A stretch of 63,188 nucleotides of DNA, filler included, from 5 parts of 5 records of this genome joined end to end with filler, not necessarily neighbours in it; one strand, 5' to 3'; positions 1 through 63,188 are shown, numbered from the whole stretch's first letter. The notes: a model not told the origin generated them from the sequence alone. Numbers and translations are program-made.

Positions 1-833
1 GGAAGATGGGAGCGATTGGAGTGATTTTGATGGCGGAGGGTAATGGTTGGTCGCGGGGAGCGCTGTGTGTGGTCCGTAACTTAGCGTGCTTTTGCTTGTT
101 GTTCTTTTCACTGTGATACAGATTCACATGTTTTACCTTTCTGTATCTATTGATATTTGCCAATGATAAGCTCGCTTATTGTCGTGCTTCAATTCTTTTT
201 CAAGCTTAGTGCGTGCGCTGTTCATCTTTATCCTTCGACACGATTTGTCTTTTTCTTGAGTGAATGGCGTATAGCTTGCCATCTTGCTCGGCTTTTCGTT
301 GTCACAGTATACAGAATTTCTCGAGTGCAGAAAGTATGTGCCAACTGTTTCCCTATTTTGATTCTATCCTCATGTAAGGTTTAAAATATAATGCTCTAGT
401 TTATCAGACCGACATCTATCAGCAGCAGTGGGTTGCACTGCGCTACTTTGCTGGAGAGGCACTCTCGCTCTTTACCACACCCAATACTACGGATAAGATG
501 TGGTGTGTAGCGCTCAGCACGAAAAAATGTGAGCATCTCATGCTAACGGAGGCAAAAGTAGAAGTATTTTCTTAAGCTTATGTAGTAGGAACTAATTGCT
601 CGCGCTAACGCCTGCAGGGCCTTTTTTGGACTAAGGAGAGCACATTCCTTAAGCCATGGGCTCTGGGTGGCTCGCCAGCCAATTTGCGATATTTTACACG
701 CGAATGAAGGCGAGTTGCGAGGTGCTTAACCTATCATGGCAAGCTAAAAATAGTAGTTGAATGAAAAGTCCATCATACACTTTAAATCGAAATGTTAACT
801 ATAATAAAATCTGAGTACTTGATTTCACTTGTA

Positions 834-849
834 GTGTGTGTGTGTGTGT
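834..849. repeat. (GT)8 microsatellite followed by a T-run
   Basis: gtgtgtgtgtgtgtgt at 834-849, then poly-T. Typical of eukaryotic non-coding DNA. Confidence 0.8.
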
Positions 850-1307
850 TTTTTTTAAAGTTTAGGTGTTAGCAGGTGTGCTAAACGCATGGTAACGATG
901 CAAATATATAGTTTGCGTGGCTCAGAAGCAACTTTACTGCCGCTTTTGTACACTCCAGGACCACGGAGACCCCAGGCGTTTTTCTATGTGCTCAGCTGTA
1001 TAAGCAAAAAATGGTTTAGGGGTAGCAGAGCTAATGCGCAAACGTGCGTCAGCCAACCTCTGTGACGGGTTAGCTGCTTGACATCTCTCTGGTAGAAATC
1101 TCTTGGGATATGGCTGTGTGGCACATGGTCAATCCCGCAGATGGCGTACAGAAACCAAGTTCTTTACCACTTTATTCAATCCAGTGAGCAAGTCAGATGA
1201 GTTTGCGCGAGAAAAGTAAAGAAAAGAACGCGGAAGAGGTTAAAAATGAAGAGGCGGGCTCCATTTTTGAAGAAGAAAAGACGGTTTTAAATGTTCTTTA
1301 CCGTCCT

Positions 1308-2783
1308 TTACTGGAACGCTGGTTTTTTGTAGCGAATGAACTCACTTCTTTCGTACCGATATTCTGCCAGAGCATTGAGTTTCTCTATGAAAACTCTTTT
1401 TCGATCGGGAACCCTTGTGGGAGAGAGCTTTTTCACAATGCTCGGACAGGCCTCGTCATAAAGTTCTTCGTAAGACACTCTATGTTTACCGCTTTTTCTC
1501 AGAGCATCGATTATCCTTGGCACACCAGATTCTTTTATCCAGTAGTTGATCGAAATTGCGGTAGACATCCAATCTGTGTACGAACCTAACTGCTTTGGCA
1601 TATCTACGCATGCAATACCGAGCATGAACTTGACTATGCCCGAAAGACTGGCTGCATTATTCGTTTGGGCTGGATGGTCAACTTCGGACCAATTGTTTGC
1701 CTCCCAGATGTTGTTCAGCTCACTGGGACCTAAGCTCGTCACAACTTGCCTCACAATGTAAGTGTGACTGACTTCAAAAGATCTGTTCAGGTGTTGCATC
1801 CACGATCGGGTTCTCTTGCTGTCAATCTTAGTTCCAGATGAATCTGCGCCTTTTCTTGTCGTAGTCGATAGCGATGCATCCAGCACCCATATGTTCTTTG
1901 CTTGTACTTCACGTAAGACGTGATACAACCTTTTCACCGTTTGCGCTGCAGACTCCCCTTCTGCTTCTCCTTCCTTTCGTTCTAACAAAAAGATCAAGAC
2001 TTCTGGTGCCCCAATGGCCACGCGTGGTTTGTACTCCCCAAAATCTTCTCCCCAAACTTCAGTTCCAGCCTCTTGGAACGCCCTAATGTATTTCTCATCG
2101 GTCTCAACCAATTCTACAGATTCTTTTTCGGGCATCTCTGTCACCGCCAGGGATTCGAGCGCTGCGGTAATTCCGCCTTCGTCACCGTCGTCGTTGCTCA
2201 ACGCCTTTTGCAAAACTTGCTGCGCTGCTTTTACATTCTGATATACATCTGCGTCAATGGTATCTTCTTCTCCAAAAACGTCAGTGAAAGTACCGATCTT
2301 CACTACTGCCTTGTCTTTTTTACCCCAAGATACAGGTCCTTGGGGATGACTGTCTACGCTTAGAGGTAAAATTGTTGCAGAAGTGATTCCACCTATTTCT
2401 GCACAGATTTCGCTTTGCGAAAAGCTTTGTAGTGCACGGTATGCGGCTTCAAAATCGTTATATCCTGCCACTAGTACCGTACAACCGTCTCGAGCGTACA
2501 CGGTCTCCATTCCGTCGGGGAGATTTTTTAACACGTTCTCAAGGCGAGCGTTAGCATCTTCAGTCCCTTCCAGGTGCGCAAGTCCAACTTTGATAAGCAA
2601 AACACATTTAAAAGATAAGTTACGAATCTTCTTGCAAAATAGAGAAACTTGACGGAATAGATCTTCGTCGTCAAGATTAACGGTGCAGAGGTACAGGCAA
2701 GTAGCTTCAAGTAACATTTTTCCTGCGATTGCGCACGCGTGACACGATCGGGGAATTTGCGTAAGGGTTATGGTCATTTCCAA
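1308..2783 (-). CDS. Hypothetical protein, 491 aa, no recognisable family
   Basis: Only long ORF on contig 1, with globular-protein-like composition. The TTG start is uncertain; ATGs at codon 3 (MTITL) or codon 23 (MLLEA) are alternatives. Confidence 0.7.
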   Translation of the reverse strand: MEMTITLTQIPRSCHACAIAGKMLLEATCLYLCTVNLDDEDLFRQVSLFCKKIRNLSFKCVLLIKVGLAHLEGTEDANARLENVLKNLPDGMETVYARDGCTVLVAGYNDFEAAYRALQSFSQSEICAEIGGITSATILPLSVDSHPQGPVSWGKKDKAVVKIGTFTDVFGEEDTIDADVYQNVKAAQQVLQKALSNDDGDEGGITAALESLAVTEMPEKESVELVETDEKYIRAFQEAGTEVWGEDFGEYKPRVAIGAPEVLIFLLERKEGEAEGESAAQTVKRLYHVLREVQAKNIWVLDASLSTTTRKGADSSGTKIDSKRTRSWMQHLNRSFEVSHTYIVRQVVTSLGPSELNNIWEANNWSEVDHPAQTNNAASLSGIVKFMLGIACVDMPKQLGSYTDWMSTAISINYWIKESGVPRIIDALRKSGKHRVSYEELYDEACPSIVKKLSPTRVPDRKRVFIEKLNALAEYRYERSEFIRYKKPAFQ

Positions 2784-5283
2784 ACCAATGCATCAGCAAG
2801 CCTGATGTGTTACAATTGGTTTGTCGTTCCTAACGTCGAAGAATAGAAATCGCAGGCAAAGAGTGGGCTCATCGTTGTGCAAATTAAAAACACGAAGGAT
2901 TCGTGGAGGCGATCTAAATCATAGGAATCCCTTGGCACGGTTTTGGGTTTGTTGTGAGAACCCCCGTGTGAAAACAGGACAGTAGATGCACCCTTGTAGT
3001 AGAGAATGTTAAGCGACAGTATGCTCTTCGCAGGAGTCTTGTGCGAAGAGAGGGTTAAAGGCCTGGGGCATATTGCCAATCTTGGGTTAGTACGATGTGC
3101 AGCGCAGAATTAAAGATTTCCTTATGGTAGCGCTTCTTTCCGATGCATTCAGGTAAGGGCCCACGTCCATAATTTTCTGGTAGAGCTGTGGCCTCGCCTC
3201 TTTACACTGCCTGTTCTGCTTTGGGAATGGCGTGGCTCCTGCCGCATGATGTGGTCTGGTCCGAATTTTACGCAGCGGCACTTAACGTCGTTCTGGAGGT
3301 GTGCTCGCTGCCTGCTAAAGGATAGTGCTGCGCGGACTAGGATAAGGAATGTACATAAAATAGTACGTTTGATAAGAGCTGTTCCGCTATTTTTTGCTAG
3401 GTGAGGCATGGATCAATTTCTACCCTTATGTACTTCTCGAGCGTTAAACTACCGCTGACGGCACTGCACTTCGAATCATGTAACTGTCAGTTCATGGCCG
3501 CTGTAGGAGCGATGCCAGAATCCCTTCCGTTTCACGGACACTTGAAATACTGACATTCTTACATGATTTGAATTTTACGGCGTAAATTACAAAAAATAAT
3601 TCCAGATACGCCGAATGTGCTCTATTGATGCTACGGTGGCACTTTTCGAGCTGCCGCTGTCTCTGGTTGCTGCAAACGTTCCCGGCGTTTGAAGGCGCTG
3701 CCCACATATTTCGCGTCCAAGTTTGAGATCTGGTAACTGTATCAAGTTCCAATGCCTACGCTAAGATAATATATACAGCAAGCGGTATATATTATCATAG
3801 TAATACTGCATGTAAAATCAGGGTAAAGGTGGATCGATGGTTACATGCGCGAGCGTGTCGGTGGCGCGGATGTGGGTCAAAGCCAGCACAGGGACAGACG
3901 GGCGATCTCCTATAAGGCAACCAGTCTTTCCGCGCTCCAACTGCGAAAAACGAGAGATAATACACATAATTTTTCTGATGCCTGATAAAGACTAACCATT
4001 GCATAAATTATTGTGATGCTTTGCAAAGAAAATGTTGCTAAGAGTTGTAAAAATTAGCACGAAAGCTGCGTTGTAGCACCAGCCAGCCCAGTTGTTTCCG
4101 TTGTTCCGTTTCTGGCAGTGTATCTCCCAAACCAGGCGCAGAGTTATACTTTTTACCGCAAGGCGCTGCTCTCTTATTCTGAGCCAACAGTCCTTCTATT
4201 TTAATTCGTGCTCTCAAAAAAAGAAGAAATGGTTTTCTAAGCACACTTAATGTGGCTCTGGAGATAGCTTACGGTGCGCACCGTTGAGGTAGAGCGTGCG
4301 CGTTGCTTGTTGGTCTAAGGGATCTTGTCCTTCCGAGGGTTCCGACTGCGACGTTGCTGTCGAGTAACCCTATCTCGCGAAAATGAGCTATATTCTTCAC
4401 TGTTCGACCAAAATGCACTGATACAAACCAACCTACCTACCTACGTCAATTTTTTTTTCAAGCAGTAGACAGCTTTACAAACGCTTGTTTGTGGGTATGG
4501 CAAAAGTGGTTGCTTACACACGTGTGAGGTTTGCAACTGAAAGCGCACGTCCTACATATGAGGGACATATTGCTGCTTCTATAGTTCTGAAAACTTCTGC
4601 GAGTTGAGCTTTAGATATAAGTACGCGGTGGTATCATTTTAAATGCGTTTAAACTATGCATGGTTTGCTGAGGAAGATGGGCACTTGACTGCCAAGAAAG
4701 AGCGAGCGCATGTCACTTCGGAGTTGCACAGAACGCTGTTCGTTCCGGGTCGTCTCAACATCTTTATCGTCAAAGAATAAAGAGCATTTTACGGGTTACA
4801 ATATACATACACGCTTGGTATCGGTCAAACACAAGTACACTTAAAATGACTTACTTTTTCTTTCGTTTGAGGAAAAGATGAACGGCAACGGACGGCAAGA
4901 GCGCTGAGAATCTTCGAGCCTTTAACGGTGCCGGATAGACGGCAACGGCAAAAATACATGTGCCAGACGGCGCGTACAATGCCGATGAAGCGATAGCCCG
5001 CGGTCAAGCTTTCGAGATTCTACGGAATCAAACCGACAAGCCGTTGATTTCAACGGAAGCGCGCAACGGCTGCACCTGGCCCCAATAAGAAAAGAGCGGG
5101 ATGTACAATGCTAAGCTTACTGAGCTTCAACAAATCACCCGCATTGGCGAAAAGCATTTGCAGCCAGCCCTACTGCGCGGAGTGTCGCCGTTTGCTGTCG
5201 TTGAGGCGCTTGCTGGGTTAGAGCCAGTGGTACGTGGGGAATGGCTAACATGCATAAATGACCCCAAAAAGTGGCAAGCAGGA

Positions 5284-5383
5284 NNNNNNNNNNNNNNNNN
5301 NNNNNNNNNNNNNNNNNNNNNNNNNNNTTAATTAATTAANNNNNNNNNNNNNNNNNNNNNNNNNNNNNNNNNNNNNNNNNNNN
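5284..5383. other. Artificial contig spacer (N44-TTAATTAATTAA-N44)
   Basis: Exactly 100 nt, with a linker giving stops in all six frames. Identical at all four junctions. Confidence 0.99.
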
Positions 5384-5384
5384 C

Positions 5385-5405
5385 ATTCTGAATTCATTTC
5401 AGAAT
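5385..5405. repeat. REP-like palindrome at the contig edge
   Basis: ATTCTGAA-ttcat-TTCAGAAT inverted repeat. From memory it resembles flavobacterial GTCATTCTGAATTTATTTCAGAATCT-type extragenic repeats. Confidence 0.55.
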
Positions 5406-5577
5406 CTCATAATGCAGATAAGTAAATCACTCTGGGAACCTGAATGAGTCCAATTAATTACGATTGCCGTTGTTCACGTAAATTTTGATATTAATTTAAT
5501 AGAATCAATCGGCGATTTTCTTATAGCTGTCCGTAACTTTAAGATAGTTTAGTTATTCACCCTAAAATACTCCAGAT

Positions 5578-6153
5578 ATGAAAAAAATTCTTTTCCTTAC
5601 AGGTGATTTTGCCGAAGATTACGAAACCATGGTACCTTTTCAAATGCTTTTGATGGTTGGCTACGAGGTACATGCCGTTTGCCCAGACAAGAAAAAAGGC
5701 GATACCATTAAAACCGCCATTCACGATTTTGAAGGCGACCAGACCTACACCGAAAAACCAGGTCATAATTTTGAATTGAACTACAGTTTTTCGGAAGTTG
5801 ACCCTTCCGATTATGCAGGATTGGTCATTGCCGGAGGTCGTGCTCCAGAATATCTTCGCCTAAACCAGAAAGTGCTGGATGTGGTCAAGCACTTCTTTGA
5901 CGAAAACAAACCCGTAGCGGCCGTTTGTCACGGTATTCAAATACTCACCGCAGCAGGCGTGGTAAAAGGTCGTAAACTGACTGCTTACCCCGCTGTTGGA
6001 CCGGAAGTAACCGTTGCAGGTGGTGAATTTCAAGATATTCCGGTGGATGGAGCCTATGTGGATGGCAACTTGGTTACCTCCCCAGCATGGCCTGCGCACC
6101 CTGCATTTATTCGTGAATTCTTAAAAGTAATGGGGGCTAAAATATCCATCTAA
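5578..6153 (+). CDS. DJ-1/PfpI family protein (type 1 glutamine amidotransferase-like)
   Basis: Motifs [19 protein letters not shown], nucleophile elbow AVCHG and DGNLVT. Confidence 0.95.
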
Positions 6154-6171
6154 AAAATAATCCATTCGGAT

Positions 6172-6223
6172 AAAAAAGGACGGCATTACCAAGAATATTT
6201 TTTAGGTAATGCCGTCCTTTTTT
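6172..6223 (+). terminator. Rho-independent terminator after PfpI
   Basis: AAAAAAGGACGGCATTACC ... GGTAATGCCGTCCTTTTTT, a 19-bp inverted repeat with a U-tract. Confidence 0.9.
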
Positions 6224-6293
6224 CTTTTTTATGAAGATGCTCAGCCTTAAAAAAGAGTTTTGACTATATTAACTGAAGCTTAAAAAATTCAAC

Positions 6294-6641
6294 ATGGATG
6301 CGAACAAGGAACTTAAATTACGATGCTGGATAGATATTGATGGGAGAAAGTTTTTTGGACCTGGGCGAGCGCAACTATTGATGATGATCGATAAAAATGG
6401 TTCCTTGTCCAAAGCTGCCAAGGAAATGGGTATGTCCTACCGAAAAGCTTGGTCCATGGTGGAAGACATGAACCATAGAGGGCAACAACCTTATGTGGAA
6501 CTGCACAAAGGAGGAGCCCAAGGTGGCGGGGCCGAATTAACCGAAGCTGGTAAAAAAGTACTTTCCGCCTTCATCAAAATGAACACCATAATCAACGAGA
6601 CCTTAGAGGAACATACGGACGAAATGCTGGGACTGATTTAA
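6294..6641 (+). CDS. modE: ModE-family winged-helix regulator, N-terminal domain only (no TOBE/Mop domains)
   Basis: FFGPGRAQLL...GSLSKAAKEMGMSYRKAW...GGAQGGGAELT matches ModE_N. Only 115 aa; adjacent to the Moco operon. Confidence 0.85.
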   Translation: MDANKELKLRCWIDIDGRKFFGPGRAQLLMMIDKNGSLSKAAKEMGMSYRKAWSMVEDMNHRGQQPYVELHKGGAQGGGAELTEAGKKVLSAFIKMNTIINETLEEHTDEMLGLI

Positions 6642-7393
6642 ATCTTGATGCCAAAACCGTGCAACAGAATCAATCGAAGGCCTACGTAAAGTACCAAAAT
6701 ACTGGTAAGCACACCCAAAAATTTTAGATTGAATTTTTTGTTGGACAGATAAGAACCGATACTCCCGCCAATCACCACGGCAACCACAAGTTGTACCATC
6801 AACTCACTGTTCAGTTTGAAAGTTCCTGCCACATTTAGGCCAATCAAGCCCGAAATGGAATTCACCAAAATAAAAACAGAAGCCAATGAAGCGATAGTTC
6901 TAGGGTTGGCCCATTTTAAAAGGTTTAGCACCGGCGACAAGAAAATACCTCCACCGATACCCGATACGCCCGATAGCAATCCGATACTTCCACCTAAGAG
7001 TAGTTTTTTAGTAATTGAGAACTCGTAGGTATCAATTTTTTTCTTCACAAAACGAAGCAGCATAAAAATACCGGCCAAGACAAGGGCTATTCCCAATACC
7101 ATAAAAAAAAAGGTCTTGGAAAGTCGTAACTGCGCTCCGAGATAAGCCAATGGGATGCTTGCCGCCAAAAAAGGCCAAAACTTTTTTAGAGTAAACACTC
7201 GATTCTTGATAAAAAACAACGTTCCAATGGTCACTACACAAATATTTAAAACCAATGCCGTGGAGCGTATCTCGTAAAAATCGGTCAAGAAAAGGCTTAG
7301 AATAGCCAAATAACTGGAACCTCCCCCAAATCCGACCGAGCTATAAAAAAGTGCAATCAAAAAGAAGACAATGGGCAAATATTCAACGCTCAT
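6638..7393 (-). CDS. TauE/SafE (TSUP) family membrane transporter
   Basis: Multi-TM protein with duplicated GFGGGS / GIGGGIF motifs. Last gene of the Moco operon; its stop overlaps the modE stop at a shared TTAA. Confidence 0.9.
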   Translation of the reverse strand: MSVEYLPIVFFLIALFYSSVGFGGGSSYLAILSLFLTDFYEIRSTALVLNICVVTIGTLFFIKNRVFTLKKFWPFLAASIPLAYLGAQLRLSKTFFFMVLGIALVLAGIFMLLRFVKKKIDTYEFSITKKLLLGGSIGLLSGVSGIGGGIFLSPVLNLLKWANPRTIASLASVFILVNSISGLIGLNVAGTFKLNSELMVQLVVAVVIGGSIGSYLSNKKFNLKFLGVLTSILVLYVGLRLILLHGFGIKI

Positions 7394-7398
7394 TTTGG

Positions 7399-8565
7399 TT
7401 AGGAAATTAGTTTACAACTAATCAAATCACCTTCTGCAAGTTTCTCACCTTCATCTACAAAAGCGAGTGCGTTTCCTTTGGCCATAGATTGAATCATAGA
7501 GGAACCTTGACCATCCAAAATTTGCGCTTTACCATCAAAAACAGCTGCCTTTAGAAAAGATGGACGTCCAAAACGATTTTCATACGGATGCTTTATCGGG
7601 AATTGATAGGTAGCCAAACCATATTGTCCGTAGCCTGATAATTTCTGTAATAACGGAAGCACATACACATAAAAACAGGTCAATGACGAAGCTGGATTCC
7701 CCGGAAGTGCAAATACAAACTGATTTTGCTTTCGCCCAAAATAAAGCGGTTTTCCAGGCTTCTGAAACACCTTGTAAAACAACTCGTTGACTCCATTTTC
7801 TTCGAGGGATTGTTTTACAAAATCATAATCGCCCACTGATATTCCTCCAGAAATAATCAGCACATCGCAGGATTCCAAAGCCGTTTTAATCCCAACCTTT
7901 GTGGCCTCAAAATCATCTTGAAGCTGTATTTTTTGATGGTGCTGAAACCCAAATTGCTGCAGTGCTCCCGCAATTGCATAGCTGTTGGATTCGTAGATTT
8001 GTCCCTCGGTTTTGGGGTTGCCCGGTTTTACCAATTCGTTTCCCGTTGTGATGATATTCACCCGTGGTTTGGAAAAAACATCCAGCTCGGACCATCCCAA
8101 ACTGCCCATCAATGCCAAGGAGGGTGGACTTAACACATGGCCTTTTTCAAATACGGCCTGTCCCTCTTTCAATTGACCTCCTTTTTCCCGGATGTTTTGT
8201 CCTGCTTTGGGTGTCTCATCAAGAAACAACGTGCGCTCTTTAACCGAAGTTTTCTCCTGCATCATGACCGCCGTAGTGTTTTGGGGCACCTTGGCACCTG
8301 TGAATATCCGAACCGCTTCACCATCCTTCATCAAAATTTCTTTGGAGTCGCCAGCGGCCACCTCGCCTACCAATTTGTATTCCTGATAAAGCCCGCACAA
8401 TGCATACCCATCCATCGCGGAATTGTCAAACTCGGGTACATCAAAAGGAGCTGCAGTGTTTGCGGCAAGCGCATAGCCCAGAGAGGTTTCAAGTGGCTTT
8501 GTTTCCCTTTGTAAATTGATTTTTTGGTCTTCAATAATGCGAAGTGCTTCTTCAATTGTAACCAT
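7399..8565 (-). CDS. moeA: Molybdopterin molybdotransferase MoeA
   Basis: FDNSAMDGYA, RIFTGA, TTGNEL, SGGISVGDYD, KPGKP and LPGNP motifs. Confidence 0.97.
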   Translation of the reverse strand: MVTIEEALRIIEDQKINLQRETKPLETSLGYALAANTAAPFDVPEFDNSAMDGYALCGLYQEYKLVGEVAAGDSKEILMKDGEAVRIFTGAKVPQNTTAVMMQEKTSVKERTLFLDETPKAGQNIREKGGQLKEGQAVFEKGHVLSPPSLALMGSLGWSELDVFSKPRVNIITTGNELVKPGNPKTEGQIYESNSYAIAGALQQFGFQHHQKIQLQDDFEATKVGIKTALESCDVLIISGGISVGDYDFVKQSLEENGVNELFYKVFQKPGKPLYFGRKQNQFVFALPGNPASSLTCFYVYVLPLLQKLSGYGQYGLATYQFPIKHPYENRFGRPSFLKAAVFDGKAQILDGQGSSMIQSMAKGNALAFVDEGEKLAEGDLISCKLIS

Positions 8566-9557
8566 TAGCCTCCTATTGAAATCATGGAACGGTTTTGCTC
8601 GTAGTGTTCGGCATCCATCTTTACATCCATCCCGTCTCGGGAATGTTTTTTGGATTTAATCGCCTCCAAAATGGTGTTATCTATCTTTTCGCCGTTCCGC
8701 ATCGGGGTCAATAAGTCCGTTTCGGATGTGGCAAACAGACAATTCTTCATCTTGCCATCAGCCGTTAGACGAATACGGTTGCACTCATCACAAAAAGGAT
8801 TGGTAATCGTGCTCACAATGCCAAAACTGCCCTTGTGGCCCTTTACCCTAAAGTTGGTCGAAGTGCTATGCTTTGGATTTTGCAAAGTTTCTATTTCCCC
8901 GAACTTGTCACCAACGGTCTGTAAAATTTCGTCTTTGGACACGCCCTTGCTCCAGTCCCATTTATTGCCCTTAAAAGGCATAAACTCAATGAACTTGGGC
9001 GTAATCTTTTTATCCTTGGTCAGAGCAATAAAATCATTGATTTCATTGTCGTTCACCCCTTTGATCAGAACAATATTGATTTTGAGGTCCATATCCATGT
9101 CCAAAGCCATGTTCAGGTTCCGCATGATGCGTTCGAAATAATCCCGCTTGGTGATGAAAACGGATTTGGCCTTGTCCAGGGTATCCAAACTAAAGTTGAT
9201 TTTACGCAACCCAATTTTCTGGAAGAGTTCCAGGTATTTGTCGAGAACAATTCCATTGGTGGTCAATTTGAGAGTAACGCCAAGTTTGGCCAGTTCTTCG
9301 ACCAAAAAGCCGAAATTCTTCCGAACCAAAGGTTCGCCCCCAGTCAGCCGCACCGTATCCACACCCAAATCCCGGAATGTACGAGTCATTTCGATGATTT
9401 CTTCAAGTGTCATGATGCTCGGCTTTTCCATCAACTCAATACCTTCTTCGGGCATGCAGTAAAAGCATCGAAGATTGCATCGGTCCGTCAACGAAATGCG
9501 GAGATAGGTATGTGGCCTACCGAAATTGTCTATTATTTGTGGTTTCTTTTCAATCAT
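8565..9557 (-). CDS. moaA: GTP 3',8-cyclase MoaA (radical SAM)
   Basis: YLRISLTDRCNLRCFYC, second cluster FCDECNRIR...C, C-terminal MISIGG. Confidence 0.98.
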   Translation of the reverse strand: MIEKKPQIIDNFGRPHTYLRISLTDRCNLRCFYCMPEEGIELMEKPSIMTLEEIIEMTRTFRDLGVDTVRLTGGEPLVRKNFGFLVEELAKLGVTLKLTTNGIVLDKYLELFQKIGLRKINFSLDTLDKAKSVFITKRDYFERIMRNLNMALDMDMDLKINIVLIKGVNDNEINDFIALTKDKKITPKFIEFMPFKGNKWDWSKGVSKDEILQTVGDKFGEIETLQNPKHSTSTNFRVKGHKGSFGIVSTITNPFCDECNRIRLTADGKMKNCLFATSETDLLTPMRNGEKIDNTILEAIKSKKHSRDGMDVKMDAEHYEQNRSMISIGG

Positions 9558-10446
9558 GTCTTTTTCCTTCTATCACTTTAAATGCATGCAGTACGTGGGG
9601 GAAAATCGCATCCATGGATTCTGCTGCTCCTTTGGTGGAACCCGGCAGTGCCAGAATGAGTTTACCATCCTTGATGCCCGCGATGGAACGCGAAAACATC
9701 GCATACGGCATCCGATTTTGCCCGTAGCTTCGCATTTGTTCTTCTACTCCTTTTAGTTTGATGTCCAACAAGGGTTCCAAGGTCTGTGGGGTGACATCTC
9801 GTGGCCCCACACCCGTTCCTCCCGTAAAAATCACCAAGTCTGCGGTGGTGTTTTCTACTTTTTTAAGGATTTCCTCAGCTTCATCGGGAATAATGCTTTT
9901 TTGAGCTGTTACTCCTAAGGCCTTCAATTTCTCTATGATAGCCTCCCCTGCCCTGTCTTCTCCTTTTCCTTTGGAAATGGTGTCGGAACAAACAATAACA
10001 TCGGCAGTCAGCCCTTCTGAATTGATTTTGAAAGAGGATTTTCCTCCTTTTTTCGATTTGAGACGAATGGTGCTGATTTCAACATTCTTGTCAATCGGTT
10101 TGAGCATATCGTACATCGTAAGCGCAACAACGCTCGCTCCGTGCATCGCCTCTACTTCTACCCCTGTTTTATAAATGGTTTTTACCGTCATCCTAATGAT
10201 GATGTCCAAACCATCGATTTCATAATCGATTCCGGTGTATTCGATGGGTAACGGATGACAATCGGGCAACAGGTCCGGCGTTTTTTTGACGCCCAACAAG
10301 CCGGCCGCCTTGGCCATTTCAAACACATTCCCTTTGGGAACGGCGTTGTTTTGTATGGCATCAATCGTAGCCTGACTGCTCGTTTTTACGATAGCTTCTG
10401 CGGTGGCTTCCCGCAAGGTGGTCACTTTATGTGTAATGTCTACCAT
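9550..10446 (-). CDS. moaCB: Bifunctional MoaC-MoaB/MogA fusion
   Basis: N-terminal MVDITHK, DCHPL, TGVEVEA (MoaC). C-terminal TGGTGVGPRDVTP, LPGS (MoaB/MogA). Confidence 0.93.
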   Translation of the reverse strand: MVDITHKVTTLREATAEAIVKTSSQATIDAIQNNAVPKGNVFEMAKAAGLLGVKKTPDLLPDCHPLPIEYTGIDYEIDGLDIIIRMTVKTIYKTGVEVEAMHGASVVALTMYDMLKPIDKNVEISTIRLKSKKGGKSSFKINSEGLTADVIVCSDTISKGKGEDRAGEAIIEKLKALGVTAQKSIIPDEAEEILKKVENTTADLVIFTGGTGVGPRDVTPQTLEPLLDIKLKGVEEQMRSYGQNRMPYAMFSRSIAGIKDGKLILALPGSTKGAAESMDAIFPHVLHAFKVIEGKRHD

Positions 10447-10893
10447 TTACTTATTTACTTTCCATTGATGGGTTTCGTCCTCAAAAATCTCCTTTCCGAA
10501 AACAGGCACCTTCGCCTTGATTTCCTCCACAAAAAAGTTCGTGGCCGCTATCGCAATCTTTCGGTGTGCCGATGATGTGAACACGAACAAGCACAACTCA
10601 CCAACCTTTACTGGGCCCAAACTGTGATAAATATGGGCACATGTAATATCGAACTTGGCAAAAGCAGCTTCACGGATTTCGTGAAACACTTTTTCCGCCA
10701 TTTCCTCATAGGCCGAATAATCGATAGCGGTTACGGTTTTTCCGTCCACTTCGTCGGCCCTGACCTGTCCCAAAAAAATACTATGGGCACCAATATTGGT
10801 CTTGCTTTGGTGATTGGCCACAGAATTGGCGATTTTTTCGGGAGGAATCGCTCCTTGTACAAATACTTTTTTTGGTTTCTTCTTATCCATCAA
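10447..10893 (-). CDS. moaE: Molybdopterin synthase catalytic subunit MoaE
   Basis: GAHSIFLGQVR, YSAYEEMA, HSLG, SAHR and VPVFGKE motifs. Confidence 0.95.
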   Translation of the reverse strand: MMDKKKPKKVFVQGAIPPEKIANSVANHQSKTNIGAHSIFLGQVRADEVDGKTVTAIDYSAYEEMAEKVFHEIREAAFAKFDITCAHIYHSLGPVKVGELCLFVFTSSAHRKIAIAATNFFVEEIKAKVPVFGKEIFEDETHQWKVNK

Positions 10894-11896
10894 TTATGGT
10901 TTCTATGCCGCCTTCCACATTTTTCAGATTGTGAAAGCCAAATTCATTTTTGAGTATCTCTATGGCGTTTTTGCTTCGCTTTCCTGACTGGCAGAACACA
11001 AAAACTTCCTGATTGTTCGGTATTTCCTGATATCGTGACGTTAAATCATTCAAAGGTATGCTCAGTACTTTTTTACCTTTTGGTTTGGGCTGCTCGAATA
11101 CTTCACGCACATCAAGATACCAGTGTTCTGCATTTTTTAAATCGCAATCAATATAAACGGGAGATATCCCTTCTTTCCTTATTTTTTCTATTTCTTCAGG
11201 GCGCTTATTTATTTTGATGGTCTGCTCACTGGCTTGCATCATGTTGATGAGCTTTAACTTACCCGACAATACTTCTCCTGTCTCCAAAATAACCTTAAGG
11301 ACTTCAGCAGCTTGCAGGGTTCCCAGAATACCTGGCAGTACACCCAATACACCCGTAGCCTCACAACTGATGTTCTGTCGCGTGCTTTTCGGAAACACAC
11401 ATCGGTAAGTGGGCCCATCGTTATAATTAAAGACCGACAATTGCCCTTCATTTTTATAAATGGAGGCAAAAACCCAAGGTTTATCGGCCAATATACAGGC
11501 ATCATTAAGCAAATACTTGGTTTCAAAATTGTCGGTTCCGTCCAAAATAACATCATATTGGCTGATGATTTTCTGGGCATTGTCCGAAGTCAATGGCTCT
11601 TCATAACTTTCAAATTGCACTTCGCTGTTCTGTTTTTCCAAATGTTCTTTGGCCACAAGCGCTTTGGGTTTTCCCACGTCCGATTCTTGAAACAACACTT
11701 GTCTGTGCAAATTGGATATATCGACTTTGTCGTGATCCATTAGACCAATTTTGCCCACTCCGGCACCTACCAAATACATCGCGGCGGGACAGCCCAAACC
11801 TCCAACACCAACAATCAACACTTTGGCATTGCGAAGTTTCTCTTGCCCTTCCGGCCCTACTTCCTTGAGTTTTATTTGTCTGTCGTATCTGCTCAT
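10883..11896 (-). CDS. moeB: MoeB adenylyltransferase with C-terminal rhodanese domain
   Basis: RYDRQ, GVGGLG, SNLHRQ, DGTDNF; C-terminal rhodanese loop CQSGKRS. Confidence 0.95.
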   Translation of the reverse strand: MSRYDRQIKLKEVGPEGQEKLRNAKVLIVGVGGLGCPAAMYLVGAGVGKIGLMDHDKVDISNLHRQVLFQESDVGKPKALVAKEHLEKQNSEVQFESYEEPLTSDNAQKIISQYDVILDGTDNFETKYLLNDACILADKPWVFASIYKNEGQLSVFNYNDGPTYRCVFPKSTRQNISCEATGVLGVLPGILGTLQAAEVLKVILETGEVLSGKLKLINMMQASEQTIKINKRPEEIEKIRKEGISPVYIDCDLKNAEHWYLDVREVFEQPKPKGKKVLSIPLNDLTSRYQEIPNNQEVFVFCQSGKRSKNAIEILKNEFGFHNLKNVEGGIETIIDG

Positions 11897-12129
11897 CCTC
11901 CTGCGAACGGTGGCAATAAGGCCACTTCGTCCCCATCTATTAGGGTTATTTTATCATCCAAATTTTGATTTACCGCGATTTGAACCGAATCTTTATCCGC
12001 AATCGAAAGTCCATTCAGGCACTGTGCTTTTAGATCCGAAGCGGTAAGTTGTCCTTTGAGTTCCATCACTTCTTCGGACTTATCGGCGGCTTCAGCCACC
12101 AAACCGAAATATTTAACGGTCACTTTCAT
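11893..12129 (-). CDS. moaD: Sulfur carrier MoaD
   Basis: 78-aa ubiquitin-like protein ending DGDEVALLPPFAGG. Confidence 0.95.
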   Translation of the reverse strand: MKVTVKYFGLVAEAADKSEEVMELKGQLTASDLKAQCLNGLSIADKDSVQIAVNQNLDDKITLIDGDEVALLPPFAGG

Positions 12130-12731
12130 ACATCCATTTGTTTTAGTTCCTGCACATCTTCTTCGGTATCTACATCAAATCCTCCGTTTTTGAAGGTTTC
12201 CGTGCAGAAATTAAAATTTTCCAAGTGCATTAGCTTCTTGGCTCCTTCGTCTCCTTCCAATTTCAACAACAGCGGAAATGCTGCTTTACCAAAAATGGCT
12301 GGAACGCCAATATTATCACCATACTTTGAATACGTAGCTTTTGGATTCTTGGTCAATTGGGTGTGTACCAACTTGATTAAATTGACACGTTCCAAAAAGG
12401 GTTGGTCGGATACCAGAAATAATATATGGTCCAGTTCGTTTTCCTCCACCAATGCAGCTTGCAACCCTATTTTAATGCTGGATGCCATACCTTGTTCCCA
12501 ATTGGGATTAATCACCACTTTAAAACCATCCGAGCTTATCTTTTGCTGAATTTTGTCTTGATTGGCACCCAGTACCAAAATCTTGGTCTGAAATCCTAAC
12601 ATATCCACTTTATCCATCGTGTGCTCCAAGAGGGTCTTTCCTTTGAATTCCACCAACTGTTTGGGTCGGCCCAATCTTGATGAGCCTCCTGCCGCCAAAA
12701 CCACAACCGTTATGTTTTCTTCTGCGCTCAA
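12126..12731 (-). CDS. mocA: MocA-like molybdenum cofactor cytidylyltransferase (NTP transferase)
   Basis: LAAGGSSRLGRPKQL, WEQGMASSI, SDQP, GDEGAK, DVDT. TTG start overlaps the xdhC stop. Confidence 0.8.
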   Translation of the reverse strand: MSAEENITVVVLAAGGSSRLGRPKQLVEFKGKTLLEHTMDKVDMLGFQTKILVLGANQDKIQQKISSDGFKVVINPNWEQGMASSIKIGLQAALVEENELDHILFLVSDQPFLERVNLIKLVHTQLTKNPKATYSKYGDNIGVPAIFGKAAFPLLLKLEGDEGAKKLMHLENFNFCTETFKNGGFDVDTEEDVQELKQMDV

Positions 12732-13882
12732 AGGGTTATTTTTTGAAATTGGTTTGCTGTTGTATCGTGAATGGGTTCTGTTTTCTGCTTCAAGGGTCGG
12801 GCATTTTTATTTTTCAATACACTTTGAATTTCTGCCAGAATGGACAATCCAATCTCTGCAGGTGTCTCTGCTCCTATTTCCAGCCCTACGGGTGCGTGGA
12901 TTTTGTTCAAATCCTCTTTGGATACTTCAATACCTTCATCCGCCAACTCGTTGAGCATACGCTCGTATTTTTTTAAAGGCCCAAGAATACCGATATAAGG
13001 TATCTCGGTTTTGCCCAGCAATAGCTTCAGGACAGCCAAATCATAGTTATAATTGTGGCTCATCAGTACAAAACAAGTCCAGTTGTCTATCTTGATATTT
13101 TCCAGGGTTTCTTCAGGCTTTGCTACAATTACTTGACACGAACCTACAAAACGCTCTTTGTTCGCGTGTGTGGGACGTCCATCGGTTACGGTTACGTTCC
13201 AGCCCAATAAATCGGCCTGTTGCGCCAAAATTTGGGCATCGTTCCCTGCTCCTACCAAAACCAAGTTAACTGGTGGTTGATGCTTTTGAATAAATACGTA
13301 ATGCTTCTCACCATCAATCTCCAGCTCTCCAAAACAGGAGTCACCTTCATTGATAACCTCTTTGCTTTTAAAAAGCAAAGCTTTGTTCAAATTATCGGGG
13401 ATTGGCTTGCTCGCAACAGCATGATTTTCATCTGCAATCAAAACAGTTCCGCGTTGTTTCCGGCTTTTATCCAAGTTAAAAACAATTGAGATTGCCATTG
13501 GAACTTCCTGTTCGGCAACCCTTCTTAAAAGTTCACAGGAATTATTGGCATCGGTATAATCTACAGGTTCAAAAAGCACCTGAATGATGCCATTACAGCC
13601 CAATTGTGCACCGAGTACCGCATCATCTTCGTCACTGGTATCATAAGTGACCAGTTTGTTTTCTTGTCTGTCCAAGGCAAAAAGTGCCTTTCTAAGCGCA
13701 TCTCCTTCCAAACAACCTCCGCTAATGGCTCCCGTGATGTTTCCGTATTCGTCCACCAACATTCGTGCACCTGCCCTGCGATAAGAAGAACCATCGACAT
13801 GCACCACGGTAGCCAAAATACAGCGAATGTTCTGTGCTTTCAACTCCGAATAACGCGATATGATGACGTCCATCTCTCTCAT
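12728..13882 (-). CDS. xdhC: XdhC/CoxI family Moco sulfuration and insertion chaperone
   Basis: LATVVHVDGSSYRRAGARM, SGGCLE, LGCNG, SHNYNYD, YIGILGP, PVGLEIGAETPAEI. Confidence 0.93.
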   Translation of the reverse strand: MREMDVIISRYSELKAQNIRCILATVVHVDGSSYRRAGARMLVDEYGNITGAISGGCLEGDALRKALFALDRQENKLVTYDTSDEDDAVLGAQLGCNGIIQVLFEPVDYTDANNSCELLRRVAEQEVPMAISIVFNLDKSRKQRGTVLIADENHAVASKPIPDNLNKALLFKSKEVINEGDSCFGELEIDGEKHYVFIQKHQPPVNLVLVGAGNDAQILAQQADLLGWNVTVTDGRPTHANKERFVGSCQVIVAKPEETLENIKIDNWTCFVLMSHNYNYDLAVLKLLLGKTEIPYIGILGPLKKYERMLNELADEGIEVSKEDLNKIHAPVGLEIGAETPAEIGLSILAEIQSVLKNKNARPLKQKTEPIHDTTANQFQKITL

Positions 13883-15033
13883 ATACTAACGGTTTTTAGT
13901 TGGTTGATGGCTTTTTTGATTTCGGATACGACCTGTTCAATATCTTCAGAAGTTGTGTTGCGACCTGTACTGATGCGCAAACTTGCCAGAGCAACATCGT
14001 TTTCAACTCCCATAGCTTTTAACACGTGAGATGGATTCACTTGATTGGCTGTACAGGCGGAACCCCGAGACACGGCCAATTTATTCAAATAGCGAAGCAA
14101 TTTTGTGCCATCCACTCCTTTGAAGGAAACATTGGTGGTATTGGGCAATCGATTTTCTTTGACGCAGTTTATAGTTGTTCCCTCAATGGTTAAAAGAGCT
14201 TCTTCCAATTGGCTTCGTAAGCTCGACTGCTTTTGATGGTTTTCCTCAAGGTTTTGTTGAGCAATTTCACAAGCTTCTCCAAAACCAACAATACCTGGAA
14301 CATTCAAAGTTCCTGGACGGACTCCTTTTTCTTGATTGCCTCCATACAAATGCCTCTCAACAGAAATGTTGTTGTTTTTATTTAAATAAAGTGCACCAAT
14401 GCCTTTAGGTCCATATGTTTTGTGAGAAGAAAAAATAGCTATGTCAATTCCCGAACCCTGCAGGTCAACTGGAATTTTACCAACGGCTTGCGTAATATCG
14501 GACATCACAGTCACTCCTTTGGAGTGCGCTAATTCGGTTATACTTGTTATAGGATGAATCAAGCCTGTTTCGTTGTTGGCCAGCATCAGACAAACCATAA
14601 TTGTATCCGGCTTTATGGATTCTTCCAACTCATTCAAATCAACATTGCCATTTGTGTCAACATCCAAATAAGTGACCTCAAATCCATCTGCTTCCAACGC
14701 TTCCAATGGTTCAAGTACTGCTTTATGTTCCGTTTTACAGCTAATAATATGGTTTCCTTTGTTACTATTCTTTTTACAGAACCCAAACAGAGCCAAATTG
14801 GCCGCCTCCGTGGCACCAGAAGTAAAAGTTAATTCAACAGGCCTGCTATTCACAAGACCGGCAACCTTGTTTCTGGCTATTTCCACAGCTTCATCGGCAT
14901 ACCACCCAAAGGAATGGTCACTACTAGCGTTGCCGAAATTATCGGTAAAATAAGGCAACATAGCATCCACCACCCGAGAGTCAGTCGGCGTGGTGGCATT
15001 GTAATCCAGATATATTTTTTTGTTTAGAGACAA
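13879..15033 (-). CDS. iscS: Group I cysteine desulfurase (IscS/NifS-like)
   Basis: YLDYNATTP, NNETG, PLP lysine SSHKTYGPKG, catalytic SRGSAC. TTG start. Confidence 0.93.
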   Translation of the reverse strand: MSLNKKIYLDYNATTPTDSRVVDAMLPYFTDNFGNASSDHSFGWYADEAVEIARNKVAGLVNSRPVELTFTSGATEAANLALFGFCKKNSNKGNHIISCKTEHKAVLEPLEALEADGFEVTYLDVDTNGNVDLNELEESIKPDTIMVCLMLANNETGLIHPITSITELAHSKGVTVMSDITQAVGKIPVDLQGSGIDIAIFSSHKTYGPKGIGALYLNKNNNISVERHLYGGNQEKGVRPGTLNVPGIVGFGEACEIAQQNLEENHQKQSSLRSQLEEALLTIEGTTINCVKENRLPNTTNVSFKGVDGTKLLRYLNKLAVSRGSACTANQVNPSHVLKAMGVENDVALASLRISTGRNTTSEDIEQVVSEIKKAINQLKTVSI

Positions 15034-15041
15034 ATTATCGT

Positions 15042-15065
15042 CGTTATGTACATGTATGCATAACG
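15042..15065. promoter_or_regulatory. ModE-binding box
   Basis: CGTTATGTA-catgta-TGCATAACG is a 9-6-9 dyad fitting the ModE consensus CGnTATATA-N6-TATATAnCG. It lies 8 nt upstream of the first codon of the Moco operon. Confidence 0.8.
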
Positions 15066-15154
15066 CAATTTAATAAGAATAACAGCGACTTGCACACATT
15101 TTTCAAATCATTATGAAATAAATCTTAAAGAATTCTTGGGCAAACCATCCTTTA

Positions 15155-15170
15155 ATCGTAATATTGCAAT
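15155..15170. promoter_or_regulatory. Putative ArsR operator 1
   Basis: Imperfect palindrome ATCGTAAT-ATTGCAAT, 15 nt upstream of arsR. Confidence 0.7.
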
Positions 15171-15185
15171 GAATAAATATAGATT

Positions 15186-15515
15186 ATGGGCCTGGCCAAA
15201 ACAGAAATATTCACCGACAAGCAGAACCAAATTGCGCAGTATGCCAAAGTTTTTGGACATCCTGCCCGTGTGGCCATTTTGCAGTATTTGTATAAGTTGA
15301 ATGCTTGTGTTTGTGGTGATTTGGTGGATGAAATTGGTTTGGCTCAACCCACTATCTCTCAACACCTTAAAGAATTGAAGCAGTTGGGGCTCATAAAAGG
15401 TAATGTTGAAGGTACAAGCGTTTGCTATTGTATTGATGCTGACAATTGGAAAAAGATGAAGGTTGTGATGTCCGACTTTCTGGACCAAGACCTGAATCAA
15501 AAAGATTGCTGCTAA
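15186..15515 (+). CDS. arsR: ArsR/SmtB family metalloregulator
   Basis: KVFGHPARVAIL, CVCGDL, LAQPTISQHLKELK; C-terminal CC. Confidence 0.92.
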   Translation: MGLAKTEIFTDKQNQIAQYAKVFGHPARVAILQYLYKLNACVCGDLVDEIGLAQPTISQHLKELKQLGLIKGNVEGTSVCYCIDADNWKKMKVVMSDFLDQDLNQKDCC

Positions 15516-15533
15516 AAAAATTTGAATATATTA

Positions 15534-15549
15534 ATCGTAATATTACAAT
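15534..15549. promoter_or_regulatory. Putative ArsR operator 2
   Basis: ATCGTAAT-ATTACAAT differs by one base from operator 1, has the same TTA 5' flank, and lies 14 nt upstream of the next gene. Confidence 0.7.
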
Positions 15550-15563
15550 AAATAGATGTTATT

Positions 15564-16031
15564 ATGAAGTTAGAAGAAGTAAAATCAGCCCTTGAACATT
15601 TGGAAACCATTGCTTTTCAATTACCCAACGGGGAATTGGTGCCCAACCACTTTCACGTTACCGAAGTGGGTAAAATTACCAAGCATTTTATTGATTGTGG
15701 TGGCACTGTGCGCAATGAAGAGGTCGTAAATTTCCAGCTTTGGAACGCCAATGATTATGACCATAGACTCCACCCTGAAAAACTGGTCAACATTATTGAG
15801 CTGTCCCAAAAAACGCTGAACATCGGAGATTTAGAGGTGGAAGTGGAATATCAAGGTCAGACCATAGAAAAATTTGCCCTGGATTTTGACGGTACCAATT
15901 TTCTACTGACCACCAAGCAAACTGATTGTTTGGCAAAAGACCAATGCGGGGTACCTGCCGAAAAGCCAAAGGTGAAATTATCCGAAGTCCAAAATACACA
16001 GGCCTGCGCTCCAGGTAGCGGATGTTGTTAA
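15564..16031 (+). CDS. DUF6428 family protein (ars-operon associated)
   Basis: HFHVTEVG, FIDCGG, EVEYQ, TDCLAKDQCG and C-terminal CAPGSGCC. Typical second gene of flavobacterial ars operons. Confidence 0.85.
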   Translation: MKLEEVKSALEHLETIAFQLPNGELVPNHFHVTEVGKITKHFIDCGGTVRNEEVVNFQLWNANDYDHRLHPEKLVNIIELSQKTLNIGDLEVEVEYQGQTIEKFALDFDGTNFLLTTKQTDCLAKDQCGVPAEKPKVKLSEVQNTQACAPGSGCC

Positions 16032-16126
16032 TCCCGCTAAAACACTCTGGACTTTAGGTCCATAGGTTTAGGAAAGAAAATTCTTTGTCGCATCCAGTAT
16101 CAAGTCCTCCCTTAATCCCTCCAAAG

Positions 16127-16226
16127 NNNNNNNNNNNNNNNNNNNNNNNNNNNNNNNNNNNNNNNNNNNNTTAATTAATTAANNNNNNNNNNNNNNNNNN
16201 NNNNNNNNNNNNNNNNNNNNNNNNNN
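16127..16226. other. Artificial contig spacer
   Basis: N44-TTAATTAATTAA-N44. Confidence 0.99.
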
Positions 16227-16718
16227 CCCTCGACGAGTGAGATACTCTTCAGGTGCTGCATGTGCAGCGCAGCCTGTCTGATGCGGGGAGGCCAGGAGGG
16301 CGGCCCCGCATCACAACGCTGCTGGCAAGCGCCGTGCGCGCACTGTTGCCTGCGCGAGCGCTCGACAGCTTCGTTCGCATGCCACAGTGCTGCTGCAAGT
16401 TCCCTGGCAAGCAAGGCGCGCTCACACCCGATGGTTGAAGGGCACTTGCCGCTGGCTCTAATTATAATGAACAAGCAGCGTACAGGACATGGGGAGGGAA
16501 GGGGATGTAGCGGTGATCTCGCCATTGCGCGCTGCGGCAGGCGCTTGGCACGCAGCGCCGCTTGCCAAGGGCGTGCGGGGGCCTGGGTAGCACCTCACAG
16601 CTTCGAATCCGACTTGGTCGCCGTTGCTATTTATTTATTTATTTGGTTTATCATTTGTATACATTTTTTTGCTTTCTTTGTCAGCCCTGCATATTCTCCG
16701 CCAAACGCACCGCGTACG

Positions 16719-17401
16719 ATGCCAATCTACGACAAAGATCAGCCGTCATCCGCGCCGCGGACACAGGAGACTGCGATCGAGTTTTTGCGTGCTCGCGATA
16801 AGCGCGTGTACGACGGCTGGCTCAAGGTTGCGGAAGCCAAGCTCGTGCGCGAGAAGCTCCGCGAGTGCTACGAGACCGAAGGCGTCAACCACTTTCAGGT
16901 GCGCCTGGCGGCGCTGCGCGATTCATGTCGAAACGCTCACCGCCCGTTTTCGTCTGGACAGTTCTCCGCTAGGTTAAAAGCTGTCTTGAAGCGGTGCATG
17001 TTGTCAGGGTTGTACTAAGAGCGCGCGCAGACGTTTCGCGAGACGCTCACGTCCCCGTGCGCGGACCGCAAGTCGACGCGGTACGCTCCCCAAGAGGCCT
17101 GCGCCCGCACGAGTTTCTGCGCGCCCGGCTCACCTCCGCGAATGTCGCGTATCTTGGTGGTATCTCCCGCCTCCGTCTGCGTTGCCTTCATGCAGTCGTG
17201 TCGCGAACTTGTTAAAGAGTACTTGAGCATGATCCGACAGCCGTTTTTCCCCCAGGTAAGCAGGCCGAGTCCGCGCCGTCTGCTGCCGCGCCTTGTGCGG
17301 CGTTGTCACCTTCCAGCTTCGTTTCTCGCCGCGCCCCTAATGCGTTCCTGTTTCCGCCCTAACCCTCTGTGTACGTGCAGCAAAAGGAGCAAAAGGCATA
17401 G
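16719..17401 (+). CDS. NDUFB10: NADH:ubiquinone oxidoreductase subunit NDUFB10 (PDSW), 3 exons, 86 aa
   Basis: join(16719..16898,17196..17255,17381..17401) with GT-AG introns gives EAKLVREKLRECYETEGVNHFQ|SCRELVKEYL, matching the family motif CY..EGVNH...C. CTAAC branch site before exon 3. Confidence 0.85.
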
Positions 17402-17549
17402 CTGGGGACCGCTGCTGTAGCAAGCTGCATGACTGTATTACATGAATGATATCGCAATGTGTGGCGCGATTGCGGAATCCCGCGCAGCACCAATGCCAGC
17501 GCACTGCGCTCGTGAAGGCGTTGAACAGCACAGGCCGCCGAAGGCCACA

Positions 17550-20500
17550 TCAGAACCCCGCCTTTCGCCTTCTTCCCGTATACTTCGAGTCCCGCTTTGT
17601 TTCGTGCCCGCGGCGCCGTGTCTTTTCCTTTTTGCGAAGAACTTTACTCTGTACAGTGAAACGGCCGCCAAGCAGATACAACGCACATCGGTAGGCTGTG
17701 AAAGGCGGCAACGCCAAGCGCTTGAACTTGGAACAGTCGGAATCTGACACCTGACAGCAGTCGTGCAGCCAACGCACCTTGCGCGACTCGTCCGCATCGT
17801 TCCCTCCGCGACGACGTTTCCGTGACCTCTCACTTCAGAAACAATAAAACACCATAGCGGGTTACAAGGAATACGAGGGTGAGAAAGGAAGCGGCAGCAA
17901 AGGAGAACGAAACAAAGGCCCGTAAGACGCGACTACTCGGTTCAACAACAAGCACGAGTGCGACAGCAGGCAGAGCAAGGCGGGTGGCGAAAATCCCACC
18001 CTCTGCCCACCCCGTAGCACAGCAGATGCTGCAGCGCGCCCTATCACTAACAAAACACTATGCATTGACACCAAGGTTTATCAACATCATCGACCCGCAA
18101 CTTTCTGCCGGGAACAAAGCAGCGCGACGGAAAACATGGCCGATGCACTAATCGCCAGGGTCAACAGAACGGTGCCATGCCGCTCGCCACGGCAACACTG
18201 CCGGCCAACGCGTGGCACGCGGCCATCTGCGCGCACGTACCGCTGTGCCACGGCAACGGAATGTCCTCGGCCTTCTTCCGTGCCAAGACCACTCGGCAAG
18301 TTGGTGGACGATTCGTCGTGGCCTGCAAAGAGACACAAAAAGTACTTCTTCGCACGCGCCGAGTTCGGATAATCGACCACCAGGCCCCCGGAGAACCCCG
18401 ATTGCAGGGCACACTGATTGATCAGCTCCATCTGCGCTCCCACAAGGCACACGCGGAGAACATGACAGAAGAAATCAATTACTGCTCGTATGTACACCAT
18501 CCACTTGCAAAACCGAGGATACACGCAAGCATCGCAACGAGGTGCTCTTGGAAGAGCACCTATGTGTGTGTACGCCTCAAATCTCCACGGGTCTAACCCT
18601 AGGAAGGACAGCGACCACCACTCCAGCTTTGCATCCAACCGCGCTATCAACCTTGCCAAACAAACACTGATACCTTTTTGTACTGCAGAATATGTGAAGA
18701 AATATGGAAAAGTCAATTTCGTGTGCCGCGCAATAATCGCACTTCTGCGCCCGGCAGCCGAGCGCGACGTACCTGCTCGGGGTTTTCGGGATAGAACTGG
18801 AAGACCGCACGAGCTCCGCGTCGCATGCAGCCGTACAGCGTCGTGAAGAGCTGGCGCAAACGCTTGCGCGGACTGAGACCAGTCTGGACTCGAAACGCAC
18901 GCGTGACGCAAAGGAAACAATATGCTGAGCTTAGCCCGCCAACTCCGAGCAACTTTCGCAAGCGCACGCAGCCCAATCATCACCCGGTAAGGAGAGACTT
19001 TTTCACAACGAGCACGACTTTAACCCCCCAAAAAAATGTTTTTGATCGTAACCACGTCTCCTTCCGTGCAAACGTAGACCACGTTAATGCGAACACCGCC
19101 GCCTCAATGAAACAAACGAACATGATGTTCCAACGAGGACTATTGTTCTCTTTATAGGCGAGAGCACACTGCACCAGCAAGATCGTGACTCGACGGGTTC
19201 CCAACCACCCGTCGCCACTACGGACGACCTGATGGCCAAGCCAGATTCGCCAGCGCGCAGTCCCAACAAGGATCAGCAACAGCAAACGAAGGAAACCCAC
19301 TTCCGCAAGCGTAAAAAAGGTATGTAAACAGCAGGCACATCTGGAGCCTGCAGGCCCAGTGCCAAAAAAAAAAGTGCACCCCGCACCTTGTCCGCGTTGC
19401 ATAGCCACTGAAGCGCCGATATACTGATAACCCCATCAAACACCCCGGCTCGAAATGAGACGCCTTTGATGGCCAAGGAACAAAACAAAAATCCAAGAAA
19501 ATCGTAACCGCAGCATATTTGTAAGCCATGTGAGCCAGAACAAAAAAATGGTTGGTATCATGACCCCACTGCGACGCAGCCAGATCAGCCCGCATATTGA
19601 CGAGCCATGCGCACCGAGAGGTGCGCCACGTTGCGCCACCACGATCCACAACCACCCATCAATAAAAGCGAAGCACACGTCACCGCCCGAGAGCAAGTAA
19701 CACCGTAGCACACCCTGTCCCATGTCGTGCTCAAAAAGGTCCGCGTCAACTTCGCGCTCTCGCGCAGTCTCGAGCATGGATCGCGAAATATCACAGCCAA
19801 TCCACAGATGTCCGTTCTCCTCCAACACTTCGCCGCTCAGGCCCTGCGCAGGAGCATTACAACAAAATGCAAAGCAGTGGAGAACCGCCATCCGCCGCCG
19901 CAAATATAACACCGAGCCACCATCAGAGAAAGTGAAGGCTGGATGACAGCGCGCGACCAAGTACCGAGCCGTAGCTTCCGCACATTTACCCCTTATTCGC
20001 CATCAGTGCACGGCGCGCCCCTCGCTACGCAGTCGAAGAGCCAACGCAACATTGGAAACAGTGCCCCGCCGTTTGCCCTGCTTCGGCCGCGCTTCACAGT
20101 GCACGCAGAACCACGCTATCGGGCACCCATGGCGCACAGAGAAGTAATCCATCCCGCACGGATTATTGATTCGAAGCAGAGAATCATTCTTTACGACGAA
20201 TCACCCAATGGAGAGCTACGTAGCAAAATCGTACAATATCAAAGTCTACACACATCACCCCGCAGGAGAAGTGGCTCGATGGCCGCAGCAGCGCAATACG
20301 CATTCTGCACACCTCAAGGCGAAGCAGGCATAACACCCGCCGCTCTTTGCGCACTGGAGGCAGAAACGCCTTGCGCAGCAAAATCCTACAAAGAGAGACC
20401 CGGTTTACCAAAGCAAACGTAGCCCTGATGCCAACGACTGTCATGCGACAAGCTCGGCCAGTTCCAGCACATGTTTCGTGTGCGACGGCGGCAACACGTA

Positions 20501-21639
20501 CGCTTCCGCAGCCAATGTCGAGCAGCAGCTTTGGCGCCCCATCGTCGGGCAAGTTCAGCAGCTCCAGCGCGCGCGTAGTCATCTGCGCCTGAATTTGAAG
20601 CATTCGTGAGCTTCCCGAGTACTTCTTCGCCTCCTTGTCATTGTAAAACTGCACGTATGCGTAGTTCACAATCAATCAGAGACGTGCAGACGGAGAGAGG
20701 TATTCGCCTAGACCAACGGTCTCTCTCGCTCCCTACGTGTAGCACAAACGCCTAGCGCAATAGGATACTCTTGTCACGTATCGCCGACCTTGGCAACAAT
20801 GAGAAGAAAAAATTTGATACAATATAAAGCAACCATACGTTGCCTAGCTGAAAACCAACAAGGTGGGAATCTACGCACCCTGGAGGCAACGGAGTCATCC
20901 ACACAACAACCTACACGTTCCACGCGACATGCGCGCCGCGCACCGCGCACTGCACTACGTCCGCATCTACCAGGAGCCTGGAAAGAAACCTACTCGAGAT
21001 GCCAGCTCTGCACAGCACAGGGAAAGGTGCACAAATGGCTACACCAGTATGCATATATATTGCATGTACGCGCAAGCAGTTGGTCTCACGTCGACGACGC
21101 GTGGGCTGCAATACCCCGGGTAGCAAAGACGCTGCAGCCGTCGCGCGCTCCTCGCCGGCAGCTCCGCACGGTAGTGCGTGCGCCGCCGAAGCAAACGCCA
21201 AACTTGAGCGACGTGCAACAAACAAAGCCAAGTTTGCAACGCCCCTCTGGACAGCACACAACACTGCATGTTGCTCCAGCTTGTGCAGAATTCCAACAAA
21301 ATGCGGGGTACCGGCTCTGATCTACGGCAACAGACGCGAGAAACGAGTGGCGGCCTGCGCGCTGCGGTAGGCAAAGTGCCACGCCAAAGAAGAGAAGAAA
21401 ACAAACAACCACCAGCCCAAAGCAACACGCCAGCACAACAAGTTCCCCCGTCCTCCCCGGGGAGCACCTGGTAACGAAGTTCAGCGAGCAAATTGCGCGC
21501 AATCAACTCAGTTATACATGCGCGGCCTGTCTCCTGCCGAACGCTTCATCCGCATCCTCCCTGACGTTGCCAAGCGTGCAGGCCCGCCAAGCCACGCTCG
21601 TACCACTTCAGGGGGAGCGAGATGCTCCGGGCGACTCAT
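17550..21639 (-). CDS. BUD23: 18S rRNA m7G methyltransferase BUD23/WBSCR22, 8 exons
   Basis: Exons 21639-21604, 20648-20502, 19843-19714, 19463-19387, 18883-18773, 18431-18241, 17832-17778, 17648-17550. All GT-AG and phase-consistent. Motifs [63 protein letters not shown]. Confidence 0.93.
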
Positions 21640-23500
21640 CCTGCACGGTGCAACCACAACTGCGTGCTGCAAGAACACGGCGTCAGGAGTACGCAGTCCG
21701 CGTCCGCTCACCCAGAAATGCACACAGGTAAACACCTGCGCAACGTGTATATATCTCTTTGCCAACTACGAATTCAGGCGTCCAGACAAGAATAAAAAAA
21801 AAAAAAAAGCAACACAACAATGATGCGCAAGGCTTTAACTGCGGAACAAAAGGCCGAAGCATTCGGCCGGAGAGCTGTCGCGGGAACTGCAAGAAGCCCA
21901 AAACTGGCGGTGTCGTCAGACATTGTTCATCTATGGTCTCCAGCGCGGAGCGGCCCGCTCTGCTGCGGCCTCACAGAGGTGCAGGCAGGGAGCTGCGGCG
22001 TCGCGCGTTCTGCGCGCGCCTCCAAGGGCTCTGCGTCGACGCTGCACTGGCGCAACCGGCCCGCATTGGTCAAGAGCTATTTCGGCGGTCTTCTCCACGC
22101 GCGTGGCGAGCCCGGTTTCTCCCATTGCCCCGCGTCGTAAGGAGGATATGAAATACTGATCAAGATTTTCTGATTACAAATCCGCAGCGCAGAGTACTGT
22201 GAACAGCGGGCGCGCGCACAAAGCTTGTGCCAAGCAAGCTTTGCGCCCTTGCTCCACCAAGGCGCGAGGCGCGCTTGTGCCGCTTGCCGTGCGCTGACCT
22301 CTGCAGCGACAGGTGCCAACCTGCGCACATTGCTCGCGATTGGGCCCACGTCCCCCCGCCCGCTTCGCCTGGAGGACTCTTTCGAAATGGGCAACAAATT
22401 AGTCCGTACACGGTACGTCTTTGTGCATGCGAGCGCGTTTCCATCCTCGGTGAGCGCGCCAGAGCACCTCGGCGTTTCGAGCAAGCACGACTGCCTCGGC
22501 GCGTTCGCCCTCACACTACCCCCAGCGAACAGCGCGCGCCGGCAAGGCTAAGAACTGCCGCTCCGCGCCCACAGCCCCCCTCAGTGCTGGCATAATGTGT
22601 TGATTGCACTTTCAACGCAGCGATAGTGCAGAATCTGAGCAAGCGATAATATGTAGAACGTGCGGCACGGGGCATAAAACCCCTCGCGCATACCTGTGCC
22701 AAACACTCGCTCGCCACTGCGCCTACGAACAGCACGAACGGCGCACACGTACAGACGGACGCTGCTTTTGCCTGCAAAGCTCTGCGTCACGCTCCTCTCT
22801 CGCATGTGCATCGCGTTCACCTTGCCAATCTCACAGTGCCTCGGTTTTATATATATTTTTAAATGCGGGGCCACGTGTGCACAAGCGCGCGTGTTTCAAC
22901 TATTCCAGAAAGACGCGCTGCTAAACAGCTGTCCGTGCTCTCGCTGCCCAAGCGTGCACTCGTGGCGTTGCGTCAGCTTTCCCGCCTCTGCGCCAGTATA
23001 GCGCCAACAAGTATGCTGTTGTCGCCGTGTAGGTAGCCAGTCGTCAAGTCTACACAAGACATGCTGCCTCTTTTTGCCTCCCATACTATTCGCGCACTGG
23101 AAGATCGCCCTGTCTGCTCCGGGCCTGCCTCCAACCTCGTGGCCGTGTGTTCTCGCGGGCCGCTGGTGCAGGTCGCGCAGCGCACTCTCGAGGATCGAGT
23201 CTGCACCAGAGGATCTTCGTCATCCCTACAGGTACGCAGTTGATCGCCTACAAATGTCTATGTAAATGAATCTATCCCACAACATGTGTCAGATTGCTAG
23301 TTTCCGCACTTGCAGCGATATGCCTGCGCACTGCAGAGCATCTGTGCGCGTCGCAGCGAACAATCCGAGTGGAGACCGCAGGGAGCACCGCCAGCAAGCG
23401 CAGAGGCGTCCTGCCTACGGTTGCTCGTCTCGCACCGTGCTTCGGTGCCTGTGCTCTTACTGTTACGCGAATGCCCTAATTCCTACTCTGTAGAGACGAT

Positions 23501-26499
23501 ATGGAAAGCGGCAAGCCGCAGGCGGTATCTGGTGCGACAGCGCTCCCCATCCATGACCCAACGCGCGAGTTGCCGACACCGGCGCGTGAAGCGGGTGCCG
23601 CCCACCCGCGATCTGCTCCGCCGGCGCTCGTGGTGCCCAATGGCAGTCGAGACAGTGCGTCGACGTCATCATCTGTGGAGCGGCGTGCCCTTGCGCAACA
23701 CATATTCGGTCCAGACGAAAGTTCGGGCGCTGAAGTACATTTCCAGCTCGGTGAATGCATTGGCAGCGGCGCTTTCGGACGAGTCTACCTCGGGCTGAAC
23801 AGCGACACCGGCGAGCTGATGGCAGTGAAACGTGTGCATGTGACGGGCCTGATTAACGATCCGCGGCAGCGCGACAATGTCAACAATATTCGCGCGGAAG
23901 TTGCATTGTTTCGCAAATTACAACATAAACACATTGTGCGTTACATTGGTGTAACATGGGGTGAAGAAACATTTGATATACTGCTCGAGTACGTGCCCGG
24001 AGGTTCGATCGCCGGGCTGCTGAGTCGCTTCGGGCATTTCAACGAGACTCTAGCGCGCCAGTACACGCGCCAACTACTCGAGGGCGTCCAGTACTTGCAT
24101 GCTCATAATGTCGTGCATCGCGATATCAAGGGCGCAAATATTCTGGTCGATTCCACAGGAATGATCAAACTCGCGGATTTCGGCGCCGCAAAGTTTATCG
24201 ACGCCCTCGTTGGCGACGCCGAGGGTAGCGGCGCGGAGCCCGCAACCGACACCGATGGCGATACGGGCGACGCCGATGGGCCGGGCAAGCGCTTGAAACC
24301 AGTCATGAATCGGTGCGTACCACTATAAAATGTCTCTCATATCCCTTTTCCATTTTGAAATTTTGAGCGCTGTCCACAAACATGGCCCTTCGTGGTACGC
24401 GCGCGGAATTGCATGGAGTCGTAATCCTTTTCCCCCTCGCTTGCAGCAGCAGCCTTCTTCGAGGGCTCCTATCACAGCACAAACGATCCGCGGACGTTCT
24501 CACTACACATCGCGTGTGCCGCCGTGTGAGTGCCGGCACAATCGATTGGGTTTACTCGTGATGATGCAATGCGATGCGGTGCTCTTGGAAGAAAGGAGAG
24601 CGAATCATTCAGGCGCACATTTGCAGGCGGGGCGTTCCATCATAGATGCCCGCGCGTTGTGTTGTCCTTGCGGTGAGTGTCCAGCAGCATGCAGTGCTGT
24701 GTACATTCGCAAGTGCGCCCCTCGATCATGTGTAACGAGCCATGATACAAACAACGTTTGCGCCGGCATACAGGTCGATTCGTGGCAGTCCATACTGGAT
24801 GGCGCCCGAGGTGATTCGCCAGAGCGGGTTCTCGACAGCCGCAGATATTTGGAGTGTTGGCTGCGTCCTGATCGAGATGCTCCAGGTAAGCACAGCAAGG
24901 CGTGCGTTGTGACTGCTTCACTGGCCGAGCGGAGGCGAGATCTTCGCGCTTGCTTCACATCGTCCCATGGAGACTACGGCGAGCTGCACCGTATGTAACG
25001 CGCCGCTGACTGCAAAAATGCCCGTGTTTCCCTTGCGGACACGCAGGGAGCTCCTCCATGGAGCGACCTCAACAAAGTTACGGCCATGTACAAAATTGTG
25101 CGGTCGAAGCAGCCGCCTCCGTTTCCTGACGATATTTCAGATGACGCACAAGACTTTTTGCAACGGTACGCACGGGTGCATCACCGATGCCGCAGCTCGC
25201 ACTTCGTTCGAGGTATCCGCGCTCGAGCCACGCAGCACTGTACGCGCTGTTTGTTCGCCCGTTGCCACGCACGTTGCGACGGAGACCTCGCTCTTGCAGC
25301 GCTACCCGGTGCCACCTATCGAGGATACGCCAAGGTTACCCCGCAAGCGCATACACGCGGCGCGGGAGCGCCCCCGCCCCCCACGCCTCTGTGACGCAGC
25401 AAGCGGTCTGGACGCCGTGATTTGGTGTTCCAGGTGCTTTCGCTTTGAACCAAGCGAGCGTCCGACCGCCGAGGAGCTGCTCGCGCATCCTTTTGTCTCT
25501 GCGCTGCCGGCCGGGGGCCTAGCGGTATCGAGCTCTCCGTCTTCGCGATTCCAGTCGGCGGAAGAGCGACGACAGGATGACACTCTCGCGCGCATGTTTG
25601 GCGACGATCCGGGAACGGTATGCTGGCAATCGTTTCTCGCGCAGCGGTCCTTTCCCTGCATTGAGCTCGAAACGTGCTCCGAATCCGTCCTTGCGCGGAG
25701 AGCGAGTGTGGACAACGCACATACTTTCTCCCCTTGGGCGCACGAAAGGAAACAAAAATACGGTAGCCATCGCGGCATGCTGCCGACGTTGCATCACCTG
25801 TGCATGTTGCCGCCGGATGGGGTCAGTATGGCGGACCGCATGCAACGACATGATTTCCCCACGGAGCCCCTACGGTGCCCCCACTGCATGGCAGAGCGAA
25901 ACGCTGCACGCCCGTTGTGCCCTCCTCCTCTTGCCGCTCCGCGCGGCTCTCCCGCGGATAAAGGTCGCTCGTCCAGCGCGTCGCTGGTGATAAAGCACCG
26001 GTGACTTCATCCCAAATAGCCCTCCACAGCCGTTCTCGTCGCATATTCACCGTCGCCCGCGCCTGTTGGTGTATATTTCTGTGCGCACGCCGCCGTACAA
26101 CCAATGCAGGAAGCGGATGTGTTTGAGCACCGCGTGTTTTCCGCCGGCCGAGTGCTCCTGCAGCGCCGCTCTGCGGATAGCAGAACTTCGCACGAGTCCA
26201 TGGAGAATCGGAATGCGGCAAACGGGTCCGGACCCTGCTCACCGCTCCGTTCTTCGCAGCGCAGTCACAACAGTTCAGACGCGGAAAGTATTCCGCCCTC
26301 GCTCGATGCGTCGGATGCAATGGGGGCGATGGACGCCCGCGACTCGTCCCTTCAGCTGTCGCTATCGAGAAGTGGCGGGAACATGAGTGATAGTAGCGCG
26401 GCAGCTGCCACACGCACATCGCCTTCCACGCTTGCCCTAGCGCCTCTTCCCATGTCGCAATGGGAGGCAGTTCTGAGTCCTCGTTCGGCAGTAAAATAG
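23501..26499 (+). CDS. STE11/MEKK-type MAP kinase kinase kinase (NPK1/ANP-like), multi-exon, 5' end unresolved
   Basis: Exons ~23494-24312, 24774-24885, 25047-25165, 25434-25617, 26110-26499. Motifs [47 protein letters not shown]. An acceptor at 23493 and a donor at 23232 imply further upstream exons. Confidence 0.9.
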
Positions 26500-26875
26500 G
26501 TCAGAAGCTCTTCACGCGCGGGTGGGTTCCGACGCCCCGCGCCAGAGCAGACGTAGGGCATGCAGCGTGCACAGCAGTAGCATTCGGCGAAATACACGGT
26601 TTCGGCGCCCGCCAGCGTCATGTGCTTTTACACGCTCTATACAGTTCGCTGAAAAGGAACCGAGAATGGCGCAGCTCTGCGCCCGCGACTGCATGGGCAC
26701 TCCCGTGCAGCTGCTTTCGCTAGAGCGCAGATTGAGCGTGCCACACTGCGGAGGCGGGGCCAAGCTGCCCAGAACGAACAGCATACATTACACGGTAGCA
26801 AACCTGTATTTCAATCAACAGGGGAGATCGCACATGGTGCGGGAAAGCGCCGCAATACAGCGAATGCCCCGCCCA

Positions 26876-29800
26876 TTACAAGGAAATCGCGTACGAGTCC
26901 ATTGCGACGCGTCCACTGCGCGAGAGCATATCCATCACATACCCACAAGATACAACAGGCACGTTGCACCGTGCACTTACAGATCGAGCGATATCATGCG
27001 CATCGTCCGCACAAACTACGAGGCTACACTGCTCTACAGGTACATCGCGGACACTTCGGCGCGTTTTGACAACGTGTACCCGTCCTCCACCCGCCTCGAT
27101 AGCCGCGCGCACAACACTCAGCGCGCCTGCCTGAGCAGCCCCGAGCAGAGCAACTGCAAAAAGCAAGCACCCGTGCAACGTAAGTGAGGTGCTCAGACAG
27201 TAAGAACGAAACGCAATGCGCCAGCGTGGCCACATCAGTTCATCAGCAGAAAGTAGGTGCATCATATACCAGAGGCTCGGTAGAGAGGGTCCCGTAAGGG
27301 CACACGCCGCAAAAAATATAGAAGCGTAGGCAGAGCAGATTAGCGCGCGCAAGCAAGCATGTTCGCCGGTTAGGTGCCAAGACGTGGGAGCACGCCGAGC
27401 TCTGCGCCGCCCATCAACACCCGCCTTCGGCGCACCATCCTGATTCTCAAACGCTTTCTTCCCCGTCGTTTCCGCCTGTTGTCGCCAGTACTGACACGCG
27501 CCAGAAAGCAGTCGATCGTTTCCCAACTCTGCTTCGTTATCGACGTCACTGGGCTGAGTTCCCCATTCGTAGGCCTCTTCGTCTACCCACGAGCCCGCAG
27601 CGTCAGAGGCCTGCCTGCTCGCCCCCGAGGAGAAAGCATTTGCAACCAACGTGGATACGCATCAACAACCGCATCTGACCACACGATGGGTACCATGCCA
27701 TAAGAGCAGGTTGTATCGCATTTCCCGAGACAATCTCTCCCCCCCGCCCTGCCTCAATACCCTGCCTCGTCTAACCTCGCCACATCACGCAATGTGGAAA
27801 AGAAAGAAGAAGAAAAAAAGCACCTGATGCATGGCCAGCGCCACACGTCAAAGCAAATAATCATTCGCCCATACGCTCAGCCGCCACAACCAGTGCCCAC
27901 AAGCGTCAACTAGGGTCAACCAAGCCCAAGGTCGCACCCATGCAACCAGCCTACGCTATTCAGCAACAAACGATCGTGTATGTGTGTCGTGTTCTGCTAT
28001 GCAAGCACGTACAGATAGTCTTCGCGGAGAATCCACTTCCCAGCTGCGCAGGCGCACAGAAACTTTTCCGTGCGACGAAGCCAAGGCATCACGACGTGCG
28101 TGGACGCGCTGTCATACTCGTGCCGCTTTGTGCTGACCCGAGCACCGAGCTTCTCGATGATACGCGTATAGTCACGCCGCTGCTCCGTCGAGCCAGAAAT
28201 GACGAACAATCGGTGCTCGGAGGTGGTCCGTCGGCGGCGACGCCGGCTCGCAGAGGGAGGCGCTGCATGTACACAAAAGCAACGTGAATAGCACACAAAG
28301 CAACCACAAACAACAACAGTCTCAAAGTGGGCAAACTTCTCAGCATTAGCATGCAAAGACAACCATTCTCAGGCACGTAACCGTTCTCTTCCCTGTTGCC
28401 AACACGCGCACTTGTAGTGCATCAATCACCTACGAAGCAGCTCGCAAACGCGCGTCCGCAGGCACATTCCCAACGAATACGCGCAACAAGCACGTGGCGC
28501 AGGTCCCGACGCGCCCACCACTGCACGAAACACGCAGAAATTCCTACTTGCGCAAAGTTGAACGTTTCTTGCAGACATAGGGGTAGGCAATACAGCCCGC
28601 TCGTTCCGTCACCGCATTGACGCCACACCATGCACGCGTACCGTCCGTCCGCGTGGAGGCAGAGCGCTTCTTCGCCCCGCTTGCTACGACAGCACCGCGT
28701 GACGCTGGAACCGATCGCGAACGCGTGCGAAGACTCCGCGGCTCAGGTTGTGCGCCGCTGCTTTGTGCTGTTGCCAGAGTCGGATCTTCAGAGCGACAGG
28801 GACCGGCTGCTTCTCCATCCGCAGACTGGATCGTCCTGCGTATTCTCTGTGCCCCAGGAGCGGTGCCGTTGCCTCTACCTACGCTCCGCAACGGTTGCTT
28901 CGATGCTTGATTACGGGGATTTGTGCATGCGACGTCTCCTTCCTTGGGTGACGACCTTTCGGTGACTGATGGCGGTCCCTCTGCAGAGATATCATCGTGT
29001 GTGACAGTCTCAACTTTCTGAGCAGAAGTTGACGCAGCAGCACGTTTCCCCGCGCGGGACACCTGCTCGCCAACCTCACCCGCAGTGATCTTGGTCAATG
29101 TGCCGCTCAGATCGCTGGCGCCAGCTTCGCTTTCCGGAATGCAACCGCGCGACTCTCCTTGCTGAAAGGATCCTTGACCGCGCGTTGCGCTTGCATCGGG
29201 CAAAACATGCGACGGCGCCGGAGCAGCGTCAGAGGGCCCGGGCGTGAGCGGCACACTAGAGCCGCGAGGATGCTGCCCACCGTGCACATCATTACTAGCA
29301 TGCGGACAAGCGGTGGAACGTTCCCCTGTTCGACGCGAGGCACTGCGCTGTTCGCTCTGCACATTGCCCTCCGCACTCCCGTCGTGCTTGTCGAACGCCT
29401 CGCTGCAGCTCGCGCCGGAGAGTGCTCGCTCAACAGCATGCGCAGCTATTCCATACGAATACGGAACAGCATGAACATCTTGCGCACCGGCAGCTGTTTG
29501 TTCACGGTTGGCTTCCGTAGCAACGCGCGCATCGTCGGCCGCTGCGTCGGATGGCCTTTCCGAGGCACCCTGCGGACAGGCTCCACCAGTGATGCGGAAT
29601 TCTTGATCAGACACCATATCCCACGCCGTATAGCACGCGCCAACCCAGCTGGCATCGACAGCGCAAATCCCGCAAGATGCTGCCCGCGCTAACTTCTCCG
29701 ATCCATGCGCATCCCGCCCTACCACAAGATGCGTCACTCTCGACGTATCTAACGTTGTTACGAATGCGGCGCCAAGCATCTCGCACATCGCGCGCAGCTG

Positions 29801-31595
29801 CCGGCGCTCGCTGTGCGAAACACCAGTCGGGCACACACACACGCGAGCAAACGCAGCAGGTGGGGTGGCACTTTGTGCGGGATGAAATGCTGGTGAAGCG
29901 TCAGGCGCCAAAGCTTGTCCAGCGTGGAGACAGGCTTGCAGCCACATCAGGTTGACCACGGGAACATTGGCGCCACGGGCAGCGCGATACAGCCGCGAGC
30001 TACCGTAGTCGCACAACGCCAACGTTACTCCCGCGCCAATCCTGTACCGAACTCGGGCGCCCAGTGCCACTAGGGTCTCTGCCAGCTCTTTTCCCAGAGA
30101 CTCGTCTTGCGAAAGACAGATGACATGACCACGCAAAAGAGGCACAGCATCACAGCCTCGCGCAGCAGACGCGGCTGCCACGGCAGCGCTCGGCGTGAGC
30201 GCAATGTCGGCATCTTCTGCACCACCACTATCCGCCATGTTCCCCAAACGCCCGCTATTACCCGGTCGCTTCTCATCGGCACCGAACGTTTCTCGTTGAC
30301 CATTACGAGAACTATTTGGGCGAACAAGCGCACCGCCTTCGGACGGCTCTTCACCACTACGATCGCTTCCGGACATCGGCGCCTCTGTGCTGCTCCCGCT
30401 GGACGAGCTACGGCTCTCCGCGGGTGCGCGCGTGTCGCGCGCGCAATCCCGCCGATCAGCCAACATCCCGAGCGATGCTTCCGCACTGGCAATCTCCTCC
30501 TGTGTTTGCCGTGTCAAAGATTTGATCGGCGTTGCCCCAAAAGCTGGAGAGGGCTCAGCAGCGGGGCGCTGGGACTCGGCTGGCCCACCCGCCGTGTCAC
30601 TTTCGGCAGTTGCAGGACTAGGCCGAGCGCTTCCGACCGCACCAGTGGCCGCGGTATGGCTCCGTGCGGACGCTTCGCGCGCAGGTGCCGCGTCTCCGGC
30701 TCGAGCCTGGCTCGGATGATCCGCCTGAGCGGATACGCTATGCATAGCGTCTGTTTGCAGCACTTCGCCATTCTGAGGAGCGCTCGCGGGACCCGGCGCC
30801 GTACCCAGGGTGCCGCTCGCCAGGCTTTCGCCAGGCTCGTCCGCAAGCTCACCGACCGGGTAGTCCGCTTCGGACACGCGCATGCTATGCCGCCGGCACG
30901 CATCAATCCACCCACGGCTCACAACTGTAATGTACTGCCGTCTTTGTGGAACCGTGGCAAACGAGTACTTGTCGCCCTCTGGCCGATCGCACACCAAGTG
31001 GGTGCATGAAACGTCGAGCCGCTTCTGAAAGACGCCACCGTTGCAGCACACAAACTCTGCAATCTCCTCGCGCTCTTGCGGAACGATCTGCGACGTCGTC
31101 AGCACGACGCCAGACAGGAACTTGGACGGGTCCGCGCTGAACCCAATTTCAGGAAATCGTCTCCGAAATTGCCGACACCTGTACACCCAGGCAGGCTGCA
31201 TTGTGACAGCAGGAAAAGAATGCAAACAATGGCCACCAAGCGCGCAATGAATCGGCGCGAAAAGTGCACTCTATGCTTGTAGAAACACGGCAGCGAAATC
31301 ATCAAGGCCTCTCCCTCGCTTAGTCTCCCTCGCGACCTAGCCCACGCACCACACAAGCAACAGGCACCACAGAGCGGCGGCCCCCACCCCGAAAGGGCAC
31401 GCAAAAGCACGCAAAGCCCCCTGATGTCCTCTCTTCAATTCATTTTAGCCCGTGTGGAACAGAGGGGCTCACCTTGACAACAAATTGGCCAGGTAGGCGC
31501 GGGCCACAGCGTGTAGCGTCGGTAGCAACAATGTGCGTTGCCGCCTCCCGCGACGAAGTCACCGAAGCTCCGCACGACTCGCACACCCGAGCCAG
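26876..31595 (-). CDS. Six-BRCT DNA-damage scaffold protein (PTIP/Rtt107/TopBP1-related), 5' exon unresolved
   Basis: Exons 31595-31473, 31195-28642, 28262-28013, 27614-27436, 27153-26876 are phase-consistent. Repeated BRCT signatures (THLV/THIV/THVV, W..C) and RTEKFLCACAAGKWIL..DYL..S...G.WVDEEAYEWG. Confidence 0.85.
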
Positions 31596-33180
31596 CTGCG
31601 CAGGTGGCAGCACCGAAAGAGAAAGCCGCATTCGTAAGGGCCAGGCAACGCCCAAGTACATCAGACCATGGTGCGATGCAACTTATACATTGTAACTGAC
31701 ACACGGGAGCGCGCATAGCACAACGCCTGCCGCCCGAAGCGGCGCCAGCTGCGTGCGCGAACCCAACCGCTGGCCACTGCCGATCGGAAGCGAGCACACG
31801 CTTGCTCGCGCAAGGCGCGACAAAGCTCCCGCGCAACCATCTCCACCTCGGCAACAAGGTAGGCGAAACTACTATGCAATGGCAATCCAGAAAATAACAA
31901 TACAGTACTGAACAATCCTAAATATACGTGACAAGTGATCCACAGTCGCAAGCATCGACTCAGAGAAGTTGTTCGAAACGGAACTCGCAGGTTCGGAAGC
32001 GTTAGCAAACGACCCGGTCACGTATACAAGCGCGCAGCGTGAGCGCGCGCGCTTGCGAGCGCACCCTGCCAGTGTCCGCTGCGCTCACGGACTCGTCGAC
32101 GAACACCACTACATGCGCAAGAAGTTGCGCACGATCCATGAGCAGTACGTGTAATATGATGGGCTTACACAGCTAATGCGCGAATCTCATGGACGGGATA
32201 ACGGAGAGGCGGGGGGGGGCGCAGCAGAGCACGGTACGATGGAATGAGAGAAAGCGCACAAGGTTGGAGAGACTTCACAGAAGAGGAGAAACTGCGCAAA
32301 GTGCACGCACTGGATGCTGCTGCCAGGCTCGGCGTGTGCACGACACCGGCCCTTCTGATTGAGCGCCTACGAGCGCGGCGCCAAGCACGTCCGCGATGTG
32401 CGGATAGGTACTTCATTCGTAGTCAGCACATGCTGTTTCTGTCAGCTTGATATACCCGACGGCTACAAGTCACGAAATGTACGCCCTATTTCCTCAACCT
32501 TTCCTTGCCGCGTATTTTTGCGGATAGGGTTTCGCCAGCCTGTAGACCCAAACGAGAACTAGGAAGCCGAGAACCGCTGCGCGCGCTGCGCGTGCGTGGC
32601 TCACCCTCGTGCTTCTCTGCCTGGCTGTACGCCGCGAACGTGATAGCCCGTGGCTGGCCCGCTGCGCGCATGCGCCTCCGTTCACCACCTTACTTCTCTG
32701 ATATTTATGCTGATACGATCATAGAAAGGATTCGTTTAGCGCAATCGTGGAGTTCTTGCTTCCAAGGGCGGGAAGAAAGTGTCGTGCTTCCTCCGTCACG
32801 CACGCTCCAGGTGCTCCTCAGGTGCGCGCCAGGTCCAACGTCAGCGAGGACGGTCCAGAAGCACAAGGCTCGGCCTCGCACAAGGCCGACCGTGTGAAAT
32901 TTGCCGACCGTACCATTGCGCACGAATTGGGTCGTCTCATTGTCGATCCATCCGACCTGTGCGTGGTATCATTCTGGGAAAGTGCGGCTCAGCAAGACTG
33001 CCGTGCTGATCGGCGCAGCGCTTGTGTGTTGGCTGTGAGCGGCAGTCGACGCTCTTCCGTACCGCAGCCAAGCCGGTGGCGCTTACGCGCGCCGCAGCAA
33101 CATCTGTGCCCCCTGGTGTAGTTTGCTAAGGAATTCCCCATAGTTGAATCGAGTATCAGTACTGCTTCTGGCGTCGACTC

Positions 33181-36100
33181 ATGCTCGAAGAACAAGCCGC
33201 ACAACGCCTCCCAATGGTATTGCAGCGGTCCGTTGAACTCCGCATTCCCAGCCGGCGCCTTGCTCGCGTGGCTGTTGCGCTGGCATTCTTGGCGGTCGCC
33301 GCCGCTTTTCAAACTTTGGCAGATGATGTGCACAAGCAAGCTGCTGTTGAGCGTGTAGCTGGACACGAGCGTCATGCTGCTCGTCTGCGATCGCGCGGGG
33401 CTGCGCTTCGCCTGCGCGTCGGTGACCTGCACGTCGAGCGCGTTCCGTCAGCGCACGCAGGCGCCGTTCGCGCGCGTTCGCCGCTTCCCAATCACGCCGC
33501 CACTGCTGACACCATGGAAGCAAGGAGGCGCGAACACGCCTCTCTCGACCGCATGGTGGAAGATCTTCCGCAGTTGAAAACTACTCGCGCTCTGTTCACC
33601 TCGTCTACATGGCACACAAGCCTTCTGCACGAGGACGCGGAGTACAGCGGGGACTCGGCGCTCGCGTCAGCAGTGCACGCCAGCAGCCGCAAAGCGCAAC
33701 CGTTTCTCGTGCACACGCATCAACCCGGCCGCAGCGCGGAAGCGCTGTCGTGTTTGGTAGAGCGACACGAAGCGCACGTCTCGAGCTTCATTCCCGACAG
33801 CGCGGCAGTTGTACATGTTGCGCCCGCCATCATCCATGATGGACGGGCTGCAGCGTGCGGTGTCGACTGGGCAGTCCCGTTCACGCCGTGGCTGAAAATC
33901 GACCCTCTCGACGCGGCCGCCGCAGGCACGGGAGCGCTCGCGGGGCACACGGGGCCGCACAACGCTCGGTTGCATGCGTTTGTTGCTCCTCATGTGCATC
34001 GTAAGGAGAGTATACGTGTGGCAGTCGAAAAACTGGTGTGCAGGTACCTCGACGTTCACCGTGCGTCGCAATGCCGTGCGGGGCATTCTTGCGCAAAGAA
34101 TACCGGTGCAGCACCACATAAGCGCAGCCCGCATGCACCCTCCATCACGATTACCGTTGCACATAGTCGCGGTGATCCGTTGGCAACAGCGACATTACAA
34201 TGGCCGGAGGCTCTGGGCGAGGCCTCTCCCGCAGCATTGCCAGAATGTGAGCGTATCGCGGCGGCAGCGCTTGCCGCGCACCCGGCGGTGGAATGGGTCG
34301 AGGCGGCCCCGGTTGTCACAGTTCAGAATTATTGGACCTCGCGCGTCTTGGAGAGCGGAAACGGCTCAGATACGTCACGCGGGCGCTACATCGCGCGCGA
34401 CTACCACGTGGACGGCTCCGGAGAAATCGTCGGTGTCGGCGACACCGGCGTCGACGTTGCGTCGTGTTTCTTTTCCGACGATAAGCACCCCGTTCAGCTG
34501 GGTGTCTTCAGTGACGCTCATCGAAAGATTGCCTACTACGAGGCAGGACGTGCTGGAAATGAGATCCGCGATGCCGTCGACGGGCACGGCACGCATGTTG
34601 CTGGCAGTATTGCCGGCGCAGCTCCGGGCGGGACATTCGCTTCCGACTTCAATGGCGTTGCACCCGGAGCGCGCCTTGCAATTATGGATCTCGCCCACGG
34701 TGACGAAGTGAAGCGGCTCAATACCCCTGACCACATTGCGCGCGATTATTTCAATGTGCTCTATGGGGCGGGGCGTGCGCGAGTCATATCTTCCTCGTGG
34801 GGGCAGACAAACGGAAGAAATGTGTACTCGCTACTTGCTTACGAAACCGACCGCTTCGCGTACGAGCATCCCGACGCCTTGCTCGTATTTGCTGCTGGGA
34901 ACACCGGGGCCGCGGGGGCGTTCTCTGTGCTGAATCCGTGCCTTGCCAAAAATACGTTGTGTGTCGGTGCGACCCAGAGCGACATGGCATCGTTCTACGA
35001 CTCTGCGCTCGGTTTTCCCCTACTTGCCGTGCGCGAGCATGGAACGGCTGCAACGGAGCCGTGGGTAGCGCTTGGCCGCGCGGCTGCATTCGGCCCGCGT
35101 TTCATTCTCGCTCCGTCGGTGGTCGCCCGCGGCCAGCTTGTTGACATTGCCAGTGACGGTTGCAGCGACCTGGATGACAAGGTGTCTTCGATGGTAAGCG
35201 GCCGTATCGCGCTTGTCCGCCGTGGTGCGTGCACATTTGCAAGCAAAGCGGTGAGAATTGCACATGCCGGTGCTCTTGCGCTGGTTGTTGCAAACACGGA
35301 CGAATCTCTCCCGCTAATGACAGTAGATGTGCGTGAGCTGGCAACACTGCCCAGCGGACAACCTGCGATCCCTTCTGTGATCGTTACCGCATCGACAGCC
35401 GCTCACTTGCAAGCGGCGGCGGCGAGCGGTGCAAATGTGAGCTTGGGACTGGGCGCGGCAGTGGATCTGCAGGCGGGGGCAAGCTTTCGTTCGGTGCACT
35501 CGCCTCGCAACGTACCGTGGTTTTCTGCGCGGGGACCAGCATTTGACGGGCGTCTCAAGCCGGATATATTAGCACCCGGACAGTATGTATGGTCGGCGCG
35601 ATCCACAGCAGGCCAGACCCGCGGATGCGGGAGCAGCCGCGAACGCCCAGACTACGCCGTCCGCGCGTCCGAAGGCACCTCCATGGCGACCCCCATCACG
35701 GCTGGCGCCGCGGCGCTGCTGCGCGACGCTCTTCGCCGCGGCCACTACGTACGCGTCGCAGCTGGCTCGCCGGTGCGCGAGTTTCGTCCTACCGCAGAAT
35801 CTGTCGATGGCGTTGCAGCTCCGACCGGTGCGCTGCTGCGCACCATGCTGATAGCGTCTTCCGCCCCTGTAGCCGGAAGTTATTTGGATCAGCGCGGGAG
35901 GAGCTCCGGTGTCGGCGGTGCGCCAGGCGCGCTGCAGGGCCATGGCGCCGTGCGCCTCGCGCGCGTCCTGCCTCCGCGACAGGCGGCATCGCAGCAAAAC
36001 GTCTCCCCGCACGTGTTCGTTGCCGAGCATCCTGGACTTGCCACCAGCGAGAATGTGACGTTTTGTTTTGCGCTCAACGTCGCGCAGGTTGCTGCAGCCG

Positions 36101-37572
36101 CAAAAGCCAGCGCTGCGGATCCCGACTCCCACGACGGCAGCTCGCTCGTCGCAGCAATCGCGTGGGATGACCCGCCTGCGTCGGCGGCATCTTCGATAGC
36201 CCTTGTCAACGATCTGGACCTTGTTGTGCATGTACGCCGAGAATGGAAAGGCCGTGTCGAATCGCTCGTGTTCATGGGCAATGCCGACCGTGTGCACGGC
36301 GCTCCGTCCGAAGTGCCAGACACACTAAACAACGCCGAGGTCGTCCGCGTACCACTCACAGCTGTGCTCGACGGCTCCCCGAAGAATGTCGTGGTGAGTG
36401 TTGTTGTTCGTGGCGCGCATGTACTGGGCCACTACCCCACCCCTCCGCTTGCGCAACTGCTTGCGGCAAACGTTCCTGCCGGAAAGTCCTGTAACGGACG
36501 ATGCGTTGCGGGAAAGTCGCTAGACGGATCCTGCGCATGCGATGCGCCTTGCCGTCGCTTTGGGGATTGCTGCGCGGACGCCGACCGCCACTGCCCGCCC
36601 CCTGACCCGCTGGCTGGAATCCAGCGTGACGCACGTCGGCAGCCGTTCGCATTCACATTGCGTGGACCAGGTGCCTCCTTGATCGACAGAAATTGCCCCT
36701 CTCTGGTGTGCCCACGCGGGGCCGTATCGGGAAGCCGCGGCGCGCAGCAAGAGTGCTCAGGCCGCGGAACGTGCAAAGCCGACGGGGCGTGTCTGTGTGA
36801 TCCTCCATTTTGGGGAATTGCATGCACAGAGCGCGCGATTGAAGTAACGCGGGATTCGCCAACTTCCGGTACCGTTGCCGTAGACGGTTGGCGGGTGTAC
36901 GTTTTCCGACCGCCAAAGGACGCCAAGCGCGTGCGTGTTTCCGTAGTAAAAACCGGTGGTGGACGCCTGGCTGACCCCGATTGGTATATTCGCGCCAACG
37001 AACCTCCAACGCCGTTGACATTTGATGCAAAGAGCATCCTGTGCGATACGTGTGACGCGACACCTCCGGAGAGAACGGTAGAACTCGGAGACGCCGACGG
37101 TATCGTCCGCGTGTGGTACGTCGCAGTGACAGGGTACGGCGTCGATCCTGCCATGTTTTCGTTCCGCGCGCAATGGGACGGCGGAACAACGGGCCCCGAA
37201 TGCCAGAAGGGATACGTCAAAGTATTCAATGAGTCTGCCGCAACGCCGTTTGAATGCATTGACATTGACGAGTGTGCCCAGCGCACGGACAACTGCAACC
37301 AGGCCGTGGCGACGTGCGAAAACGTTCCCGGATCGTTCCGATGCGTGTGCCGCTCGTCCTCGCCGCCAAAGGATGCCCTCTGCGATCCACCGTCGACTTC
37401 GTTCTGTGGAAATGGACGGATCGACTCAGACGAAGAATGCGACCCTGGGTCTGCAGCAAAGAGTGACCATTGTTGCGATGCATCGACCTGCAAGTTTCGC
37501 CAAGCCGGTACCGTGTGCCGCAACGCATCCGGGCCGTGCGATGCGTCCGAGGTGTGCGACGGCAAGAGCGCC
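33181..37572 (+). CDS. Secreted S8 subtilisin (KP-43/TagC-like) with PA insert, somatomedin B, EGF, PPC-like, Ca-binding EGF and disintegrin domains; 3' truncated by the contig end
   Basis: Triad GVGDTG / DGHGTHVAG / GTSMATP and oxyanion FAAGN. PA: IALVRRGACTFASK. SMB: SCNGRC..CACDAPCRRFGDCCAD. EGF: CSGRGTC..CLCDPPFWGIAC. cbEGF: DIDEC..CENVPGSFRCVC. Disintegrin: CGNGRIDSDEECDPG..CC..C..CR....CD..EVCDG. Hydrophobic N-terminal signal. Confidence 0.92.
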
Positions 37573-37672
37573 NNNNNNNNNNNNNNNNNNNNNNNNNNNN
37601 NNNNNNNNNNNNNNNNTTAATTAATTAANNNNNNNNNNNNNNNNNNNNNNNNNNNNNNNNNNNNNNNNNNNN
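37573..37672. other. Artificial contig spacer
   Basis: N44-TTAATTAATTAA-N44. Confidence 0.99.
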
Positions 37673-37673
37673 A

Positions 37674-38753
37674 TGGAGAATGGCAATTAACCGTTCTGCA
37701 GAAGCAATGACAATTTTTGCAGTATTCCAAGCAGGATTGTTTCCAATTATTCACATGGGACGTCCATGGAATGGATATTGGGTGTTACCTATTCCAAATC
37801 AATTTGGATCATTATGGGTAAACTTTAACTCACCATTATTATGGGATGTTTTTGCAATTTCTACGTATTTATCTGTATCATTAGTTTTCTGGTGGACAGG
37901 TTTATTACCAGATTTTGCAATGATTAGAGATAGAGCTGTTAAGCCTTTTCAAAAGAAAATTTATTCATTATTGTCATTCGGATGGTCTGGTAGAGCAAAA
38001 GATTGGCAACGTTTTGAAGAGGTATCTTTAGTATTAGCAGGATTAGCAACTCCATTAGTATTATCAGTACATACAATTGTATCGATGGACTTCGCAACAT
38101 CTATTAACCCAGGATGGCACTCAACAATTTTCCCACCTTATTTCGTAGCAGGAGCAATCTTCTCTGGATTTGCAATGGTACAAACTTTATTAGGGATTAT
38201 GCGTAAAGTAACAAATTTAGAAAATTACATTACTCGTTTACACGTAGAGTATATGAATATTGTAATTATCTTAACAGGTGGTATTGTAGCAGTTGCATAT
38301 GCTTCTGAATTCTTTATCGCTTGGTATACAGGTTCTCCTTACGAGAATTATACATATATGTCTGTTGGAGCAGCAACTGGACCATATGCTTGGGCATTTT
38401 GGTCGTTGATAATCTTCAACATTTTAATTCCACAAGCATTGTGGTTTAAAAAAGTAAGAAGAAGTTTTATTTGGTCTTTCATTATTTCTATTGCAATTAA
38501 CATTGGAATGTGGTTTGAGCGTTTTGATATTATCGCAATTGTATTAAGTAAAGGGCATTTACCATCTACATGGTGGCGTTTTGAACCAACATTTGTTGAT
38601 GTAGGTATCTTTATTGGAACAATTGGATTCTTCTTTGTATTGTTCTTGTTATATGCTAGAACATTCCCTGTAATTGCTCAGGCAGAGGTAAAAACAATCT
38701 TGAAATCTTCAGGAGAGAATTATAAAAAATTAAGAGACGGAAATCATGAGTAA
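37674..38753 (+). CDS. actC: Alternative complex III subunit ActC (NrfD family), 5' partial
   Basis: WRMAINRSAEAMT, HMGRPW, NFNSPLLWDVFAI, PLVLSVHTIVS, GMWFERF. Frame is open from the contig edge. Confidence 0.93.
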   Translation, partial: WRMAINRSAEAMTIFAVFQAGLFPIIHMGRPWNGYWVLPIPNQFGSLWVNFNSPLLWDVFAISTYLSVSLVFWWTGLLPDFAMIRDRAVKPFQKKIYSLLSFGWSGRAKDWQRFEEVSLVLAGLATPLVLSVHTIVSMDFATSINPGWHSTIFPPYFVAGAIFSGFAMVQTLLGIMRKVTNLENYITRLHVEYMNIVIILTGGIVAVAYASEFFIAWYTGSPYENYTYMSVGAATGPYAWAFWSLIIFNILIPQALWFKKVRRSFIWSFIISIAINIGMWFERFDIIAIVLSKGHLPSTWWRFEPTFVDVGIFIGTIGFFFVLFLLYARTFPVIAQAEVKTILKSSGENYKKLRDGNHE

Positions 38754-39270
38754 TAAAGTTATACACGCATTTTATAATGATGATGAAGTTGTTCTTGATG
38801 CTGTTAAGAAAGTAAAAGCAGCACATCATCATATCGAAGAAGTATTTTGTCCATTTCCAGTTCACGGATTAGACAAAGCAATGGGTTTAGCACCAACTAG
38901 ATTAGCAATTACTGCCTTTATATACGGAATTACTGGTTTAGGAGTAGCAATTTGGATGACAAATTATATGATGATTCAAGATTGGCCACAAGATATTGGA
39001 GGGAAACCAAATTTTGAATGGTGGTTAAACATGCCGGCTTTTGTGCCAATTATGTTTGAATTAACGGTGTTTTTTGCAGCTCACTTAATGGTTATCACTT
39101 TTTATATGAGAAGTAGAATTTGGCCATTTAAAGAAGCAGAAAATCCAGATCCAAGAACTACAGATGATCATTTCTTAATGGAAATTCCAGTACACGATAA
39201 TGAAGATGAATTAACTACATTATTAAAAGAAACAGGAGCTGTAGAAATTAACGTAGTAGAAAAGCACTAA
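38746..39270 (+). CDS. actD: Alternative complex III subunit ActD (DUF3341)
   Basis: PFPVHGLD, DWPQDIGGKP, FELTV; position after actC. Confidence 0.9.
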   Translation: MSNKVIHAFYNDDEVVLDAVKKVKAAHHHIEEVFCPFPVHGLDKAMGLAPTRLAITAFIYGITGLGVAIWMTNYMMIQDWPQDIGGKPNFEWWLNMPAFVPIMFELTVFFAAHLMVITFYMRSRIWPFKEAENPDPRTTDDHFLMEIPVHDNEDELTTLLKETGAVEINVVEKH

Positions 39271-39277
39271 TAAAGAG

Positions 39278-39838
39278 ATGATGAAGAATTTTACAAAAAT
39301 AGTTTTCGCTTTAATAGCATTGGTAACAATAGTTTCATGTGGAGACGTACAACGTAAACCAAGTGTGCAATATATGCCAGACATGTATGTGGCTGTTCCT
39401 TATGAACCAAATGGAGCAAATGGTTTAAATGATAATCCGAATGGATCTAATTTAAAACCTGTAACAGGAACAATATCAAGAGGAAACGTACCATATGATT
39501 ATCCAAATACTAATGATGGATATACAGCAGCTTTGACTGATTTAAAAGCACCATTTGGAGCTACTGAAGAAAATTTAGCTAACGGTAAGAAAATGTATGA
39601 TATATACTGTACATCTTGTCATGGAAAAAATGGTGATGGTAATGGATATTTAGTACAAAGAGATAAATTTAGCGGAATTCCTAATTATAAAGATAGAGCT
39701 ATTACTCAAGGTAGCATTTATCATGTAATTATGTACGGAAGAGGAATTATGGGATCTCATGCTTCTCAGTTAACGGGTAAAGAACGTTGGCAAGTAGTAC
39801 ATTATGTAGAGAAGTTAAGAAACGATTTATTAAAATAA
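39278..39838 (+). CDS. actE: Alternative complex III monoheme cytochrome c lipoprotein ActE
   Basis: Lipobox IVSC, YMPDMY, heme motif CTSCH, distal Met in GRGIMGSH. Confidence 0.92.
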   Translation: MMKNFTKIVFALIALVTIVSCGDVQRKPSVQYMPDMYVAVPYEPNGANGLNDNPNGSNLKPVTGTISRGNVPYDYPNTNDGYTAALTDLKAPFGATEENLANGKKMYDIYCTSCHGKNGDGNGYLVQRDKFSGIPNYKDRAITQGSIYHVIMYGRGIMGSHASQLTGKERWQVVHYVEKLRNDLLK

Positions 39839-39864
39839 GTTTTTAAAAGATAGAATTAAAAGAT

Positions 39865-41274
39865 ATGTATCAATTCTCAGGAAAATTAAAAACATTCTCA
39901 ATTGCTTTAATGATTATTGGAGCTTTAAGTGTAGGATATAGTTTTTTTACTGCACCAAAAACAATTGAAGATGCAAAAGAAATTTTAGCAAGTCAACATG
40001 ATGCTCATGGAGCGACAACTGACCATGGAGTAACTAAAAAAGCTGCTCATGCTAAAGATACGCATAAAGAACCTAAAACAGCATCTCATACATCTGCAGA
40101 TAGCCATGCAGGTGATGAACATGCAGAACATGTTTTGCATGCTCTTCAAAATAAACCATGGGCTGCTTCATATGTAGCCATATTTTTCTTTTTAGGAATT
40201 TCTCTATTAGTATTAGCATTTTATGCTTCACAAAGAGTAGCACAAGCGGGTTGGTCTGTTGTTCTTTTTAGAGTAATGGAAGCAATTTCTGCAAATATAG
40301 TACCTGCAAGTATTTTAATGTTTGTAATGGTAATGACATCTGCAGGACACTTAAATCATCTGTTTACTTGGATGGGTGAAGGAGTTTTTGATCCGACTAG
40401 TGATAAATATGATGCTATAGTTGATGGTAAAAAATGGTGGTTAAATGTACCAGGATGGGCAATTAGATCAGTTGTATATTTAATTGGTTGGAATGTTTAT
40501 AGACATTTTGCTAGAAAATTCTCTATTGCAGAAGATACAGCAAATGATGGGAATAAAACTTATAAAAAGAATTACCATGCATCAGTAATATTTTTAGTAT
40601 TCTTTATGGTTACAGAATCTATGATGTCTTGGGATTGGATTATGGGATTAGATCCACACTGGTTCTCTACTTTATTTGGATGGTATGTTTTAGCAACTTT
40701 ATTAGTAAGTGCATTAACAGTAATTGCTTTTGTTACAATTTATTTAAGAGCAAAAGGACATTTACCATTTGTAAATGATAGTCATATTCATGATTTAGCC
40801 AAGTTTATGTTTGGATTCTCTGTATTCTGGACATACTTATGGTTCGCTCAATTTATGTTAATTTGGTATGCAGATATGTCAGAAGAAACTGTATATTTCA
40901 TTGCAAGATTTAACGAATATAAATTGCCGTTTTTAGGAATGGTTGTTATGAACTTTGTATTCCCAATATTATTATTAATAAACAGTGATTTTAAAAGCAG
41001 ACCTTGGTTTGTTATCATTGGAGGTTTAGTAATTTTAACAGGACATTACATAGATGTATTTGTAATGATAATGCCAGCTACGGTTGGAGATCAATGGTCA
41101 ATTGGTATACCAGAATTAGGAGCTTTAGCTTTCTGTATTGGGCTATTTATATTTGTTACTTTTAGAGCATTTTCTAAAGCAGCACCATTAGCAAAAGGAA
41201 ATCCTTTCTTACATGAAAGTGAGCATTTCCATTATTACAATATTGAACACGAAGGAGAAGAAAATCATCATTAA
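39865..41274 (+). CDS. actF: Alternative complex III subunit ActF
   Basis: Multi-TM; WDWIMGLDPHWFSTLFGW, HDLAKFMF, WTYLWFAQFMLIWY. Confidence 0.9.
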   Translation: MYQFSGKLKTFSIALMIIGALSVGYSFFTAPKTIEDAKEILASQHDAHGATTDHGVTKKAAHAKDTHKEPKTASHTSADSHAGDEHAEHVLHALQNKPWAASYVAIFFFLGISLLVLAFYASQRVAQAGWSVVLFRVMEAISANIVPASILMFVMVMTSAGHLNHLFTWMGEGVFDPTSDKYDAIVDGKKWWLNVPGWAIRSVVYLIGWNVYRHFARKFSIAEDTANDGNKTYKKNYHASVIFLVFFMVTESMMSWDWIMGLDPHWFSTLFGWYVLATLLVSALTVIAFVTIYLRAKGHLPFVNDSHIHDLAKFMFGFSVFWTYLWFAQFMLIWYADMSEETVYFIARFNEYKLPFLGMVVMNFVFPILLLINSDFKSRPWFVIIGGLVILTGHYIDVFVMIMPATVGDQWSIGIPELGALAFCIGLFIFVTFRAFSKAAPLAKGNPFLHESEHFHYYNIEHEGEENHH

Positions 41275-41300
41275 TAATTAAATAATTAAGACAAAATAAT

Positions 41301-42326
41301 ATGCTAGCTTTATTTTATATTTTTATAGCTGTTGCAATAGGTGTAAGCTTTTGGCAAATCACTAGAATTTTAAATTTTAGAACCGTAATTGCTACAGACA
41401 AAGATAATGACACTCAAGGAAAATTATTCCTTTGGTTTACAGCATTCTTATATGCAATGATGATTTATTGCCTAATATTTATGAATGTAATTATGTTACC
41501 AGAATCAGCTTCTTTTGAAGGAGAACATGATGATAACTTATTTAATATTACTTTTATTTTAATTGGAGTAGTTCAATTTATAATGCAATTTTTATTATTC
41601 TATTTTGCATATAAATATAGAGGTAAGAAAGAAAATAAAGCTTTGTTTTATGCAGATAGTCATAAGTTAGAAGCAATTTGGACAATTACTCCTGCAGTAG
41701 TATTAGTTGTTTTAATCGGTTATGGATTATGGCAATGGAATAACATTATGGACTTATCTGATGCTAAAGATCCTTTAGTTATAGAAGTTTATTCAAAGCA
41801 GTTTCAATGGGAAGCTCGTTATGCTGGAGCCGATAATACTTTAGGTAGAGGTAATGTTAACTTTATAAAAGGTGTTAACACAATGGGTGTTGATATGAGC
41901 GATGTAAATGCAAAAGACGATAAAAAAGTTTCTGCTATTGATCCTGTAATGTACTTGCCTAAAGGTAGAAAAGTTGTTTTTAAATTTAGATCTCAAGATG
42001 TATTACACTCTGCATATATGCCACACTTTAGAGCTCAAATGAATTGTGTTCCTGGAATGGTAACTGAGTTTGGGTTTACACCAAAGTATACTACAGAAGA
42101 AATGAGAGTTCAATCTGAAGTAGTAGAAAAAACAGCGATCATTAATAAAATTCGTAAAGACAAAGGAGAAGATCCTTATGAGTTTGACTATGTCTTATTA
42201 TGTAATAAGATTTGTGGTGCATCTCATTATGGAATGCAAATGAAAATTGTTGTTGTTGAACAAGATGAGTTTAACAAATGGTACGCAGAACAACCTACTT
42301 TAGGTGAACAATTAGCTGTAAAATAA
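41301..42326 (+). CDS. coxB: Cytochrome c oxidase subunit II
   Basis: LEAIWT..PA, QFQW, SQDVLHS and CuA site CNKICGASHYGM. Confidence 0.95.
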   Translation: MLALFYIFIAVAIGVSFWQITRILNFRTVIATDKDNDTQGKLFLWFTAFLYAMMIYCLIFMNVIMLPESASFEGEHDDNLFNITFILIGVVQFIMQFLLFYFAYKYRGKKENKALFYADSHKLEAIWTITPAVVLVVLIGYGLWQWNNIMDLSDAKDPLVIEVYSKQFQWEARYAGADNTLGRGNVNFIKGVNTMGVDMSDVNAKDDKKVSAIDPVMYLPKGRKVVFKFRSQDVLHSAYMPHFRAQMNCVPGMVTEFGFTPKYTTEEMRVQSEVVEKTAIINKIRKDKGEDPYEFDYVLLCNKICGASHYGMQMKIVVVEQDEFNKWYAEQPTLGEQLAVK

Positions 42327-42358
42327 GATATTTATAATTAGACAATAAAAAATAAGAT

Positions 42359-44128
42359 ATGTCAGATCATCATCATAAAGAAACATTTGTAACTAAATAT
42401 ATATTTAGTCAAGATCACAAAATGATTTCTAAACAGTTCTTAGTAACTGGTATATTTATGGGAATTATTGGAGTGTTTATGTCTATGCTATTTCGTATGC
42501 AAATTGCATGGCCAGAAAAGTCGTTCACAATTATTGAAGCTTTCTTAGGAAGTCATCAAACTGATGGAGTAATGGACCCAGATATGTATTTAGCATTAGT
42601 TACAATACATGGTACAATTATGGTATTTTTTGTATTAACTGCTGGATTAAGTGGAACGTTTTCAAACCTATTAATTCCATTACAAATTGGTGCTAGAGAT
42701 ATGGCGTCAGGCTTTTTAAACATGTTATCATATTGGTTATTCTTTATTTCTAGTATAATCATGGTAATTTCTTTATTTGTAGAAGCTGGACCAGCTTCTG
42801 CAGGTTGGACAATTTATCCACCTTTAAGTGCTTTACCTCAGGCTATTCCTGGATCAGGTTTAGGAATGACTTTATGGTTAGTATCTATGGCAATATTTAT
42901 TGCTTCTTCTTTAATTGGATCATTGAACTATATCGTTACAATTTTCAATTTAAGAACTAAAGGAATGAAAATGACAAGAATGCCATTAACAATGTGGGCA
43001 TTCTTTATTACTGCAATTATCGGTGTAGTTTCTTTCCCTGTTTTATTATCTGCTGCGTTATTATTAATTTTTGATAGAAGTTTTGGAACATCATTCTACT
43101 TATCAGATATTTTTATTAGTGGAGAAGTATTACATTATCAAGGAGGATCACCAGTATTATTTGAACACTTATTTTGGTTCTTAGGACATCCAGAAGTATA
43201 TATTGTATTATTACCAGCATTAGGAATAACATCAGAAATTATAGCAACAAACTCACGTAAACCTATTTTTGGTTACCGTGCAATGATTGGTTCTATTATG
43301 GCAATTGCATTTTTATCTACAATTGTTTGGGGACACCACATGTTTATTTCAGGTATGAATCCTTTCTTAGGTTCTGTATTTACATTTACAACTTTATTAA
43401 TTGCTATTCCATCTGCGGTAAAAGCATTTAACTATATCACAACATTGTGGAAAGGGAATCTTCAAATGAATCCTGCCATGTTATTTTCTATTGGATTAGT
43501 TTCTACATTTGTTACTGGAGGATTAACAGGATTAGTATTAGGAGATTCGGCTTTAGATATTAACGTTCATGATACATATTTTGTAGTAGCTCACTTCCAT
43601 TTAGTTATGGGTGTGTCAGCAATTTTAGGAATGTTTGCTGGTGTTTATCACTGGTTCCCTAAAATGTATGGTAAAATGATGAACAAAACTTTAGGTTATT
43701 GGCATTTCTGGATTACAATGATTTCTGCTTACGGAGTATTTTTCCCTATGCACTTTATTGGATTAGCAGGTTTACCAAGAAGATATTATACTAATACAAA
43801 TTTCCCAATGTTTGATGACGTTGCTGATGTAAACGTTGTAATTACATTGTTTGCAATCTTAGGAGGTTTAGCACAATTGATTTTCTTAGCAAATTTCTTT
43901 ATCTCTATCTATAGAGGTAAAACAGCTACACAAAATCCTTGGAATTCAAACACATTAGAATGGACTACACCAGTAGAACACATTCATGGAAACTGGCCAG
44001 GTAAAATTCCAGAAGTACACCGTTGGGCTTATGACTATAGTAAGGTTGATGAAAATGGTGAATATATTCATGGTGAAGATTTTGTATTGCAAACAGTACC
44101 ATTGAAAGACGGAGAAGATCCTTCTTAA
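42359..44128 (+). CDS. coxA: Cytochrome c oxidase subunit I (A1 type)
   Basis: DHKMI, TIHG, GWTIYPPLS, FWFLGHPEVY, VWGHH, HDTYFVVAHFH. Confidence 0.97.
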   Translation: MSDHHHKETFVTKYIFSQDHKMISKQFLVTGIFMGIIGVFMSMLFRMQIAWPEKSFTIIEAFLGSHQTDGVMDPDMYLALVTIHGTIMVFFVLTAGLSGTFSNLLIPLQIGARDMASGFLNMLSYWLFFISSIIMVISLFVEAGPASAGWTIYPPLSALPQAIPGSGLGMTLWLVSMAIFIASSLIGSLNYIVTIFNLRTKGMKMTRMPLTMWAFFITAIIGVVSFPVLLSAALLLIFDRSFGTSFYLSDIFISGEVLHYQGGSPVLFEHLFWFLGHPEVYIVLLPALGITSEIIATNSRKPIFGYRAMIGSIMAIAFLSTIVWGHHMFISGMNPFLGSVFTFTTLLIAIPSAVKAFNYITTLWKGNLQMNPAMLFSIGLVSTFVTGGLTGLVLGDSALDINVHDTYFVVAHFHLVMGVSAILGMFAGVYHWFPKMYGKMMNKTLGYWHFWITMISAYGVFFPMHFIGLAGLPRRYYTNTNFPMFDDVADVNVVITLFAILGGLAQLIFLANFFISIYRGKTATQNPWNSNTLEWTTPVEHIHGNWPGKIPEVHRWAYDYSKVDENGEYIHGEDFVLQTVPLKDGEDPS

Positions 44129-44145
44129 ATAAAGAATTTATTATT

Positions 44146-44176
44146 AAAAAGCCTTTCCATTATGGAGAGGCTTTTT
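44146..44176 (+). terminator. Rho-independent terminator after coxA
   Basis: AAAAAGCCTTTCCA-TTA-TGGAGAGGCTTTTT hairpin with a T-tract. Confidence 0.88.
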
Positions 44177-44248
44177 GTTTTTTATTTGTATCTTTTCATT
44201 AGTTATTGCTTTGTAACAAATATCACTTTATAAAAACCTATTTTCAAT

Positions 44249-44256
44249 TATATTTG
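44249..44256 (+). promoter_or_regulatory. Bacteroidota -7 promoter element upstream of ruvB
   Basis: TATATTTG matches TAnnTTTG and is followed by CA; 5 nt before the ATG. Confidence 0.65.
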
Positions 44257-44261
44257 CAATT

Positions 44262-45284
44262 ATGAATGAAAATCTAAATCCCGATAATACCAATTATTCT
44301 AGCGAAGAAATGGATGTAGAAAAAAAACTACGCCCACTTACTTTTGATGATTTTACGGGTCAAGATCAAGCTATTGAAAACCTAAAAATATTTGTAGAAG
44401 CTGCAAATATGAGAGGCGAAGCTTTAGATCATACTTTGTTTCATGGTCCTCCAGGATTGGGTAAAACTACCTTAGCTCACATATTAGCGAATGAACTACA
44501 AGTAGGTATAAAAGTTACTTCTGGTCCAGTATTAGATAAGCCAGGTGATTTAGCTGGTTTATTAACAAATTTAGATGAAAGGGATGTGCTTTTTATTGAT
44601 GAAATTCATCGATTAAGTCCTATTGTAGAAGAATATTTGTATTCTGCTATGGAAGATTATAAAATTGACATTATGATTGAATCTGGACCGAATGCCAGAA
44701 CCGTTCAAATCAATTTAGAGCCTTTCACTTTAATTGGAGCAACCACAAGGTCTGGTTTACTTACTTCACCAATGAGAGCTAGATTTGGAATAAGTAGTAG
44801 ATTAAACTATTATAAAAAAGAATTATTAACCACAATCATTCAGCGAAGTGCACATATATTAAAAGTTCCTATTTCAATGGAAGCTGCAATTGAAATTGCT
44901 GGAAGAAGTAGAGGAACGCCAAGGATTGCCAATGCATTATTAAGAAGAGTTCGTGATTTTGCTCAAATTAAAGGAAATGGAAGCATCACAATAGAAATTG
45001 CTCAATATGCATTACAAGCTTTGCGTGTAGATGCACATGGATTAGATGAAATGGATACCAAAATTTTACTAACTTTAATAGATAAATTTAAAGGAGGACC
45101 AGTAGGTATTTCTACTTTAGCTACTGCTGTGGCAGAAAATGCCGAAACCATTGAAGAAGTTTATGAGCCATTTTTAATACAAGAAGGATTTATTATAAGA
45201 ACACCTAGAGGAAGAGAAGTAACAGATGCTGCTTATAAACATTTAGGAAAACAAAAAGGAAGAAATCAAGGAGAATTATTTTAA
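44262..45284 (+). CDS. ruvB: Holliday junction branch migration helicase RuvB
   Basis: [46 protein letters not shown]. Confidence 0.98.
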
Positions 45285-47011
45285 TGAATATTAAAAAAAT
45301 AATACCAATATTAGAATGGTTACCAAACTATACAACCTCTCGTTTTAAAGGAGATTTTATAGCTGGTATTACTGTAGGTATTATCTTAATTCCTCAAGGT
45401 ATTGCTTACGCTTTAATTGCAGGATTGCCTCCAATTTATGGATTGTATACAGCATTAGTTCCTCAAGTTATGTACGCTATTTTTGGATCATCTAGACAAG
45501 TTGCAATTGGGCCAGTAGCTATGGATTCTTTAATAGTAGCAGCCGGAGTGTCAACATTAGCATTAACAGGAACGGATAGTTATATTGAGATTGCAATATT
45601 ATTAGCTTTAATGGTTGGTGCAATTCAACTTTTAATGGGAGTTTTTAGACTAGGTTTTATTGTTAATTTTTTATCTAAACCAGTAATATCTGGATTTACA
45701 TCTGCAGCTGCATTAATAATTGGAGTAAATCAATTTAGAAACTTATTGGGAGTAGATTTTACGCGCAGTAATCAAATCCAATATGTTGCTATAGACATCT
45801 GGAAAAATATTACAGAATTAAATACTTCAACAACAATTATTGGAGTTTCAGCTGCAATAATAATCATAATCTTAAGAAAAATTAACAAGAAAATTCCTAA
45901 TGCATTAATAGTTGTAATATTAGGAATTGTAGCTGTAAAATATTTTGGATCATCATTTGAAAGTGTAGCTATTATTAAAGATGTACCATCAGGATTACCA
46001 TCTTTTGGGGTGCCAGAAATTGATATAGATCAACTTAAGGAGTTAATACCAATTGCTTTAACTTTGGTACTTGTTGGGTTTTTAGAAACGATTTCTATTG
46101 GAAAATCATTAGAATCTAAACAAGATGAATATAGAATAAGACCTAACCAAGAATTAGTAGCTTTAGGAGTAGGAAACATGGTAGGTTCATTATTTAAAGC
46201 ATATCCATCAACAAGTAGTTTTTCAAGATCAGCAATTAATCAAGAATCAGGTGCAACAACTGGAATGGCAGCGTTAATTTCTGTTGGAATGGTAATTTTA
46301 ACGTTACAGTTTTTAACTCCTGTTTTTTATTATTTACCAAAAGCTGTATTAGCTGCTATTATTATGGTTGCTGTATTTGGTTTGGTAAATATAAAAGAAG
46401 GAATTCATCTTTGGAAAACGAATAATTTAGATTTTTGGTTACTTTTTAGCACTTTTATATCTACTTTATTTCTTGGAATAGAATATGGAATTATAGCAGG
46501 AGTTGGTTTGTCAATTATCATATTGATATTTAGAACATCTAAACCATATATTGCTGTATTAGGTGCTGTTCCAGATTCAGATTTTTATAAAAATAGTGAT
46601 CGTTTTAATAATGTAGTAATAGAAAAAGATATTTTGGTTGTTAGGTTTGATGCACAATTATTTTTTGCCAATGCAAGTTATTTTAGAGATAATTTAGACG
46701 AATTGGCAGATAAAAAAGGAGAGGCATTAAAATTGATCGTCATAGATGCAGAAAGTATTAATAGAGTTGATAGTACAGGAGCAGATATGTTAATGGAACG
46801 AGTTAAATACTATAAAAGTAAAGGAGTGTCTTTTTATTTTGCAGGTGTTAAAGGACCTGTAAGAGACTCACTTTTTAGAGCAGGAATATTAAATATAATA
46901 GATATCAATCACTTTTTTATGAGCATTTTTACAGCGGTAAAATTTCATAAAACTGGAGATCGAGAACATCAAAAAAAGTATGCAGAATATATTCATCATA
47001 CTTATAAATAA
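45284..47011 (+). CDS. sulP: SulP/SLC26 anion transporter with STAS domain
   Basis: GDFIAGITV..IPQGIAYA..AGLPPIYGLY, NQEL, SFSRS; STAS motif LFFANA..DSTG. TAATG overlap with ruvB. Confidence 0.95.
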   Translation: MNIKKIIPILEWLPNYTTSRFKGDFIAGITVGIILIPQGIAYALIAGLPPIYGLYTALVPQVMYAIFGSSRQVAIGPVAMDSLIVAAGVSTLALTGTDSYIEIAILLALMVGAIQLLMGVFRLGFIVNFLSKPVISGFTSAAALIIGVNQFRNLLGVDFTRSNQIQYVAIDIWKNITELNTSTTIIGVSAAIIIIILRKINKKIPNALIVVILGIVAVKYFGSSFESVAIIKDVPSGLPSFGVPEIDIDQLKELIPIALTLVLVGFLETISIGKSLESKQDEYRIRPNQELVALGVGNMVGSLFKAYPSTSSFSRSAINQESGATTGMAALISVGMVILTLQFLTPVFYYLPKAVLAAIIMVAVFGLVNIKEGIHLWKTNNLDFWLLFSTFISTLFLGIEYGIIAGVGLSIIILIFRTSKPYIAVLGAVPDSDFYKNSDRFNNVVIEKDILVVRFDAQLFFANASYFRDNLDELADKKGEALKLIVIDAESINRVDSTGADMLMERVKYYKSKGVSFYFAGVKGPVRDSLFRAGILNIIDINHFFMSIFTAVKFHKTGDREHQKKYAEYIHHTYK

Positions 47012-47022
47012 AATAATAGAAT

Positions 47023-48435
47023 ATGAAAGTTGAACAAATTTACACAGGATGTTTAGCACAAGGAGCTTATTACATTGAAAGTAATGGCGAAGTAGCAATT
47101 ATTGATCCCTTAAGAGAGGTGTCTCCTTATTTAGAAAGAGCAGATAAAGACAATGCTACTATTAAATACATTTTTGAAACTCATTTTCATGCAGATTTTG
47201 TAAGTGGACATGTAACTTTGGCTGAAAAGTCTGGAGCTAGCATAGTATTTGGACCAAATGCAGAAATGAATTACGATGCTCATGTAGCAAAAGATAATGA
47301 AGAATTTAAAATAGGTGATGTAACAATAATTGCATTGCACACTCCTGGTCATACAATGGAAAGTACTTCTTATTTATTAAGAGATAACCAGGGAAAAGAT
47401 TATGCATTGTTTAGTGGAGATACTTTGTTTTTAGGAGACGTAGGAAGACCCGATTTAGCTCAGAAAGTTGGGGTGTTAACTGAAGAAGATTTAGCCGGAT
47501 TTTTATTTGATAGTTTAAGAAATAAAATAATGACACTAGCTGATGATGTTATTGTATACCCAGGTCATGGAGCTGGATCTGCATGCGGAAAAAACTTAAG
47601 TAAAGATACTATTGGAACAATTGGAGATCAAAAGAAAACAAATTATGCTTTAAGAGCAGATATGACTAAAAGTGAGTTTATTAAAGAAGTTACAGATGGT
47701 TTATTACCGCCTCCAGCTTATTTTCCTGCAAATGTTAAACTAAACAAAGAAGGGTATAAAGCCATAGATGAAGTAATAAAAACAGGAACTAAAGCTTTAT
47801 CTGTTGAAGATTTTGAAAAAGTGGCCAATGAGACAGATGCATTAATTTTAGATGTTCGTCATCAATCAGAATTTATACATGGATTTATTCCTCGTTCAAT
47901 TTTTATAGGAATTGATGGAGGATTTGCCCCTTGGGTTGGTGCATTAATTAAAGATATTGATCAACCAATTTTATTAGTTGCTCCAGAGGGTAGAGAAGAA
48001 GAAGTAATTATTAGACTTTCAAGAGTTGGATTTGATAATACTTTAGGGTATTTAAAGGGTAGTTTTGATGCTTGGAAAGCATCTGGTAAGGATATTGACA
48101 CTTTGCGTTCAGTTTCTGCTGATACTCTTGAAAAAGAAATCAAAGAAAATGCTGTGCCAGTATTTGATATTAGAAAACCTGGTGAATATGATAATGAACA
48201 TATTGTAGATGTGCCAAGTACACCGTTAGATTTTTTAAATGATCATATAAATGAATTTCCAAACGACAAAGATTTTTACGTGCATTGTGCAGGTGGATAT
48301 CGTTCTGTTATTGCATCGTCTATCTTAAAAGCAAGAGGGATTCATAATGTTATTGATGTTGCAGGTGGGTATGGAGCAATTAAAGAGACTAGTATTTTGA
48401 GAACAGAAAAAGTGTGTCCGTCTACTTTAAAATAA
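47023..48435 (+). CDS. CstB/Blh-like persulfide dioxygenase: MBL fold plus two rhodanese domains
   Basis: ETHFHADFVSGH, HTPGHT, FSGDTLF, YPGHGAGSACGK; C-terminal active loop HCAGGYRS. Confidence 0.88.
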   Translation: MKVEQIYTGCLAQGAYYIESNGEVAIIDPLREVSPYLERADKDNATIKYIFETHFHADFVSGHVTLAEKSGASIVFGPNAEMNYDAHVAKDNEEFKIGDVTIIALHTPGHTMESTSYLLRDNQGKDYALFSGDTLFLGDVGRPDLAQKVGVLTEEDLAGFLFDSLRNKIMTLADDVIVYPGHGAGSACGKNLSKDTIGTIGDQKKTNYALRADMTKSEFIKEVTDGLLPPPAYFPANVKLNKEGYKAIDEVIKTGTKALSVEDFEKVANETDALILDVRHQSEFIHGFIPRSIFIGIDGGFAPWVGALIKDIDQPILLVAPEGREEEVIIRLSRVGFDNTLGYLKGSFDAWKASGKDIDTLRSVSADTLEKEIKENAVPVFDIRKPGEYDNEHIVDVPSTPLDFLNDHINEFPNDKDFYVHCAGGYRSVIASSILKARGIHNVIDVAGGYGAIKETSILRTEKVCPSTLK

Positions 48436-48443
48436 ACATAAAA

Positions 48444-48836
48444 ATGAAAAAAATTATTCTAATAGGTTTGTTAATAAGTTTTGTTTCATGTAATAGTCAA
48501 GATAAAAAAACGACTATTATTTTGGATATTGAGGTAGCAGAGTTTCAACAATTGATTTCTAAAAAGAATGTACAATTAATTGATGTTAGGACACCTGTAG
48601 AATTTAAAAAAGGACATCTTAAAAATGCAAAATTGATAAATTTTTTTGATAAGGATTTTAAATCAGAAATTTTAAAAAAGATTGATAAGAATAAGCCTGT
48701 TTATGTTTATTGTAAATCTGGTGGTAGAAGTGCTAAAGCAGCTAAGATTTATAAGGCAGCTGGTTTTAAAAAAGTGTTTAACTTGCTAGGAGGATTTAAT
48801 GCATGGTCTGCTAGTGGACTAGAAATAGAAAAATAA
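48444..48836 (+). CDS. Rhodanese-domain lipoprotein
   Basis: Probable start ATG 48444 (MKKIILIGLLISFVSC, lipobox). LIDVRTPVEFKKGHL and active loop YCKSGGRS. Confidence 0.88.
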   Translation: MKKIILIGLLISFVSCNSQDKKTTIILDIEVAEFQQLISKKNVQLIDVRTPVEFKKGHLKNAKLINFFDKDFKSEILKKIDKNKPVYVYCKSGGRSAKAAKIYKAAGFKKVFNLLGGFNAWSASGLEIEK

Positions 48837-49102
48837 TGGAAACAAACATATATATAGAGAACTTAAAATGTGGCGGTTGTGCTGCCACTATAAAAAAAGG
48901 AGTTTTATCCATAGAAAATGTAACTGATGTAAAAGTTAATGTAGAGGATTCATTGGTTGCTATTACTTCATCTACTGATGTAACTGAAACAATTAAAGAT
49001 AAACTCTCTAAAATGGGTTATCCTGAAGTTGGAGATAAAAATACCATGATTCATAAAGCAAAATCTTATGTGAGTTGTGCAACTGGAAAAATGAGTTCTT
49101 AA
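48836..49102 (+). CDS. Heavy-metal-associated (HMA/CopZ-like) domain protein
   Basis: NLKCGGC metal-binding motif, MGYP, extra C-terminal Cys (YVSCATG). TAATG overlap with the upstream gene. Confidence 0.88.
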   Translation: METNIYIENLKCGGCAATIKKGVLSIENVTDVKVNVEDSLVAITSSTDVTETIKDKLSKMGYPEVGDKNTMIHKAKSYVSCATGKMSS

Positions 49103-49121
49103 AACGCAAAATAATATTATA

Positions 49122-49151
49122 AAAAAGCCGATGCAATTGCATCGGCTTTTT
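49122..49151. terminator. Bidirectional rho-independent terminator
   Basis: Perfect palindrome AAAAAGCCGATGCAATTGCATCGGCTTTTT between convergent genes. Confidence 0.92.
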
Positions 49152-49173
49152 CTTTTTCATATAACTCTCCCAT

Positions 49174-51519
49174 TTAAAACTTTAATGTAACTCCAACTAA
49201 AAAGTTACGAGTTGCTTGAGGATAATATCCAGCACCATCTAAAGTTGTTGTTTGTGTTGGTGAAGACCAGGTGTCATCATAAGTATAATAATAACCTCTG
49301 TCAACAAACTCTTTATCAAAAATATTATTTATCAAACCAGTAAAAACGATTTCACTAAAAATGTTTTTAGGTTTAACTACGTAAGTAAAGTTTAAGTCAG
49401 ATGTAAAATAACTGTCTAAAACATCATTTGAAGAAACAACACTATTTAAATTACTCATTAATTGTTTCCCAACATATTTAGACAAGAAAGAAAATTGTAA
49501 ATTTTCTGAAGCATTAAAAACCAATGCATTTCCTGCAATTACTGACGGAGAAAATGAAATATCTGTTTTACCTAAATCAGTAAGGTTTCCATTTATTGAA
49601 GAGATGAAATCAGTGTTTCTATTTTCACTTAAAGCTACGTTTGGCCTCAAATCAAATTTCTTTGATAATTTAATATTAGCATCAATTTCTAATCCTAATC
49701 GGTAACTCTTTCCACTTGTAGCTCTAATTGGTGCACCAACATTATCAATTGCTCCAGTTAAAACCAATTGGTTTGTATATTTCATATAATATACATTGGT
49801 GTTTAAAGTCAATCTTTCATTTTTTAAACGCCAACCTAATTCATAATCATGTAAATTTTCGTGAGTGCTTATGCCACCTTCAAAATCGTTTCTGTTTGGT
49901 TCTTTATTTGCTACTGCAAAAGAGAAATATGCATGTTGATTTTGGTTGATTTTATATGTCGCTCCAAATTTTGGATTGAAGAAATTATAAGTTTCATTTA
50001 CATTGATTGGATCTCTATCTGATGTTAACCCTTTAGTTTGGTAATTTACATTTCTAAATTGTAAATCTGCATAAGCAATCCAGTTTTCACTTAAATTAAA
50101 AGTAGCTTTAGAAAACATACTAAAGTCTTTTTTCTTTGAGTTACTTTCGTAATAACGATCTCTAATTTTTGTAGTTGGAGCTAAATCTTCTCCCCAAATT
50201 ACTTCTCCAAAATGATCATTCTTATAATCACTATAAGAAAAACCTGAAATAATTTCTACATCATCTTTTTTGTAAGTAGCATTAAAGTTAGCTACATAAA
50301 ACTTATTGTCTAACCAACGTCTAACTATTACATCAGTACCATCAACTATTAAATTGTTATAGTCTGCTGCATCTCTATTGTCTTTATACTGTTCAAAATA
50401 TCCTTGACCTTTGGTGTAGTTTAGCCCAATATTAGTAGACCAATTTTCATTGATTTTTTCATTCCAATGAAGTTGATAATGGTTTTGATCATAGTTATCG
50501 ACTTCATTTTCATAGGTATACGGATTCTGTCTTCTGTCTGCTTCTAACTGAGCTGCATCTATTCCAGCCCACGCTTGATATGTTCTTTCTTTTCCTCCAA
50601 AAGTCAATACTTTAATCAATGTATTATCATCTACATAAGCACCTTGTAAGAAATACGATTTTAAATCTGTAGATGCTCTATCGATATATCCATCAGAATA
50701 TATTTTAGACAATCTACCAGAAATTTCGATATGATCATTTATTTTTCCTGTACTAAACTTTACAGTGTGTTTTTTAGTATTAAAAGAACCAAAAGAATTT
50801 GAAACCTCTGCAAAAGATTTTTCAGAAACCGCATCAGTTAAAATATTTAAACTTGCACCAAAAGCAGCTGTTCCATTTGTAGAAGTTCCAACACCACGTT
50901 GTAATTGTAAACTTTGAGTGGATGAAGCAAAGTCTCCCATATTTACCCAAAAAGTACCTTGACTTTCTGCATCGTTATATGGAATTCCGTTTATAGTAAC
51001 ATTTACTCTTTCTGCATTAGAACCACGAACATTAATGTAGGTATATCCAATTCCTGCACCAGCATCAGAAGAACTTACGACAGAAGGTAAATAGTTTAAT
51101 AACATCGGAATGTCTTGACCTAAGTTACGTTTTGCAATTTCTTTTTTATCAAGATTAGAGTGTGTTACTGGTGAATTCGCTTTTACTCTAACTGCAGAAA
51201 CAAGAACTTCATCTAAAACATTATTGTCTGTTTGTAAAGAGAAATTTAATACTTCATTTTGATTTGCAATTGTGATAGATTTAGAAATTGTTTTGTAACC
51301 AATAAAACGAACTTGAACATTATAAGAACCATTAGAAACATTTAATTGATAGTTTCCATTAAAATCTGTAGAAGTTCCTTTCTTTAATTTTGTTATCAAT
51401 ACAGAAGCACTGGCTAACGGTTGATTATTTTCATCAGAAACTTTTCCGGTAATTGAAAATGTTTGGGAGTTTGCGTGCATGCACACAAACAAGAATAAGA
51501 AAAAAGTGATTTTTTTCAT
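49174..51519 (-). CDS. TonB-dependent receptor, probable thiamine-family outer-membrane transporter
   Basis: Signal peptide, CarboxypepD_reg-like N-domain, LDEVLV TonB box, plug (SDAGAGIGYT, VTINGIPYND, QRGVGTSTNG), C-terminal Phe. Downstream of a TPP-like riboswitch. Confidence 0.9.
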   Translation of the reverse strand: MKKITFFLFLFVCMHANSQTFSITGKVSDENNQPLASASVLITKLKKGTSTDFNGNYQLNVSNGSYNVQVRFIGYKTISKSITIANQNEVLNFSLQTDNNVLDEVLVSAVRVKANSPVTHSNLDKKEIAKRNLGQDIPMLLNYLPSVVSSSDAGAGIGYTYINVRGSNAERVNVTINGIPYNDAESQGTFWVNMGDFASSTQSLQLQRGVGTSTNGTAAFGASLNILTDAVSEKSFAEVSNSFGSFNTKKHTVKFSTGKINDHIEISGRLSKIYSDGYIDRASTDLKSYFLQGAYVDDNTLIKVLTFGGKERTYQAWAGIDAAQLEADRRQNPYTYENEVDNYDQNHYQLHWNEKINENWSTNIGLNYTKGQGYFEQYKDNRDAADYNNLIVDGTDVIVRRWLDNKFYVANFNATYKKDDVEIISGFSYSDYKNDHFGEVIWGEDLAPTTKIRDRYYESNSKKKDFSMFSKATFNLSENWIAYADLQFRNVNYQTKGLTSDRDPINVNETYNFFNPKFGATYKINQNQHAYFSFAVANKEPNRNDFEGGISTHENLHDYELGWRLKNERLTLNTNVYYMKYTNQLVLTGAIDNVGAPIRATSGKSYRLGLEIDANIKLSKKFDLRPNVALSENRNTDFISSINGNLTDLGKTDISFSPSVIAGNALVFNASENLQFSFLSKYVGKQLMSNLNSVVSSNDVLDSYFTSDLNFTYVVKPKNIFSEIVFTGLINNIFDKEFVDRGYYYTYDDTWSSPTQTTTLDGAGYYPQATRNFLVGVTLKF

Positions 51520-51644
51520 TTTAAAAATTTTAAAACGAATAAAAAGAGGTAATTATTCTTGTGTTAATATTGAATAATTAATTGTTGTCATTATTTCTGA
51601 TTATTAATCATAAAAATGACTTGTTATACAAATGGCGATTATCG

Positions 51645-51712
51645 CCTCCCTTGGCAGCATTATCTGCCCAGGTTCTTTGGGTATGATCTCAGCCTTTCGG
51701 CACCCCTTTATG
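51645..51712 (-). ncRNA. TPP riboswitch-like aptamer (variant P4/P5 junction)
   Basis: Minus strand reads AAAGGGGTGCCGAAAGGCTGAGATCATACCCAAAGAACCTGGGCAGATAATGCTGCCAAGGGAG. Conserved GGGGUG, CUGAGA, UACCC, ACCUG, AUAAUG and AGGGA elements are present. Confidence 0.9.
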
Positions 51713-51721
51713 AGAACGTTG

Positions 51722-51729
51722 CAAAAGTA
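51722..51729 (-). promoter_or_regulatory. Bacteroidota -7 promoter element for the riboswitch-TonB receptor transcript
   Basis: Minus strand TACTTTTG(CA) matches TAnnTTTG, just upstream of the aptamer. Confidence 0.7.
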
Positions 51730-51766
51730 ATTCAGATTTTTGAATTGGAAAACAAGAATCGTGTTT

Positions 51767-52171
51767 TTATTCAATATTAGGTTTTTTTCTCATTTTCTTT
51801 TTTTGAGAAATCTTTTTTTTGTTTTCTGCTTTTTTTAAGATAGATGATTTGCTAGGTTTTGTAGCTTTTCTAATTTTTTGACGTTTTAAAGCATCAGAAA
51901 TTAATTGAAGAAATCGTTTAATAGCAATTTCCTTGTTTCTATGTTGACTTCTGCTTTCATCACAGAATAAGGTTAGTATATTTTCTTTATTAATCTTATT
52001 ACTAAGTTTCTCTTGAATTCTTTCTTTTTGAATTTCTGATAATGAAATTGCCTCTTTTACATTAAAAGTCAATTCTATTTTTGAAGAAACCTTATTTACA
52101 TGTTGGCCACCAGCTCCAGAACTTCTTATAGCTTTAAATTGTAATTCTTTAATCAGGTTTTTTGTGTTCAA
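51767..52171 (-). CDS. arfB: Alternative ribosome rescue peptidyl-tRNA hydrolase ArfB
   Basis: RSSGAGGQHVNKVSSK, SRSQHRNK; basic C-terminal tail RKATKPSKS. Confidence 0.95.
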   Translation of the reverse strand: MNTKNLIKELQFKAIRSSGAGGQHVNKVSSKIELTFNVKEAISLSEIQKERIQEKLSNKINKENILTLFCDESRSQHRNKEIAIKRFLQLISDALKRQKIRKATKPSKSSILKKAENKKKISQKKKMRKKPNIE

Positions 52172-52173
52172 AC

Positions 52174-52776
52174 TTATTCATTTAAAGATTCTGAAAACGA
52201 GCTAAGGTTTTTTCTACTTTTTATAATTTCATCAATTGCTTTAATAGCAGTTTTTAATCTTGTTTCCTTATCACCTTGTAATAAAATATATGGGCGATGG
52301 TATTTTTTTAACGCTTTTTCAAAAGCCTTAAACATTTCTATTCTTAGTTCTGGCCTATCACGTAAATCATCTTCTTCCCACGGTGTGTCTATATAAGTTA
52401 AAAAGTATAAATCATACCTGTTTTCAATTGCAGCTTCATCTAAAAGAGGATCTACAAAACCTCCATAATATTCTTCTGAATATACTTTCGTTTCTAACAA
52501 ATCTGTATCACAAATCAATACTTTGTCAGCTTTTTTAGCTAGTCTATTTTCAATTTCCATTTGCCCAACAGCAATCGGAATTAAATCATCAGCTTCGCAA
52601 GTTTTTCGCTCGTTATTCCATTTTTTTTGCAAATATTCTCTTGCAAATTCTGGTGCCCAAACAGTATTGTAATGACGAGCTAATTGTTTAGATAATGTAG
52701 TTTTTCCAGTAGACTCTGGCCCAAATAATACAACTTTTATAATGTTTGCTGGTTGCTGTCTAAGCTCTTTTTCCAT
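52174..52776 (-). CDS. NadR-type P-loop kinase domain protein (AAA_28)
   Basis: GPESTGKTTL, PEFAREY, ICDTD, YDLYFL, PWEEDDLRD. No NMNAT or HTH domain. Confidence 0.88.
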   Translation of the reverse strand: MEKELRQQPANIIKVVLFGPESTGKTTLSKQLARHYNTVWAPEFAREYLQKKWNNERKTCEADDLIPIAVGQMEIENRLAKKADKVLICDTDLLETKVYSEEYYGGFVDPLLDEAAIENRYDLYFLTYIDTPWEEDDLRDRPELRIEMFKAFEKALKKYHRPYILLQGDKETRLKTAIKAIDEIIKSRKNLSSFSESLNE

Positions 52777-53366
52777 GCGTTATATCCTTGATAAGCTAAA
52801 ATTAAAAATATGGTAAACTGAATTCCTGAAAACCCTAATCCTTTTATAAAATACAAAGGTACAGAAATGATATTTCCTGCAATCCATAAAGACCAATGTG
52901 CTAGTTTTTTATTAGCCATTAACCACATTGCCGCAAAGAAAATTCCAGTTGTAAATGTGTCAAAATAATCAGTAATTCTATCAAAACGATTAAAATATAA
53001 ATACACACAAACCACAAAGATGGCAGTAAATAAAAATATTCCTAAGGCTTTTAATTTGTCTTTTTGAGTAGTTCTAGTAATTTCTATATGATGGTTTTCA
53101 ACCAATCGTGTCCACATATACCACCCGAAAATACTCATTAATGTATAATAAATATTAATGATTAAATCTCCGTATAAAGTGAATTGATAACAGATGTAAA
53201 CATAAATTACGGTGCTAATTATTCCTGTTGGATATACTAAAATACTTTCCTTTTTTGCATAAATAACTGAAGCAATGCCAAAAACAACAGCACAGATTTC
53301 CAAGACTATATTTAAGGTTGTTGCTGTTCTGTAAGGTTCGAGAAAAAAATCAAAAATTTGGTTCAT
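52737..53366 (-). CDS. pnuC: PnuC family vitamin transporter
   Basis: Multi-TM; YYTLMSIFGWYMW, FDTFTT, WLMANK..HW.LW. Probable ATG at 53366. Confidence 0.9.
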   Translation of the reverse strand: MNQIFDFFLEPYRTATTLNIVLEICAVVFGIASVIYAKKESILVYPTGIISTVIYVYICYQFTLYGDLIINIYYTLMSIFGWYMWTRLVENHHIEITRTTQKDKLKALGIFLFTAIFVVCVYLYFNRFDRITDYFDTFTTGIFFAAMWLMANKKLAHWSLWIAGNIISVPLYFIKGLGFSGIQFTIFLILAYQGYNAWKKSLDSNQQTL

Positions 53367-53610
53367 AATTACTTCTGTCTGATTTAACAATTTTTAGATT
53401 CATTACACAGTTGTCTTGATTTTCAAATGAAGTTTTAATCTCTTTAGTCAAGAAAGGCATTAAAGTATCAAAATCACCATATATCTGAGTACTCAATGGG
53501 TTTTCTATTACGGTGAATTTAGAAGCTCTCAAGTTTTTTATAAATGCAATGATATGGTCCTCAAAATCATTTTGAAGAGGTAATAAAGTAAGTTCTATTG
53601 ATATTTTCAT
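53350..53610 (-). CDS. Thiamine-binding protein family (YkoF/DUF77-like)
   Basis: 86 aa; ISIELTLLPL...FIKNLRAS...NPLSTQIYGDFD fits the ferredoxin-like Thiamine_BP pattern. Confidence 0.72.
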   Translation of the reverse strand: MKISIELTLLPLQNDFEDHIIAFIKNLRASKFTVIENPLSTQIYGDFDTLMPFLTKEIKTSFENQDNCVMNLKIVKSDRSNYEPNF

Positions 53611-53637
53611 CAGCTAATAATTGAGTTGTAAAAGTAC

Positions 53638-54366
53638 TTATTGTTTTTTCAAATCATTAAAAAATGAAGCATCATTTTCAAAAGCTGTTCCAATTACTAC
53701 TATATCTGCACCTGCATTGAAAGCGATTTCTAATTGTTCTTTTGAACGAATTCCTCCACCTACAATTAATGGAATAGATAAGTTTTCAGAAACTTCTTTT
53801 ATGATTTTTTGGCTGACTGCCTCAAAAGCACCTGATCCAGCTTCAAGATAAATGATTTTTTTGCCAGAAAACTTACCTGCTAATGCAGTATTTACAATTA
53901 GTTCGACTTCATTTTGAGAAATTGGTTTTGTATTACTAACTCGTTGTACTGCGGTTTCTTTTTTTCCGTCGATTAGTATATAACCAGTTGGAATAATTTC
54001 TAGTTTCGAAGTCTTTAATAAAGGTACAGATTTTACGTGTTGTTCAATTAAATATTCAGGATTCCTACCTGAAAGCAAACTTAAAAATAAGATCCCGTCT
54101 GCTTTATTTGTAATTTGATTAACATCACCTGGGAATAAAATTATTGGTAATTGGGTGGCTTCTTTAATTGCTAAAACAACTTCTTCTGTAAGATTATTTT
54201 CATCTGTACTTCCTCCTACAAATATATGTGTGGCAATTGATTGATGTACTTTTTCAAAAAATGAAAAAATGTTTTGAATCTCCATTTTTTCTGGGTCAAT
54301 TAATACAGCTAACAATTTTTTACCTTGTTGTTTTGCTAATAAAATGTTTTGATAAAATTCTTTCAT
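53638..54366 (-). CDS. Geranylgeranylglyceryl/heptaprenylglyceryl phosphate synthase (GGGPS/PcrB family, group II-like)
   Basis: LIDPEK, FVGGS, ILFPG, LSLLSGRNPEYLI, PTGYILIDG, YLEAGSGA, IVGGGIR. Confidence 0.92.
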   Translation of the reverse strand: MKEFYQNILLAKQQGKKLLAVLIDPEKMEIQNIFSFFEKVHQSIATHIFVGGSTDENNLTEEVVLAIKEATQLPIILFPGDVNQITNKADGILFLSLLSGRNPEYLIEQHVKSVPLLKTSKLEIIPTGYILIDGKKETAVQRVSNTKPISQNEVELIVNTALAGKFSGKKIIYLEAGSGAFEAVSQKIIKEVSENLSIPLIVGGGIRSKEQLEIAFNAGADIVVIGTAFENDASFFNDLKKQ

Positions 54367-54369
54367 AAA

Positions 54370-54999
54370 TTAATTGAAAGCATACACGCAAGTAAACCCT
54401 TCAAATTCTAAAAAGTAAACATGATATGAGTTTTTTTCACCATCATAATTTATAGTTCCAGTAGTTTCTCCAGAATCAAATTTGAAATCTTCGATGTAAA
54501 TATTTTCTAAAAAACGTAATTTTTTCTTTCCATAGATTTTATATAAAGATTCTTTAGCTCCCCATACTATGGTTAATTTACTAATTAAAGCACTATGATT
54601 TGCAATGGTTTTATATTCTTGAAAGGGTGTAAATTTATGAGCAATTTTAAGAATTTTATCTCGTTGCATTTCAATATCTATTCCAACCGGAATTTCATTA
54701 GAAACAATTATTCCAGAGAAGGTAAAAGAATGAGTTATTGAAATGTGTTTGCCATTTTTTAAATGTGGTTTTCCAAATTCATCATAAAACAAATCAGAAT
54801 CATTCAAATTTACTTCTTTTAAAAGATGTCTAACACTCAAAAAGCCACGTTGATGTAATTCAGATTTCATGTTATCAACTCTATTTTGACTATTTTCTGT
54901 TAAATCAATCCCAATAGAAAGTTCTTCAAAAGATTCTGAAATCTTCCAAATCAATACTTTAGTGTTTTTATTAACATTTATCGTCTTGTAAAGAGGCAT
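54370..54999 (-). CDS. 4'-phosphopantetheinyl transferase superfamily (Sfp-like) protein
   Basis: YDEFGKPHL, ISITHS, VGIDIE, WGAKESLYK. Confidence 0.92.
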   Translation of the reverse strand: MPLYKTINVNKNTKVLIWKISESFEELSIGIDLTENSQNRVDNMKSELHQRGFLSVRHLLKEVNLNDSDLFYDEFGKPHLKNGKHISITHSFTFSGIIVSNEIPVGIDIEMQRDKILKIAHKFTPFQEYKTIANHSALISKLTIVWGAKESLYKIYGKKKLRFLENIYIEDFKFDSGETTGTINYDGEKNSYHVYFLEFEGFTCVYAFN

Positions 55000-55019
55000 A
55001 TTTTTTAAAAGTTATTCCG

Positions 55020-55027
55020 TAACTTTG
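55020..55027 (+). promoter_or_regulatory. Bacteroidota -7 promoter element upstream of ahcY
   Basis: TAACTTTG(CA) matches TAnnTTTG, 41 nt before the ATG. Confidence 0.7.
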
Positions 55028-55068
55028 CAGCTCGAAATTTTGATATAAAAACAAAGATACAAATAAAT

Positions 55069-55491
55069 ATGAGCACAAATACAGCTACATACGTACCGTT
55101 TAAAGTTAAAGATATTTCTTTAGCAGACTGGGGAAGAAAAGAAATTGAATTGGCAGAAGCAGAAATGCCAGGATTAATGTCTTTAAGAGAAGAATATAAA
55201 GAAAGTCAACCGTTAAAAGGAGCAAGAATTGCAGGATGTTTACATATGACAATTCAAACTGCTGTTTTAATTGAAACTTTACAAGCTTTAGGAGCTCAGG
55301 TTACTTGGAGTTCTTGTAATATTTTTTCTACACAAGATCAAGCAGCTGCTGCAATTGCAGGTGCAGGAACTGCAGTGTACGCATGGAAAGATATGACTGA
55401 AGAAGAATTTGACTGGTGTATTGAGCAAACTTTATTCTTTGGAGAAGACAAGCAACCATTAAACATGATTTTAGATGATGGTGGAGATTTA
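55069..55491 (+). CDS. ahcY: Adenosylhomocysteinase, 3' partial
   Basis: [45 protein letters not shown]. Confidence 0.97.
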
Positions 55492-55591
55492 NNNNNNNNN
55501 NNNNNNNNNNNNNNNNNNNNNNNNNNNNNNNNNNNTTAATTAATTAANNNNNNNNNNNNNNNNNNNNNNNNNNNNNNNNNNNNNNNNNNNN
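55492..55591. other. Artificial contig spacer
   Basis: N44-TTAATTAATTAA-N44. Confidence 0.99.
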
Positions 55592-56064
55592 CGGCGCGAG
55601 AAATTTCCAGCACCAGAACGGAGGGGTACGGTGGTAGGGTTGCGGGAGAATATGCAGGGGTCAAATCCATACATACATGGTTCCGAGAAATATATAACAG
55701 GGCCCACTCGGCCAGAAAAGATGACCGTACTTTTCAGGATCACTTCTAAAGTACAGTCTCTCGTTTGGGTTTTTCCCAAATTTGACATTACGCCTTACCC
55801 GCGAGGATGACAGGAAGCCCCTGTGCCAGAGCGCGAAATAAGTGCGTCGGTGCTGTTTATCAGCGCTGATTTGCACGGTTGAGGACCGCCCTCGGTGCAT
55901 CATTCCAGCCCGAGTTGGACGGTACAGCGGCATTCTTAGCGGTAGGCACCAACAATTTCCCAATTTTACTAAAAGATCCACCAACCGGGTCTTTTCTGAC
56001 AGTAGGCTGATGTAAAGCTCCAGCGATTGCGCTGTGCCGGCTCAAGCCGCTCCTTCTCGAGAAA

Positions 56065-56588
56065 ATGGGAGGTCGCTCGGCGTCTTGCCAGCGGCTGCGG
56101 GAACGCTTGATTACGTGCATAGCAGAATCCGAATGCGTTCAATCGGGGAGAGGAACGATCAATTCATGCCTTCGTAACCAAGATCTTCCGGAGCCATGCC
56201 TGGTACGCGCTGGTGGCAAAGCGGCACGCAAGCGCAACTGCGCCGTCCTCTGCCTGCGTGTTGCAAGCAGGTGTGCCTATGCGCTCTATTCTCATGTGCA
56301 CTCGCCCACCCGGCCCCGCCGCCAATTGTATTCTTTGCATGTACGCAGAAACTGCGGAAGTTGCTCACCGAATGTAAAATGGGCAAGGTGCGTCGTATTT
56401 GAGTCCGGGAGGCGCTCGGCGCCTGTGCTACGCGATGGCGACAAGGCGTGCGCGCCCGCCTGCAGTCTGATTCGCTGGCTCGCGCTGCCGTCGACTGCTT
56501 GTGCTCTGCGCTGCAGGTCAATATGCGGACACGTATTCGCGGCAATCGCCTTGAGAACTACCAAGGTGATGGAAACGAAGAGAACTAA
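56065..56588 (+). CDS. COA5: Cytochrome c oxidase assembly factor COA5/Pet191 (twin CX9C), 3 exons, 82 aa
   Basis: join(56065..56202,56349..56387,56517..56588), phase-0 GT-AG introns. Product SCQRLRERLITCIAESECV..SCL..DLPEPCL|KLRKLLTECKMGK|VNMRTRIRGN has the Pet191 cysteine spacing and the M..R..GN tail. Confidence 0.85.
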
Positions 56589-57113
56589 GTGCGCGGCGAA
56601 GGGGTGGAACGCGGCGTTCAGCATCGCATTTACGCGCGCGGCGCGTCCACCCCACAGCGGCCACCTCGAGCACCGCAGAAGCGGCGAGTTGCCGACGCGC
56701 GCGGCGGAGTGCAGGCCGCACTAGCACGACGTATCCACCGCGGCTTGTTGCGCCAGTACATTTATGCTCTGGACATGCACTACTATTATGGAATGCTGGG
56801 CACATCTTGATTTTTGGTTCTCCTTATTGCAATACAAGTGCAAGCCGAGGAAAAGAGCAGTGCTGCTGCGCAGCACCGACGCAAGGTCGCTCGCAAGCGT
56901 CTCCTTGCCGCAACACGTGCAAAACCGCCTCGATTCCCATCACCCAACTCGGCGAGACGTAATCGGCGCATCACATTACGTTTATAAATTTACTTCTCAC
57001 ATAGCACTATGTGGCAAACGAGCGACAGGTATAGCACAGGGCATATGATGCAACTCCCTGATAGGAGCGTGTCGCTCGTACGAGGCGCCGCGCTGTAATG
57101 TCACGCGCAGCGA

Positions 57114-57818
57114 CTACTTCGCGACCAGCCTTTCGACGCGCGTCTGAAAATCTCCAAGGTAGGCAAGGAATTCGTCGTCGTCCCGCGGAACTGGTGGTGC
57201 GTCTTCACCGAATCTCTCCGCTGCGCCGGGAAGTGCGCGCGTCGCTGCGAGCAGCGCGTGCACGTCGGGCACACCCTCAGGCGCCGCCCGCTCGCGCGCC
57301 TCACCGGCAACGCGCTCGCGCTCGCGCCGCGCCTCCTGCAACTCTAGCTCCAGGCGCGCAACCTCGTCCCGGAGTTTTCGTTCCCGTTCCAGTGCGGCCT
57401 GATCCCTCCATCCGTAATGCAAGAATCACGATGAACGCGGGGCACCCGGTCAGTCTCGCGAGAAGGAGAAAGCGGGTGGCCGGCTAGCGCGTAGAGAGGT
57501 CAAGACGCCCAGCAAGTGTAGCGCTATGCAGGCGCGGTGACCAGAGGCAGCGCGGCGAGCCGCGCGCTGTGCATTCACCGCCCAGCCGGACAGACGCACC
57601 TCGAGCTCGCGCTCCGCGTCCACACGACGCACACGCTCATCTTCCGCATCGCGCCGGAGTCGCTCCTTTTCATGCTCATCGTGCAGCTGCGCGAGGCGCG
57701 GTGAGGCCGTAGCGCGGAGCGGCGAGTCTAGCATCGACGCGTGCAGCGAGCGCTCCAGCTGCACGCGGCCGCGCGAAGCACCTCCGGCGCCAAGCGGACT
57801 CGACGAAGCCGATGCCAT
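57114..57818 (-). CDS. Hypothetical coiled-coil protein, 2 exons, about 167 aa
   Basis: Exons 57818-57600 and 57398-57114 with a GTGCGT donor and CAG acceptor in phase 0. E/R-rich heptads continue across the junction. Confidence 0.6.
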
Positions 57819-60682
57819 CACAACGCACCGCCGTTGATTTCAATAGCACCCACTCGAACGAAATCGAACCGTCCAGTGGGTAAAATGTTTCCACGCACGA
57901 TTCTATCTGGAGCAGTGACAGCGAGTGCGCGGGAGCTGCGGCACGACAAATACGAAGCGACGGGCGATCAGAGGCATACTGGGCCGCTAGACGGCCATGA
58001 CGCGCGAAAACCATGCAATCAATTTACCGTAGAGAAGTCGATTGTATTCTAACGAAAGAAATGTAGGAAATATTACCAAAATGTGGCAAAAAATACAGCC
58101 GATGCGTTGAATTTCGCGAGTATTGCTGACGCACCGGGGCCAACACGATACCAAACGTGAACATGCAAGTGGCAGCTGGCAACAGGTACTCTCCTGAAGT
58201 CGCGTATCCTCCGAGAAGCAGGTACTCAGTACATTCTCCAAGCTATCAATGGGTGATGATTGTCTCACATGGCCCCAGGCCAGGCAGGAAAAATAGGAAC
58301 AACTACCCCCGGTCTCGGCGGCGAACACATGCATGAACAGATATACGAGTGTAGCCCCCGCAGCTCGTACGCGGTCCTATTGCACAGCACAGTTCCGCAA
58401 CATCAACAAAATATCGTGCCTCCCATTAAAATCAACTACATCCACGATGCTATTCTACAAGAAACATCTCAAGCGGGAAGTCCACCGGTATTGAACACAG
58501 CGCGTGCGCAACTTTCTCCGTGCGCTTTGCGCGGTGAACCCGCTTGAAGAAATTGCGCGCGGTCGCGTCAATTTGTACGACTCACTGGGCCAGGCTGCAT
58601 CTGTAACTGAAACCTACTGTATGTGCACCAACACAGACTGGTGAATGTACCCAAGGTGTGTCTAGCCAAGCCAAATACGTCATTCCAGCAGCGCTTGATT
58701 AGGTTCGCGAATTACGAAGGGAACGATGCTCACGAGAGCAGAGCGGCCGTCGCGCAGTATCGCGCCGCAAACTTGAGAACGTCCCGCACAAACAGGCGAG
58801 TAGAAAGGCTGCGGCATTCTATCAACTACAGCCACAACGATGGCGTTGCCCCATCGCGAGATGCGCCTGCACGGAGTTCCACACAATACACAACCTACTG
58901 TAATCCTTAGAAATGCGACGTCGCCAAGCGGCGTTCTGCTCGCCGCAAACCAATGCAATGTCACGCGCGAACTTGGCACAACGGAATCTGCGGGAGTCGC
59001 TGAAAGCGTTCGAGAGCGCTTCACAGCAATTCCAGCAATGCAACTCCGCGCCCCACAGAACAACGATCTATGTAAAATCACAGTCACTTCACACCAAAGA
59101 CATGCATCTCTAAGCAATGTCAGAAGGATACCTTCTGGTTCGTGTGCGCCCGCACGGGAGCATAAGATCTGCAGAGTTTGCACCTGCGGTTCCTCTGGCG
59201 CCGCGGCAAGACCGAGACACAGAGCATTGGCGCGACGAGGTGTGAGGGTTGTACTTCACCACCCTATTGTAAGTGTATTCAATTGTAGGTGAAGAGACTA
59301 TATCGTAAATCCAAACCAGGCCTGATGGAGCGGTCTTGTATCAGCTGCGAGCGAAGGCGCGCTCGAACTCACGAATTGCCGACGCTTTCTCGCGCGCGTT
59401 TCGGGGTAGAGGTGCGCTTCGGGCACGCCGTCTCTGATTCTTATCAGGTTCTTTCTTGCGAGTGCTCAACAGTAGAGACATGTACACGCACCGCCAGGGT
59501 GGGCTGGCGGCGTACTCGCGGCGCAGCGCTGCACAGCGCTGAACGCCTGCCTTGCGGCTCGGTTGCCAGTGAAGCCCCGCTGTATTTCTCTGTTGCTGTA
59601 AGACGTCGCGTGCTGGTCGACAGCCGGCGTTCAAGAGCAACCTGCAAGTAATAGCAGTGGGGCGCCGATCTCTTCGCTCGCTTGGTGCATCACATACATC
59701 AGTATTAAAATTCATACATATTTGTAAATCGCCCCCTGGATCGCTGAAGTTACTCATAGGTCGTTTTGTTTTTGGGTGCCGAATCGACGAGCCCGACGTT
59801 TGGTGTGGCGTGTGCTCCGTTCTTGGTAACAAGGCCCCTTGCCCCTGGCTGGAACGCGTTGGCGGCGCCGCGCTTGCCGTCTGACTGGTAGCGTTCCCAC
59901 AGGAGCTCTGTTATTTCTCAAAGACTTGAGATTTATTGTGTAATTGCTGTATTCCACACGGACTCAGTTATGCGTACTCTACTGCTGCGCTTCCTTGGGT
60001 TGAAGAGGCAGCGCCCACCCAATCCACGTCGGCAAGGGCCGCAGGCGCGCGTCGTCTGGAGCGCATTGAGAGAGCATCCGCGCTTGCCCGTTCTCTGTTC
60101 CAAGCTTTTTTTGCGGCACCATCAATTGTACTTACACCATAGAAAGATATACTTGAATTTTGGAAGGATAAGCGAAGGCTTGATGGTCGAGCTCCACACA
60201 GTTGCGCGCAAGGGCACAATACGCAGCGTGTCGTCTCCAAGTACCACAAAGGGCACCCGATTCGGCTAGTACGCTCGCGTCTGGCGTCTTCTTTTGGGAC
60301 GCCCGTGGGCCCGTCATACCAGCGCGCGCAGAGCATGACGCTATCGACATGAGAAGCGAGGAGGAAAATGACCATTGTGTATCAGTTTGCTGCACGCCGG
60401 GGCGCGGTGGTACGCCCAGAAGGGCCAGTGGAGTCGAGTTGCCCCGCCGCTGTGGCACTTTTGCCGTTGGCCACTGCTCAGCGCTCGCGCGCCCCTCTTT
60501 CCGAGGTTCATATTGCCCCACCTGCTCTCGGAATGTTTTTTGGATTCTTATACAAATCACTTGCATTTCTCGTATGTATATCACGTGTTGCAGAAAGTAC
60601 GTTCTGCCTTCTGTGGTTCCTCTCATCGCGGTGAACGAGGCAGTGCGCAGTTGAAACCGCGAACACGCGACCAATACCGACG

Positions 60683-62288
60683 ATGTACCGCGTAGCTTCG
60701 CACGACTCCATCGTCCCGCAGTCGACGGCGAGACTCAGCGCCCTTGTTTCCTCAGCGTTGGATGATAGCGATGGAACGTTCAATGCCTTTCGAGAACCCA
60801 TCGATTCGGCGGACCGCGCCCATTTTCAAGATTCCGTTGAAGATACTGTGGAAAAGGCCATCAAGGTCCAAGGGAGCTCGCGCACTCTCACCGCTTCGCA
60901 AGAGTATGTTTGCGTGCTTGTGGGGCATAAACGGCGTTTCTGTTCCGCGAAAGAAAATTTGATTGCATCTCTCTTCTTATTACAGAGATAATGAATACTG
61001 TGCTTGCGTGACGTGAAGCTGAGACAGCCCGAAAAGGGACCGTGCATACTACACCGCTGCGCCCGCGAGGACGAGCCTTGCCTTCGTCAGCTACGCCTGC
61101 TGATCTCGTGTATGTACACATGGCAGTGGCGCGGTTCTCACAAGAGTGTGCCAATGTATTGTTGTTGTTTTTTCTCTCTTCCCGATCAGGTGCGGTCTCC
61201 GAGTAAAGGCAGCGCTCTTGCATGCCGTTCATGACGGTGTAGAAATGGTGTACAGTGACGGATTCACAAAGTGCTTCGCGCGAAGGCCAAGCCAACCGTG
61301 GAACTGGAACTTTTACCTCATGCCACTGTGGTTGGTGGGCGTAGTTGTCCGCTACTGCATCCTCTTCCCCATTCGATTGGCGCTTCTTGTTGGCGGGTGC
61401 TCCATAATCCTTCCGACATTTTTCTTGCTAGGGTTGATGCTCCCGCCATCGCAGAAGCTGATGTTGATTCAGAGCAAGCTCATTTCGGCCATCTGCGGGC
61501 TCTTCGTGCTCTCGTGGACTGCGGTCATCCGGTACCACGGCCATCCACCGCGACGGCGCCCGAACCAGGTATTTGTCGCGAACCACACGTCTATGATCGA
61601 CTACATCATTCTGCAGCAGCACAGACCGTTTGCTTCGGTATCGCAGAGGCACCCGGGGTGGGTGGGGTTCTTGCAGAACCGCGTCCTCTCGGCAGTAGGA
61701 TCGGTCTCCTTCGACCGCAAGCAGACCAAGGACCGCAAACTCGTAGCGCAGCGTCTCCGCGAACACATCAGCAAGGCGGACAACCTCCCGCTGCTCTTAT
61801 TTCCCGAGGGAACATGTGTCAACAACGAGTACTGCGTCATGTTTAAGAAAGGCGCGTTTGAACTGGGTGCCCAGATTATCCCCGTCGCAATCAAGTATAA
61901 CAAAATCTTCGTCGACGCCTTTTGGCACTCGGGCCACGAGACCTTTGCGCAGTATCTGCTGCGCCTGATGACGTCGTGGGCCGTGGTGTGCGACGTGTGG
62001 TACATGGACCCCATGGACCGGCTTCCCGGCGAGAGCGCGGAAGACTTCTCTGCGCGTGTGAAGCGAGCGATCTGCGCGCAGGCAGAGCTGCTTGAAGTGC
62101 CATTCGACGGATACTACAAGTACTTCCGCCCCAGCGAGCGCATGATCAACAACGTGCGGCGCATCATCGCCGCGTCACTGCTGCCGCTCACGAACGTGCA
62201 TGGCCACGCCGCGAGGCCGGCGCGCGGGGCGGAGAGCGCGCGCGCGCCGGCCTCGTCGGTGCGGCAGCGAGGGACGGCACGGCCATAG
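60683..62288 (+). CDS. GPAT9: Glycerol-3-phosphate acyltransferase, GPAT9/GPAT3-4 type
   Basis: Simplest model join(60683..60903,61190..62288). Motifs FTKCF..PWNWNFYL.PLW..GVVVRYCILFP.R, VANHTSMID, FDR, FPEGTCVNN, FKKGAF, PVAIKY. Confidence 0.9.
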
Positions 62289-63188
62289 AGCAGGCGGGTC
62301 GCTGATCGCCACCGCGGCGCATTCCCGAAGACCTCGGGGGGACTGCCGAGTCGGAGCACGCTTGCGCCCCTATGCTGGTGCAGCAAAGCGACATTGCGTG
62401 GATATGCACTGGTCAGGAACAACTGGATTGCACACTGCAACGTGCGGCTCTGCCGGCTCGCTGTCGGAATCGAGCCAATCTTGGCGATTGTGGGGCGTGC
62501 TGCGTCTTGCTCGAGTGTGCTTGCTCAGCGATCCGCATCGCTTCGTTTCCATTGCCCTTTTGTACGGCGGGAAGAGGCCAGCGGCACGCAGTCTTCGCCG
62601 CGTTGCATTGTGCGTGTGTGATAATTTGTTTTAGTTCGATTTGTCAGCTTGAAACGTTGTGAATCTACGATTTGGTTCGCTTACGAGACGGACTGATGGG
62701 GTGAGTACGCTGTGCGATTCACTCCGCTCCGTACCAGTCGTCCTACATTCTGTGACGATCAAAGTGCTTTATTTTATTTTCAGTAATTGGGTGCTCATTA
62801 TACCCCCTTTGCGCTATCTATCGAAATACAAACCAGAGGGGAATGTCGCCTGTCTTCTCCTGAGCTGCTCTGGGAATACGCCCGTCCTCTTTCGCCGCTT
62901 AGCTGAAAAGCAGTCTCTTCTGCACAACCCCCTTTTCCCTGGTGTCATCTTTTCTCTACGTTCGCCACCTCCCCATGAGACGGGCGCCCTACCAACGAGC
63001 ATCGAGGAGCCCAAGCGGCGCGGCAGTCGATGGACCCTGAGCTCGAGTGATGTGCGCGTCCCCTCGATCGGCTCCCCGCTCCCGTGCAACAGAGAAACCT
63101 TCGGCGCTCAATCAACCCGCGAGAACGCGACGCTACCCTTCACACATGCTTGGGAGAGCTGAAATATGCAGCAGCACTTTTCTACAAA

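Follow-up and report, generated by a model that had tools for sequence, protein, structure and literature searches.

What does a riboswitch of the TPP family sense when the loop at its pyrophosphate site is missing, and which gene does it serve? This question is raised by an element on the minus strand of the window (the whole stretch of DNA analysed here, 63,188 nt including filler), in which an initial annotation had recognised a TPP-like aptamer with an intact pyrimidine-sensing half and a collapsed second arm, and had proposed that it responds to unphosphorylated thiamine, TMP or a pyrimidine precursor rather than to TPP. The window is composed of separate contigs, whose joins at 37574-37673 and 55493-55592 are marked by a TTAATTAATTAA spacer set in runs of N and by jumps in G+C content (from about 60% to 30% and back up). 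The contig bearing the riboswitch spans approximately 37674-55492 (about 17.8 kb, 30% G+C) and carries flavobacterial genes; judged by the identity of the receptor encoded next to the element, its nearest relatives are an unclassified Flavobacteriaceae MAG (86%) and Polaribacter (75-80%). An adenosylhomocysteinase gene (55069-55539) is truncated by the end of this contig. The adjoining high-G+C contig contains a full-length match to the U3 small nucleolar RNA (RF00012; 55721-55943, plus strand, 83.2 bits, E = 1.2e-16), which indicates that it is eukaryotic DNA from the same assembly.

An E-value scan of the 701 nt at 51300-52000 (cmscan) identifies a match to the TPP riboswitch model RF00059 at 51630-51718 on the minus strand, with 37.0 bits and E = 1.4e-5; the gathering cut-off of the model is 54.3 bits, and no TPP match is found at that threshold anywhere in the window. 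The minus strand reads GGGGU-GCC-GAAA-GGC-UGAGA-UCAU-ACCC-AAAGAA-CCU-G-GGCAG-AUAAUG-CUGCC-A-AGG-GA, then GGCGA-UAA-UCGCC, as the initial annotation had described it. The pyrimidine-sensor arm (51679-51706, minus strand) comprises P2 (GGGG-U / A-CCC), a minimal P3 (GCC-GAAA-GGC) and a J3/2 containing UGAGA. CUGAGA, GGGG/CCC and P3 all fit the RF00059 model, P2 and UGAGA are invariant across the 75 and 65 distinct sequences of the two alignments described below, and the third P3 pair covaries (CG 46, UG 18, UA 10), in full agreement with the view that this half is intact. In the alignment of the window to RF00059, P4 and L5 match as well, P3a is deleted and P1 contains non-standard pairs. L5, which closes P5 and would serve for docking on P3, is conserved as (A/G)UAAUG, in line with the uUAAUa of the model.

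The size of P3 varies among the 80 leaders compared, from a GNRA-capped hairpin of 3 bp, as in the window, up to A+T-rich inserts of 48-117 nt resembling long imperfect hairpins (31/80 loci, within L001-L059), the remaining aptamer being unchanged. Immediately 5' of the aptamer lies a conserved flank, GUUCUCAUAAA (51707-51717, minus strand), whose AAA extends the pairing with a downstream box discussed below and whose UCUCA (51711-51715) is near-invariant in relatives, 2-4 nt 5' of GGGG. UCUCA is complementary to the UGAGA of the ligand core; no consistent covariation was found at the positions flanking a UCUCA-UGAGA pairing, and no partner was demonstrable.

The second arm is where the element departs from its family. 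In E. coli thiM, as described in PMC3764141, the T-loop residues of J3/2 are U39-G40-A41-G42-A43, whereas G60, C77 and G78 lie at the metal-pyrophosphate site, the direct contact with the pyrophosphate being made by G78 alone. In the window, the P4-P5 arm (51649-51672, minus strand) reads CCU / G / GGCAG / AUAAUG / CUGCC / A / AGG, and the RF00059 consensus 'CCggCGuAGGGA' stands opposite its CUGCC-AAGGGA, so that the CG of J5/4 is absent; the missing bases correspond to C77 and G78. Of the loop there remains a G facing an A, or a single bulged G, and P5 has 5 bp. The G that follows CCU is invariant in the 80 sequences of the alignment used below, as is AGG(G/A)A, and this unpaired G next to P4 may correspond to G60.

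The receptor protein was used to scan species-representative genomes, which yielded 80 loci, 79 of them with upstream DNA (L065 starts inside the gene), from Polaribacter, Tenacibaculum, Lacinutrix, Lutibacter, Urechidicola, Autumnicola, Zunongwangia, Mesonia, Flavobacterium and unclassified Flavobacteriaceae MAGs. The same kind of aptamer is present in all 79. Two types of arm can be distinguished among the 80 sequences, window included: that of the window, CCU-G-GGC(A/G)(G/A)-(G/A)UAAUG-(C/U)UGCC-A-AGGGA (26/80), and a second one, CCU-(A/G)G-AACAG-(G/A)UAAUG-CUGUU-U-AGG(G/A)A (54/80). No CG occurs in J5/4 in any of these 80 sequences, and with the Rfam consensus and 14 canonical flavobacterial copies as reference for the canonical arm, the C77-G78 of J5/4 is lacking from the window and from 79/79 loci.

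The pairing that takes the place of the loop can be followed in two alignments. In the first (A1; 80 sequences, 75 distinct rows, with pairs counted), 99.9% of cells are in standard pairs, compared with 96.5% after shuffling and no more than 60.7% after sliding the partners; of the P5 pairs, the two next to the junction are AU in 52 and GC in 23 rows, with zero unpaired, and the second arm type has a fourth P4 pair (AU 43, GU 9). The second alignment consists of 65 distinct rows drawn from family and phylum matches in other genomes and, being fitted to a model, is biased towards that model's structure; with this bias, it has 99.1-99.3% of cells paired and both-sided changes in 8/9 P4-P5 helix pairs, including the junction pair (AU 43, GC 16, GU 3, CG 1, other 2). 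An uninterrupted helix, in which just one G is unpaired or mismatched, stands in place of the internal loop. The tabulation of J4/5 and J5/4 over Flavobacteriaceae and the covariation analysis, both of which the initial annotation had named as checks, thus return a CG-less arm in 79/79 loci and a longer P5 supported in both alignments, and its reading of the arm, with the CG gone and the loop collapsed over a P5 of 5 bp, holds for the whole set of loci and not just for the window. It had also named a one-off degenerate copy or a sequencing error as a case that would overturn it; this is contradicted by the same 79/79 loci and by two independent metagenomic DNA runs, whose contigs span 51532/51534-51900 and differ at a single site, 51851, which lies outside the aptamer.

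With R1, a covariance model derived from A1, matches are found in 148/151 evenly sampled Flavobacteriaceae genomes, usually one per genome and mostly at 67-98 bits. In each of the best 30 of these family matches, the arm is collapsed and the aptamer is followed by a receptor ortholog. Among the 20 weakest of the matches listed, 17 likewise combine the collapsed arm with a downstream receptor ortholog, and 3 are another element; those 17 weaker copies display further compensated versions of P5 (ACAAA/UUUGU, GGCUG/CAGUC, GAUAG/CUAUC) and a covarying P4 (CUU/AAG). No CG was found in J5/4 in these 50 inspected matches. RF00059 exceeds its own cut-off in 42/151 genomes of the family, and by coordinate matching only two receptor-linked copies reach it in this sample (G067, 55.0 bits; G126, 54.5 bits), whereas a copy that is not receptor-linked does so in about 40/151 genomes. 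As nearly all copies of the variant score below the Rfam cut-off, surveys relying on the RF00059 gathering score miss it.

Canonical TPP riboswitches are also found in this family, and they are organised differently. All 14 copies examined in Flavobacteriaceae keep GAACCUGAU...CG(U/A)AGGGAAAAGUU, i.e., GAU...CG(U/A), and have a clear AACUUU/AAAGUU P1, and 13/14 precede thiC. The variant and a canonical copy coexist in three Tenacibaculum genomes (3/5 genomes searched). Retention of the canonical loop on thiC leaders within the same family suggests that its loss is specific to the receptor-linked function and is not neutral. A denser arrangement is seen in genome G086 (contig C3, 1120560-1124867; L139, L098), in which three RF00059-type matches occur within 4.3 kb, beginning with a 60.5-bit copy, continuing with the variant and the receptor gene to which it is linked, and ending with a 78-bit canonical copy that precedes thiC.

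Beyond the family, a phylum-wide sample gives R1 matches at E <= 1e-6 in 58/151 genomes. Inspection of 29 phylum loci revealed 19 without the CG, all of which precede a receptor homolog, and 10 with the CG, of which 5 precede a more distant receptor homolog with 37-46% identity (5/24 receptor-linked matches). The receptor family is thus under THI-type control throughout the phylum, and its flavobacterial branch uses the pocket-less form.

The gene that follows the riboswitch in the window (49174-51519, minus strand) encodes a TonB-dependent outer-membrane receptor of 781 aa, with the Pfam domains CarbopepD_reg_2 (PF13715), Plug (PF07715) and TonB_dep_Rec_b-barrel (PF00593), and its start codon lies 128 nt after the AGGGA of the aptamer. 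By these domains it fits the omr1 type, for which a Plug domain, a 22-strand barrel domain, an N-terminal signal peptide and a THI-type leader are expected. In the marine B1 papers, omr1 designates a TonB receptor near a TPP riboswitch, and its specificity is called unclear where it is discussed there (PMC10881298, PMC12442306). The link between the variant and an uptake receptor, also anticipated by the initial annotation, extends to 30/30 of the best family matches.

The B1 gene content of five relatives gives this receptor a physiological context. Two Polaribacter genomes contain the variant only, have neither thiC nor thiD, have thiE below cut-off or absent, and possess thiamine pyrophosphokinase; with this gene set they require the import of intact thiamine and are B1 scavengers. 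Three Tenacibaculum genomes have thiC, preceded by the canonical riboswitch, with thiD and thiE close by, and have no thiamine pyrophosphokinase, yet keep the variant and the receptor. The suggestion that the organism itself is a probable B1 scavenger therefore stands for the two Polaribacter relatives on the strength of their gene content and, for the organism of the window, is reasonable by extension from them.

The genes upstream of the riboswitch on the same strand (51767-53610) encode ArfB, an AAA_28 protein (NadR-kinase-like), a PnuC-family transporter and, in addition, an 86-aa ORF that matches Thiamine_BP weakly (23.4 bits, where the cut-off is 24.9). NCBIfam reads this group as PnuC with a NadR-type kinase, and the cargo of the transporter may be thiamine or nicotinamide riboside, either being possible. 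A functional tie between the PnuC-like, AAA_28 and Thiamine_BP-like genes and the riboswitch was considered and set aside, as these genes are upstream of it and the gene order is only partly shared among the 80 related loci (ArfB 46/80, AAA_28 37/80, PnuC 30/80).

How binding could be converted into a change in expression is suggested by the remainder of the leader. A putative sigma-A promoter box, TACTTTTG (51722-51729, minus strand), agrees with the TAnnTTTG given as the flavobacterial sigma-A -7 consensus in PMC9723704, and its TTTG is equidistant before the aptamer in the aligned leaders. Downstream of the aptamer, a conserved box, GAAUAAUUACCUCUUUUUAUUCG (51536-51558, minus strand), follows one pattern in 76/80 leaders, with one-base variants in the other 4, and ends 12-21 nt (mode 18) 5' of the first open ATG. 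The middle of the box, UACCUCUUU, is complementary over 8-11 consecutive bp to AAAGGGGUG, which is the 5' strand of P2 with the preceding AAA. Of 8 complete leaders folded, 5 contain this long-range helix in their minimum-free-energy structure; both strands of the helix are near-invariant, and the box variants (UACCUC, CGCCCC, UACCCC, CACCUC) are all compatible with the P2 5' strand, amounting to compatible changes and not to true covariation. A further conserved segment, AAUUAUUC (51572-51579, minus strand), seen across leaders as 'ttaattattcaa', is able to pair with GAAUAAUU of the box and does so in minimum-free-energy folds.

Together with the start-codon region, UUUUUAUUCG, which is the 3' half of the box, makes up a hairpin (51510-51544, minus strand, with the AUG at 51517-51519). 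Among 63 distinct leader ends, all three bases of the AUG are paired in 60 and paired to the box half in 46, with a mean z of -3.3 against shuffles, and the distal stem varies by genus (GUUUUAA/UUAAAAU, GUAAA/UUUAC, GUAA/UUAC). The fixed distance between box and start codon, together with the absence of a convincing terminator, favours translational control. We infer that without ligand the 5' strand of P2 would pair with the downstream box and draw the base of the start-codon hairpin away, so that the receptor is made, and that with ligand P2 would be locked in the aptamer, leaving the box to fold onto the start-codon region and translation to fall. On this model the output is most likely translational repression. 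In the full-leader fold of the window, formation of the long-range helix costs the start-codon hairpin only its lower four pairs and 11 bp persist, which leaves little predicted difference between the two states.

Transcription termination as the main output was set aside, the terminator scan having flagged only the optional GGCGAUAAUCGCC hairpin followed by AUUUGUAUAA, which is found in 18/80 leaders, and the hairpin of the box, GAAUAA/UUAUUC, consisting of no more than 6 A-U-rich pairs. A terminator-like hairpin occurs in some Tenacibaculum leaders. From a relative, an RNA-library contig of 1265 nt runs from the aptamer through the start of the coding sequence, and others cover only the two conserved islands; strand, starts and ends of transcripts are unreadable in these contigs, and DNA carry-over is possible.

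The two elements that the initial annotation had placed 3' of the aptamer fared differently. The extra hairpin, GGCGA-UAA-UCGCC (51634-51646, minus strand), is indeed present directly after the aptamer, but it is optional, with GGCGA-NNN-UCGCC in the 18 leaders mentioned above; it receives only a weak terminator call, and the AUUUGU that follows is unconvincing as a U tract. A P1 formed beyond it by AUAAA and UUUGU finds no support, the duplex in the window having -0.5 kcal/mol and z = +0.8. When the 13 nt before GGGG were folded as a duplex with the 22 nt after the aptamer or the optional hairpin, the result was no better than shuffles (mean z -0.12, with 4/80 loci below -2), and CGUUC/GAACG occurs in a subset of leaders. 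Without a supported conventional P1, the variant is unusual for the TPP family.

Any account of the ligand has to accommodate a conserved TPP-family element with a helix in place of its pyrophosphate loop, attached to a receptor gene and coexisting in some genomes with canonical copies. The explanation that best joins these observations, to which we assign a probability of about 0.6, is a functional TPP-family riboswitch before an omr1-type receptor that does not tell thiamine, TMP and TPP apart and whose output is translational repression. The RNA would recognise the aminopyrimidine-thiazole part of thiamine, without discriminating among the three forms, and would in effect read the total cytoplasmic thiamine pool. 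Replacement of the internal loop containing C77 and G78 by helix makes this loss of discrimination the most likely consequence, and the ligand range is plausible on these grounds. A precedent exists in outline: according to the brief statement in McCown et al. 2017 (PMC5473149), TPP riboswitch variants with a mutated pyrophosphate-binding core or P4-P5 have similar affinities for thiamin, TMP and TPP, and P4-P5 mutants occur in numerous bacteria, sometimes sharing a genome with normal copies, the work on them being cited there as 'Roth et al., in prep.'. Full-text literature searches returned no fuller later account of P4-P5-mutated TPP variants beyond this 2017 mention. The altered-ligand idea of the initial annotation, itself plausible, fits that statement, which points to a loss of discrimination and not to a new selective ligand; with the principle already in print in outline, the idea is not new in principle.

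It is unlikely, in our judgement, that the RNA has stayed TPP-selective through a rebuilt pocket (made, e.g., of the invariant unpaired G, neighbouring phosphates and Mg2+), such that the architecture changed and the ligand did not. This reading could draw on the invariance of the G after CCU and of AGG(G/A)A in the 80 sequences, as a metal-mediated phosphate contact and a preference for TPP could remain if that G is G60; on TPP being the end product that accumulates in scavengers with thiamine pyrophosphokinase; and on the 37-46%-identity receptor homologs of the phylum that stand behind CG-bearing aptamers, from which TPP control of the receptor family evidently exists. Against it, however, C77 and the sole direct-contact base G78 have been swapped, with their loop, for covarying pairs, the canonical loop is kept on the thiC leaders of the same genomes, and discrimination is lost in the P4-P5 mutants mentioned in PMC5473149. 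More doubtful still is a new selective ligand, whether HMP, AmMP or FAMP, or free thiamine with TPP rejected, which the receptor would then import. In its favour, the pyrimidine sensor is intact and the other pocket gone, prototrophic Tenacibaculum without thiamine pyrophosphokinase keep both variant and receptor, and the omr1 substrate is described as unclear in the part of PMC12442306 that deals with it; but HMP-type compounds would be unusable for the variant-only Polaribacter, which lack thiD and a good thiE and need intact thiamine, conservation of L5 and of the entire P4-P5 arm is what one expects if the ligand still bridges both arms, and no published support for such selectivity was found. 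The corresponding claim, that this is a separate riboswitch class accepting unphosphorylated thiamine or a pyrimidine degradation product and rejecting TPP, is improbable to a similar degree; were it true, the riboswitch would report external arrivals in place of the cofactor pool, and from its ligand one could learn the substrate of the abundant marine omr1 receptors. That the element is a decaying, non-functional relic of a TPP riboswitch or an artefact of assembly or sequencing, as its score under the Rfam threshold and the lack of a clear P1 might suggest, is scarcely credible in view of its presence in 148/151 genomes, its covariation, the identical aptamer in two independent metagenomes, and its constant placement with respect to the promoter box and to a conserved platform lying 12-21 nt upstream of the start codon. 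By all comparative criteria, the variant can be taken as functional.

The variant can be compared with several known systems. With the TPP riboswitch RF00059 (E. coli thiM, flavobacterial thiC leaders) it shares the two-arm layout, the UGAGA T-loop core, P2, P3, the CCU/AGG P4, a UAAU-type L5 and a link to a vitamin B1 gene; it differs in having neither the J4/5-J5/4 loop (C77, G78) nor P3a nor a supported P1, in a P5 of 5 bp versus 4, in a score of 37 bits that falls below 54.3, and in a platform that uses the 5' strand of P2. The variants of McCown, Corbino, Stav, Sherlock and Breaker (2017, RNA 23:995) resemble it in their mutations of P4-P5 or the pyrophosphate core, common in bacteria, and in co-occurring with a canonical copy in one genome, as seen here too, a likeness based on a text description that comes without sequences, taxa or gene associations. 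The HMP-PP riboswitch (thiS motif; Atilho et al. 2019, PMC6478431) likewise senses a thiamine-related compound other than TPP, and its existence shows that riboswitches of the B1 pathway respond to more than one ligand; in contrast, its aptamer, as characterised in that paper, is very small, sits within a terminator and is associated with thiS and thiazole genes, whereas the flavobacterial variant is a full-size aptamer before a receptor gene and without a terminator, and the E-value scan of 51300-52000 gave no match to the HMP-PP (thiS motif) family. Closest in gene context are the omr1 and OMthi-type receptors of Bacteroidota and other marine bacteria, where a TonB receptor likewise stands behind a THI-type riboswitch (PMC10881298, PMC12442306). 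In those papers, to the extent that they treat the riboswitch, it was found by RF00059 and its pocket goes undescribed, while here the pyrophosphate loop is absent family-wide. The anatomy of the variant, its near-universal presence in Flavobacteriaceae, its strict link to the receptor and not to thiC, and its conserved translational platform are undescribed in the literature searched.

Flavobacteriaceae rank among the major consumers of algal organic matter, and an external supply of vitamin B1 is needed by many of them. Their main B1-related riboswitch is the pocket-less form, present in 148/151 genomes versus about 40 with a canonical copy. If thiamine is read regardless of phosphorylation, synthesis of the receptor would track the whole vitamin pool instead of the cofactor alone, and the ligand of the riboswitch would be the best available clue to what the omr1 receptor imports. 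A genome that carries both a canonical thiC leader and a variant receptor leader moreover offers a natural matched pair for studying a two-arm aptamer after the loss of one pocket.

Finally, a second type of TPP-like aptamer was observed in three Flavobacteriaceae genomes (L119, L121 and L122; at the locus centres, on the minus strand). Its J5/4 is AC(U) and lacks G78, the element runs directly into a strong intrinsic terminator, and there is no same-strand ORF; in L121 the element is flanked by prfB and an unrelated gene and has an antisense orientation. An RF00059 score of 58 bits is reached by two of the three, and the element could be an orphan riboswitch or a small RNA.
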